The notes under the pieces are model-generated. The model saw only the letters and a program-made list of their open reading frames with translations, was not told the DNA's origin and made no database searches. Source: Eukaryota sp. TZLM1-RC (Eukaryota > Protista > Metamonada: BaSk clade). From it: a stretch of 64,000 bases of DNA. The DNA is taken from the NCBI GenBank assembly GCA_040285825.1, contig JAUPSS010000004.1, forward strand, positions 1,116,001 through 1,180,000, written 5' to 3'. The translations under genes and the position numbers were made by a program. Positions 1 through 64,000 of the stretch are shown here, one piece after another (the first letter of the stretch is position 1; each line of letters starts with the position of its first letter).

Positions 1-183
1 TGGGCGTTTACCTGGACCAGAACCTCGTGGTCTGGGGATGTCAGGTGGGGAGGAACGACCGTGGGAGGTCGGCGAGAGGCCTGCTGATGAGTTAATTGGT
101 TCTGATAGGTGAAATCGACATGGTTCAGTTGTTCCATGAACGATCTGGCGTTACAGAAATTCTCGTATTCAATTTGAAGAACA

Positions 184-3063
184 CTAAAAGAATTCGCCAA
201 GGGTGTGCCCATCGCATGAGTAGTGGGAGGGAGAGGACCAGATCCTGAGGAGTCTGTCTCTGATAGGGATAATTCCTACGCTTTCTAAGACATGAGTAGC
301 AACTACCCAGTCTGGAAGTCTATCAGCTGGAGGAGTGGAGCTTATGGAGAATGTTCTCAATTGTTGAGAGATGCCCCTAAACTCTTGGATGGCGGTGGAG
401 CGAGTCAAAACTCTGCCGATGTTGACCATGAAGTCAATCCATCTATTGCCATAATCTCTTTCCGACCAGTCCATGTTGGTTGCGAGGAGAGCTCGATTAG
501 CCTCATCCAGTCTGCTGAATTGGGTTCTTCTTAGAATTTGAGCCCAAATGATGCGTTCATCTCTTGAGGTAGGAACCGTGGGAGAAGAGATAGCTAGGTG
601 AGCACCTTGGTATCGTAGCGCATTTAACACCTCGGGGGTGACACATTCAGCGAGGCCTCGGGGGTTGATCCTCATGGCTTGACGGAACAAGTCCCATTCG
701 TGAACTGGTTCTCCAGTGATGTTACCAAAATACTCATCGATCGATGGTTGGGAACCTTCTCTAGCTAGTTCTAATTCTTCACGTAGTCTGGCAACTTCGT
801 TAGCTAGAGCTATCTGGGCTGGATCCTCAACATTACCTCTCGTTTCTCTTAGGACTCGGTCGGTACGACTCCAGAGAATGAATTTGTTGACAAACTTTAG
901 GAGTTTATCAGCGTCTCTCAAATCAGAAGCTTCAAGATATGGGCGTTTAGGACGGTCCCTACGTCTGTCATCTCGATCTCTTGATCCAATCATTGAAGAG
1001 AGGAGAAGGCTACTTTCGTATGTGCCCGAGAAGGGTGAATGATGTGAGGAAATGGAGGATGTTGAACCTGTTGTGGAAGGTGTAGGTAGGGGTTGAGGAG
1101 CTCGACTAACGGGAGTGATGGGAGCAGGTACCGCATCAGAAGATGTGGTGGGGGTGGGTGATTCACTGCTCACAGTGACAACGTCGTCGTCAGCTTGTTC
1201 CATAGCAGATTGGTTGGGGTTAGAGGTTTCCGTGACAGGAAATGAATCAGTTTCCATGGGAGGTTGTGGTGATTCAGGAGGTTGAGCGGAGGAAGATGGA
1301 GCTTCACTCTGTTGAGGTTCAGGGGAAGGTACTGTCTCTTCGATCTGGGCTGGAACCTGATAAGAAGAGATCGCTGGTTGAACCAAGCGTGTTTTCTCTA
1401 TACGACCTTCTACCATTACCCACTTTAACATCCTGGATTCTATGCATCCAGGGAAAACGGTGACGAGCTGGAGGGCTCTTTGAAGATTGCCAGATCTTCT
1501 GTGGTCGGGACCACAATATGACGCTATATGATCAGGACGTCTATCATATAGAAAGAGTCTTTCACCATATGTGGTTTCGGTAAACCACCACCCTGTTCTA
1601 TAATCTCTGTCGATAAGGATATCGAGAGATGCGTTGTACCCAGGGCTGAACCTAGGGTATGGGCAAGGGTTGTGAACGTTTATGAAGAGGTTGTCTTCAT
1701 CTCCAGCGAAGCGTCTGAATACTCCTTCTCGAGTAGTTCTCATGAACCTAACTCCGGGTCTTGGTTCATAAGTTGGTTCAGGGTCATTCCTGGAGGTTTC
1801 TGGGGTGATCCTTTCATCGGAAAGAAATGGACCAATTCTGGGAGAGATCCATATTCCTAAGTCGTTCTCGACTTTGGGGCCGTAGAAAGGAGGACGCTTG
1901 TTGCTCATCTCCGTGGGAGGGATGGCCTCTGGGTCCTCTGGAATGACTCGTGTGTCCCTATATCTAGCGTAAGGGTTGTGCTGGCGGGAAGCACCATGAT
2001 GAACACTTGAGCTAGCGTAGGAGCTAGTTTGAGAAGGGGTAAGTTGAGCAGGTGTAGAGGATGTTCCTCTTCTAGCCTGTAACTCTCTTTCCAATCTGTT
2101 CTTGAGTTTCCAGATTCGATCTTCATGGAAGTAACGTTCTAAATATTTTTTAGAAACCTCACCAGTTTCTCTATCAATTTCAGGAACATGTTCCGTGGGA
2201 GGAACCGGAGGTTGAGCTGTGTGAGAAAATTCCCAGGGAGGTTCCTCATAGTCAACCAGATCTGAAAATAATAGTTCATACCTCTTCCTTTGCTCTTCGG
2301 AAAGATGCGAAGGAAAATTTGGTGTGCTAGGAGTGGAATCTCTAGCCTGGGGAGGGGAAACAGACAGATTGTTAACTCCTCTTACTGTTGATGTAGTAAG
2401 AGGAGATCCTGAAGTTGGGACAGCAGGATTTTGAATAGTTCCCCTAACAGTTGGAACTGGAGGGAGAAGCTGTTGAGAGTGAGAGGGTGGGACCTCAGAA
2501 CTAGATAAAAGGGATGAAGATGGTACTTCAATGGCCTTAGTGGAGGAGGAAGAGGGTAGATCTTCCAATCCTTCCTTTGACGTGAGAGAAGGTTGAACAG
2601 TCTCTCTGTTCTGAATAGAAGGTGAAGTTGGTACTTCAGAACTTCTTTCTGGGAGGGGAGAAGGTGGGACTTCAGACGCCCTTAAATGTGAAGGAGGAAG
2701 AGGAGCAACGGAATCCTCAACATCTTCATCGTCGTAGGAGACTAATGAAGGGCTTCTTCCTTCCGAAGGAATAGAATCCTTAGGAGGGTTGTCTCCTTCC
2801 ACAGGAACGGAATCCCGAGGAGAGGAACTTCCTTCCATGGGAACGGAATCCTCAGGAAGGGAACTATCTTCCTTTGGGGTAGAACCCTCGGGAAGAGTTG
2901 CTTCAGGAAGCGCAGAAGCTTCAACCGAAGAAGGAGGCACGGAAGCAGAGTCTGTGGTTAGTGGTGAGGAAGAGGGACCAGTCTCTTCCTCAAGGATCCT
3001 ACGCTGAGCCGGGGACGACCCAATACGTATTGATGGTCTTGGCTGTTGGTTATTGTCTGACAT
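184..3063 (-). CDS. Giant Gag-like protein of an LTR retrotransposon (Ser/Pro-rich N-terminus); continues to the window edge after a 1-nt frameshift near 187
   Basis: 959-aa ORF. RWIDFMVNIGRVLTRST aligns with SWTAFMEQIIYIIRRST in the Gypsy Gag at 39818-40312. Removing one T from TTTT near 187 keeps the frame open (EFFSVLQIEYENFCN...) to position 1. Confidence 0.65.
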   Translation of the reverse strand: MSDNNQQPRPSIRIGSSPAQRRILEEETGPSSSPLTTDSASVPPSSVEASALPEATLPEGSTPKEDSSLPEDSVPMEGSSSPRDSVPVEGDNPPKDSIPSEGRSPSLVSYDDEDVEDSVAPLPPSHLRASEVPPSPLPERSSEVPTSPSIQNRETVQPSLTSKEGLEDLPSSSSTKAIEVPSSSLLSSSEVPPSHSQQLLPPVPTVRGTIQNPAVPTSGSPLTTSTVRGVNNLSVSPPQARDSTPSTPNFPSHLSEEQRKRYELLFSDLVDYEEPPWEFSHTAQPPVPPTEHVPEIDRETGEVSKKYLERYFHEDRIWKLKNRLERELQARRGTSSTPAQLTPSQTSSYASSSVHHGASRQHNPYARYRDTRVIPEDPEAIPPTEMSNKRPPFYGPKVENDLGIWISPRIGPFLSDERITPETSRNDPEPTYEPRPGVRFMRTTREGVFRRFAGDEDNLFINVHNPCPYPRFSPGYNASLDILIDRDYRTGWWFTETTYGERLFLYDRRPDHIASYCGPDHRRSGNLQRALQLVTVFPGCIESRMLKWVMVEGRIEKTRLVQPAISSYQVPAQIEETVPSPEPQQSEAPSSSAQPPESPQPPMETDSFPVTETSNPNQSAMEQADDDVVTVSSESPTPTTSSDAVPAPITPVSRAPQPLPTPSTTGSTSSISSHHSPFSGTYESSLLLSSMIGSRDRDDRRRDRPKRPYLEASDLRDADKLLKFVNKFILWSRTDRVLRETRGNVEDPAQIALANEVARLREELELAREGSQPSIDEYFGNITGEPVHEWDLFRQAMRINPRGLAECVTPEVLNALRYQGAHLAISSPTVPTSRDERIIWAQILRRTQFSRLDEANRALLATNMDWSERDYGNRWIDFMVNIGRVLTRSTAIQEFRGISQQLRTFSISSTPPADRLPDWVVATHVLESVGIIPIRDRLLRIWSSPSHYSCDGHTLGEFF
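2750..2900 (-). repeat. Degenerate 36-bp (12-aa) coding tandem repeat, about 4 copies
   Basis: PKEDSSLPEDSVPMEGSSSPRDSVPVEGDNPPKDSIPSEG. Confidence 0.7.
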
Positions 3064-3233
3064 ACAATGTAGAGTAACAGAAGTGTAATTTATTACGAAG
3101 AGGAATTGTATTCACTCTTCTTAAGCTAACAGGCGGAATACTAATAACTAAACTATTAACTATAAATACTATTCAAGACTAACAATAGTTGCAGAAGATG
3201 AGAGAGTAGAATTTGCAACCAAATAAACCAAAA

Positions 3234-3417
3234 ACTGGGAGAAATTTCAACAGATTGTTTTGGCAAAATAGAATTGTGTTTTCTATTTTTAAGGGGATGT
3301 TGAAGATGGTTTCTGATGCTTTGCTTTCTCTTGGATCTCACTATGAGAGAGTTGCATCTAGTGTTTTTGTTCTGGGAGAGATGGATTTTTTAGATGTTGA
3401 TTTATAGGTTTTGAATA
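3234..3417 (+). mobile_element. Family B non-LTR 3' stub
   Basis: Ends DFLDVDL* plus AATAAA. TSD AAATAAACCAAAA at 3221-3233 and 3418-3430. Confidence 0.9.
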
Positions 3418-3772
3418 AAATAAACCAAAACCTTATATAGATGCGATCAAAAATGATTAACCATTAAAAACAAAACAACAACAGATTTACAATGGAAGCA
3501 ATTCAGGAACTCCAAATGCATAGTATATGTAGATAAGTGAAGAGAATAATAATGTAAATGGACCATGATGTTCCAATGCTCCTAAATTTAATATTGTTGA
3601 TCTATGAAGTTTTTGGTTAAATAATATACCTCAAATGCAATTCAATGTATATACACTAAAAGAGATACACTTAAAAAAGATTTCCCTGTGCTTAAACACT
3701 AGAGCGAAAAACACAATAAACTATAACATTTTGCTATATCTATTCAAAATATAAATCCATCCACGGCCTTCA

Positions 3773-4335
3773 ATGAATGTTATCACATACAACTCAAACC
3801 CAAACAACTGGTCACGGCAATCCTCACGGCAATCCTCCCTTCTTCCCAACAACGTGTTTTGTGACACAGAGGTTTCTGATGACAATAATGTCCAATATCA
3901 TGCTCAGTTCCTGCACAAAGAAGTACAACACCCTAACGACATTTTGACTGACGATTCCTCACCCCTTCCTTCTACACTAGATGTAAGCCTACATGGTGCC
4001 AGGCCTGTTTTGGATGATTCTAAACAATCCCAGTCAGTCAAAAGTTTTGAAGTAGGTGAACTTGATGAAATTGCTGCGGAAAAGAACAAGATAAAGATAA
4101 TGGAATTGCTTCAAAAAAGAATAGAAGGAAGGAACGAAGTAAGAGAATGAATGTCAATAGCGGAGATGAAAAGTATAATGATTACTCCTATTTTGGACAT
4201 TGCAGAATTGCAATTGTGCCAGGTGTGTTTCATGGTGCCGTGGTCAAACGAAACGCACCACCACACATTGTAATATTTTCTTTTCAGCGAAAACAATTAC
4301 GGGTAGGATTTTCAGAAAATGTCAGTATATTAGTA
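3773..4335 (+). pseudogene. Unique ORF fragments of unknown product, cut by the family C tail
   Basis: Two abutting ORFs (3773-4150, 4147-4371) with no recognisable domain. Confidence 0.25.
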
Positions 4336-4339
4336 GATT

Positions 4340-5258
4340 ATAATTTGTATTTATTGAATTTGCACACTTAATTGAATTAACTCAATACTAATGGGACGAC
4401 TATCATTGAACCAAGATTTCCTTTACAAAATCTTGATCTGCTTGCTGTCTAACCAAAGCTTTTCTTATTCGATTGAAAAACCGTGGTTATCTATTGATAA
4501 TGGCAAATGGAATCCGTGAACGCCATGAAAAATATCATATCTTTTCATTGTTTTTTCTTGCACCATTTTTTGGAAGTCATTCAAAAAAGTTTCTGTTTCA
4601 TCTGATAATCTTCCACTTATCGAAAATGAGAAAGCAATAAAAACCAGCTGTGTATTTCTATCAGCATTAGCCTCTTCAATATCTTGATCATATTTTCTAT
4701 GTTTCTCTTTTGCTTTAAAATCCAGAGTAGCCACAGGATTAAGTTTTCTTCTGTGAACCAAAGTATCATTTGCAAACATCACATAAGACAAAGTCAACAA
4801 TAGATTCAGAATTATCAATCCAATCGCAGTATACATCACCTCTATCATCAGAACCAAAATTATTCAGAGAAAGTGTTTCCTTCAGCAGGGGCTCTTTGAT
4901 ACACGATATCCTTGCAGTTTGTGCCATATTGAAAACAGTGTCTCTAACATTTTTTTTTACAAATTTTTAATTTTATTCAAAACCTATAAATCAACATCTA
5001 AAATGTGTCTCTAACAGCATCATGTAATGAAGAACGATAAGTTATTATTTAGAGCAATTCAGAGCATGCTGCAAAGTGAGTTGAGGTGAATTCGAACAAA
5101 TACATTTTTCTTTTGAAAATGGTTATTGATTAATGGGAATATTCAAATATAATCTCATTTTTGTTAGAAATGCTTCATTAGTGGCACACAATCGAAATCT
5201 TCGTGGTACAATAGTTACAAAAAGTGAAGAATCTGATGACTTGTTTTCACAAACACCC
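4340..5258 (-). mobile_element. Family C, 5'-truncated and degenerate
   Basis: C 3' UTR and RLE region; interrupted by the B stub at 4950-5004. Confidence 0.9.
4950..5004 (-). mobile_element. Family B 55-bp 3' stub
   Basis: B stop, UTR and A-tail. TSD GTGTCTCTAACA at 4938-4949 and 5005-5016. Confidence 0.9.
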
Positions 5259-5534
5259 AAAATCTTGGTCTGCTTGCTGTCTAGCTAAAGCTTCTCTTAT
5301 TCTATTGAAAAACCGTGGTAATCTATTAATAATGGCAAATTGAATCCGCGAATGCCATAAAAAATATCAAATCTTTTCATTGTTTTTTCTTGCACCATTT
5401 TTTGGAAGTCATTCAAAAAAATTTCTGCTTCAACTGATAATCTTCCATTTATCGAAAATGGGAAAGCAATAAAAACCAGCTGTGTATTTCTATCGACATT
5501 AGCCTCTTCAATATCTTTATCATATTTTCTATGT

Positions 5535-7091
5535 AAACATTTCATTACGTTTAAAAGCAAAGTGCATAATAACGTCAGGGACCAAATTTATGTAATGTGC
5601 AAATCATATCGAGTAGATTCCTTTTTAGAACCGCTGTTATCAAAATTAATTCTTGATGATCCCAATATTGATAGTACGCGTTACAACAGAGCTTCTATGG
5701 GTCTGACTAGAGGTGATCTAGTTGTTCCTGGTTTAAATGGTAGTTTTACTATTTTGGACGCCATGTCTATTGACCCTTGTAATTCCTCTAACGAACATCT
5801 CATTAACTCGGATGTAAATAATCCTCTTCTTGCAGGCGAAAAATATAAAATTGCTAAATATGCGAAACCCATTTCCTCGGTAAATGAAAATTCTCATGCC
5901 CAATATAATTTATGTCCATTTGTTTTTTCCTTGCTTGGATCTCTAGGTAAGGCTGCTATGGCTTTCCTTGAGGATTTTGTTGTAGTTGTAAAGGAAAGAA
6001 CTGGAAGAATTTTCAATCGTGTTTACTGGCAAAACAGGATTGTATTTTCTATTTTTAAGGGAATGGTAAAACTAATTTCTGATTCACTATCTTCTTTTGG
6101 GAAATTTTCTGAATCTTTAGCAATTAATTGTTTTGATGTAGGGGAGGCAGGTTTTGAGGATGTGGAGTTTTAATTGTGTATTTCATATTTGTTGTTGAAT
6201 AAAAATAAATGAATTTAATATAAAGAATCAAATAAAAACAAAACAAACTAAAACACATAAGAAACTAAATTCTCCACGCCAACTCTTGATGAATCCTTAT
6301 AAAGTTTAGACATCATTAAACTCAAGTACTTGGGAACACTTCTGTACAAAGCGAAAATGATACGATTTTTCCATAAATTCTCTGCAAAATTCTTACCACT
6401 TGAACGACATAAATTACCAAAATCATTGATGAAATTCAAGGCGGATTGTCCAATGTTGCCAAAAATTGAAAAGGCAAAAGGAACAAACGAAAACTTCGAA
6501 TAAAGGTTCTTATTTAAATCATTTAATATCTCAGTATATTTATCTCTCTTACGATCTTCAGCCTTGTTCAAATGACCATTAGTACTAAGTAAAACATCAT
6601 CGCGATAAACCAAAGCAAAGGGATCAACTGTAGTGAAATCAACAACAACTTGAGAGGAATCCACAAAAGGAGCAATTAAATCACCTCGACGTGAATTAAA
6701 AAGATTATCATCACTATAATGCTTCAACAAAGGTTCTACTTTGCAACTAAAATTGTAACACTTGAACATCTCATATGTCACATCACGAACGGCATTATGA
6801 AGAACTGACCTATATTGGAGAAATTTCTTACAGCTCACAATATGACGAAAATTGGCAGTAGGTTTTTTGTTACAAATACAATAAGAATTGTCCAAAAGAC
6901 CACTTGGATACATCCCTAATCTCAACCGCATGTTTTGTTTCCAAGCTTCATTTGTTAAGTGAAGACCAAATGGCCTTGGTTGCTGAGATATTAAACTAGT
7001 ACAGTTCTGAATGTCTGATAAAAAGGCAGCAAAGACGGGATTATTAATCTTAGTCACACTAAGTCACACTAAAATAAATGAATTAAAAATT
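5535..7091 (+). mobile_element. Family A, 5'-truncated (RLE domain), with family E inserted in its tail
   Basis: ORF 5562-6173 ending AGFEDVEF*; 12-bp TSD. Confidence 0.9.
6216..7070 (-). mobile_element. Family E, 5'-truncated (zinc knuckle + RLE); single copy in the window
   Basis: CxC..H...C, RRGD..VVDFT, EDRKRDKY, PFAFSIFG. TSD AAAATAAATGAATT at 6202-6215 and 7071-7084. Confidence 0.9.
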
Positions 7092-9700
7092 TATTTTCTA
7101 TGTTTCTCTTTTGCTTTAAAATCCAGAGCAGCCACAGGATTAAGTTTTCTTCTGTGAACCAAAGTATCATTTGCAACATTACATGAGACAAAGTCAACAA
7201 TAGCTTCAGAATTATCAATCCAATCACAGTATACATCACCTCTATCATCAGAACCAAAATTATTCAGAGAAAGTGTTTCCTTCAGCAGGGGCTCTTTGAT
7301 ACACGATATCCTTGCAGTTTGTACCATATTAAAAACAGTGTCTCTAACAGCATCATGTAATGAAGAACGATAAGTTATCAATTTAGAACAATTCAAAGCA
7401 TGGCGCAAAGTGAGTTGAGGTGAATTCGAACAAGTACATTTTTCTTTTGATAATAATTGATTAATGGGGATGTTCAAATATAATCTCATTTTTGTTACAA
7501 ATGCTTCATTAGTGGCACACAATCCAAATCTTCGTGGTACAATAGTTACAAAAAGTGAAGAATCTGACGACTTGTTTTCACAAACACCCTTTTCCAACAA
7601 CAATGAGTGAAGATCTTGATTTAAAACAGCCGAGCTGCAAATACTATTATAAAAATCTTTTTCATTCATTCCAGTCAATCGTTTCTGTAATGTTCGCAGA
7701 GTGTACTTCAAATTTAAAACATTTTTTTCTGGAATATTGCCATTGAATGATTGGGGAAAACATCGACCCCATTTTTCTACATCAATTTTTGAAATTTCTT
7801 CATTTAATGCAATTCATTTTTTTTTCTCCCTCCCTTAGTCTACCCTCTCATATTTCACTTTCTGTCACGGCGTCAAAGTCGTACTGTGTCTTTGCCAAAA
7901 CGATGCCATTGGCTGACAGTGACTCTGATACTGATTGGAATGCCCAAGTGAAGGTTCTACCCGTCAGATCAAGTTCATCACCTTCATTCCTCCACTCTCC
8001 CCACCCTCTAAGCTATGCTCGAAATTCTTCTCAAAAAAAATTCAAATTCAAAAAATGATCAGTGTGCCGCAAAAAACACAAAACTCTCAACAAATGTTCC
8101 CCGTTGCTCATCCTGTCATAAAGTTGGTCATAAAAAGAATTCTAAAAAATGTGAAAATTATCAAAATCCATCTACTTCTTATTCTGTAACTGCCGCTGCT
8201 TTTTTTTACAAAATTTTAATTTTATTCAAAACCTATAAATCAACATCTAAAAAATCCATCTCTCCCAGAACAAAAACACTAGATGCAACTCTCTCATAGT
8301 GAGATCCAAGAGAAAGCAAAGCATCAGAAACCATCTTCAACATACCCTTAAAAATAGAAAACACAATTCTATTTTGCCAAAACAATCTGTTGAAATTTCT
8401 GCCAGTTCTTCTCTTTACAATCATTTCAAAATCATCCAAAAAACGTAAAGCAGTTGGTGCAAGTGAACCAAAAAGGGAAAATACAAATGGATACAAATTG
8501 TATTTTGCATGCTGCAGACTGGCCTATTTAGACAAAGGTTCATTGTATTTTTTGAATTTAAAATTTTCAGCATTTGAAAGGGGATTATGAATTTCAGAAT
8601 TAACTAGCCTTTCATTTGAGGCATTACAAGGATCAACAGACATTACATCCAATAAAATGAAACTTCCATCTAATCCAGGTAATATAACATCACCTCTATT
8701 ATTCTTATGAAAATCATCTTCAGCATCAAACAGATTTGACAACAGAGGTTCCAAGAAGGATTCAATTCTATGAGATTTACACATACAATATAACTGGTCT
8801 CTTACAGCATCATGAACCTTGCTTCTAAAAGTAATAAAATGTTTACAATTTAACAAATGAGTAGTTGTAATTTCTCGAGAACATTTACAAATTAAATGAT
8901 GAGGTAAATTATCAGGCCAGATAAAGGAACGAAATCTCATATTCAGAGTCCAAGCAGAATCAGTTAAGAGAGTACCATAAACTTGGGGAATTGTTGTTAC
9001 TAAGGCAGAAGTACTGTCACACATATCTTGTAAAAGATTTGCAAAAGCGGGATTCTTTTTCTTGGCCAAGCCAAGTCTAACATCAAAATCCAAACTTTCA
9101 AAAATCTTTGACAATTTTTGTTGAAGCTTTTTACAGCAAAACTGTAAATTAAAAAGAGATCGGTTTGGAATTTCTTGAATTGATTGAGGAAAACATTTGG
9201 TCCAAATTTGTGGCGGCAATTTTTCAAGTTCACAAGATAACTCATACAAATAAGGACTGCAATTGGGAACTAACAGATGAGAATCATCAGGAAATCTATG
9301 AGAAAATTCATAAATAAAATTTTTGCCACCACCCAAGAATGCTGATTGACACAAAATTGAAGATTTAGTAAATCCAATACCACCCAAATTTGCTGAAGAA
9401 AATAAATGGCTTTTCAACATTCCTGGTTCTACATCCAATAAATCAGCAAAAAATTCTGTTCTCAATGAATTAAAAGAACGACAAAAATCTAATGCTATGG
9501 ATGGAGCACAAGATCTCAAAATATGGGTTATTCTCCCAGTGTAGCAAATTTTAAGCATAAAAAATTTAATATGCTTTTCTATATCTAAAGAAGAAATTGA
9601 ATCAAGTTCAATTTTCATTTTTTCCAAAATAACTTGTAATTCATTCTGAATTTGAGGCACGTTTCCTAACCAACAACCAAGAAACTTAAAAACATCACTA

Positions 9701-9790
9701 GTAGGTTCAGTAACAGTGACGCTTGTTTGGAGGATATTGAATTCTAGATGGTTATTTTTATCTCAATAAATATTCCAGTTTTTTAAAAAA
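9701..9790 (+). mobile_element. Family F 3' stub
   Basis: SDACLEDIEF* plus UTR matches 27850-27935. TSD AACATCACTA at 9691-9700 and 9791-9800. Confidence 0.85.
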
Positions 9791-9967
9791 AACATCACTA
9801 CTATAATTAGTAAAAGGGACAATAGAATCGTTTATCACGAGGTCTTGAGCAGAAGAGCCAGTCAGAAGACATTTGCTGGCATTAAGATGAAGCCCAATAT
9901 TTTCATATGAAACGGCAATTTCTTGAGCAACCAAATCTAGTAAATCAAATGAACCAATCAAGGATAT

Positions 9968-12664
9968 TCAAGCAAGAAAATTGTTTTTGAGAGGTAGATA
10001 TGGAAGCGGATTAAAAAATATTTTTTTGGGAAAACTGGCTGATAACAATCTCGAAACTGTTGAAAAATTGAAATCCCTCCATCCAACTGAAAATTTTTGC
10101 CCCAGTAAGCCTTCTATTTGTCAATATTGGCTCGAAAATCCATTTCAGGCTCAAGAAGTATTGAATGCCGTTGCTAAATTACCAAAAGGAAAAGCTGCTG
10201 GTCCTTCAGGCATTTCCTTTGATTTGTTAAAAACTGCTTGTAAAAATACTCCAGAAATTTCTGAGGATCTTGCTTCCTATTTTCAAAATTTAATGTGTTT
10301 GAATTATGTTCCTCCGCCTGAATTGACTGCTGCCCGTTTAGTTGCTTTAGTTAAACCTGGTAAAGGTGACAAACCTGATGGAGTTAGACCAATTGCTATT
10401 GGAGAGTCATTAACCAGATTGCTTTCTTCGCTTATTTTTAACAGAATTTCTACTAAAGCAAGGGACTATTTGAAGCCTTTCCAATTTGGTATAAAAACTA
10501 TTGAAGGTGCTTCTGTTGCTTCAATGACTTCAGATGTTTTTTTCAATAGTCAACAACATCAATATATTTTCAATTTGGATTTCAAAAATGCTTTCAATTC
10601 TGTGAAACGTAATTGTTTTTTTGATGTGCTTCTTCATGATTTTCCTGAACTTTCTGCATATTTTTATTTATTTTATGGAAAAAAAATCAGACTTAATTTT
10701 TGACTCCTTTACCCTTGAATCTTCTTCTGGTGTGAAACAAAATGATCCTCTTGGCCCTTTGCTGTTTTGTTTGGCTATTCATAATATTATTAAAATGACA
10801 CAACAAGATTTCCCTGATTTGCGTATTGTTGCCTATATGGATGACATTTCTATTATTGGTTCTTTTAAAAAGCATTTCTAGGGTCTCTGAAGACATTGCG
10901 GCGAAATACAAAGAAATTGGATTAGCTTTGAACCCATCTAAATGTCTCTTGATTGGTAGAGAAAAACAATCTTTGATGATTGGTGGAGCTCAGATTCCTT
11001 TTATCAATTATGACCAACAAGCTTTTAAGTTTCTTGGATGTTGGCTTGGCAATTTGGATGAAATTTATTCCCAGTTAAACAATTTATTGGAGAAGTTTGA
11101 CAAGGATCTTAGTTTTATTGCTGAATGTGACATTGAGAAACATCAAATTTTTTATTTTAAAAATTTGTTATTCTGGAAAATTCACTCATATTTTAAGGTC
11201 AACTCCCCCATCGGTATCTCTCAATTTTTGCAGATCTTTTAACAAACTTTGAGTCAAATTTTTTTCTTCTTTATTAGAAGTAAATGAATCTTTAATTCGA
11301 AGTCATGTATTTTGTTCAGCAGATTTGGGTGGAATTGGATTCACCAAATCTTCGATTCTGTGTAAAGCAGCTTTTTCAGGAGGTGGTAAAAATTTTGTTT
11401 TTGAATTTTTCCAAAGGTTCCCTTTTGATGTTCATCTGATCAATGGTGAATCAAATTTTTACTTGAATCAACTGCAATTTGAATTAGAAAATTTGCCTAG
11501 TGATATCTGGATTCAGTGTTTTCCTCAAAATGTTCAAGAAATTCCCACCCGATCACTTCCAAATTTACGTTTTTGCTTGAAAAAGCTTCAGCACCATCTG
11601 GTTAAATTATATGAAGGCTTGGATTTTGAAGTAAGACTTGGCTTGGCCAAAACTAAAAATCCCGCTTTCGGTAATTTTTTAAAGGATATTCGTGATAGTT
11701 CAGCTGCTGCTTTAGTAACTCAAGTTCCCTCTGTTTATGGACGTTTGTTAAAAAACAATGAATGGCTTCTAAACATGCGTTTTCGTTGTTTTCTGTGGCC
11801 AAACAATTTGCCCAATCATTTAACTTGTAAATGTGGTAAACCTCTTTTGTTTACTCATCTTTTGAACTGCAAACATTATTTATATATTTATTGAATTTGT
11901 ACACTTAATTAAATTAACTCAATACTAATGGGACGACTATCATTGAACCAAGATTTCCTCTACAAAATCTTGATCTGCAAACATTTCATTACGTTTAGAA
12001 GCAAAGTGCATAATAACGTCAGGGACCAAATTTATGTAATGTGCAAATCATATCGAGTAGATTCCTTTTTAGAACCGCTGTTATCAAAATTAATTCTTGA
12101 TGATCCCAATATTGATAGTACGCGTTACAACAGAGCTTCTATGGGTCTGACTAGAGGTGATCTGGTTGTTCCTGGTTTAAATGGTAGTTTTACTATTTTG
12201 GACGCCATGTCTATTGACCCTTGTAATTCCTCTAACGAACATTTCATTAACTCGGATGTAAATAATCCTCTTCTTGCAGGCGAAAAATATAAAATTGCTA
12301 AATATGCGAAACCCATTTCCTCGGTTAATGAAAATTCTCATGCCCAATATAATTTATGTCCATTTGTTTTTTCTTTGCTTGGATCTCTAGGTAAGGCTGC
12401 TATGGCTTTCCTTGAGGATTTTGTTGTAGTTGTAAAGGATAGAACTGGAAGAATTTTCAATCGTGTTTACTGGCAAAACAGGATTGTATTTTCTATTTTT
12501 AAGGGAATGGTAAAACTAATTTCTGATTCACTATCTTCTTTTGGGAAATTTTCTGAATCTTTAGCAATTAATTGTTTTGATGTAGGGGAGGCAGGTTTTG
12601 AGGATGTGGAGTTTTAATTGTGTATTTCATATTTGTTGTTGAATAAAAATAAATAAGTAAAAAA
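9968..12664 (+). mobile_element. Family A, 5'-truncated and frameshifted
   Basis: RT+RLE ORF pieces. TSD AATCAAGGATAT at 9956-9967 and 12665-12676. Confidence 0.92.
11878..11974 (-). mobile_element. Family C 3' stub
   Basis: TSD CTGCAAACATT at 11867-11877 and 11975-11985. Confidence 0.9.
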
Positions 12665-13859
12665 AATCAAGGATATATCATCCATATAAGCAACTATTTT
12701 TATAGAAGGGTATTTTTGCTTAATGATATTTAAAGTTTTGTGAATAGCTAAACAAAACAATAACGGGCCTAAAGGATCACCTTGCTTCACACCAGAAGAT
12801 GATTTAAGACCAAATGAATTAAAAATTAAATCTGATTCTTTCCCATAAAAATGGTAGAAAAAACTCGATAGCTCAGGAAAATCAGATTTAATAACTTCAA
12901 AAATTGCTTCTCGCTTTACAGAATTAAAAGCATTTTTAAAGTCGAGATTAAAAATAAAATTATTTTCCTCTGCATTAAAAAAGGTATCAGAGGCAATAGC
13001 AGCAACAGAAGCACCATCAATTGTTTTGATTCCAAATTGATGAGGATTCAAAAAAGTAGAAGCTTTGTCTTTAACACGATCGAAGACAATTGATGCCAGC
13101 AAACGAGAAATAGATTCACCAACAGCAATTGGGCGTATTCCATCAGGTTTGCTTCCGTTTCCAGGCTTTACTAAAGCAATCAGACGTGCAGCGAGTAATT
13201 CAAATGGAGGATTAATTTTCAAAACAATTAATTGTTGAAAATAATAGGCTAGATCATCCGCAATTTCGGGAGCACTGGAACACGCTATTTTTAAGAGATC
13301 AAAAGAAATTCCAGATGGGCCTGCTGCTTTCCCCTTTGGTAATTTTTGAATAGCTTTAAAAACTTCAATTGCAGTAATACTGCCGCTGCTGCTGAATTAA
13401 ATAATTTAGAATTTAATTTACCTCCCAAACATGAGTGCACTGCAGAAGACAATGATGCAATAATGTTAGATATTCCCCGTGAAGCAAGTCAAATTGATAA
13501 TTGTGCTATTTGTAATGAAAAAGCTGAAAGATATATTTTAAAAAATAATTTATATGTATGCCATGTTTGCTCCTCACTTGATACACTACGGCCTCCATGT
13601 AAGATTCCGAATGTTCTCAGTCCCAAGGCTTCCATTCCCTTTTCTGTTGCGTTTAGAACATTCAGTCTTGCTTTGAAAAAAGGAGAATGGGATGTTTTTT
13701 CTATTTGGAAATTCTTCCTTGAACAAAAATCAGGTTCTCGTCCCCAAAAAGTTTTCACTCCAAAGAAACAACCCAAGAATAAGACTGTACGAAAACTTTT
13801 GCTACGTGGGAGATATGGTTCAGGGAAAAACGCTCTGTTCTCATCTGATCTTGCTCCTG

Positions 13860-13958
13860 TGATGCTTTATCCATATATGATAACAAAGAATAAGGAATAA
13901 TTTATTAGAATTTCACCGGCCCTTATAAAAACCATCACTAGTGAACTATGTTATATAA
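13860..13958 (-). repeat. 3' LTR (first ~37 nt deleted)
   Basis: Matches 43875-43973 with 2 mismatches and ends ...GCATCA. Confidence 0.9.
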
Positions 13959-16151
13959 TAAGGAACTTTATCATTGTTCGAATCTACGTAATCAAAGTGA
14001 TCTATAATTTTAACGATTACAGATTCTTCCATATCGCCAGCAGCAATATTCTTATGCCAATCAAGATCTTCTTTAGGGAAGTCTGAAAGGTATAGTTTAC
14101 AATGATTTATACTTGCCGTAGACATCGAACCAGTGACGAGATTCTTGAGTAATAAACTTTTATTGGATTTCACTTCTTCAACGAGAAAAGGGCCAGCGAA
14201 GCAACCATGGAGTTTACCATTAGTCTTTAATCGCAAAACTAAGTCACCTTTATTAAAAGGGTTCCTATGTTTGTTAACTTCAGGCAGTTGTTGAGCTTGC
14301 CTGAGCTCTGCCTCTTCCCTCTTCTTTGAAATCCTTTCAAGTTTTGCTTCAAGATCTTTAACAAAGGGAATATTAACATAAGCTGATTTTATTAGTTCAA
14401 ACATATTACTAGGATCAGCTCTAGGGCTGTGGTCGCTACCAAACATTAAATTGTAGGGCGAATGACCAGTAACTCTACTAATAGTTGAATTGATTTGAAG
14501 TTGTACAATTGGGATATATTCACTCCAATTGCTATAATCGCCAGAGTCCACCAAAATCTTTCTTAGACTTTGTAAAATGTCTCTGTGTCGTCTTTCTACT
14601 AAACCATTGCTTTGTGAAAAGCTAGTTAGTGAACGACTTACTTCAATGTTTAATAAATCGCATAACCCTTTGAATATGGCATTTGCAAATTCAATACCAT
14701 TGTCACTGTGAATCAACAGTGGGATACCAAAAATTGATACTACACTCCATAGGAGGTGATTGGTTGCCTCCACTGCATTCAATTCCTTTACAGGGCAAAT
14801 GATCGTATACCTGGTGAACGAGTCTACAAAAACTATTAAATATTTGAATCCATTATCATCTTGTTGTAATGGTCCAATAGTGTCTGCGTTTAATCGTGCA
14901 AAAGGTCGATCAGCCCAAAGAGAGCCAGATGATTCAATGACATTTTTAGGCACATGCGCCGTCTTTTGACATGCTGGGCATCTCTTAATATGGTTAATCA
15001 TGTCTTTGCGCATGTCGGGCCAAAAGTAATCACTATTGAGTAATTTCTTTACGCTAGTCGTCACACTAGGATGGCCAACATTTGCATGTCCATGAATGAT
15101 AGTTAAAGTCTGCTTCTTTAAACTATCTGGGATGACAATCTTCCCACGATTGTTGGTATACAATTGAATATCTGAATTATAATTGTAATCTTTATAATAA
15201 TCAGGATTTGAATCAACATCTATAAGTTGTTCTTGCCTAATCTTTGAGATCCAAGTGTCAAATAAATCAAATTTAGTATCCTCAACTGCTTCTTTCAGTG
15301 CAGATAAGCTATTGATCGTGGGTAGCTCAATTGTGGACGGTTGAGTAATATCATCCCTTAACAAATTAACTCTAGTTAATAAATTTAAATAGGGTAATTG
15401 TTCTTCAACTCTGTGAGGTGCCAAGTTTCTCACTTGTTGGACTCGAGGAGTTTTGGGTTTGGTGTCAACCAATCTAGACAACATGTCTGCCCAATAATTC
15501 TCCTCGCCTGCAGTGTGGACTACATCAAAATTGAATTCTGACAATATTGGTAGCCACCTCTTCACAATTCTGTTCTTTTCAGGAGCTGATATGAGGTATG
15601 CTAAATTTCTATGATCAGTGAAAATAGTTAATTTCCTCGAAATTAAATAATTTTCTAAACTACTGTCAGTGAGAATTAGTAAAATTGCATACAACTCTTT
15701 CTGAAGTACAGACCAATTCTTTTGTGAAGTTGATAATAATCTGCTAAAGAAGGCAATAGGTACAACCTTTCTCTTAATTAGCGGTGTCGTAGGATCTTTA
15801 GGTGGGTTAGCTTCTTGCCATATTACTCCACCTACAGCCACATCGGACGCGTCAGCACTTATTAAAATATGCTTGTCTTCTGAGGGCAGTTCAAGAGGGA
15901 TATTTGCTTTGATAAGATTTATAATCTTACCAAAAGCCTCGTCATGATCAGGAGTCCACTTGATTTTTGACGGTTTGTTTCTGGTTAATTTGTTGATTGG
16001 TTCTATCAAGTCAGACAAATTTGGCAACCAATCACGTATATAATTGATCGATCCTATAAAACTCCTAACTTCAGGTAATGTCCTGGGTTTGGGTAGGTTG
16101 ATCAGTCCCTCAATCCTAGATTCATCTATATAACGGGTTTTGTTTACAAAA
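13946..16151 (-). CDS. Gypsy Pol: RT end, RNase H, integrase and truncated chromodomain-like start
   Basis: RSFIGSINY, DASDVAVGG, ELYAI, TDHRNL, H..GH...CPACQ, LNADTIGP, SDNGIEF, SNGLVER, GPF. Confidence 0.93.
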
Positions 16152-16329
16152 TTTTTTTTTAAATTTAATTTTATTCTAAACCTATAAATCAACATCTAAA
16201 AATCCATCTCTCCCAAAACAAAAACACTAGATGCAACTCTCTCATAGTGAGATCCAAGAGAAAGCAAAGCATCAGAAACCATCTTCAACATCCCCTTAAA
16301 AATAGAAAACACAATTCTATTTTGCCAAA

Positions 16330-18514
16330 CCTGATGGAGTTAGACCAATTGCTATTGGAGAGTCATTAACCAGATTGCTTTCTTCGCTTGTTTTTAACAG
16401 AATTTCTACTAAAGCAAGGGACTATTTGAAGCCTTTCCAATTTGGTATAAAAACTGTTGAAGGTGCTTCTGTTGCTTCAATGACTTCAGATGTTTTTTTC
16501 AATAGTCAACAACATCAATATATTTTCAATTTGGATTTCAAAAATGCTTTCAATTCTGTGAAACGTAATTGTATTTTTGATGTGCTTCTTCATGATTTTC
16601 CTGAACTTTCTGCATATTTTTATTTATTTTATGGAAAAAAATCAGACTTAATTTTTGACTCCTTTACCTTTGAATCTTCTTCTGGTGTGAAACAAGGTGA
16701 TCCTCTTGGCCCTTTGCTGTTTTGTTTGGCTATTCATAATATTATTAAAATGACACAACAAGATTTCCCTGATTTGCGTATTGTTGCCTATATGGATGAC
16801 ATTTCTATTATTGGTTCTTTTGAAAGCATTTCTAGGGTCTCTGAAAACATTGCGGCGAAATACAAAGAAATTGGATTAGCTTTGAACCCATCTAAATGTC
16901 TCTTGATTGGTAGAGAAAAACAATCTTTGATGATTGGTGGAGCTCAGATTCCTTTTATCAATTATGACCAACAAGCTTTTAAGTTTCTTGGATGTTGGCT
17001 TGGCAATTTGGATGAAATTTATTCCCAGTTAAACAATTTATTGGAGAAGTTTGACAAGGATCTTAGTTTTATTGCTGAATGTGACATTGAGAAACACATC
17101 AAATTTTTTATTTTAAAAATTTGTTATTCTGGAAAATTCACTCATATTTTAAGGTCAACTCCCCCTTCGGTATCTCTCAATTTTTGCAGATCTTTTAACA
17201 AACTTCGAGTCAAATTTTTTTCTTTTTTATTAGAAGTAAATGAATCTTTAATTCGAAGTCATGTATTTTGTTCAGCAGATTTGGGTGGCATTGGATTCAC
17301 CAAATCTTCGATTCTGTGTAAAGCAGCATTTTTGGGAGGTGGTAAAAATTTTGTTTTTGAATTTTTCCAAAGGTTCCCTTTTGATGTTCATCTGATCAAT
17401 GGTGAATCAAATTTTTATTTGAATCAACTTCAAATCGAATTAGATAATTTGCCTAGTGATATCTGGATTCAGTGTTTTCCTCAAAATGTTCAAGAAATTC
17501 CCACCCGATCACTTCCAAATTTACGTTTTTGCTTGAAAAAGCTTCAGCACCATCTGGTTAAATTATATGAAGGCTTGGATTATGAAGTAAGACTTGGCTT
17601 GGCCAAAACTAAAAATCCCGCTTTCGGTAATTTTTTAAAGGATATTCGTGATAGTTCAGCTGCTGCTTTAGTAACTCAAGTTCCCTCTGTTTATGGACTT
17701 TTGTTAAAAAACAATGAATGGCTTCTAAACATGCGTTTTCGTTGTTTTCTGTGGCCAAACAATTTGCCCAATCATTTAACTTGTAAATGTGGTAAACCTC
17801 TTTTGTTTACTCATCTTTTGAACTGTAAACATTTCATTACGTTTAGAAGCAAAGTGCATAATAACGTCAGGGACCAAATTTATGTAATGTGCAAATCATA
17901 TCGAGTAGATTCCTTTTTAGAACCGCTGTTATCAAAATTAATTCTCGATGATCCCAATATTGATAGTACGCGTTACAACAGAGCTTCTATGGGTCTAACT
18001 AGAGGTGATCTAGTTGTTCCTGGTTTAAATGGTAGTTTTACTATTTTGGACGCCATGTCTATTGACCCTTGTAATTCCTCTAACGAACATTTCATTAACT
18101 CGGATGTAAATAATCCTCTTCTTGCAGGCGAAAAATATAAAATTGCTAAATATGCGAAACCCATTTCCTCGGTTAATGAAAATTCTCATGCCCAATATAA
18201 TTTATGTCCATTTGTTTTTTCTTTGCTTGGATCTCTAGGTAAGGCTGCTATGGCTTTCCTTGAGGATTTTGTTGTAGTTGTAAAGGAAAGAACTGGAAGA
18301 ATTTTCAATCGTGTTTACTGGCAAAACAGGCTTGTATTTTCTATTTTTAAGGGAATGGTAACACTAATTTCTGATTCACTATCTTCTTTTGGGAAATTTT
18401 CTGAATCTTTAGCGATTAATTGTTTTGATGTAGGGGAGGCAGGTTTTGAGGATGTGGAGTTTTAATTGTGTATTTCATATTTGTTGTTGAATAAAAATAA
18501 ATTGCAAAAAAAAA
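16330..18514 (+). mobile_element. Family A, 5'-truncated, with an intact RT-RLE frame (16375-18465)
   Basis: TSD TTTGCCAAA at 16321-16329 and 18515-18523. Confidence 0.92.
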
Positions 18515-18775
18515 TTTGCCAAAACAATCTGTTGAAATTTCTGCCAGTTCTTCTCTTTACAATCATTTCAAAATCAACCAAAAAACGTAAAGCAGTTGGT
18601 GCAAGTGAACCAAAAAGGGAAAATACAAATGGATACAAATTGTATTTTGCATGCTGTAGACTGGCCAATTTGGACAAAGGTTCATTGTATTTTTTGAATT
18701 TAAAATTTTCAGCATTTGAAAGGGGATTACGAATTTCAGAATTAACAAGCCTTTCATTTGAGGCATTACAAGGAT

Positions 18776-19791
18776 TTTGCAATATATTTTTATTCAATAA
18801 CAAATATGAAATACACAATTAAAACTCCACATCCTCAAAACCTGCCTCCCCTACATCAAAACAATTAATCGCTAAAGATTCAGAAAATTTCCCAAAAGAA
18901 GATAGTGAATCAGAAATTAGTGTTACCATTCCCTTAAAAATAGAAAATACAATCCTGTTTTGCCAGTAAACACGATTGAAAATTTTCTTCCAGTTCTTTC
19001 CTTTACAACTACAACAAAATCCTCAAGGAAAGCCATAGCAGCCTTACCTAGAGATCCAAGCAAAGAAAAAACAAATGGACATAAATTATATTGGGCATGA
19101 GAATTTTCATTAACCGAGGAAATGGGTTTCGCATATTTAGCAATTTTATATTTTTCGCCTGCAAGAAGAGGATTATTTACATCCGAGTTAATGAAATGTT
19201 CGTTAGAGGAATTACAAGGGTCAATAGACATGGCGTCCAAAATAGTAAAACTACCATTTAAACCAGGAACAACTAGATCACCTCTAGTTAGACCCATAGA
19301 AGCTCTGTTGTAACGCGTACTATCAATATTGGGATCATCGAGAATTAATTTTGATAACAGCGGTTCTAAAAAGGAATCTACTCGATATGATTTGCACATT
19401 ACATAAATTTGGTCCCTGACGTTATTATGCACTTTGCTTCTAAACGTAATGAAATATTTACAGTTCAAAAGATGAGTAAACAAAAGAGGTTTACCACATT
19501 TACAAGTTAAATGATTGGGCAAATTGTTTGGCCACAGAAAACAACGAAAACGCATGTTTAGAAGCCATTCATTGTTTTTTAACAAAAGTCCATAAACAGA
19601 GGGAACTTGAGTTACTAAAGCAGCAGCTGAACTATCACGAATATCCTTTAAAAAATTACCGAAAGCGGGATTTTTAGTTTTGGCCAAGCCAAGTCTTACT
19701 TCATAATCCAAGCCTTCATATAATTTAACCAGATGGTGCTGAAGCTTTTTCAAGCAAAAACGTAAATTTGGAGGTGATCGGGTGGGAATTT
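18776..19791 (-). mobile_element. Family A 3' kb inserted in frame into B
   Basis: TSD CATTACAAGGAT at 18764-18775 and 19792-19803; junction DPCN|EIPTRS. Confidence 0.9.
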
Positions 19792-20293
19792 CATTACAAG
19801 GATCAACAGACATTACATCCAATAAAATGAAGCTTCCATCTAATCCAGGTAATATGACATCACCTCTATTATTCTTATGAAAATCATTTTCAGCATCAAA
19901 CAAATTTGACAACAGAGGTTCCAAGAAGGATTCAATTCTATGAGATTTACACATACAATATAACTGGTCTCTTACAGCATCATGAACCTTGCTTCTAAAA
20001 GTAATAAAATGTTTACAATTTAACAAATGAGTAGTTGTAATTTCTCGAGAACATTTACAAATTAAATTATGAGGTAAATTATCAGGCCAGATAAAGGAAC
20101 GAAATCTCATATTCAGAGTCCAAGCAGAATCGGATAAGAGAGTACCATAAACTTGTGGAATTGTTGTTACTAAGGCAGAAGAAGTACTGTCACACATATC
20201 TTGTAAAAGATTTGCAAAAGCGGGATTCTTTTTCTTGGCCAAGCCAAGTCTAACATCAAAATCCAAGCTTTCAAAAATCTTTGACAATTTTTG

Positions 20294-22405
20294 CAATTTA
20301 TTTTTATTCAACAACAAATATGAAATACACAATTAAAACTCCACATCCTCAAAACCTGCCTCCCCTACATCAAAACAATTAATCGCTAAAGATTCAGAAA
20401 ATTTCCCAAAAGAAGATAGTGAATCAGAAATTAGTGTTACCATTCCCTTAAAAATAGAAAATACAATCCTGTTTTGCCAGTAAACACGATTGAAAATTCT
20501 TCCAGTTCTTTCCTTTACAACTACAACAAAATCCTCAAGGAAAGCCATAGCAGCCTTACCTAGAGATCCAAGCAAAGAAAAAACAAATGGACATAAATTA
20601 TATTGGGCATGAGAATTTTCATTAACCGAGGAAATGGGTTTCGCATATTTAGCAATTTTATATTTTTCGCCTGCAAGAAGAGGATTATTTACATCCGAGT
20701 TAATGAAATGTTCGTTAGAGGAATTACAAGGGTCAATAGACATGGCGTCCAAAATAGTAAAACTACCATTTAAACCAGGAACAACTAGATCATCTCTAGT
20801 TAGACCCATAGAAGCTCTGTTGTAACGCGTACTATCAATATTGGGATCATCGAGAATTAATTTTGATAACAGCGGTTCTAAAAAGGAATTTACTTGATAT
20901 GATTTGCACATTACATAAATTTGGTCCCTGACGTTATTATGCACTTTGCTTCTAAACGTAATGAAATGTTTACAGTTCAAAAGATGAGTAAACAAAAGAG
21001 GTTTACCACATTTACAAGTTAAATGATTGGGTAAATTGTTTGGCCACAGAAAACAACGAAAACGCATGTTTAGAAGCCATTCATTGTTTTTTAACAAAAG
21101 TCCATAAACAGAGGGAACTTGAGTTACTAAAGCAGCAGCTGAACTATCACGAATATCCTTTAAAAAATTACCGAAAGCGGGATTTTTAGTTTTGGCCAAG
21201 CCAAATCTTACTTCATAATTCAAGCCTTCATATAATTTAACCAGATGGTGCTGAAGCTTTTTCAAGCAAAAACGTAAATTTGGAAGTGATCGGGTGGGAA
21301 TTTCATTACAAGGATCAACAGACATTACATCCAATAAAATGAAGCTTCCATCTAATCCAGGTAATATGACATCACCTCTATTATTCTTATGAAAATCATT
21401 TTCAGCATCAAACAAATTTGACAACAGAGGTTCCAAGAAGGATTCAATTCTATGAGATTTACACATACAATATAACTGGTCTCTTACAGCATCATGAACC
21501 TTGCTTCTAAAAGTAATAAAATGTTTACAATTTAACAAATGAGTAGTTGTAATTTCTCGAGAACATTTACAAATTAAATTATGAGGTAAATTATCAGGCC
21601 AGATAAAGGAACGAAATCTCATATTCAGAGTCCAAGCAGAATCGGATAAGAGAGTACCATAAACTTGTGGAATTGTTGTTACTAAGGCAGAAGAAGTACT
21701 GTCACACATATCTTGTAAAAGATTTGCAAAAGCGGGATTCTTTTTCTTGGCCAAGCCAAGTCTAACATCAAAATCCAAACTTTCAAAAATCTTTGACAAT
21801 TTTTGTTGAAGCTTTTTACAGCAAAACTGTAAATTAAAAAAGAGATCGGTTTGGAATTTCTTGAATTGATTGAGGAAAACATTTGGTCCAAATTTGTGGC
21901 GGCAATTTTTCAAGTTCACAAGATAACTCATACAAATAGGGACTGCAATTGGGAACTAACAGATGAGAATCATCAGGAAATCTACGAGAAAATTCATAAA
22001 TAAAATTTTTGCCACCACCCAAGAATGCTGATTGACACAAAATTGAAGATTTAGTAAATCCAATACCACCCAAATTTGCTGAAGAAAATAAATGGCTTTT
22101 CAACATTCCTGGTTCTACATCCAATAAATCAGCAAAAAATTCTGTTCTCAATGAATTAAATGAACGACAAAAATCTAATGCTGTGGAAGGAGCACAAGAT
22201 CTCAAAATGTGGGTTATTCTCCCAGTGTAGCAAATTTTAAGCATGAAAAATTTAATATGCTTTTCTATATCTAAAGAAGAAATTGAATCAAGTTCAAATT
22301 TCATTTTTTCCAAAATAACTTGCAATTCATTCTGAATTTGAGGCACGATTCCTAACCAACAACCAAGGAACTTAAAAGCATCACTACTATAATTAGTAAA
22401 AGGTA
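20294..22405 (-). mobile_element. B::A chimeric copy (A 20294-21303, B 21304-22405)
   Basis: Same DPCN|EIPTRS junction as at 19791; ORF 20333-21931. Confidence 0.88.
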
Positions 22406-22407
22406 CA

Positions 22408-23055
22408 TTAGAAAATACAATCCTGTTTTGCCAGTAAACACGATTGAAAATTCTTCCAGTTCTTTCCTTTACAACTACAACAAAATCCTTAAGGAAAGCC
22501 ATAGCAGCCTTACCTAGAGATCCAAGCAAACAAAAAACAAATGGACATAAATTATATTGGGCATGAGAATTTTCATTAACCGAGGAAATGGGTTTCGCAT
22601 ATTTAGCAATTTTATATAAACTTCTGTCTGGAATTTCTTGAATGGATATGGGGAAACATGATTGCCATAAGTCGGGAGATAAACTGGATATTTTTTCACT
22701 TAAGTTATCGAGGAATAGGCTATTTGTAGTAATTTGAAAATTATTTTCAACGCTAACAAAACATTAAACAAAAAACTAGAACTCAATATCCTCAATACAT
22801 GCATCAACATCATTTTTTTTTGACCAAAATTTTATTTTTATTCAAAACCTATTTTTTATTTATTGAATTTGCACACTCAATTAAATTAACTCAATACTAA
22901 TGGGACGACTATCATTGAACCAAGATTTCCTCTACAAAATCTTGATCTGCTTGCTGTCTAGCTAAAGCTTCTCTTATTCGATTGAAAAACCGTGGTAGTC
23001 TATTAATAATGGCAAATTGAATCCGTGAACGCCATAAAAATATATCAAATCTTAC
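22408..23055 (-). mobile_element. Run of short fragments: A internal (22408-22615), D internal (22612-22728), G 3' end (22729-22812), B tail (22813-22852), C 3' end (22853-23053)
   Basis: The A, D, B and C pieces match copies elsewhere in the window. G occurs only here and reads DVDACIEDIEF* with its own UTR. Confidence 0.8.
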
Positions 23056-23059
23056 TGTT

Positions 23060-23932
23060 TCTTTTTTTTTTCAAAAATTTTTTATTCAACAACAAATATG
23101 AAATACACAATTAAAACTCCACATCCTCAAAACCTGCCTCCCCTACATCAAAACAATTAATTGCTAAAGATTCAGAAAATTTCCCAAAAGAAGATAGTGA
23201 ATCAGAAATTAGTTTTACCATTCCCTTAAAAATAGAAAATACAATCCTGTTTTGCCAGTAAACACGATTGAAAATTCTTCCAGTTCTTTCCTTTACAACT
23301 ACAACAATATCCTCAAGGAAAGCCATAGCAGCCTTACCTAGAGATCCAAGCAAAGAAAAAACAAAGGGACATAAATTATATTGTGCATGAGAATTTTCAT
23401 TAATCGAGGAAATGGGTTTCGCATATGTAGCAATTTTATATTTTTCGCCTGCAAGAAGAGGATTATTTACATCCGAGTTAATGAGATGTTCGTTAGAGGA
23501 ATTACAAGGGTCAACAGACATGGCGTCCAAAATAGTAAAACTACCATTTAAACCAGGAACAACTAGATCACCTCTAGTCAGACCCATAGAAGCTCTGTTG
23601 TAACGCGTACTATCAATATTGGGATCATCAAGAATTAATTTTGATAACAGCGGTTCTAAAAAGGAATCTACTCGATATGATTTGCACATTACATAAATTT
23701 GGTCCCTGACGTTATTATGCACTTTGTTTCTAAACGTAATGAAATGTATGCAGTTCAAAAGATGAGTAAACAAAAGAGGTTTACCACATTTACAAGTTAA
23801 ATGATTGGGCAAATTGTTTGGCCACAGAAAACAACGAAAACGCATGTTTAGAAGCCATTCATTGTTGTTTAACAAAAGTCCATAAACAGAGGGAACATGA
23901 GTTACTAAAGCAGCAGCTGAACTATCACGAAT
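23060..23932 (-). mobile_element. Family A, 5'-truncated
   Basis: ORF 23111-23875 plus tail. Confidence 0.9.
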
Positions 23933-26393
23933 ATTTTTTTTATTTAATTTTAATTTTATTCAAAACCTATAAATCAACATCTAAAAAATCCATCTCTCCC
24001 AAAACAAAAACACTAGATGCAACTCCCTCATAGTGAGAACCAAGAGACAGCAAAGCATCAGAAACCATCTTCAACATCCCCTTAAAAATAGAAAACACAA
24101 TTCTATTTTGCCAAAACAATCTGTTGAAATTTCTCCCACTTCTTCTCTTTTCAATCATTTCAAAATCATCCAAAAAACGTAAAGCAGTTGGTGCAAGTGA
24201 ACCAAAGAGGGAAAATACAAATGGATACAAATTGTATTTTGCATGCTGTAGACTGGCCAATTTGGACAAAGGTTCATTGTATTTTTTGAATTTGAAATTT
24301 TCAGCATTTGAAAGAGGATTATGAATTTCAGAATTAACAAGCCTTTCATTTGAGGCATTACAAGGATCAACAGACATTACATCCAATAAAATGAAGCTTC
24401 CATCTAATCCAGGTAATATAACATCACCTCTATTATTCTTATGAAAATCATCTTCAGCATCAAACAGATTTGACAACAGAGGTTCCAAAAAGGATTCAAT
24501 TCTATGAGACTTACACATACAATATAACTGGTCTCTTACAGCATCATGAACTTTGCTTCTAAAAGTAATAAAATGTTTAAAATTTAACAAATGAGTAATT
24601 GTAATTTCTCGAGAACATTTACAAATTAAATTATGAGGTAAATTATCAGGCCAGATAAAGGAACGAAATCTCATATTCAGAGTCCAAGCAGAATCGGATA
24701 AGAGAGTACCATAAACTTGTGGAATTGTTGTTACTAAGGCAGAAGAAGTACTGTCACACATATCTTGTAAAAGATTTGCAAAAGCGGGATTCTTTTTCTT
24801 GGCCAAGCCAAGTCTAACATCAAAATCCAAGCTTTCAAAAATCTTTGACAATTTTTGTTGAAGCTTTTTACAGCAAAACTGTAAATTAAAAAGAGATCGG
24901 TTTGGAATTTCTTGAATTGATTGAGGAAAACATTTTTTCAAGTTCACAAGATAACTCATACAAATATGGACTGCAACTGGGAACTACCAGATGAGAATCA
25001 TTAGGAAATCTACGAGAAAATTCATAAAAATTTTTTTGCCACCACCCAAGAATGCTGATTGACACAAAATTGAAGATTTAGTAAATCCAATACCACCCAA
25101 ATTTGCTGAAGAAAATAAGTGACTTTTCAACATTCCTGGTTCTACATCCAATAAATCAGCAAAAAATTCTGTTCTCAATGAATTAAAAGAACGACAAAAA
25201 TCTAATGCTATGGAAGGAGCACAAGATCTCAAAATGTGGGTTATTCTCCCAGTGTAGCAAATTTTGAGCATGAAAAATTTAATGTGTTTTTCTATATCTA
25301 AAGCAGAAATTGAATCAAGTTCAATTTTCATTTTTTCCAAAATAGCTTGCAATTCATTCTGCATTTGAGGCACGTTTCCTAACCAACAACCAAGGAACTT
25401 AACAGAATCACTACTATAATTAGTAAAAGGGACAATAGAATCATTTATCACGAGATCTTGAGCAGAAGAGCCAATGAGAAGGCATTTGCTCGCATTAAGA
25501 TGAAGCCCAATATTTCCATATGAATCAGCAATTTCTTGAGCAACCAATTCTAGTAAATCAAATGAACCAATCAAGGATATATCATCCTTATAAGCAACTA
25601 TTTTTATAGAAGGGTATTTTTGCTTAATGATATTTAAAGTTTTGTGAATAGCTAAACAAAACAATATTGGGCCTAAAGGATCACCTTGCTGCACACCAGA
25701 AGATGATTTAAGACCACATGAATTATAAATTAAATCTGATTCTTTCCCATAAAAATGGAAGAAAAAAACTCGATAGCTCAGGAAAATCAGATTTAATTAC
25801 TTCAAAATTGCTTCTCGCTTTACAGAATTAAAAGCATTTTTAAAGTCCAGATTAAAGATAAAGTTATTTTCTTCTGCATTAAAAAAAGTGTCAGAGGCAA
25901 TAGCAGCAACAGAAGCACCATCAATTGTTTTGATTCCAAATTGATGAGGATTCAAAAATGTAGAAGCTTTGTCTTTGACACGATCGAAGACAATTGATGC
26001 CAGCAAACGAGATAGAGATTCACCAACAGCAATTGGGCGTATTCCATCAGGTTTGATTCCGTTTCCAGGCTTTACTAAAGCAATCAGACGTGCAGCGAGT
26101 AATTCAAATGGAGGATTAATTTTGTAAACAATTAATTGTTGAAAATAATGGGCTAGATCATCAGCAATTTCGGGAGCACTGGAACACGCTATTTTTAACA
26201 GATCAAAAGGGAACCTTTGGAAAAATTCAAAAACAAAATTTTTTCCACGTCCCAAAAATGCTGCTTTACACAGAATCGAAGATTTTGTGAATCAAAACAA
26301 TTTTGCCAAAACAATCTGTTGAAATTTCTGCCAGTTCTTCTCTTTACAATCATTTCAAAATCATCCAAAAAACGTAAAGCAGTTGGTGCAAGT
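23933..26393 (-). mobile_element. Family B (23933-26205), followed by A (26200-26293) and B (26295-26393) internal fragments
   Basis: RT and RLE motifs, with YKDD mutation and frameshifts; junction RFPFD|LLKIAC. Confidence 0.85.
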
Positions 26394-26799
26394 TTGAAAC
26401 CTGCTTTTGTTCCCTTTTTCCAGTGTATTTTGAACCTCTTTGTATTCAAATATACATCAAAAACACTCTGAAGAACAGTTATTTATTCTTCAAGATAAAA
26501 GCTAATAACTATAGTTTGACCTTTAAAGGTGATAGTGTACGGATAACTTAGGAATAGGTTTACTTGATCCTAGTGTATATCAAGAAACTCATTTTTTTGA
26601 AAAGATCTTGGTTGTCCTAATTGAGCCTCCTTACCATAAATCGATTGCCTTTGAGTTCAGTTGTCGGTATTGGTTAACTTTATATTATAGTTTCTTATAG
26701 TTTAGGTATATTTGTGCTCTAGCACTTAAGTGGAAGGAACCACTTTTACCTTCGTAATAAATAACTTTATGTTTTAACTTGGTATCAACCCTCACCAAA

Positions 26800-26886
26800 T
26801 ACCATCCTGATGACCCCAACCAAGTCAGTCTAGCTAGAGAACTATCTGAGCTCAGGAGAAGACTTGAAGAACAAGATCAATATTAA
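26800..26886 (+). pseudogene. Remnant related to the Gag-like ORF at 184-3063
   Basis: DDPNQVSLARELSELRRRLEE resembles EDPAQIALANEVARLREELE. Confidence 0.5.
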
Positions 26887-27401
26887 CTGTAAAAAAAGTT
26901 GATGATAAAGAGGCTGTATCGACTACCATTCAAAACGAGTCACGAGTTTGTTTAAATCTATATCATGCTTATAATTACAATCATCAATACATTGAAGTAA
27001 TAAAGTTTCTTTAATATTTGTACTTTATTTACAGAATCATTGACCTAAACATCATGCGTTCACCATAAATTATTCAATTATTATTAAATTAATTCCAAAA
27101 TTGTTTATTAAATCATATATCAACAGGGGGAACTTTCATTGATTACAGGTGTTTATATAGATTTTGTGATTGATCAAATGATTTTTTTGAAAATTAGGTG
27201 TGGAAAACTTAACATAAATTTTTCACAGGAGGTTATTATGACTTGGATCATAAAGATGTGAAAGCGTAAGTATCTGTCAACATGCAAAGAAAATGAGGAA
27301 ATTTGGGAATACTAATAAATCAAGTGAACAATTCTGAATTGTATTGTTTGAATATCAATCATTATGGTCAAAAGAGAGAACTTGTTATCCAAGAACTATT
27401 A

Positions 27402-27596
27402 TTTTTTTACCAAAATTTTAATTTTATTCAAAACCTATAAATCAACATCTAAAAAATCCATCTCTCCCAGAACAAAAACACTAGATTCAACTCTCTCATA
27501 GTGAGATCCAAGAGAAAGCAAAGCATCAGAAACCATCTTCAACATCCCCTTAAAAATAGAAAACACAATTCTATTTTGCCAAAACAATCTGTTGAA
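27402..27596 (-). mobile_element. Family B 3' stub
   Basis: B C-terminus and tail; imperfect AACTAT.ATT flanks. Confidence 0.85.
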
Positions 27597-27830
27597 ACTA
27601 TAATTATCTTTTCTTAATAACATTTCTTCTTTAAATCGTTGAAATTTACCATCACACTCAAAATCAAGTGACATTTTTACAACATACTTATAATGAATGA
27701 AACAATTTATTATAGAAATTGCTGGTGAATGTGGTGGTACATAGTTGCCATGTAATTTATTTTCAATATTTTGTAGAAATTTTCACCTTCCTTTACCTAT
27801 TGAATGATGATTAACAATAACCACCACATT

Positions 27831-28378
27831 TTTTTACATATATATTTATTTTTAAAACTGGAATAATTATTGAGATAAAAAACGCATCTAGAATTCAATA
27901 TCCTCCAAACAAGCGTCACTATTACTGAACCTACTCACAGCATTACGTTCATATTCTACACCAATAGCTAAAAGTGCCTTTGAAATCATTGTTGGAATAG
28001 ACTTGAAAATGCAAAAAAACAATTCTATTTAACCAGAAAGTGGAGTTCATTGTTTTACCAGACCTATTCAGTAACACTCTTTTGAAATTCTCAAAAAAAG
28101 TGCAACCCTGAAGGTCCAATATTGCCAAAAAGAGAAATTGCAAACGGCACAAACTGATATTTCACATGTTCCACTCTACCTAACTGTGCCAAAGGTTCTT
28201 CATATTTTTTATCTTCTTTTTTTCGGCGTTAGATAACGGCGAGTCAGCGGAATACACTAAGCGAGCAGCAGAATTTTGCAAACATCCACTGAGACAACGT
28301 CTACAACATTGATAACACCATCGATCCCTGGAGCTACTAAATCTGCCCTTCTTTTACCAAAGGAATCATCAGTTTGAC
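27831..28378 (-). mobile_element. Family F, 5'-truncated and degenerate RLE
   Basis: GKRRADLVAPG..VVDVVSVDVC...DACLEDIEF*. TSD ACCACCACATT at 27820-27830 and 28379-28389. Confidence 0.88.
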
Positions 28379-28884
28379 ACCACCACATTGGTTCAATCGT
28401 CGAAACTTGGTCAGTATGAGACTGAAACGAAGAATGTCGTTATCAGTTCTTATAAGTAATAACCGCAATTAATTATAGCATTAACATAACTATTAATGCA
28501 AGAAAATTCAACAACCGAAAATTAATTCAATTATTTACTATTTACATTTATAATATGCAACTTAACATAATTCGATGGAGCCAACAACAAATATATCAAA
28601 TGTGTTTAATTTGAATAAAAAGTTGAAATAAAAACGTTGACCCGTTGTAAACAATATGAGTAAGTAAGTTTAACAATTTTAATTAACATGTTTTGCTTTT
28701 TGAAAAACATTTCGAAGTACCAGAGCTCAATTTCAATTTGAGTGATCGTTTGATATAGTTTCTCTTTATTGGTTTGATTTGCTAATTGATTATCATTTTT
28801 TATTTAACAATATTTGATAAAAACTAAAAATAGATAAAAGTATTATTAATAAACAAGGTTATTTATTAAATAGACCACAGTACT

Positions 28885-31800
28885 TTATAATCTTCTTCTT
28901 CTTGAGTGTCTGGCAAGTCTTCTTTTACAATCTTCTATCCTTTTATCAGCTCTTGGATGACCAGCATTCTTGGCCTTTTCATACCATTCAATAGCTTTTT
29001 TTTTCTCTCCCTCCCTTAGTCAACCCTCTCATATTTCACTTTCTGTCACGGCGTCAAAGTCGTACTGTGTCTTTGCCAAAACGATGCCAGTGACTGACAG
29101 TGACTCTGATACTGATTGGAATGCCCAAGCAAAGATTCTACCCATCAGATCAAACTCATCCCCTTCACTTCTCCACTCTCCCCACCCTTCAAGCTATGCT
29201 CGAAATTCTTCTCAAAAAAATTTGAAAATTTTTAAAAAAGACTTTTTGCCTTTGTGTGATGCCCCTGATATTACGCCTGAAAAAGTGCAAAAAAGAAGAC
29301 ATACCTGTTCCAAATGTGGCAAGGTTGGTCATAACATTAGAAAATGTCCTGATATTATTACCGAAAAATGAGACTGAAAACCAATATTTCTATTGTTAAT
29401 AGTTTGCAAACGCCATCCGAACTAAATCTTCCTCCTGTTCCCAATGTTTCTGCTGATGATGTTAATTATGATTTAAATATTGATCAAACTCATTTACCAA
29501 AAACTGTTGCTCCTGATCCTACGGATAATGTCTTGAAACATAGTTGTCCTTTTGCAAAAAGTTCCTCTCTAATTCTTCTAATGGTCGCCCTCTATTGTTT
29601 TGTTTTTGACTGTCAAACAAGTGATTCTCTTCGTACACCTGTTAAAATTCCTGTAGAGGTGAGTCCTGCCAGTTCTGTTCCTTTGTCAATGGAAATGCGT
29701 TCTTTTTCTTCGCAATTGAAATTAAACAAATGGAACATAACAAGATTTTGGAAATTCTTTGCCAAAAAGAATAAGAAGAAAAATTAATTACAAACCAAAA
29801 CAGAGAAAAGCTAATTCATCTTTTCAAGCAAAAAAATTGTTTTTGAGAGGTAGATATGGAAGCGGATTAAAAAATATTTTTCGGGAAAACTGGCTGATAC
29901 CAATCTCGAAACTGTTGAAAAATTGAAATCCCTCCATCCAACTGAACATTTTTGCCCCAGTAAGCCTTCTATTTGTCAATATTGGCTCGAAAATCCATTT
30001 CAGGCTCACGAAGTATTGAATGCCGTTGCTAAATTACCAAAAGGAAAAGCTGCTGGTCCTTCAGGCATTTCCTTTGATTTGTTAAAAACTGCCTGTAAAA
30101 ATGCTCCTGAAATTGTTGAGGATCTTGCTTCCTATTTTCAAAATTTAATGTGTTTAAATTATGTTCCTCCGCCTGAATTGACTGCTGCCCGTTTAGTTGC
30201 TTTAGTTAAACCTGGTAAAGGTGACAAACCTGATGGAGTTAGACCAATTGCTATTGGAGAGTCATTAACCAGATTGCTTTCTTCGCTTATTTTTAACAGA
30301 ATTTCTACTAAAGCAAGGGACTATTTGAAGCCTTTCCAATTTGGTATAAAAACTGTTGAAGGTGCTTCTGTTGCTTCAATGACTTCAGATGTTTTTTTCA
30401 ATAGTCAACAGCATCAATATATTTTCAATTTGGATTTCAAAAATGCTTTCAATTCTGTGAAACGTAATTGTATTTTTGATGTCCTTCTTCATGATTTTCC
30501 TGAACTTACTGCATATTTTTATTTATTTTATGGAAAAAATCAGACTTAATTTTTGACTCCTTTACCCTTGAATCTTCTTCTGGTGTGAAACAAGGTGATC
30601 CTCTAGGCCCTTTGCTGTTTTGTTTGGCTATTCATAATATTATTAAAATGACACAACAAGATTTCCCTGATTTGCGTATTGTTGCCTATATGGATGACAT
30701 TTCTATTATTGGTTCTTTTGAAAGCATTTCTAGGGTTTCTGAAGACATTGCGGCGAAATACAAAGAAATTGGTTTAGCTTTGAACCCATCTAAATGTCTC
30801 TTGATTGGTAGAGAAAAACAATCTTTGATGATTGGTGGAGCTCAGATTCCTTTTATCAATTATGACCATCAAGCTTTTAAGTTTCTTGGATGTTGGCTTG
30901 GCAATTTGGATGAAATTTATTCCCAGTTAAACAATTTATTGGAGAAGTTTGACAAGGATCTTAGTTTTATTGCTGAATGTGACATTGAGAAACACATCAA
31001 ATTTTTTTATTTTAAAAATTTGTTATTCTGGAAAATTCACTCATATTTTAAGGTCAACTCCCCTTCGGTATCTCTCAATTTTTGCAGATCTTTTTAACAA
31101 ACTTCGAGTCAAATTTTTTTCTTCTTTATTAGAAGTAAATGAATCTTTAATTCGAAGTCATGTATTTTGTTCAGCAGATTTGGGTGGAATTGGATTCACC
31201 AAATCTTCGATTCTGTGTAAAGCAGCATTTTTGGGAGGTGGTAAAATTTTGTTTTTGAATTTTTCCAAAGGTTCCCTTTTGATGTTCATCTGATCAATGG
31301 TGAATCAAATTTTTACTTGAATCAACTGCAATTTGAATTAGAAAATTTGCCTAGTGATATCTGGATTCAGTGTTTTCCTCAAAATGTTCAAGAAATTCCC
31401 ACTCGATCACTTCCAAATTTACGTTTTTGCTTGAAAAAGCTTCAGCACCATCTGGTTAAATTATATGAAGGCTTGGATTATGAAGTAAGACTTGGCTTGG
31501 CCAAAACTAAAAATCCCGCTTTCGGTAATTTTTTAAAGGATATTCGTCATAGTTCAGCTGCTGCTTTAGTAACTCAAGTTCCCTCTGTTTATGGACTTTT
31601 GTTAAAAGACAATGAATGGCTTCTAAACATGCGTTTTCGTTGTTTTCTGTGGCCAAACAATTTGCCCAATCATTTAACTTGTAAATGTGGTAAACCTCTT
31701 TTGTTTACTCATCTTTTGAACTGTAAACATTTCATTACGTTTAGAAGCAAAGTGCATAATAACGTCAGGGACCAAATTTATGTAATGTGCAAATCATATC

Positions 31801-33460
31801 GTGTAGATTCCTTTTTAGAACCGCTGTTATCAAAATTAATTCTTGATGATCCCAATATTGATAGTACGCGTTACAACAGAGCTTCTATGGGTCTGACTAG
31901 AGGTGATCTAGTTGTTCCTGGTTTAAATGGTAGTTTTACTATTTTGGACGCCATGTCTATTGACCCTTGTAATTCCTCTAACGAACATTTCATTAACTCG
32001 GATGTAAATAATCCTCTTCTTGCAGGCGAAAAATATAAAATTGCTAAATATGCGAAACCCATTTCCTCGGTTAATGAAAATTCTCATGCCCAATATAATT
32101 TATGTCCATTTGTTTTTTTCTTTGCTTGGATCTCTAGGTAAGGCTGCTATGGCTTTCCTGGAGGATTTTGTTGTAGTTGTAAAGGAAAGAACTGGAAGAA
32201 TTTTCAATCGTGTTTACTGGCAAAACAGGATTGTATTTTCTATTTTTAAGGGAATGGTAACACTAATTTCTGATTCACTATCTTCTTTTGGGAAATTTTC
32301 TGAATCTTTAGCGATTAATTGTTTTGATGTAGGGGAGGCAGGTTTTGAGGATGTGGAGTTTTAATTGTGTATTTCATATTTGTTGTTGAATAAAAAGTTT
32401 TAGAAAAAAAAAAAAAAAAATTCAATAGCTTGGTAAAGGTCTTTAGGTACACCGTTACCGTGTTCATAACAAACACCTAAATTGTATATTCCATTCTCAT
32501 CACCCAATTCAGCTGCTTTTTGGTAATAAAACACTGCTTGAGAATAGTCTTGTTTAACAAAACGAGCAAGGCGAAAACATTGACCTAGACCAACCATAGC
32601 ACCGGTATGACCAGCATCAGCACCTTTTTTGAACCAATAAAAAGCTTGTTGATGGTCTTGATCAATACCTTTGCCATCTCTATAACAAACACCTAAATCA
32701 AACATAGCAACGCTGATACCAGCTTCAGCTGCCTTGCTGAACCAATCAACAGCTTGTTGGTGATCCTTTTCTACACCAAGACCATGGTTATAACAATAGC
32801 CTACATTAAACATAGCACCAGCATAACCAGCATCAGCAGCTCTTCTCCACCAAAAAACTGCTTCTTGGTAGTGTTCATCATTGTAAAATTCCGATCCTTT
32901 TTCAAACATTTGTTCAGGCGTATCATCATCACTTGACTCAACTTCCAAATTTTCAAACCCACCCTCCAAATTTTGGTCAAAATCACTACTATTGATCTCT
33001 TCTTGGTCCTCATTAGAAGAACTATCATAAGCTACTACTTGGTTAGGATTACCAAAATTCTGATTTTCTGCAAAATTATTATAGCAAATTTGGATTGAAT
33101 TAATTTGTTTTTTTAAGTCCTTTTCTTTTTGGGCAAGATCGTCAATTTTGGAATTTGAATCGGTAATTTCTATTCTCAAATCATTTATTAATTGATCTCT
33201 ATTATTGATTTCTCGATCCTTTTCAAACAAAGTTTGGCTTAATTCTTGATTTCTAGAGACAAGATTAGAGTTCTGAAGTGTTAATTCTTGGTTTAATTCA
33301 TCAGAATTAGATTGAGCATGTTGTAAATTTTGAATTTCATGACTTAATTCTTGAATTGTCTGATTTAAATCCATCATAGATTTTCGGAAATTTTCATTTT
33401 CTAGGCTCAAATCTTCATTAATTTGGTCTTTTTCAGCACAATTTTGACAATTTTGCAAAA
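28885..33460 (-). pseudogene. Coiled-coil + Sel1-like-repeat protein gene, interrupted by A and fused at its 5' side to C
   Basis: About 5 SLR units (AMFNVGYCYNHGLGVEKDHQQAVDWFSKAA). DLYQAIE|WYEKAKNAGHPRADKRIEDCKRRLARHSRRRRL* rejoins across the TSD. Confidence 0.88.
28998..32419 (+). mobile_element. Family A, full length (~3.4 kb), with homopolymer frameshifts
   Basis: 5' leader, CSKCGKVGHNIRKC knuckle, RT, RLE and poly(A). TSD ATTCAATAGCTT at 28986-28997 and 32420-32431. Confidence 0.95.
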
Positions 33461-33469
33461 ATTAGAATT

Positions 33470-34546
33470 AGAATTATCAATCCAATCACAGTATACATCA
33501 CCTCTATCATCAGAACCAAAATTATTCAGAGAAAGTGTTTCCTTCAGCAGGGGCTCTTTGATACACGATATCCTTGCAGTTTGTGCCATATTGAAAACAG
33601 TGTCTCTAACAGCATCATGTAATGAAGAACGATAAGTTATCAATTTAGAGCAATTCAGAGCATGGCGCAAAATGGGTTGAGGTGAATTCGAACAAATACA
33701 TTTTTCTTTTGATAATAATTGGTTAATGGGGATGTTCAAATATAATCTCATTTTTGTTACAAATGCTTCATTAGTGGCACACAATCCAAATCTTCGTGGT
33801 ACAATGGTTACAAAAAGTGAAGAATCTGACGACTTGTTTTCACAAACACCCTTTTCCAATAACAATGAGTGAAGATCTTGATTTAAAACAGCCGAGCTGC
33901 ATATATTATTATAAAGATCTTTTCATACATTCCAGTCAATCTTTTCTGTAATGTTCGAAGAGTGTACTTCAAATTTAATACATTTTTTTCTGGAATAATG
34001 CCATTGAATGATTGGGGAAAACATCGACCCCATTTTTCTACATCAATTCTTGAAATTTCTTCATTTAATGCAAAAACAGTGGAACTTTGCGTTGTCATCA
34101 ATAAATCTTCCCAATCTGCAAATCTTTCGGAAAACTCAAAGATTGCATTTCTGCATCCACCAACAAAAGCACACGAGGTAAGAATAGAAGCCTTCGTCCA
34201 CCCTAAACCACCATAATGTGGACTAAGGTAAGCATGATCTGGAATTTGAAACATTTTACATCCCAGTAATTGAGACAGAACTTTTGCACGTAACTCATTA
34301 AACTTTTGAGCCAAAGGTCTAGTGACGAGAGGATTTGTAGATCGAAATATATGATTAAAATTGGAACTAAAACAGAGTCTTATAATGGTAAATTTGATGT
34401 GTTTTTTTATATCCAAATTCATCATTCGGTCAATTTTGTCAGAAATTGAGTTCAACTTTTCAAACAATTTTTTGGTAATTTCATCATTATTTCCTAAAAA
34501 CGAACCCAAATGACGAATAGCATCAATTGAATATAATTTGGCTTGA
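33470..34546 (-). mobile_element. Family C internal fragment
   Basis: QAKLYSID...DWIDNS; neither terminus is present. Confidence 0.88.
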
Positions 34547-34632
34547 TTTTTTTTTCTCCCTCCGCTGGTCAACCCTCTCATATTTCACTTTCTGTCACGG
34601 CGTCCAAGTTGTTCTGTGTCTTTGCCAAAACG

Positions 34633-37374
34633 ATGCCATTGACTGATAGTGACTCTGATACTGATTGGAACGCCCAAGCAAAGATTCTACCCATCAGATC
34701 AAGCCCATCCCCTTCACTTCTCCACTCTCCCCACCCTTCAAGCTATGCTCAAAATTCTTCTCAAAAAAATTTGAAAATTTTTAAAAAAGATTTTTTGCCT
34801 TTGTGTGATGCCCCTGATATTACGCCTGAAAAAGTGCAAAAAAGAAGACATACCTGTTCCAAATGTGGCAAGGTTGGTCATAACATTAGAAAATGTCCTG
34901 ATATTATTACCGAAAAAATGAGACTGAAAACCAATATTTCTATTGTTAATAGTTTGCAAACGCCATCCGAACTGAATCTTCCTCCTGTTCCCAATGTTTC
35001 TGCTGATGATGTTAATTATGATTTAAATATTGATCAAACTCATTTACCAAAAACTGTTGCTCCTGATCCTACGGATAATGTCTTGAAACATAATTGTCCT
35101 TTTTGCAAAAAGTTCCTCTCTAATTCTTCTAATGGTCGCCCTCTCTTGTTTTGTTTTGACTGTCAAACAAGTGATTCTCTTCGTACACCTGTTAAAATTC
35201 CTGTAGAGGTGAGTCCTGCGAGTTCTGTTCCTTTGTCAATGGAAATGCGTTCTTTTTCTTCGCAATTGAAATTAAACAAATGGAACATAACAAGATTTTG
35301 GAAATTCTTTGCCAAAAAGAATAAGAAGAAAATTAATTACAAACCAAAACAGAGAAAAGCTAATTCATCTTTTCAAGCAAGAAAATTGTTTTTGAGAGGT
35401 AGATATGGAAGCGGATTAAAAAATATTTTTTCGGGAAAACTGGCTGATACCAATCTCGAAACTGTTGAAAAATTGAAATCCCTCCATCCAACTGAACATT
35501 TTTGCCCCAGTAAGCCTTCTATTTGTCAATATTGGCTCGAAAATCCATTTCAGGCTCAAGAAGTATTGAATGCCGTTGCTAAATTACCAAAAGGAAAAGC
35601 TGCTGGTCCTTCAGGCATTTCCTTTGATTTGTTAAAAACTGCCTGTAAAAATGCTCCTGAAATTGTTGAGGATCTTGCTTCCTATTTTCAAAATTTAATG
35701 TGTTTAAATTATGTTCCTCCGCCTGAATTGACTGCTGCCCGTTTAGTTGCTTTAGTTAAACCTGGTAAAGGTGACAAACCTGATGGAGTTAGACCAATTG
35801 CTATTGGAGAGTCATTAACCAGATTGCTTTCTTCGCTTGTTTTTAACAGAATTTCTACTAAAGCAAGGGACTATTTGAAGCCTTTCCAATTTGGTATAAA
35901 AACTGTTGAAGGTGCTTCTGTTGCTTCAATGACTTCAGATGTTTTTTTCAATAGTCAACAACATCAATATATTTTCAATTTGGATTTCAAAAATGCTTTC
36001 AATTCTGTGAAACGTAATTGTATTTTTGATGTGCTTCTTCATGATTTTCCTGAACTTTCTGCATATTTTTATTTATTTTATGGAAAAAAATCAGACTTAA
36101 TTTTTGACTCCTTTACCTTTGAATCTTCTTCTGGTGTGAAACAAGGTGATCCTCTTGGCCCTTTGCTGTTTTGTTTGGCTATTCATAATATTATTAAAAT
36201 GACACAACAAGATTTCCCTGATTTGCGTATTGTTGCCTATATGGATGACATTTCTATTATTGGTTCTTTTGAAAGCATTTCTAGGGTCTCTGAAAACATT
36301 GCGGCGAAATACAAAGAAATTGGATTAGCTTTGAACCCATCTAAATGTCTCTTGATTGGTAGAGAAAAACAATCTTTGATGATTGGTGGAGCTCAGATTC
36401 CTTTTATCAATTATGACCAACAAGCTTTTAAGTTTCTTGGATGTTGGCTTGGCAATTTGGATGAAATTTATTCCCAGTTAAACAATTTATTGGAGAAGTT
36501 TGACAAGGATCTTAGTTTTATTGCTGAATGTGACATTGAGAAACACATCAAATTTTTTATTTTAAAAATTTGTTATTCTGGAAAATTCACTCATATTTTA
36601 AGGTCAACTCCCCTTCGGTATCTCTCAATTTTTGCAGATCTTTTAACAAACTTCGAGTCAAATTTTTTTCTTTTTTTATTAGAAGTAAATGAATCTTTAA
36701 TTCGAAGTCATGTATTTTGTTCAGCAGATTTGGGTGGCATTGGATTCACCAAATCTTCGATTCTGTGTAAAGCAGCATTTTTGGGAGGTGGTAAAAATTT
36801 TGTTTTTGAATTTTTCCAAAGGTTCCCTTTTGATGTTCATCTGATCAATGGTGAATCAAATTTTTATTTGAATCAACTTCAAATCGAATTTGATAATTTG
36901 CCTAGTGATATCTGGATTCAGTGTTTTCCTCAAAATGTTCAAGAAATTCCCACCCGATCACCTCCAAATTTACGTTTTTGCTTGAAAAAGCTTCAGCACC
37001 ATCTGGTTAAATTATATGAAGGCTTGGATTATGAAGTAAGACTTGGCTTGGCCAAAACTAAAAATCCCGCTTTCGGTAATTTTTTAAAGGATATTCGTGA
37101 TAGTTCAGCTGCTGCTTTAGTAACTCAAGTTCCCTCTGTTTATGGACTTTTGTTAAAAAACAATGAATGGCTTCTAAACATGCGTTTTCGTTGTTTTCTG
37201 TGGCCAAACAATTTGCCCAATCATTTAACTTGTAAATGTGGTAAACCTCTTTTGTTTACTCATCTTTTGAACTGTAAACATTTCATTACGTTTAGAAGCA
37301 AAGTGCATAATAACGTCAGGGACCAAATTTATGTAATGTGCAAATCATATCGAGTAGATTCCTTTTTAGAACCG
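34633..37374 (+). CDS. Family A ORF (zinc knuckle, RT), with 5' leader from 34547 and 3'-truncated at FLEP
   Basis: Open frame from the ATG at 34633 with CRE-type RT motifs. Confidence 0.9.
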
Positions 37375-37873
37375 AAATGAGTTTGATCAATATTTAAATC
37401 ATAATTAACATCATCAGCAGAAACATTGGGAACAGGAGGAAGATTTAGTTCGGATGGCGTTTGCAAACTATTAACAATAGAAATATTGGTTTTCAGTCTC
37501 ATTTTTTCGGTAATAATATCAGGACATTTTCTAATGTTATGACCAACCTTGCCACATTTGGAACAGGTATGTCTTCTTTTTTGCACTTTTTCAGGCGTAA
37601 TATCAGGGGCATCACACAAAGGCAAAAAATCTTTTTTAAAAATTTTCAAATTTTTTTGAGAAGAATTTCGAGCATAGCTTGAAGGGTGGGGAGAGTGGAG
37701 AAGTGAAGGGGATGAGCTTGATCTGATGGGTAGAATCTTTGCTTGGGCGTTCCAATCAGTATCAGAGTCACTGTCAGTCACTGGCATCGTTTTGGCAAAG
37801 ACACAGTACGACTTTGACGCCGTGACAGAAAGTGAAATATGAGAGGGTTGACTAAGGGAGGGAGAAAAAAAAA
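37375..37873 (-). mobile_element. Family A 5' end (leader to DQTH)
   Basis: Near-identical to 28998-29495. Confidence 0.9.
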
Positions 37874-37940
37874 CAATTGACAATTTTTGTTGAAGCTTTT
37901 TACAGCAAAACTGTAAATTAAAAATACTAAAATACTTTTT

Positions 37941-38771
37941 TTTACAAAAATACTACCTAGAATTTTTATTTCATGTTTGCAAGTGGTAAAGCTACACTTG
38001 GGTAGGCCAAGGTTAACTCTAAAACGTTTGGCGCGTTCTAGGACCGTACCTACTCTAGATAGAAATTCATCCAGGGTCGAAGCTACTATTATTATATCAT
38101 CGATATAAATAAATACGCCCTCAGAATCAAGTAATATTTCCATCATCATGTTTTGGAAGACTGCAGGAACGTTCTTCAAACCAAAACAAGCCCTTTTAAA
38201 ACTGATCGACATCCCGGGAATTGATACGGTAGTTTTATCAATATCCTCTTCTGCAATTTTGAGCTGCCAAAATGCCTTAGGTAAATCTAGAGTTGCTATA
38301 AAATTAGCTTTACTTAGAAACTCTAAAATGTCGCTAATCCTGGGCAAATTTGCCTCTACAGGTTTAGTTAAATCATTTACTCCACCAATACCACTAAAAT
38401 CGCCAGTTAATCGTGGTTTCCTGTGATCAGGGTAAATCACAAGACAGATGGGACTACTGAATTGAGACTTTGCGGGCACAGCAAATCCATTACGGATCAA
38501 TTCGTTAAAAATTTCCTCGGCTACCCGTTGTTTTTCTGGGTTTAATCTTCGAGGTTTCCTTTTGACGACCTTACTTTCGTCATAAAATGGAATGGTCATC
38601 GGCTGACAATCAATTCCATCCAGGTGAGGTAGCCCACTAAATACATTTCTATATTTTTCGAGTAGCACGACTAGGCGTTCCTCGTCCCTAATGTCATCCA
38701 GGCATATTCTACAGCCCAACTCATCTAACTCATGTCCAAATGTGGAATGCCCAAAATCATTACCTAAGTCT
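37941..38771 (-). CDS. Gypsy reverse transcriptase segment
   Basis: FSSPICLV, LDLPKAFWQ, FGLKNVPAVFQ, YIDDIII. Confidence 0.92.
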
Positions 38772-38819
38772 TTTTTTTTTAAATTTAATTTTATTCTAAA
38801 CCTAAAAACTAAACCTAAA
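38772..38819 (-). mobile_element. 48-bp family B tail insertion with a stuttered 5' junction
   Basis: TSD ACCTAAGTCT at 38762-38771 and 38820-38829. Removal restores NKSDLG|NDFGHS in frame. Confidence 0.88.
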
Positions 38820-39551
38820 ACCTAAGTCTGATTTATTACTCAATTGTTCAATGAATCTAATTGGTTGACAAATTCTATTATCGAACTCACATTCAGCATT
38901 TAAGATGGTGCGATGTTCGCGATCCAAATTAATATTAAAACCGTGCTCCGTGCGTAGCCCCAAGGTTTGTAATAAGTCTCTTCCGATCAAAAAATTATTG
39001 GTACCAGGAATGATCTGGAATTCTATCCTTAAAAACACTTGAGTGGCCAAGCTACCCTCATTTAGAGCAAGAACACCACTTGCACATCCCAGGGTCGTGG
39101 AGCGAATACCATTTGCCGATAAGTATTCGACAGTCTTATTGTCATTAACTGTCATATTACATTTAGAGGCTAAATCCATTGATAATGCTGAAAATGCAGC
39201 TCCATTATCAATTTCGCCTTGTACTTCCACGTTATTTATGGTGCAGGTAAACCAAAGTTCCCCGTTAGAACTTTCTTGGTCCTCTGCTACCCTGGATAGT
39301 CTAACACTGTGGATAGAACCCACAGGATTGGATGACTCTCTAAATCTTTTTAATGGATTTAGGTGATTATAATTCGAATCTGTTTTGCTCATTTTATAAA
39401 TGGATTTGATTGAATTATTTGTAAGGTTATTGTTAAAAGATGTATAATCATCTGATTTATTACTACTACTTTTACGTTTTCTATCACGTCTTTCACCTCC
39501 TTGACGCTTTTTTGAACCAGGTCTTCCCACTAATTTAAAACATTTCTCTTC
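38820..39551 (-). CDS. Gypsy aspartic protease segment
   Basis: GEIDNGAAFS (DNG variant of D[ST]G) and FLIGRDLL. Confidence 0.85.
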
Positions 39552-39841
39552 TTAACTAAAACTTTTTATTCAACAACAAATATGAAATACACAATTAAAA
39601 CTCCACATCCTCAAAACCTGCCTCCCCTACATCAAAACAATTAATCGCTAAAGATTCAGAAAATTTCCCAAAAGAAGATAGTGAATCAGAAATTAGTGTT
39701 ACCATTCCCTTAAAAATAGAAAATACAATCCTGTTTTGCCAGTAAACACGATTGAAAATTCTTCCAGTTCTTTCCTTTACAACTACAACAAAATCCTCAA
39801 GGAAAGCCATAGCAGCCTTACCTAGAGATCCAAGAAAGAAG
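39552..39841 (-). mobile_element. Family A 3' stub inside the Gag zinc knuckle
   Basis: TSD TTTCTCTTC at 39543-39551 and 39842-39850. Removal gives CNLCKTNKHPEEKC (CX2CX4HX4C). Confidence 0.92.
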
Positions 39842-42800
39842 TTTCTCTTCAGGATGTTTATTGGTTTTACATAAGTTACACCATTGCTCTGAAGGGATGG
39901 GTCGACTGCTTACTCTAGGGTTCTTAAAAGGACCTTTTGACTGGCTTCGTCCTTTTTGCGCAGGAGCGTGAGCACCAAAAGCTGTTCTTATCAAATTCAT
40001 GTCTTTGATCGAGGATTCAAGGCTATTGACCTTGTTAACAAATGCGTTACCTAAATCGTAAATCGCATCGCCCAGTTTCTCGTTACTTGAATCAAACTTG
40101 CCAATCCAAATGATATATGTGTCCATCAATTGATTGTTTGTATTGTCGTTAATAGTTTCGAGAAATCTCTTTGCTGGGTAGACGACAGACGGATTACCAT
40201 CCGTTCCAGGCATAATTGTAGAGCGTCGAATTATATATATGATCTGCTCCATGAAGGCTGTCCATGAAGATTCAGCAGTCATTTTGCGACTGATTGGCGT
40301 CAAACGCTTCATTTAACTTAACTAGGCATCTCAGTTTGTCGTCTATTCTTTTCCTCAATTTCTCCTCGTCTGTTACAGGAGTTCTATAAAGACCGAGGGT
40401 GTCGACGAGAGAATCTCTAGGAGCATTCGTTCCTAGGGGTTGCGTGGGTATAGATGATTTTATAACAGATGCTTGTGTAGGAGTTGCTTCACAAGAAGCT
40501 CTCCTAGATGCCAGAGGCCCTACAGAAGGTGTACTATATAGGTTCATATACCTCTCTTCTGAAGGCAATGTTTCGCCCAACTTTATGATAAATCTTGTCT
40601 TAGGAGGTTCCTCCTGTACAGGTACAGTCTGGGCTGGTGGCCTTAAATCCACCCAATCTGGTGCATCTTTAGATCCTCTAGGGACCCCTGCTAGTTTATG
40701 ATCATATGGAAGGCAACTGCTCTTTATTAAGACATTCTCAAAAACATTTTGGTCGGGCCAGCTATCAACCCATGCCTTAAGTTTAGCCATCCATGCATCA
40801 GGGTATACTAGTTTTAACTTGTTGGGGCCAACACGTTGCTCTTTCAATTCAATTACCCTTGTGCCTATTTCTCTAATATAGGACTCTTTGGTATGAAATT
40901 GAAGGGTGTCACCTCGAGATTCATCGAATCTGCCCCCAAGCATAATAAAAATGTCCGCAATGGAATCTTTTGGGTGTACATTCTCCACTAGGAAATGCCT
41001 TACGACGCCTCTAAGGTTTCTACCTTGTTGATTATGAGGGTACATCTAGAATTGGTTCCTCAAGAAATTGCCGATTCATATGAAAATATTGGGCTTCATC
41101 TTAATGCCAGCAAATGCCTTCTGATTGGCTCTTCTGCTCAAGACCTCGTGATAAACGATTCTATTGTCCCTTTTACTAATTATAGTAGTGATGCTTTTAA
41201 GTTCCTTGGTTGTTGGTTAGGAAATGTGCCTCAAATTCAGAATGAATTGCAAGTTATTTTGGAAAAAATGAAAATTGAACTTGATTCAATTTCTTCTTTA
41301 GATATAGAAAAGCATATTAAATTTTTCATGCTTAAAATTTGCTACACTGGGAAAATAACCCACATTTTGAGATCTTGTGCTCCTTCCATAACATTAGATT
41401 TTTGTCGTTCTTTTAATTCATTGAGAACAGAATTTTTTGCTGATTTATTGGATGTAGAACCAGGAATGTTGAAAAGCCATTTATTTTCTTCAGCAAATTT
41501 GGGTGGTATTGGTTTTACTAAATCTTCAATTTTGTGTCAATCAGCATTCTTGGGTGGTGGCAAAAATTTTATTTATGAATTTTCTCGTAGATTTCCTGAT
41601 GATTCTCATCTGTTAGTCCCCAATTGTAGTCCCTATTTGTATGAGTTATCTTGTGAACTTGAAAAATTACCGCCACAAATTTGGACCAAATGTTTTCCTC
41701 AATCAATTCAAGAAATTCCAAACCGATCTCTATTTAATTTACAGTTTTGCTGTAAAAAGCTTCAACAAAAATTGTCAAAGATTTTTGAAAGCTTGGATTT
41801 TGATGTTAGACTTGGCTTGGCCAAGAAAAAGAATCCCGCTTTTGCAAATCTTTTACAAGATATGTGTGACAGTACTTCTTCTGCCTTAGTAACAACAATT
41901 CCACAAGTTTATGGTACTCTCTTATCCGATTCTGCTTGGACTCTGAATATGAGATTTCGTTCCTTTATCTGGCCTGATAATTTACCTCATAATTTAATTT
42001 GTAAATGTTCTCGAGAAATTACAACTACTCATTTGTTAAATTGTAAACATTTTATTACTTTTAGAAGCAAGGTTCATGATGCTGTAAGAGACCAGTTATA
42101 TTGTATGTGTAAATCTCATAGAATTGAATCCTTCTTGGAACCTCTGTTGTCAAATCTGTTTGATGCTGAAAATGATTTTCATAAGAATAATAGAGGTGAT
42201 GTCATATTACCTGGATTAGATGGAAGCTTCATTTTATTGGATGTAATGTCTGTTGATCCTTGTAATGCCTCAAATGAAAGGCTTGTTAATTCTGAAATTC
42301 ATAATCCCCTTTCAAATGCTGAAAATTTTAAATTCAAAAAATACAATGAACCTTTGTCCAAATTGGCCAGTTTACAGCATGCAAAATACAATTTGTATCC
42401 ATTTGTATTTTCCCTTTTTGGTTCACTTGCACCAACTGCTTTACCTTTTTTGGATGATTTTGAAATGATTGTAAAGAGAAGAACTGGCAGAAATTTCAAC
42501 AGATTGTTTTGGCAAAATAGAATTGTGTTTTCTATTCTTAAGGGGAGGTTGAAGATGGTTTCTGATGCTTTGCTTTCTCTTGGATCTCACTATGAGAGAG
42601 TTGCATCTAGTGTTTTTGTTTTGGGAGAGATGGATTTTTTAGATGTTGATTTATAGGTTTAGAATAAAATTAAATTTTAAAAAAAAAGGGTACATCTTAG
42701 CTATCCAAAATAGTCTGTCGTAAGCTTCTTGATTTCCACTGAAATATATTTTGTGGTCATCAATTGCATCCCTATGCCATTTGGCAGGCCTGGGAGTAGC

Positions 42801-43889
42801 AGCTTGATACTTTGAACGAGGTGCGTTAAAATAGCAATCCTCGACTGCACTCATTCCACACGAGACTGCCGAATCGGTAAGATCATCCAATCTCTTCAAA
42901 AGATTTGGACTCTGATCATAACTCTCGTAGACGACATCGTCAAGTGTTTTGCCGTGGGCTTCCCCAAAGAGGAAGGGCCAACGTTTCGCTAAATAGTCAC
43001 GTCGGACCTTCTCACATTCGGCTGGGTCTACGTCTCCCGCAAGACGCTCTGACTCATTCTCAGCCATTTTTAATAATTCGTCATCACTCCAATCCAATAC
43101 ATCTTCGGGAGGATTGGCGATGAGGTCCAATAAGAAATCTCTAGTTACAGCCTCAACTGCCTTTGCTAATTTCCTTCGGTAAAAACCCTGAGAAGTCCTT
43201 TCCGTAGATGGGAAACTAGGAGTTGGATTAGGAGGATTGGGTGTATGAGGTGGTTCATCATCGCTCTCATCCCCTCTCCTGCTGTAGTTCTGATTAAGAG
43301 ATCCTCTGGAATCACTTTGAGGTTCCTCACTTGAGCTGATGTCAGAAGTAGGTGAGGAGGGAGTTTTATGTGAGGAGCTAGTCGTAGACTGTTGCTCGCC
43401 TTCGCCTCCTTCACCTTCTGTACAAGCGTCAGATTTATTACTTACAACAAACGCTTTGAATCTCCGTTGCTCGCTCGGAGTGAGAAAACTCTTCCTACAA
43501 GGAAGGAGCTCCGAGGGGTTATTGGGATATGTGTACAGTTCTGTTACATCCATATCGTGGTTACCTCTCTCCTTATTAGGGAGGTGACTTCCTTTCTGGG
43601 AGGAAAGGCTCTCCTCAGCGTGAAGTTCACTCTCCTTATTGGGGAGGTGGCTTTCTTTCTGAGAGGCAAGGCTCTTCTCAGCGGAAAGCTCACTCTCCTT
43701 AGGAGGATTACTCTTCCCGAAGGAAGGATTACTCACCGTGGATGGTGGATTACTCACCGTGGATGGTGGATTACTCACCGTGGATGGTGGATTGTTCTCC
43801 TTCAACGAAGGGACATTACTCTTCCTCAAAGAGGAAGGAGGGTTATCATTGTGGCTTTTCAGGCCATTAATTAATGATGCTTTATCCAT
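39842..43889 (-). CDS. Gypsy Gag (>800 aa), interrupted by B, with a 1-nt frame change near 40312
   Basis: WIAKMYP|HNQQ rejoins across the TSD; ends in the CCHC knuckle. Confidence 0.82.
41048..42686 (+). mobile_element. Family B, 5'-truncated
   Basis: TSD AGGGTACATCT at 41037-41047 and 42687-42697. Confidence 0.93.
43570..43793 (-). repeat. Coding repeats in Gag: 21 bp x3 (STVSNPP) and 63 bp x2
   Basis: ggattactcaccgtggatggt x3 at 43726-43788; KESELxAExSLxSQKxSHLPN x2. Confidence 0.9.
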
Positions 43890-44010
43890 ATATGATAACA
43901 AAGAATAAGGAATAATTTATTAGAATTTCACCGGCCCTTATAAAGGCCATCACTAGTGAACTATGTTATATAAATATAAATGTACTAGACTAATTGTCCA
44001 CAGTACAACA
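43875..44010 (-). repeat. 5' LTR, 136 bp
   Basis: TGTTGTAC...AAGCATCA, containing TATA-like sequence and AATAAA. Confidence 0.9.
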
Positions 44011-44573
44011 CCTGTGACTGATGAAACTGTAAATCAATTAGTAGATCTGCATCCAGCTGAATTTCTTAATTTGGATAAACCACCTCTCCTCCTCAACCTC
44101 TTCTCTCTTCATTTTTGGACAAAAAAAATTCTGATCAAGAATTTTTAGATAATCACGATGAAAAAAAAGTTTGTTCAAAAACAAAGCCACGCTCCTACAG
44201 ATGCTCAAAGTGTCGACAACAGGGACATAATGCTCGAACATGCCCCAATGTTGGAAAAAATGATGCGGCAAATTCTGAAACAAAATGTAAAAGAAAATTT
44301 ATTAGAAGGAAAGAGTCTAAGGTAGAACCCATAAATAATGCTCCACAAGTTGTTGCAAAACCAGTTAGCAATCGATTGAAGCACAAAACTTGCAACACTT
44401 GTGGTATTTCTTTTAGAAAAAATGCAAAAGGAAAAACTTCTGATCGCTGCTTGAAATGCCGCATAGTTGATAACTACCATCCTCCCATAAGAATACCTCA
44501 AGAAATTCATCCGACCAAATGCAATGAATTTGCTTTCGTTTTTCAAAGATTTTTGGATCAATTATGTAAAGGA

Positions 44574-45979
44574 GGTTTTTTATTTTAAAAATTTGTTATT
44601 CTGGAAAATTCACTCATATTTTAAGGTCAACTCCCCCATCGGTATCTCTCAATTTTTGCAGATCTTTTAACAAACTTCGAGTCAAATTTTTTTCTTCTTT
44701 ATTAGAAGTAAATGAATCTTTAATTCGAAGTCATGTATTTTGTTCAGCAGATTTGGGTGGAATTGGATTCACCAAATCTTCGATTCTGTGTAAAGCAGCA
44801 TTTTTGGGAGGTGGTAAAAATTTTGTTTTTGAATTTTTCCAAAGGTTCCCTTTTGATGTTCATCTGATCAATGGTGAATCAAATTTTTACTTGAATCAAC
44901 TGCAATTTGAATTAGAAAATTTGCCTAGTGATATCTGGATTCAGTGTTTTCCTCAAAATGTTCAAGAAATTCCCACCCGATCACTTCCAAATTTACGTTT
45001 TTGCTTGAAAAAGCTTCAGCACCATCTGGTTAAATTATATGAAGGCTTGGATTATGAAGTAAGACTTGGCTTGGCCAAAACTAAAAATCCCGCTTTCGGT
45101 AATTTTTTAAAGGATATTCGTGATAGTTCAGCTGCTGCTTTAGTAACTCAAGTTCCCTCTGTTTATGGACTTTTGTTAAAAAACAATGAATGGCTTCTAA
45201 ACATGCGTTTTCGTTGTTTTCTGTGGCCAAACAATTTGCCCAATCATTTAACTTGTAAATGTGGTAAACCTCTTTTGTTTACTCATCTTTTGAACTGCAA
45301 ACATTTCATTACGTTTAGAAGCAAAGTGCATAATAACGTCAGGGACCAAATTTATGTAATGTGCAAATCATATCGAGTAGATTCCTTTTTAGAACCGCTG
45401 TTATCAAAATTAATTCTTGATGATCCCAATATTGATAGTATGCGTTACAACAGAGCTTCTATGGGTCTGACTAGAGGTGATCTAGTTGTTCCTGGTTTAA
45501 ATGGTAGTTTTACTATTTTGGACGCCATGTCTATTGACCCTTGTAATTCCTCTAACGAACATCTCATTAACTCGGATGTAAATAATCCTCTTCTTGCAGG
45601 CGAAAAATATAAAATTGCTAAATATGCGAAACCCATTTCCTCGGTTAATGAAAATTCTCATGCCCAATATAATTTATGTCCATTTGTTTTTTCTTTGCTT
45701 GGATCTCTAGGTAAGGCTGCTATGGCTTTCCTCGAGGATTTTGTTGTAGTTGTAAAGGAAAGAACTGGAAGAATTTTCAATCGTGTTTACTGGCAAAACA
45801 GGGTTGTATTTTCTATTTTTAAGGGAATGGTAAAACTAATTTCTGATTCACTATCTTCTTTTGGGAAATTTTCTGAATCTTTAGCAATTAATTGTTTTGA
45901 TGTAGGGGAGGCAGGTTTTGAGGATGTGGAGTTTTAATTGTGAATTTCATATTTGTTGTTGAATAAAAAGTTTTTTGTA
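44574..45979 (+). mobile_element. Family A, 5'-truncated
   Basis: TSD AATTATGTAAAGGA at 44560-44573 and 45980-45993. Confidence 0.93.
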
Positions 45980-47403
45980 AATTATGTAAAGGAAAGTATG
46001 CTATCAATATTATTTGGGAATTTTTTGGTTCTTTTTGTCCTCCTTTTGAACAAAATTTCGTTAGTAATTCCGAAGATTTAACCAATATAGCACCGAGAAA
46101 TCAGTCATCCGAGAAATTAAGTAAAATTTTTGAAGACAAATGCTTTGACAACAAATGGTCCAAGGCTTTGTCAGCTTTAAGTCCCGGAGTCAAAGCACCG
46201 AACAATGAAAATACAGTAGATAAACTGAAAATACTTCATCCTTATGAAGACCCTGTTATGGATCAAAATTTTTACGGCACATACTGGGAAAATTATCCAT
46301 TGATGCCATCAGAAGTTTTTTCGGTTATCAAAAAGAGACCTCGTGGTAAGTCTGCCGGACTTTCTGGTATTACTATTGATCATGTAAAAGCCGCGATTAT
46401 TTCTTCAGAAGATTGCCTTGGTTTATTGACCAAATTTTTCAACCAAATATTATCTGGTCAACGCAAGTACCCAGAAGAATTAAGAAGTTCTCGTTTGACT
46501 GCACTTGTCAAAAATTCAAAAATGGATGTTCGTCCTATTGCAGTCTCTGAGAGCTTACATAATATTTTTTTCTGCGTGTTGCTTAAGCAGGTTCAATGAA
46601 AAAGCTAAAAAGATTTTATTACCCTTTCAATATGGTATAAATACTACAGATGGAGTCTCTTCAGCGATTTTTGCTACTGATGTCTTATTTCGTCAAAATG
46701 AATCCAATGTTTGCATGTCATTGGATTTTAGTAATGCTTTCAATTCGCTAAGTCGTCGCAGTATCCATGGTGCTCTATTGCAATATATGCCAGAATTAAT
46801 ACCATATTTTCAATCAACATATTGCACATATTCTAATTTACATTTTGGTAACAACATTTTGATTTCATCAAGTGGCGTAAAGCAAGGAGATCCGTTAGGA
46901 CCTCTTTTGTTTTGTTTGGCCATTCATCCTATTCTACTGCAAATTCAAGAGATGTTTCCTTCACTAAAAATGATTGCATATATGGATGATGTTGTGCTGA
47001 TTGGTGAATTAAATATTGTGAAAAAAGCAACTGTATGTTTTAAAGAATTATTTACCAAAATTGGTCTCCGACTTAATTTACTTAAATGTGTTTTGTTATC
47101 GAATTCTCCAGTTTCCACAATAATTGATGATATTGAAATTCAAGCCAAATTATATTCAATTGATGCTATTCGTCATTTGGGTTCGTTTTTAGGAAATAAT
47201 GATGAAATTACCAAAAAATTGTTTGAAAAGTTGAACTCAATTTCTGACAAAATTGACCGAATGATGAATTTAGATATAAAAAAACACATCAAATTTACCA
47301 TTATAAGACTGTGTTTTAGTTCCAATTTTAATCATATATTTCGATCTACAAATCCTCTCGTCACTAGACCTTTGGCTCAAAAGTTTAATGAGTTACGTGC
47401 AAA

Positions 47404-49832
47404 TGAAAATGATTTTCATAAGAATAATAGAGGTGATGTCATATTACCTGGATTAGATGGAAGCTTCATTTTATTGGATGTAATGTCTGTTGATCCTTGT
47501 AATGCCTCAAATGAAAGGCTTGTTAATTCTGAAATTCATAATCCCCTTTCAAATGCTGAAAATTTTAAATTCAAAAAATACAATGAACCTTTGTCCAAAT
47601 TGGCCAGTCTACAGCATGCAAAATACAATTTGTATCCATTTGTATTTTCCCTTTTTGGTTCACTTGCACCAACTGCTTTACGTTTTTTGGATGATTTTGA
47701 AATGATTGTAAAGAGAAGAACTGGCAGAAATTTCAACAGATTGTTTTGGCAAAATAGAATTGTGTTCTCTATTTTTAAGGGGATGTTGAAGATGGTTTCT
47801 GATGCTTTGCTTTCTCTTGGATCTCACTATGAGAGAGTTGCATCTAGTGTTTTTGTTTTGGGAGAGATGGATTTTTTAGATGTTGATTTATAGGTTTAGA
47901 ATAAAATTTTTGAAGTTATTAAATCTGACTTTCCTGAGCTATCGAGTTTTTTCTACCATTTTTATGGGAAAGAATCAGATTTAATTTTTAATTCATTTGG
48001 TCTTAAATCATCTTCTGGAGTGAAGCAGGGAGATCCTTTAGGCCCATTATTGTTTTGTTTAGCTATTCACAAAACTTTAAATATCATTAAGCAAAAATAC
48101 CCTTCTATAAAAATAGTTGCTTATATGGATGATATATCCTTGATTGGTTCATTTGATTTACTAGAATTGGTTGCTCAAGAAATTGCCGATTCATATGAAA
48201 ATATTGGGCTTCATCTTAATGCCAGCAAATGTCTTCTGATTGGCTCTTCTGCTCAAGACCTCGTGATAAACGATTCTATTGTCCCTTTTACTAATTACAG
48301 TAGTGATGCTTTTAAGTTCCTTGGTTGTTGGTTAGGAAATGTGCCTCAAATTCAGAATGAATTGCAAGTTATTTTGGAAAAAATGAAAATTGAACTTGAT
48401 TCAATTTCTTCTTTAGATATAGAAAAGCATATTAAATTTTTCATGCTTAAAATTTGCTACACTGGGAGAATAACCCACATTTTGAGATCTTGTGCTCCTT
48501 CCATAGCATTAGATTTTTGTCGTTCTTTTAATTCATTGAGAACAGAATTTTTTGCTGATTTATTGGATGTAGAACCAGGAATGTTGAAAAGCCATTTATT
48601 TTCTTCAGCAAATTTGGGTGGTATTGGTTTTACTAAATCTTCAATTTTGTGTCAATCAGCATTCTTGGGTGGTGGCAAAAATTTTATTTATGAATTTTCT
48701 CGTAGATTTCCTGATGATTCTCATCTGTTAGTCCCCAATTGTAGTCCCTATTTGTATGAGTTATCTTGTGAACTTGAAAAATTACCGCCACAAATTTGGA
48801 CCAAATGTTTTCCTCAATCAATTCAAGAAATTCCAAACCGATCTCTATATAATTTACAGTTTTGCTGTAAAAAGCTTCAACAAAAATTGTCAAAGATTTT
48901 TGAAAGCTTGGATTTTGATGTTAGACTTGGCTTGGCCAAGAAAAAGAATCCCGCTTTTGCAAATCTTTTTACAAGATATGTGTGACAGTACTTCTTCTGC
49001 CTTAGTAACAACAATTCCACAAGTTTATGGTACTCTCTTATCCGATTCTGCTTGGACTCTGAATATGAGATTTCGTTCCTTTATCTGGCCTGATAATTTA
49101 CCTCATAATTTAATTTGTAAATGTTCTCGAGAAATTACAACTACTCATTTGTTAAATTGTAAACATTTTATTACTTTTAGAAGCAAGGTTCATGATGCTG
49201 TAAGAGACCAGTTATATTGTATGTGTAAATCTCATAGAATTGAATCCTTCTTGGAACCTCTGTTGTCAAATCTGTTTGATGCTGAAAATGATTTTCATAA
49301 GAATAATAGAGGTGATGTCATATTACCTGGATTAGATGGAAGCTTCATTTTATTGGATGTAATGTCTGTTGATCCTTGTAATGCCTCAAATGAAAGGCTT
49401 GTTAATTCTGAAATTCATAATCCCCTTTCAAATGCTGAAAATTTTAAATTCAAAAAATACAATGAACCTTTGTCCAAATTGGCCAGTCTACAGCATGCAA
49501 AATACAATTTGTATCCATTTGTATTTTCCCTTTTGGTTCACTTGCACCAACTGCTTTACGTTTTTTGGATGATTTTGAAATGATTGTAAAGAGAAGAACT
49601 GGGAGAAATTTCAACAAATTGTTTTGGCAAAATAGAATTGTGTTTTCTATTTTTAAGGGGATGTTGAAGATGGTTTCTGATGCTTTGCTTTCTCTTGGAT
49701 CTCACTATGAGAGAGTTGCATCTAGTGTTTTTGTTTTTGGGAGAGATGGATTTTTTAGATGTTGATTTATAGGTTTCGAATAAAATTAAATTTAAAAAAA
49801 AAAAAAAATAAAATTAAATTTAAAAAAAAAAA
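47404..49832 (+). mobile_element. Two tandem family B copies (47404-47906, 47907-49832) within one TSD pair
   Basis: TSD AGTTACGTGCAAA at 47391-47403 and 49833-49845. Confidence 0.9.
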
Positions 49833-50849
49833 AGTTACGTGCAAAAGTTCTGTCTCAATTACTGGGATGTAAAATGTTTCAAATTCCAGATCATGCTTAC
49901 CTTAGTCCACAATATGGTGGTTTAGGGTGGACGAAGGCTTCTATTCTTACCTCGTGTGCTTTTGTTGGTGGATGCAGAAATGCAATCTTTGAGTTCTCCG
50001 AAAGATTTGCAGATTGGGAAGATTTATTGATGACAACGCAAAGTTCCACTGTTTTTGCATTAAATGAAGAAATTTCAAGAATTGATGTAGAAAAATGGGG
50101 TCGATGTTTTCCCCAATCATTCAATGGCAATATTCCAGAAAAAAATGTTTTAAATTTGAAGTACACTCTTCGAACATTACAGAAAAGATTGACTGGAATG
50201 TATGAAAAAGATCTTTATAATAATATTTGCAGCTCGGCTGTTTTAAATCAAGATCTTCACTCATTGTTATTGGAAAAGGGTGTTTGTGAAAACAAGGTGT
50301 CAGATTCTTCACTTTTTGTAACCATTGTACCACGAAGATTTGGATTGTGTGCTACTAATGAAGCATTTGTAACAAAAATGAGATTATATTTGAACATCCC
50401 CATTAACCAATTATTATCAAAAGAAAAATGTATTTGTTCGAATTCACCTCAACTCACTTTGCGCCATGCTCTAAATTGCTCTAAATTGATAACTTATCGT
50501 TCTTCATTACATGATGCTGTTAGAGACACTGTTTTCAATATGGCACAAACTGCAAGGATATCGTGTATCAAAGAGCCCCTGCTGAAAGAAACACTTTCTC
50601 TGAATAATTTTGGTTCTGATGATAGAGGTGATGTATACTGTGATTGGATTGATAATTCTGAAGCTATTGTTGACTTTGTCTCATGTAATGTTGCAAACGA
50701 TACTTTGGTTCACAGAAGAAAACTTAATCCTGTGGCTGCTCTGGATTTTAAAGCAAAAGAAAAACATAGAAAATATGATAAAGAAATTGAAGATGCAAAT
50801 ATCGATAGAAATACACAGCTGGTTTTTATTGCTTTTCCATTTTCGATAA

Positions 50850-50939
50850 GTGTTCTAGTGTTTTTGTTCTGGGAGAGATGGATTTTTTAGATGTTGATTT
50901 ATAGGTTTTGAATAAAATTAAAATTTTGGTAAAAAAAAA
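50850..50939 (+). mobile_element. Family B 3' stub
   Basis: TSD TTTCGATAA at 50841-50849 and 50940-50948. Confidence 0.88.
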
Positions 50940-51694
50940 TTTCGATAAATGGAAGATTATCAGTTGAAGCAGAAACTTTTTTGGATGACTTCCAAAAAAT
51001 GGTGAAAGAAAAAACAATGAAAAGATTTGATATTTTTTTATGGCGTTCACGGATTCAATTTGCCATTATTAATAGATTACCGCGGTTTTTCAATCGAATT
51101 AGAGAAGCTTTAGCTAGACAGCAAGCAAATCAAGATTTTGTAGAGGAAATCTTGGTTTAATGATAGTCGTCCCATTAGTTATGATTTAATTTAATCAAGT
51201 GTGCAAATTCAATAAATTAAAATAAACCATCTGCTTCACAATTTTGGAAACAAAATCCACTTTCTGAAAAAGAAGTTGAAACTGCCATTTTTCGTCTTCC
51301 ATCTGGAAAAGCTCCAGGTCCATCTGGAATAACTTTTGATATGCTGAAATCTGTGTGCCGGGTTCTGTGACCTTGTCCACACAATGGAGTAATCATCATC
51401 AGTTTGAAAACCCAAGTGGGCTTGTTCAATACCAGCTTTGAAATCTTGCACTGCGGTAGCTACCACCTGGAACTTTTCATTATTTAAAACATAAAAGAAA
51501 TCATCCTCTAGGGGACGACGGGGAGAAAACTCAACTGTAGAAAAGTCTGTTGACTGAATGGAGAGCAGGAGTGAAGCTGAAAAATGTGGTTTTTCTGGAT
51601 TGTAGTAGATTGACCTTGGTGTTCTCAGATGTTCTGCAAGGTTTTTCCTTGATCTAATCTCTCCAGTCTTGATTTGTATCTGCAGTACTCCAAG

Positions 51695-52596
51695 TGCTTG
51701 GATTTTGATGTTAGACTTGGCTTGGCCAAGAAAAAGAATCCCGCTTTGCAAATCTTTTACAAGATATGTGTGACAGTACTTCTTCTGCCTTAGTAACAAC
51801 AATTCCACAAGTTTATGGTACTCTCTTATCCGATTCTGCTTGGACTCTGAATATGAGATTTCGTTCCTTTATCTGGCCTGATAATTTACCTCATAATTTA
51901 ATATGTAAATGTTCTCGAGAAATAACAACTACTCATTTGTTAAATTGTAAACATTTTATTACTTTTAGAAGCAAGGTTCATGATGCTGTAAGAGACCAGT
52001 TATATTGTATGTGTAAATCTCATAGAATTGAATCCTTCTTGGAACCTTTGTTGTCAAATCTGTTTGATGCTGAAAATGATTTTCATAAGAATAATAGAGG
52101 TGATGTCATATTACCTGGATTAGATGGAAGCTTCATTTTATTGGATGTAATGTCTGTTGATCCTTGTAATGCCTCAAATGAAAGGCTTGTTAATTCTGAA
52201 ATTCATAATCCCCTTTCAAATGCTGAAAATTTTAAATTCAAAAAAATACAATGAACCTTTGTCCAAATTGGCCAGTCTACAGCATGCAAAAATACAATTT
52301 GTATCCATTTGTATTTTCCCTTTTTGGTTCACTTGCACCAACTGCTTTACGTTTTTTGGATGATTTTGAAATGATTGTAAAGAGAAGAACTGGCAGAAAT
52401 TTCAACAGATTGTTTTGGCAAAATAGAATTGTGTTTTCTGTTTTTAAGGGGATGTTGAAGATGGTTTCTGATGCTTTGCTTTCTCTTGGATCTCACTATG
52501 AGAGAGTTGCATCTAGTGTTTTTGTTTTGGGAGAGATGGATTTTTTAGATGTTGATTTATAGGTTTAGAATAAAATTAAATTTAAATAAAAAAAAA
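51695..52596 (+). mobile_element. Family B, 5'-truncated
   Basis: TSD AGTACTCCAAG at 51684-51694 and 52597-52607. Confidence 0.93.
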
Positions 52597-52818
52597 AGTA
52601 CTCCAAGATAATCGGCCGCATCATTGTTCGTTATGGCTTTCACTATCTCCTCCACTGTTGGAAAATCGTGGGATTCAGAGGGCTTAAACACAACAGGGAC
52701 AATAGCATCAATATCCGCTGTTCCGGGCGGGAGAACCACTATTGTTCGATGGATAAAGGCTCCCAGAAGCATAAAATAGAAGTCTTGGGGTTCTTGAAGG
52801 TCAACAGTGGTCAACATT

Positions 52819-53740
52819 TAAATTGTCAAAGATTTTTGAAAGCTTGGATTTTGATGTTAGACTTGGCTTGGCCAAGAAAAAGAATCCCGCTTTTGCAAAT
52901 CTTTTACAAGATATGCGTGACAGTACTTCTTCTGCCTTAGTAACAACAATTCCACAAGTTTATGGTACTCTCTTATCCGATTCTGCTTGGACTCTGAATA
53001 TGAGATTTCGTTCCTTTATCTGGCCTGATAATTTACCTCATAATTTAATTTGTAAATGTTCTCGAGAAATTACAACTACTCATTTGTTAAATTGTAAACA
53101 TTTTATTACTTTTAGAAGCAAGGTTCATGATGCTGTGAGAGACCAGTTATATTGTATGTGTAAATCTCATAGAATTGAATCCTTCTTGGAACCTCTGTTG
53201 TCAAATCTGTTTGATGCTGAAGATGATTTTCATAAAAATAATAGAGGTGATGTTATATTACCTGGATTAGATGGAAGTTTCATTTTAGTGGATGTAATGT
53301 CTGTTGATCCTTGTAATGCCTCAAATGAAAGGCTAGTTAATTCTGAAATTCATAATCCCCTTTCAAATGCTGAAAATCTTAAATTGAAAAAATACAATGA
53401 ACCTTTGTCCAAATTGGCCAGTCTACAGCATGCAAAATACAATTTGTATCCATTTGTATTTTCCCTTTTTGGTTCACTTGCACCAACTGCTTTACGTTTT
53501 TTGGATGATTTTGAAATGATTGTAAAGAGAAGAAGTGGGAGAAATTTCAACAGATTGTTTTGGCAAAATAGAATTGTGTTTTCTATTTTTAAGGGGATGT
53601 TGAAGATGGTTTCTGATGCTTTGCTTTCTCTTGGATCTCACTATGAGAGAGTTGCATCTAGTGTTTTTGTTCTGGGAGAGATGGATTTTTTAGATGTTGA
53701 TTTATAGGTTTTGAATAAAATTAAAATTTTGTTAAAAAAA
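52819..53740 (+). mobile_element. Family B, 5'-truncated
   Basis: TSD AGTGGTCAACATT at 52806-52818 and 53741-53753. Confidence 0.93.
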
Positions 53741-54478
53741 AGTGGTCAACATTGATTCACAAATACTAAAATATCCAGCAGCATTCAGTTTTCTAGTATT
53801 TTTTGATGAAAGTAATCGATAACAATGACAATTCTCCTCTAATAATAAACGTAGAGGAATCGGATACAAGTGTGAGAATAGTTGAAAATTGGCAGGTATT
53901 TGGATTAACGAGTTATAATTTAATTGACTGAATTGAAACAAATAGAGGAGAACACCAACACAAACAGGCTCGATAAGGATTCCCAAGGTTGTAGGAGCAA
54001 CATGAGTAGTGAGAAGCTCCTTCATGATATCAATCAATGTTGACTGCCATGGTGCACTTGCTTTCAAATGTAGATAATTCCATGCAAAATGGGACAGAAT
54101 AGGATCAACAGTGGGAAGAAGATAGGAGAAAACTCTATTTTCAAAATTGGAAGGAAAGAATTTGATAACGGCAAAGGAACAATGAACAAAATGGGAGAGT
54201 AGTGACTCAGTAGATATGGAAGCGGATTAAAAAATATTTTTTCGGGAAAACTGGCTGATAACAATCTCGAAACTGTTGAAAAATTGAAATCCCTCCATCC
54301 AACTGAAAATTTTTGCCCCAGTAAGCCTTCTATTTGTCAATATTGGCTCGAAAATCCATTTCAGGCTCAAGAAGTATTGAATGCCGTTGCTAAATTACCA
54401 AAAGGAAAAGCTGCTGGTCCTTCAGGCATTTCCTTTGATTTGTTGAAAACTGCCTGTAAAAATGCTCCTGAAATTTGT

Positions 54479-57400
54479 TTTTTTAATTTAATTTTAATTT
54501 ATTTTCAAAACCACAGTCTAAAAGTCAATTTCTTCAAAACAAGCTTCCACACCATCAAACCTTACAGCAGCAATGTTTTCATAATGTGCACTGACAGACA
54601 TTAAAGCTTTCGAAATCATTTTAGGAATTGATTTGAAAATAGTAAAAACAATACGATTTAGCCACAAGCGACGATCAAAACGCTTATTCATTCTTTTTTT
54701 CACAAGATTTTCAAAATCATCAATAAAATTCAAAGCAGTTTTTCCAAGACGACCATACAACGATATAGCAAATGGGCAAATTTGGTAATCTACATGGCGA
54801 ACATGTTTCAATTCTTTTAAAGGATTTGCATACTTTTTCCGTTTGTACAATTCGGAGTCATCAAGGGGGGATACTTCGGATTGAGCATTTTTCAAGGCAT
54901 TTTTCTTGCAAACATCCACTGTTACGACATCAACAACATTCATGACATCATCAAACGAGGGCACAACAACATCAGCACGTCGTTTTCCATATTCTGAATC
55001 TCTTACGCTTTCATTTTATATCAAGAGACCTCAACAAAGGTTCTACAAAAGATTCAATATGATAGGAATTACACATTGCATGGATTTGATCTCTGACTGC
55101 ATCATGCAACGTAGAACGATAGGAAATATATCTATTACAATTAAATAAATGTGATAATGTCAAACCAGCTCCACATTTACAAAACAAATCATTGGGCAAA
55201 TTACAAGGCCATAAATAACAACGCATTCTCATAGCAGTGGTCCATTGGTCGTCATTCAAAAATAGACCATAAATCTGGGGAATTTGATTTATCAAAACTG
55301 CAGATGAACTGTCCTTCAAATCAATCAAAAAATTGGCAAACGCAGGATTTTCTTTCTTAGCCGTGCTAAGTCGAACAATAAAATCCTTGTTTTCAAAATT
55401 TTTCAAGAGATGTCGTTGGAGCTTTTTCAACGCAAATTTTAATGAATATAAACTTCTGTCTGGAATTTCTTGAATGGATATGGGGAAACATGATTGCCAT
55501 AAGTCGGGAGATAAACTGGATATTTCTTCTCTTAAGTTATCCAGGAATATGCTATTTGTATTTTCAAGAAGATTTTCGGCAAAAGGATATCTTCTAGAGA
55601 ATTCAAATACAAAATTTTTTCCACCACCAATAAATGCAGCTTTGGTCAAATATTTTGATGAATTGAATCCAACACCGCCAAGTTGAACATCAGAAAAAAT
55701 ATGATTTTTCAAAATTGATGGATCAACAGACATTAAATAAGCCAAAAATTGGGTACGTATTTTGTTAAATTGTCTACAGAAATTGTAAGTTAGGGATGGA
55801 GGTAATGATCGCAGTAAATGAGTAATTTTTCCAGCATAACAAATTTTCAAAAGAAAAAACTTAAGATGTTTTTCCAATTCAAGAGTCTTTATGACTTCTA
55901 GCTCTTTTTTAATTGAATTTAAATAATTTTCAAGGCTGTCAAGTGTCTTTTCGGCGGAACCTAAATAGCAACCCAGAAAGCAGAAACTAGTTGAAGTATA
56001 ATCAATATATGGAACTTCGAGGGAATTAATTATTAACTTAACATTTTTCCTAGAAATACAAAAACATTTTTGAACATTCAACTCAAGACCTATGGATTGG
56101 TATAATGTAGCAGCTTCATTAGCAACCCTATTAATTGTACTTTCTGGACCAATACAAGAAATGTCATCCATGTAAGCTACCACTTGAAGGTCAGAATTTT
56201 CTTCTTTTAATTTTTTCAAAATTGGGTGAATTGCAAGACAAAAAAAGAAAGGACCTAAAGGGTCTCCTTGTTTAACTCCTGATAAAGAATCCAGATTAAA
56301 AGAATTAAAAATTAAATCAGATGAATTACCATAAAACCTATAAAAAAAGGTTTCGAGTTCAGGAAAATTTGATTTGATTTCTTTCCAAATTGAATCTCTT
56401 TTCACTGAATTGAAAGCATTTTTGAAATCAAGATTAAAAATGCAACTATTTTCGTGACAATTGAAAAACAGATCAGATGTCAAAGCTGCAACTGAAGCTC
56501 CATCTATGGTTTTGATTCCATATTGGAATGGAGAAAAGTATTCTTTAGCTTTTGTTGAAACTCGATTAAAAATTACTGAAGACATCAGGCGATAAATGGC
56601 TTCACCAATGGCAATTGGGCGAACTTTTCCATTAGGTTTAGTTAAAGCCACTAACCGTGATGCACTTAATTCTTTGGGTGGAACAATTTTCATTGTCAAA
56701 ACATCTTGAAAAAAGGAACATAAATCTTTAATAATAAAGGAATTTTGGCGGCACACAGATTTCAGCATATCAAAAGTAATTCCAGATGGACCTGGAGCTT
56801 TTCCAGATGGAAGACGGAAAATGGCAGTTTCAACTTCTTTTTCAGAAAGTGGATTTTGTTTCCAAAATTGTGAAGCAGATGGTTTATCCAAATTAAGAAA
56901 TTCAGCTGGATGCAGATCCACTAATTGATTAACAGTTTCATCAGTCACAGGAGCAAGATCAGATGAGAACAGAGCGTTTTTCCCTGAACCATATCTCCCA
57001 CGTAGCAAAAGTTTTCGTACAGTCTTATTCTTGGGTTGTTTCTTTGGAGTGAAAACCTTTTGGGGACGAGAACCTGATTTTTGTTCAAGGAAGAATTTCC
57101 AAATAGAAAATATATCCCATTCACCTTTTTTCAAAGCAAGACTGAATGTTCTAAACGCAACAGAAAAGGGAATGGAAGCCTTGGGACTGAGAACATTCGG
57201 AATCTTACATGGAGGCCGTAATGTATCAAGCGAGGAGCAAACATGACATACATATAAATTATTTTTTAAAATATATCTTTCAGCTTTTTCATTACAAATA
57301 ACACAATTATCAATTTGACTTGCTTCAAGGGGAATATCTAACATCACTGCATCATTGTCTTCTGCAGTGCACTCATCTTTGGGAGGTAAATTAAATTCTA

Positions 57401-57796
57401 AATTATGTAATTCAGCGGCAGCGGCGGTTACAGAATAAGAAATAGATGGATTTTGATAATTTTCACATTTTTTAGAATTCTTTTTATGTCCAACTTTATG
57501 ACAAGATGAGCAACGGGGAACATTTTTTGAGAGTTTAGTGTTTTTTGTGGCACGCTGATCATTTTTTGAATTTGAAATTTTTTGAGAAGAATTTCGAGCA
57601 TAGCTTGGAGGGTGGGGAGAGTGGAGGAGTGAAGGGGATGAGCTTGATTTGACGGGTAGAACCTTCACTTGGGCATTCCAATCAGTATCGGAGTCACTAT
57701 CTGCCTCTGGCATCGTTTAGGGAGAGACACAGTACAACTTTGACGCCAACACAGAAAGTGAAAAATGAGAGGCTTGACCAAGGGAGGGAGAAAAAA
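54479..57796 (-). mobile_element. Family D, full length (~3.3 kb); ORF 57713-54518 with one frameshift near 55015
   Basis: Leader, CSSCHKVGHKKNSKKC, RT (YMDD), RRADVVVP..DVVTVD RLE and tail. TSD TGAAATTTGT at 54469-54478 and 57827-57836. Confidence 0.95.
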
Positions 57797-57835
57797 TTTG
57801 AAATTTGAAATTTGAAATTTGAAATTTGAAATTTG
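57794..57835. repeat. (AAATTTG)6 at the 5' junction of D
   Basis: Six perfect 7-mers identical to part of the TSD. Confidence 0.92.
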
Positions 57836-60394
57836 TGAGGATCTTGCTTCCTATTTTCAAAATTTAATGTGTTTGAATTATGTTCCTCCGCATGAATTGA
57901 CTGCTGCCCGTTTAGTTGCTTTAGTTAAACCTGGTAAAGGTGACAAACCTGATGGAGTTAGACCAATTGCTATTGGAGAGTCATTAACCAGATTGCTTTC
58001 TTCACTTATTTTTAACAGAATTTCTACTAAAGCAAGGGACTATTTGAAGCCTTTCCAATTTGGTATAAAAACTGTTGAAGGTGCTTCTGTTGCTTCAATG
58101 ACTTCAGATGTTTTTTTCAATAGTCAACAACATCAATATATTTTCAATTTGGATTTCAAAAATGCTTTCAATTCTGTGAAACGTAATTGTATTTTTGATG
58201 TGCTTCTTCATGATTTTTCTGAACTTTCTGCATATTTTTATTTATTTTATGGAAAAAAATCAGACTTAATTTTTGACTCCTTTACCCTTGAATCTTCTTC
58301 TGGTGTGAAACAAGGTGATCCTCTTGGCCCTTTGCTGTTTTGTTTGGCTATTCATAATATTATTAAAATGACACAACAAGATTTCCCTGATTTGCGTATT
58401 GTTGCCTATATGGATGACATTTCTATTATTGGTTCTTTTGAAAGCATTTCTAGGGTCTCTGAAAACATTGCGGCGAAATACAAAGAAATTGGATTAGCTT
58501 TGAACCCATCTAAATGTCTCTTGATTGGTAGAGAAAAACAATCTTTGATGATTGGTGGAGCTCAGATTCCTCTTATCAATTATGACCAACAAGCTTTTAA
58601 GTTTCTTGGATGTTGGCTTGGCAATTTGGATGAAATTTATTCCCAGTTAAACAATTTATTGGAGAAGTTTGACAAGGATCTTAGTTTTATTGCTGAATGT
58701 GACATTGAGAAACACATCAAATTTTTTATTTTAAAAATTTGTTATTCTGGAAAATTCACTCATATTTTAAGGTCAACTCCCCCTTCGGTATCTCTCAATT
58801 TTTGCAGATCTTTTAACAAACTTCGAGTCAAATTTTTTTCTTTTTTATTAGAAGTAAATGAATCTTTAATTCGAAGTCATGTATTTTGTTCAGCAGATTT
58901 GGGTGGCATTGGATTCACCAAATCTTCGATTCTGTGTAAAGCAGCATTTTTGGGAGGTGGTAAAAATTTTGTTTTTGAATTTTTCCAAAGGTTCCCTTTG
59001 ATGTTCATCTGATCAATGGTGAATCAAATTTTTATTTGAATCAACTTCAAATCGAATTAGATAATTTGCCTAGTGATATCTGGATTCAGTGTTTTCCTCA
59101 AAATGTTCAAGAAATTCCCACCCGATCACTTCCAAATTTACGTTTTTGCTTGAAAAAGCTTCAGCACCATCTGGTTAAATTATATGAAGGCTTGGATTAT
59201 GAAGTAAGACTTGGCTTGGCCAAAACTAAAAATCCCGCTTTCGGTAATTTTTTTAAAGGATATTCGTGATAGTTCAGCTGCTGCTTTAGTAACTCAAGTT
59301 CCCTCTGTTTATGGACTTTTGTTAAAAGACAATGAATGGCTTCTAAACATGCGTTTTCGTTGTTTTCTGTGGCCAAACAATTTGCCCAATCATTTAACTT
59401 GTAAATGTGGTAAACCTCTTTTGTTTACTCATCTTTTGAACTGTAAACATTTCATTACGTTTAGAAGCAAAGTGCATAATAACGTCAGGGACCAAATTTA
59501 TGTAATGTGCAAATCATATCGAGTAGATTCCTTTTTAGAACCGCTGTTATCAAAATTAATTCTTGATGATCCCAATATTGATAGTACGTGTTACAACAGA
59601 GCTTCTATGGGTCTGACTAGAGGTGATCTAGTTGTTCCTGGTTTAAATGGTAGTTTTACTATTTTGGACGCCATGTCTATTGACCCTTGTAATTCCTCTA
59701 ACGAACATTTCATTAACTCGGATGTAAATAATCCTCTTCTTGCAGGCGAAAAATATAAAATTGCTAAATATGCGAAACCCATTTCCTCGGTTAATGAAAA
59801 TTCTCATGCCCAATATAATTTATGTCCATTTGTTTTTTCTTTGCTTGGATCTCTAGGTAAGGCTGCTATGGCTTTCCTTGAGGATTTTGTTGTAGTTGTA
59901 AAGGAAAGAACTGGAAGAATTTTCAATCGTGTTTACTGGCAAAACAGGATTGTATTTTCTATTTTTAAGGGAATGGTAACACTAATTTCTGATTCACTAT
60001 CTTCTTTTGGGAAATTTTCTGAATCTTTAGCGATTAATTGTTTTGATGTAGGGGAGGCAGGTTTTGAGGATGTGGAGTTTTAATTGTGTATTTCATATTT
60101 GTTGTTGAATAAAAATAAATAAGGTATAAAAATAAATAAGTTAAAAAAAAAGTAGTGACTCATGTATAGCAACACCCTCTAGAATAAGAGAGAGGACAAT
60201 GGCAGCATTTTTTGGAAGGACAGTAATTTGAAGGCATTTTCCACCTTCAAATTTACCTGAGAAGCAAAAAACATGAGTGAACTTGAATTGAGCGCATATG
60301 TTAACCATAGAGGTTTACAACTAACGGCATTTCTGAGAGACAAAAGTGGAGACACCAACGTTTGAAAAAACCCTGATTGTGATTGGGGAGGAAA

Positions 60395-62598
60395 AATCCC
60401 GCTTTCGGTAATTTTTTAAAGGATATTCGTGATAGTTCAGCTGCTGCTTTAGTAACTCAAGTTCCCTCTGTTTATGGACTTTTGTTAAAAAACAATGAAT
60501 GGCTTCTAAACATGCGTTTTCGTTGTTTTCTGTGGCCAAACAATTTGCCCAATCATTTAACTTGTAAATGTGGTAAACCTCTTTTGTTTACTCATCTTTT
60601 GAACTGTAAACATTTCATTACGTTTAGAAGCAAAGTGCATAATAACGTCAGGGACCAAATTTATGTAATGTGCAAATCATATAGAGTAGATTCCTTTTTA
60701 GAACCGCTGTTATCAAAATTAATTCTTGATGATCCCAATATTGATAGTACGCGTTACAACAGAGCTTCTATGGGTCTGACTAGAGGTGATCTAGTTGTTC
60801 CTGGTTTAAATGGTAGTTTTACTATTTTGGACGCCATGTCTATTGACCCTTGTAATTCCTCTAACGAACATTTCATTAACTCGGATGTAAATAATCCTCT
60901 TCTTGCAGGAGAAAAATATAAAATTGCTAAATATGCGAAACCCATTTCCTCGGTTAATGAAAATTCTCATGCCCAATATAATTTATGTCCATTTGTTTTT
61001 TCTTTGCTTGGATCTCTAGGTAAGGCTGCTATGGCTTTCCTTGAGGATTTTGTTGTAGTTGTAAAGGAAAGAACTGGAAGAATTTTCAATCGTGTTTACT
61101 GGCAAAACAGGATTGTATTTTCTATTTTTAAGGGAATGGTAAAACTAATTTCTGATTCACTATCTTCTTTTGGGAGATTTTCTGAATCTTTAGCAATTAA
61201 TTGTTTTGATGTAGGGGAGGCAGGTTTTGAGGATGTGGAGTTTTAATTGTGTATTTCATATTTGTTGTAACAAATTAATTTATTGAATTTGCACACTTGA
61301 TTAAATTAAATCATAACTAATGGGACGACTATCATTAAACCAAGATTTCCTCTACAAAATCTTGATTTGCTTGCTGTCTAGCTAAAGCTTCTCTAATTCG
61401 ATTGAAAAACCGCGGTAATCTATTAATAATGGCAAATTGAATCCGTGAACGCCATAAAAAAATATCAAATCTTTTCATTGTTTTTTCTTTCACCAATTTT
61501 TGGAAGTCATCCAAAAAAGTTTCTGCTTCAACTGATAATCTTCCATTTATCGAAAATGGAAAAGCAATAAAAACCAGCTGTGTATTTCTATCGATATTTG
61601 CATCTTCAATTTCTTTATCATATTTTCTATGTTTTTCTTTTGCTTTAAAATCCAGAGCAGCCACAGGATTAAGTTTTCTTCTGTGAACCAAAGTATCGTT
61701 TGCAACATTACATGAGACAAAGTCAACAATAGCTTCAGAATTATCAATCCAATCACAGTATACATCACCTCTATCATCAGAACTAAAATTATTCAGAGAA
61801 AGTGTTTCTTTCAGCAGGGGCTCTTTGATACACGATATCCTTGCAGTTTGTGCCATATTGAAAACAGTGTCTCTAACAGCATCATGTAATGAAGAACGAT
61901 AAGTTATCAATTTAGAGCAATTTAGAGCATGGCGCAAAGTGAGTTGAGGTGAATTCGAACAAATACATTTTTCTTTTGATAATAATTGGTTAATGGGGAT
62001 GTTCAAATATAATCTCATTTTTGTTACAAATGCTTCATTAGTAGCACACAATCCAAATCTTCGTGGTACAATGGTTACAAAAAGTGAAGAATCTGACACC
62101 TTGTTTTCACAAACACCCTTTCCAATAACAATGAGTGAAGATCTTGATTTAAAACAGCCGAGCTGCAAATATTATTATAAAGATCTTTTTCATACATTCC
62201 AGTCAATCTTTTCTGTAATGTTCGAAGAGTGTACTTCAAATTTAAAACATTTTTTTCTGGAATATTGCCATTGAATGATTGGGGAAAACATCGACCCCAT
62301 TTTTCTACATCAATTCTTGAAATTTCTTCATTTAATGCAAAAACAGTGGAACTTTGCGTTGTCATCAATAAATCTTCCCAATCTGCAAATCTTTCGGAGA
62401 ACTCAAAGATTGCATTTCTGCATCCACCAACAAAAGCACACGAGGTAAAAATAGAAGCCTTCGTCCACCCTAAACCACCATATTGTGGACTAAGGTAAGC
62501 ATGATCTGGAATTTGAAACATTTTACATCCCAGTAATTGAGACAGAACTTTTGCACGTAACTATATTTGTTGTTGAATAAAAATTAGTAGAATAAAAA
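60395..62598 (+). mobile_element. Family A, 5'-truncated, with C inserted in its 3' UTR
   Basis: TSD GATTGGGGAGGAAA at 60381-60394 and 62599-62612. Confidence 0.92.
61269..62562 (-). mobile_element. Family C, 5'-truncated
   Basis: TSD ATATTTGTTGT at 61258-61268 and 62563-62573. Confidence 0.92.
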
Positions 62599-62902
62599 GA
62601 TTGGGGAGGAAACAACTGAAACATTCCCGTTGAAAGTGGAGGTAGTGTGGTGCCACATTGCACATGACTAACCATGTAAGGTTTCAACATGGGAGTTCTA
62701 TAAGCACCTTCCTTCACTGCATCATGGCAAAAATGACGAAGAGAAGTGTGTGTTCCTGCAACCACAACTAGTAATTGAAAACGTTGTGTAAATAGATTTC
62801 GTGCAGCATGGCGCAAACAGCGATATAGATTCCATTCACTATCCATCCCGTTTGTTCCTGTGTTGAGACAGTTGTTGATTAGGGACACCGCACTTGAATC
62901 GA

Positions 62903-63190
62903 TTAAGATGTTTTTCCAATTCAAGGGTCTTTATGACTTCTAGCTCTTTTTTAATTGAATTTCAATAGTTTTCAAGGCTATCAAGTGTCTTTTCGGCGGA
63001 ACCTAAATAGCAACCAAGAAAGCAGAAACTAGTTGAAGTATAATCAATATATGGAACTTCGAGGGAATTAATTATTAACTTAACATTTTTTCTAGAAATA
63101 CAAAAACATTTTTGAACATTCAATTCAAGACCTATGGATTGGTATAATGTAGCAGCTTCATTAGCAACCCTATTAATTGTACTTTCTGGA
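62903..63190 (-). mobile_element. Family D internal RT fragment
   Basis: Matches 55861-56148. Confidence 0.88.
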
Positions 63191-64000
63191 GTTAAAAATG
63201 TATTTATTGAATTTGCACACTTAATTAAATTTACTCATAACTAATGGGACGACTATCAATGAACCAAGATTTCCTCTACAAAATCTTGATCTGCTTGCTG
63301 TCTAGCTAAAGCTTCTCTAATTCGATTGAAAAACCGCGGTAATCTATTAATAATGGCAAATTGAATCCGTGAACGCCATAAAAAAATATCAAATCTTTTC
63401 ATTGTTTTTTCTTGCACCATTTTTTGGAAGTCATCCAAAAAAGTTTCTGCTTCAACTGATAATCTTCCATTTATCGAAAATGGGAAAGAAATAAAAACCA
63501 GCTATGTATTTCTATCGACATTTGCCTCTTCAATATCTTTATCATATTTTCTATGTTTCTCTTTTGCTTTAAAATCCAGAGCAGCCACAAGATTAAGTTT
63601 TCTTCTGTGAACCAAAGTATCATTTGCAACATTACATGAAACAAAGTCAACAATAGCTTCAGAATTATCAATCCAATCACAGTATACATCACCTCTATCA
63701 TCAGAACCAAAATTATTCAGAGAAAGTGTTTCCTTCAGCAGGGGCTCTTTGATACACGATATCCTTGCAGTTTGTGCCATATTGAAAACAGTGTCTCTAA
63801 CAGCATCATGTAATGAAGAACGATAAGTTATCAATTTAGAGCAATTCAGGGCATGGCGCAAAGTGAGTTGAGGTGAATTCGAACAAATACATTTTTCTTT
63901 TGATAATAATTGGTTAATGGGGATGTTCAAATATAATCTCATTTTTGTTACAAATGCTTCATTAGTGGCACACAATCCAAATCTTCGTGGTACAATAGTT
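63191..64000 (-). mobile_element. Family C 3' part, running off the window
   Basis: C UTR, RLE and zinc knuckle. Confidence 0.9.

What the first reader, a model, noticed from the sequence alone, without database searches (positions are those of the whole stretch)
20281..37889. A 17.6-kb cargo-carrying insertion: one TSD pair and family A ends around other elements and host DNA
Seen: a 13-bp TSD in B flanks a block that begins with a complete A 5' leader and ends with an A 3' tail. After removing the later inserts (28998-32419, 27831-28378, 27402-27596), the interior still holds an inverted A, a C fragment, a Sel1 gene with ~2 kb of downstream non-element DNA, and pieces of A, B, C, D and G with no paired TSDs. 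Known: the R2 RT makes end-to-end template jumps in vitro. Inference: one integration event, or one unresolved break, stitched together many templates including host sequence. That would be an RT-driven gene-capture system far larger than the 3.4-kb element.
Basis: partly seen in the sequence, partly recalled or inferred. Interest (0 to 1): 0.85.

Follow-up and report, generated by a model that had tools for sequence, protein, structure and literature searches.

The report
Retrotransposon-edged copy of nearby chromosome DNA
In the protist Skoliomonas litria, a 17.6-kb block bracketed by a retrotransposon's target duplication is mostly one 8.2-kb stretch copied from a gene cluster 73 kb away, so it is a large, probably retrotransposon-triggered repair duplication and not a new system that stitches many RNAs together.

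Summary
The 13-bp TSD (20281-20293 / 37877-37889), the A tail and the A 5' leader are real. The interior is not a stitch of many templates. 21779-28997 plus 32421-33456 (8.2 kb) is one contiguous copy, 12 substitutions in 7.6 kb, of a kinase-coiled-coil-Sel1 locus 73 kb away on the same contig. The donor already holds the A/B/C/E patchwork and two of the three 'later inserts'; C, D and G are one family. Entry was by homology: new A 3' end, onto the neighbouring A-in-B insertion, then a B-to-B switch into the donor. 'One unresolved break' survives: the copy ends in a 12-nt match to the TSD (5-9 of 14,546 positions do), and the two A ends look like different lineages. Best reading (0.5): target-primed reverse transcription whose cDNA moved onto chromosomal DNA, like L1 templated insertions but about 30 times longer than is typical; rival (0.3): ordinary A insertion, later repair. 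A 4.4-kb right part has no donor found. No read set spanned the junctions. The scan has unchecked notes of TSD-bounded composites on other contigs of this genome.

The parts
20281..20293 (.). left TSD in family B
20294..21303 (-). family A 3' end with tail (A 2395-end); tail tag shared with the copies at 16323 and 18776; six private substitutions
21304..21778 (-). B copied from the local B at 19792-20266 (0 differences in 475 bp); same A|B junction as at 19791; switch to the donor B lies between 21416 (probably 21547) and 21778
21779..28997 (-). contiguous copy of the donor locus (L001 about 19070 down to 11857): element train B-A-E-C-A-B-A-B (21779-26393), host 3' DNA with the B-tail (27402-27597) and H (27831-28378) inserts, last codons of Sel1 gene
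28998..32420 (+). full-length A inserted after the copy was made, 11-bp TSD, absent from the donor
32421..33456 (-). rest of the donor copy: coiled-coil and Sel1 part of a kinase-coiled-coil-Sel1 gene, kinase domain missing; ends in a 12-nt match to the TSD
33457..33469 (.). 13-nt stuttered filler
33470..34546 (-). one internal fragment of the G/D/C family; no donor found
34547..37374 (+). A 1-2826, inverted relative to the block, complete 5' end, no 3' end; same lineage as the A tail at 20294
37375..37876 (-). A 5' arm (1-498) plus 3-nt filler; blunt join to the inverted A; a different A lineage
37877..37889 (.). right TSD, followed by B to 37925
18775..20293 (-). neighbouring 5'-truncated A (own 11-bp TSD) plus B: the local template
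16143..37949 (-). host of the block: a 959-bp 5'-truncated B inserted with a 9-10 bp TSD into a Ty3/Gypsy pol gene
13860..43973 (-). Ty3/Gypsy element that holds the whole nest; LTRs 97/99 identical

Best explanation
A retrotransposition-linked templated insertion. Shown: the block is a TSD-bounded structure whose interior is mostly a DNA-collinear copy of a locus 73 kb away, joined in through two homologous switches. Inferred: family A endonuclease/RT nicked B with a 13-nt stagger and made at least 1,010 nt of cDNA; the cDNA left its RNA and paired with the 1,017-bp A fragment lying 0.5 kb away in the same orientation; synthesis resumed at the end of that homology, copied 0.1-0.5 kb of local B, switched to a B copy in the donor cluster and copied 8.2 kb (SDSA/BIR-like); copying stopped where the new strand matched the TSD overhang over 12 nt; the remaining 4.4 kb (G/D fragment, inverted A, A 5' arm) was added at the still open break or was already there from an earlier insertion at this site. 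A later A landed in the copied Sel1 gene. The product is a dead, kinase-less partial gene duplicate, not a mobile cargo unit.
For: Donor collinearity: 7,701 bp at 99.55% and 1,058 bp at 99.3%, 12 substitutions in 7.6 kb, alleles specific to donor unit 1 and donor B0. Same A|B junction at 19791 and 21303 only. B after it identical to local B, unlike the donor at 4 sites, then donor-like from 21779. The A part differs from the local A at 9-10 sites, the last 18 nt from the junction (P about 4e-5 if copied together with the rest), so it came from another A molecule and the switch sits at the end of homology. Copy end matches the TSD over 12 nt; 5-9 of 14,546 non-B donor positions do; TSDs of simple insertions share no motif, so target preference does not explain it. 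5' arm and 3' tail belong to different A lineages, against one plain full-length A. Precedent: L1 templated insertions by an SDSA-like step (10.1101/2024.08.27.596794).
Against: The 4.4-kb right part lies between the 12-nt match and the right TSD and needs extra steps; no donor was found for it. The lineage link rests on one copy with a 5' end (34547), which may be recombinant. The region also shows plain DNA-level duplication (3,050-bp tandem unit in the donor). No reads span the junctions.
Confidence: 0.5

Rival explanations
1. Serial history: an ordinary full-length A inserted in B with the 13-bp TSD; a later break inside it was repaired by invading the neighbouring A fragment, switching B-to-B into the donor and end-joining; further insertions and deletions left the G/D and inverted A pieces. 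The TSD is then unrelated to the cargo.
For: One full-length A gives both precise ends at once; a switch at the end of homology is what strand invasion with flap removal predicts; nested TSD-paired insertions and tandem DNA duplications are common here; template switching between dispersed repeats is known in BIR (PMC4215184).
Against: Leaves the 12-nt match of the copy end to the TSD to chance and needs a recombinant A to explain different lineages at the two ends.
Confidence: 0.3
2. All-RNA copy choice: the RT switched by homology between an A RNA, a local read-through RNA and a kinase-Sel1 read-through RNA of more than 8 kb.
For: Polarity fits: the donor gene and its element train are all in one sense; LINE template switches inside one TSD are known (PMC2104539); a two-part B inside one TSD exists at 47404-49834.
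Against: The tract runs about 7 kb past the stop codon through several element 3' ends; polarity is forced by the B homology and so carries no information; no intron was available to test.
Confidence: 0.1
3. One reading: many separate RNAs joined by end-to-end jumps in one event, a gene-capture system.
For: Stuttered fillers at junctions; the right 4.4 kb has three unpaired junctions and an A that starts exactly at its first base.
Against: Most interior junctions pre-exist in the donor; the entry points are homologous, not end-to-end; no second copy of the block in the DNA held.
Confidence: 0.04
4. Misassembly (ABruijn nanopore assembly joining two loci through B repeats).
For: Old nanopore data and repeat-rich DNA (10.1101/2023.05.03.539051); no spanning reads.
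Against: Both ends anchor in the same B and the same Gypsy reading frame with matching TSDs; the copy carries its own A insert and substitutions; block-specific junctions have 0-5 nt of homology, where assemblers do not usually jump.
Confidence: 0.06

Closest known systems
L1 templated insertions / chimeric L1 with intrachromosomal duplication (10.1101/2024.08.27.596794; the original Gilbert et al. work is recalled, not read)
   Same: Element 3' tail at a TSD; growing cDNA pairs with nearby homologous DNA and duplicates a genomic segment.
   Different: There typically under 250 bp and within 15 bp of the site; here 8.2 kb from 73 kb away, two homologous switches, a restriction-like-endonuclease element in a metamonad.
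Repair-mediated duplications by SDSA (Pace et al. 2009, PMC2671141)
   Same: Intrachromosomal donor, microhomology and filler at the junction, sometimes a TSD, found as an interruption of a repeat.
   Different: Up to 619 bp with donors under 5 kb away; no element tail and leader at the ends.
BIR template switching between dispersed repeats (PMC4215184) and MoTeR-associated duplications in Magnaporthe (PMC7367193)
   Same: Repeat-to-repeat switches; duplications that begin at an element's 5' truncation boundary; tandem arrays by D-loop extension.
   Different: No TSD around the product; MoTeR cases start at telomeres.
LINE chimeric retrogenes by template switch (PMC2104539) and R2 template jumping (PMC8857657, seen by title and abstract only)
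   Same: Several templates inside one TSD.
   Different: Those join separate RNAs; here the bulk is one chromosomal tract with its own pre-existing junctions.
3' transduction
   Same: Host DNA inside an element-made TSD.
   Different: The host DNA lies between the A leader and the A tail, not 3' of the tail.

Membership tests
RLE-type non-LTR retrotransposon (family A) | single ORF with RT followed by CCHC and PD..D endonuclease motifs, no LTR | tested here: met
   RVT_1 hit; N-terminal zinc knuckle, C-terminal CCHC and an RGD-x13-D..K..KY motif read; weak hits to R2 structures
R2 clade | site-specific insertion in 28S rDNA | tested here: not met
   targets are other elements and genes with no shared motif
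CRE clade | RT phylogeny with CRE references | not tested
   no named reference sequences among the hits
Multi-RNA end-to-end chimera | interior junctions created in this event, no contiguous donor | tested here: not met
   donor holds the junctions of 21779-33456; still open for 33457-37876
Retrotransposition-linked templated insertion | element 3' tail primed at a TSD | tested here: met
Retrotransposition-linked templated insertion | genomic donor entered through homology with the cDNA | tested here: met
Retrotransposition-linked templated insertion | copying happened during integration, not later | tested here: inconclusive
   12-nt TSD match and lineage mismatch favour it; no pre-insertion allele available
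Repair-mediated duplication (SDSA) | intrachromosomal donor with microhomology or filler at the ends | tested here: met
3' transduction / retrogene | cargo 3' of the element, ending in its own poly(A); intron loss | tested here: not met
   cargo is internal and ends by B homology; no intron to test
Mobile gene-capture unit | second copies of the whole block at other sites | tested here: inconclusive
   none in the window and the loci held at that point; no genome-wide DNA search is offered for this eukaryote

The most novel reading that the evidence does not exclude
In Skoliomonas, insertions by non-specific RLE retrotransposons are routinely finished on chromosomal templates: the cDNA hops by homology through neighbouring element copies and copies many kilobases of genes in a single event closed at the TSD overhang, making this a main route by which the kinase-Sel1 family is duplicated and reshuffled.
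Probability: 0.2. Interest if true: 0.7.

Novelty: new variant of a known kind. Interest (0 to 1): 0.4.

Why it matters
If the copy was made during integration, a 3.4-kb RLE element can trigger multi-kilobase gene duplications, far beyond the templated insertions described for L1, and donor and copy are both in hand so the path can be read allele by allele. That bears on how gene families expand in repeat-rich protist genomes and on by-products of RLE-based gene insertion tools. If it was later repair, it is an ordinary repeat-guided segmental duplication. Either way it warns that one TSD around a mosaic does not show multi-RNA stitching: look for a donor first.

Tried and rejected
Reads: three public runs laid on 32400-38390 carry other alleles and only the uninterrupted forms of G/D, A, B and Gypsy; no listed contig spans a block junction, many rows were not shown, so this neither confirms nor refutes. 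Endonuclease preference for the TSD motif: rejected, TSDs share no motif and 12 other B copies with the motif are uninterrupted. Fold-back origin of the inverted A: rejected, the arms differ at 11 of 486 sites. Plain tandem duplication of 18775-20293: does not fit, 9-10 differences in the A part against 0 in 475 bp of B. Donor for the G/D-A-A part: junctions not found in L004, L006, L007 or the 51-kb donor region; two look-ups failed. A TSD around the second kinase-less paralogue in L002: none found. Family references for B and G/D/C were each joined from two window copies, only to give coordinates.

Full report
Source. The family A protein matches proteins of Eukaryota sp. TZLM1-RC, the skoliomonad I take to be Skoliomonas litria (the name link is from my own knowledge), and the window is JAUPSS010000004.1:1,116,001-1,180,000. 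That assembly is ABruijn on nanopore reads with Illumina polishing (10.1101/2023.05.03.539051).

Setting. A Ty3/Gypsy element (LTRs at 13860 and 43875, 97/99 identical) holds a 959-bp 5'-truncated B with a 9-10 bp TSD (16143 / 37941); a public contig shows the empty Gypsy site. This B holds three insertions: A at 16323-18514, A at 18775-19791 (each with its own TSD) and the block.

Observation. The 13-bp repeat is exact and B is collinear on both sides; simple insertions here have 9-13 bp TSDs. The A tail begins at 20294 and the complete A leader ends at 37873.

The donor. The Sel1 ORF is 98% identical to the coiled-coil part of P9112_006259, a kinase gene on the same contig. Its locus L001 matches the window over 21304-28997 (7,701 bp, 99.55%) and 32420-33475 (99.3%) without a break except the A insert. 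There are 12 substitutions in 7.6 kb, the rest being mostly homopolymer indels. The donor lies 73,129 bp to the left in direct orientation, has the whole kinase-coiled-coil-Sel1 gene next to ordinary genes, lacks the A insert, and already has the inserts at 27402 and 27831 and the element train with the same junctions. The donor train continues as a 3,050-bp unit repeated about 3.7 times; the window carries the alleles of unit 1 and of the first B, which fixes the source tract. So the direction is donor to window, and only 28998-32420 is a later insert.

The way in. The A|B junction at 21303 is the same as the 5' junction of the neighbouring A at 19791 and occurs nowhere else in the DNA held. 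B from 21304 to 21778 is identical to the local B and differs from the donor B at four sites; from 21779 on it follows the donor. That places a homologous B-to-B switch between 21416 (probably 21547) and 21778. The A part (20294-21303) differs from the neighbouring A at 9-10 sites, six of them private and five of these C to T on the cDNA strand; this is too many for a copy made with the rest (P about 4e-5). The last difference is 18 nt from the junction. Inference: a new A sequence paired with the neighbouring A and was extended from the end of the shared homology.

The way out. The copy ends at 33456 in TTTGACAATTTT, an exact 12-nt match to the target site. Outside B copies, 5 of 14,546 donor positions reach 12 nt and 9 reach 11; allowing about 40 comparisons this is still 1-2% (my estimate). 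TSDs here share no motif, so a cutting preference does not explain it. A 13-nt stuttered filler follows, then one G/D fragment, A 1-2826 inverted, and A 498-1, with blunt or near-blunt joins. No donor was found for this 4.4 kb. The tail at 20294 and the copies at 16323, 18775 and 34547 form one A lineage, while the 5' arm is 11/486 from the 34547 copy and 2-5/486 from four others, so the two ends probably did not come from one plain A, although a recombinant A cannot be excluded.

Mechanism. Shown: TSD, A ends, donor, two homologous switches, later A insert. Inferred: that these happened in one reaction (0.5) or as insertion followed by later repair (0.3). An RNA donor (0.1) would need read-through of about 7 kb past the stop codon and through several element 3' ends. 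Real template jumps probably occur in this genome at small scale, for example two B pieces inside one TSD at 47404-49834, and may explain the donor's train and the right part of the block, but not the Sel1 cargo. Misassembly (0.06) is unlikely on internal grounds but untested: the three runs available carry other alleles and showed no spanning contig.

Known kinds. It works like the templated insertions of human L1, where cDNA pairs with nearby homologous DNA and duplicates a segment, typically under 250 bp and within 15 bp (10.1101/2024.08.27.596794), and like SDSA repair duplications (PMC2671141) and repeat-guided BIR switches (PMC4215184; PMC7367193). It differs in size, distance and element class. 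Family A is RLE-type but fails the R2 site-specificity test; its clade was not tested. No paper on these elements turned up among the Skoliomonas papers listed.

Verdict. Observation partly confirmed; the many-RNA gene-capture reading is refuted for most of the block; a large retrotransposition-linked templated insertion is the best reading. New variant of a known kind, interest 0.4.

Noticed in passing
L001 16918-21455 and L005 (donor, record about 1,057,000-1,066,800): A 3,050-bp unit made of A, G/D/C, E, A and B pieces, all in one sense, is repeated about 3.7 times head to tail; units 2 and 3 differ at 11 sites, unit 1 at about 35.
   Followed up: partly
L007 990-8995 (another contig): Head-to-tail array A - filler - B(960 bp) - full-length A - same filler - B(960 bp); the B pieces are truncated within 5 nt of the 959-bp B that hosts the block. 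Could be 3' transduction plus template jump, or tandem duplication.
   Followed up: partly
window 47392-49846: One 12-bp TSD encloses two B pieces head to tail (505 bp and 1.9 kb) and a doubled tail: a small candidate for a true template jump.
   Followed up: partly
window 57797-57835; 37926-37940; L002 9860-9890: Stuttered fillers at 5' junctions (a 7-nt target unit repeated five times after family E).
   Followed up: no
L002 9836-11478: A second kinase-less Sel1 paralogue, cut within about 50 bp of the same point, behind a 29-bp G/D/C piece and a stuttered filler; no TSD found.
   Followed up: partly
window 16323-37374: Four A copies of one lineage (shared tail tag or alleles) lie within 21 kb, suggesting local reinsertion from a nearby source.
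   Followed up: partly
window 61272-62561 and 52820: Two 5' truncation points coincide with sites where another copy of the same family was cut by an insertion (the TSD at 47392 and the block's TSD motif). Unexplained.
   Followed up: no
window 20793-21220: Six private substitutions in 430 bp of the inner A, five C to T on the cDNA strand; may be damage to single-stranded DNA or an unsampled source copy.
   Followed up: partly
L001 11430-11440 vs window 32851: The donor kinase-Sel1 gene is split in two gene calls at a T7 run that is T6 and in frame in the copy; probably a sequencing error in the donor.
   Followed up: partly
window 184-3063 (-): 959-aa GC-rich ORF with no Pfam match, next to the start of the element nest.
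   Followed up: no
window 27831-28378; 9700-9791: Family H, a short insert with an 11-bp TSD and T-rich end, several copies in L002 and L007; not characterised.
   Followed up: no
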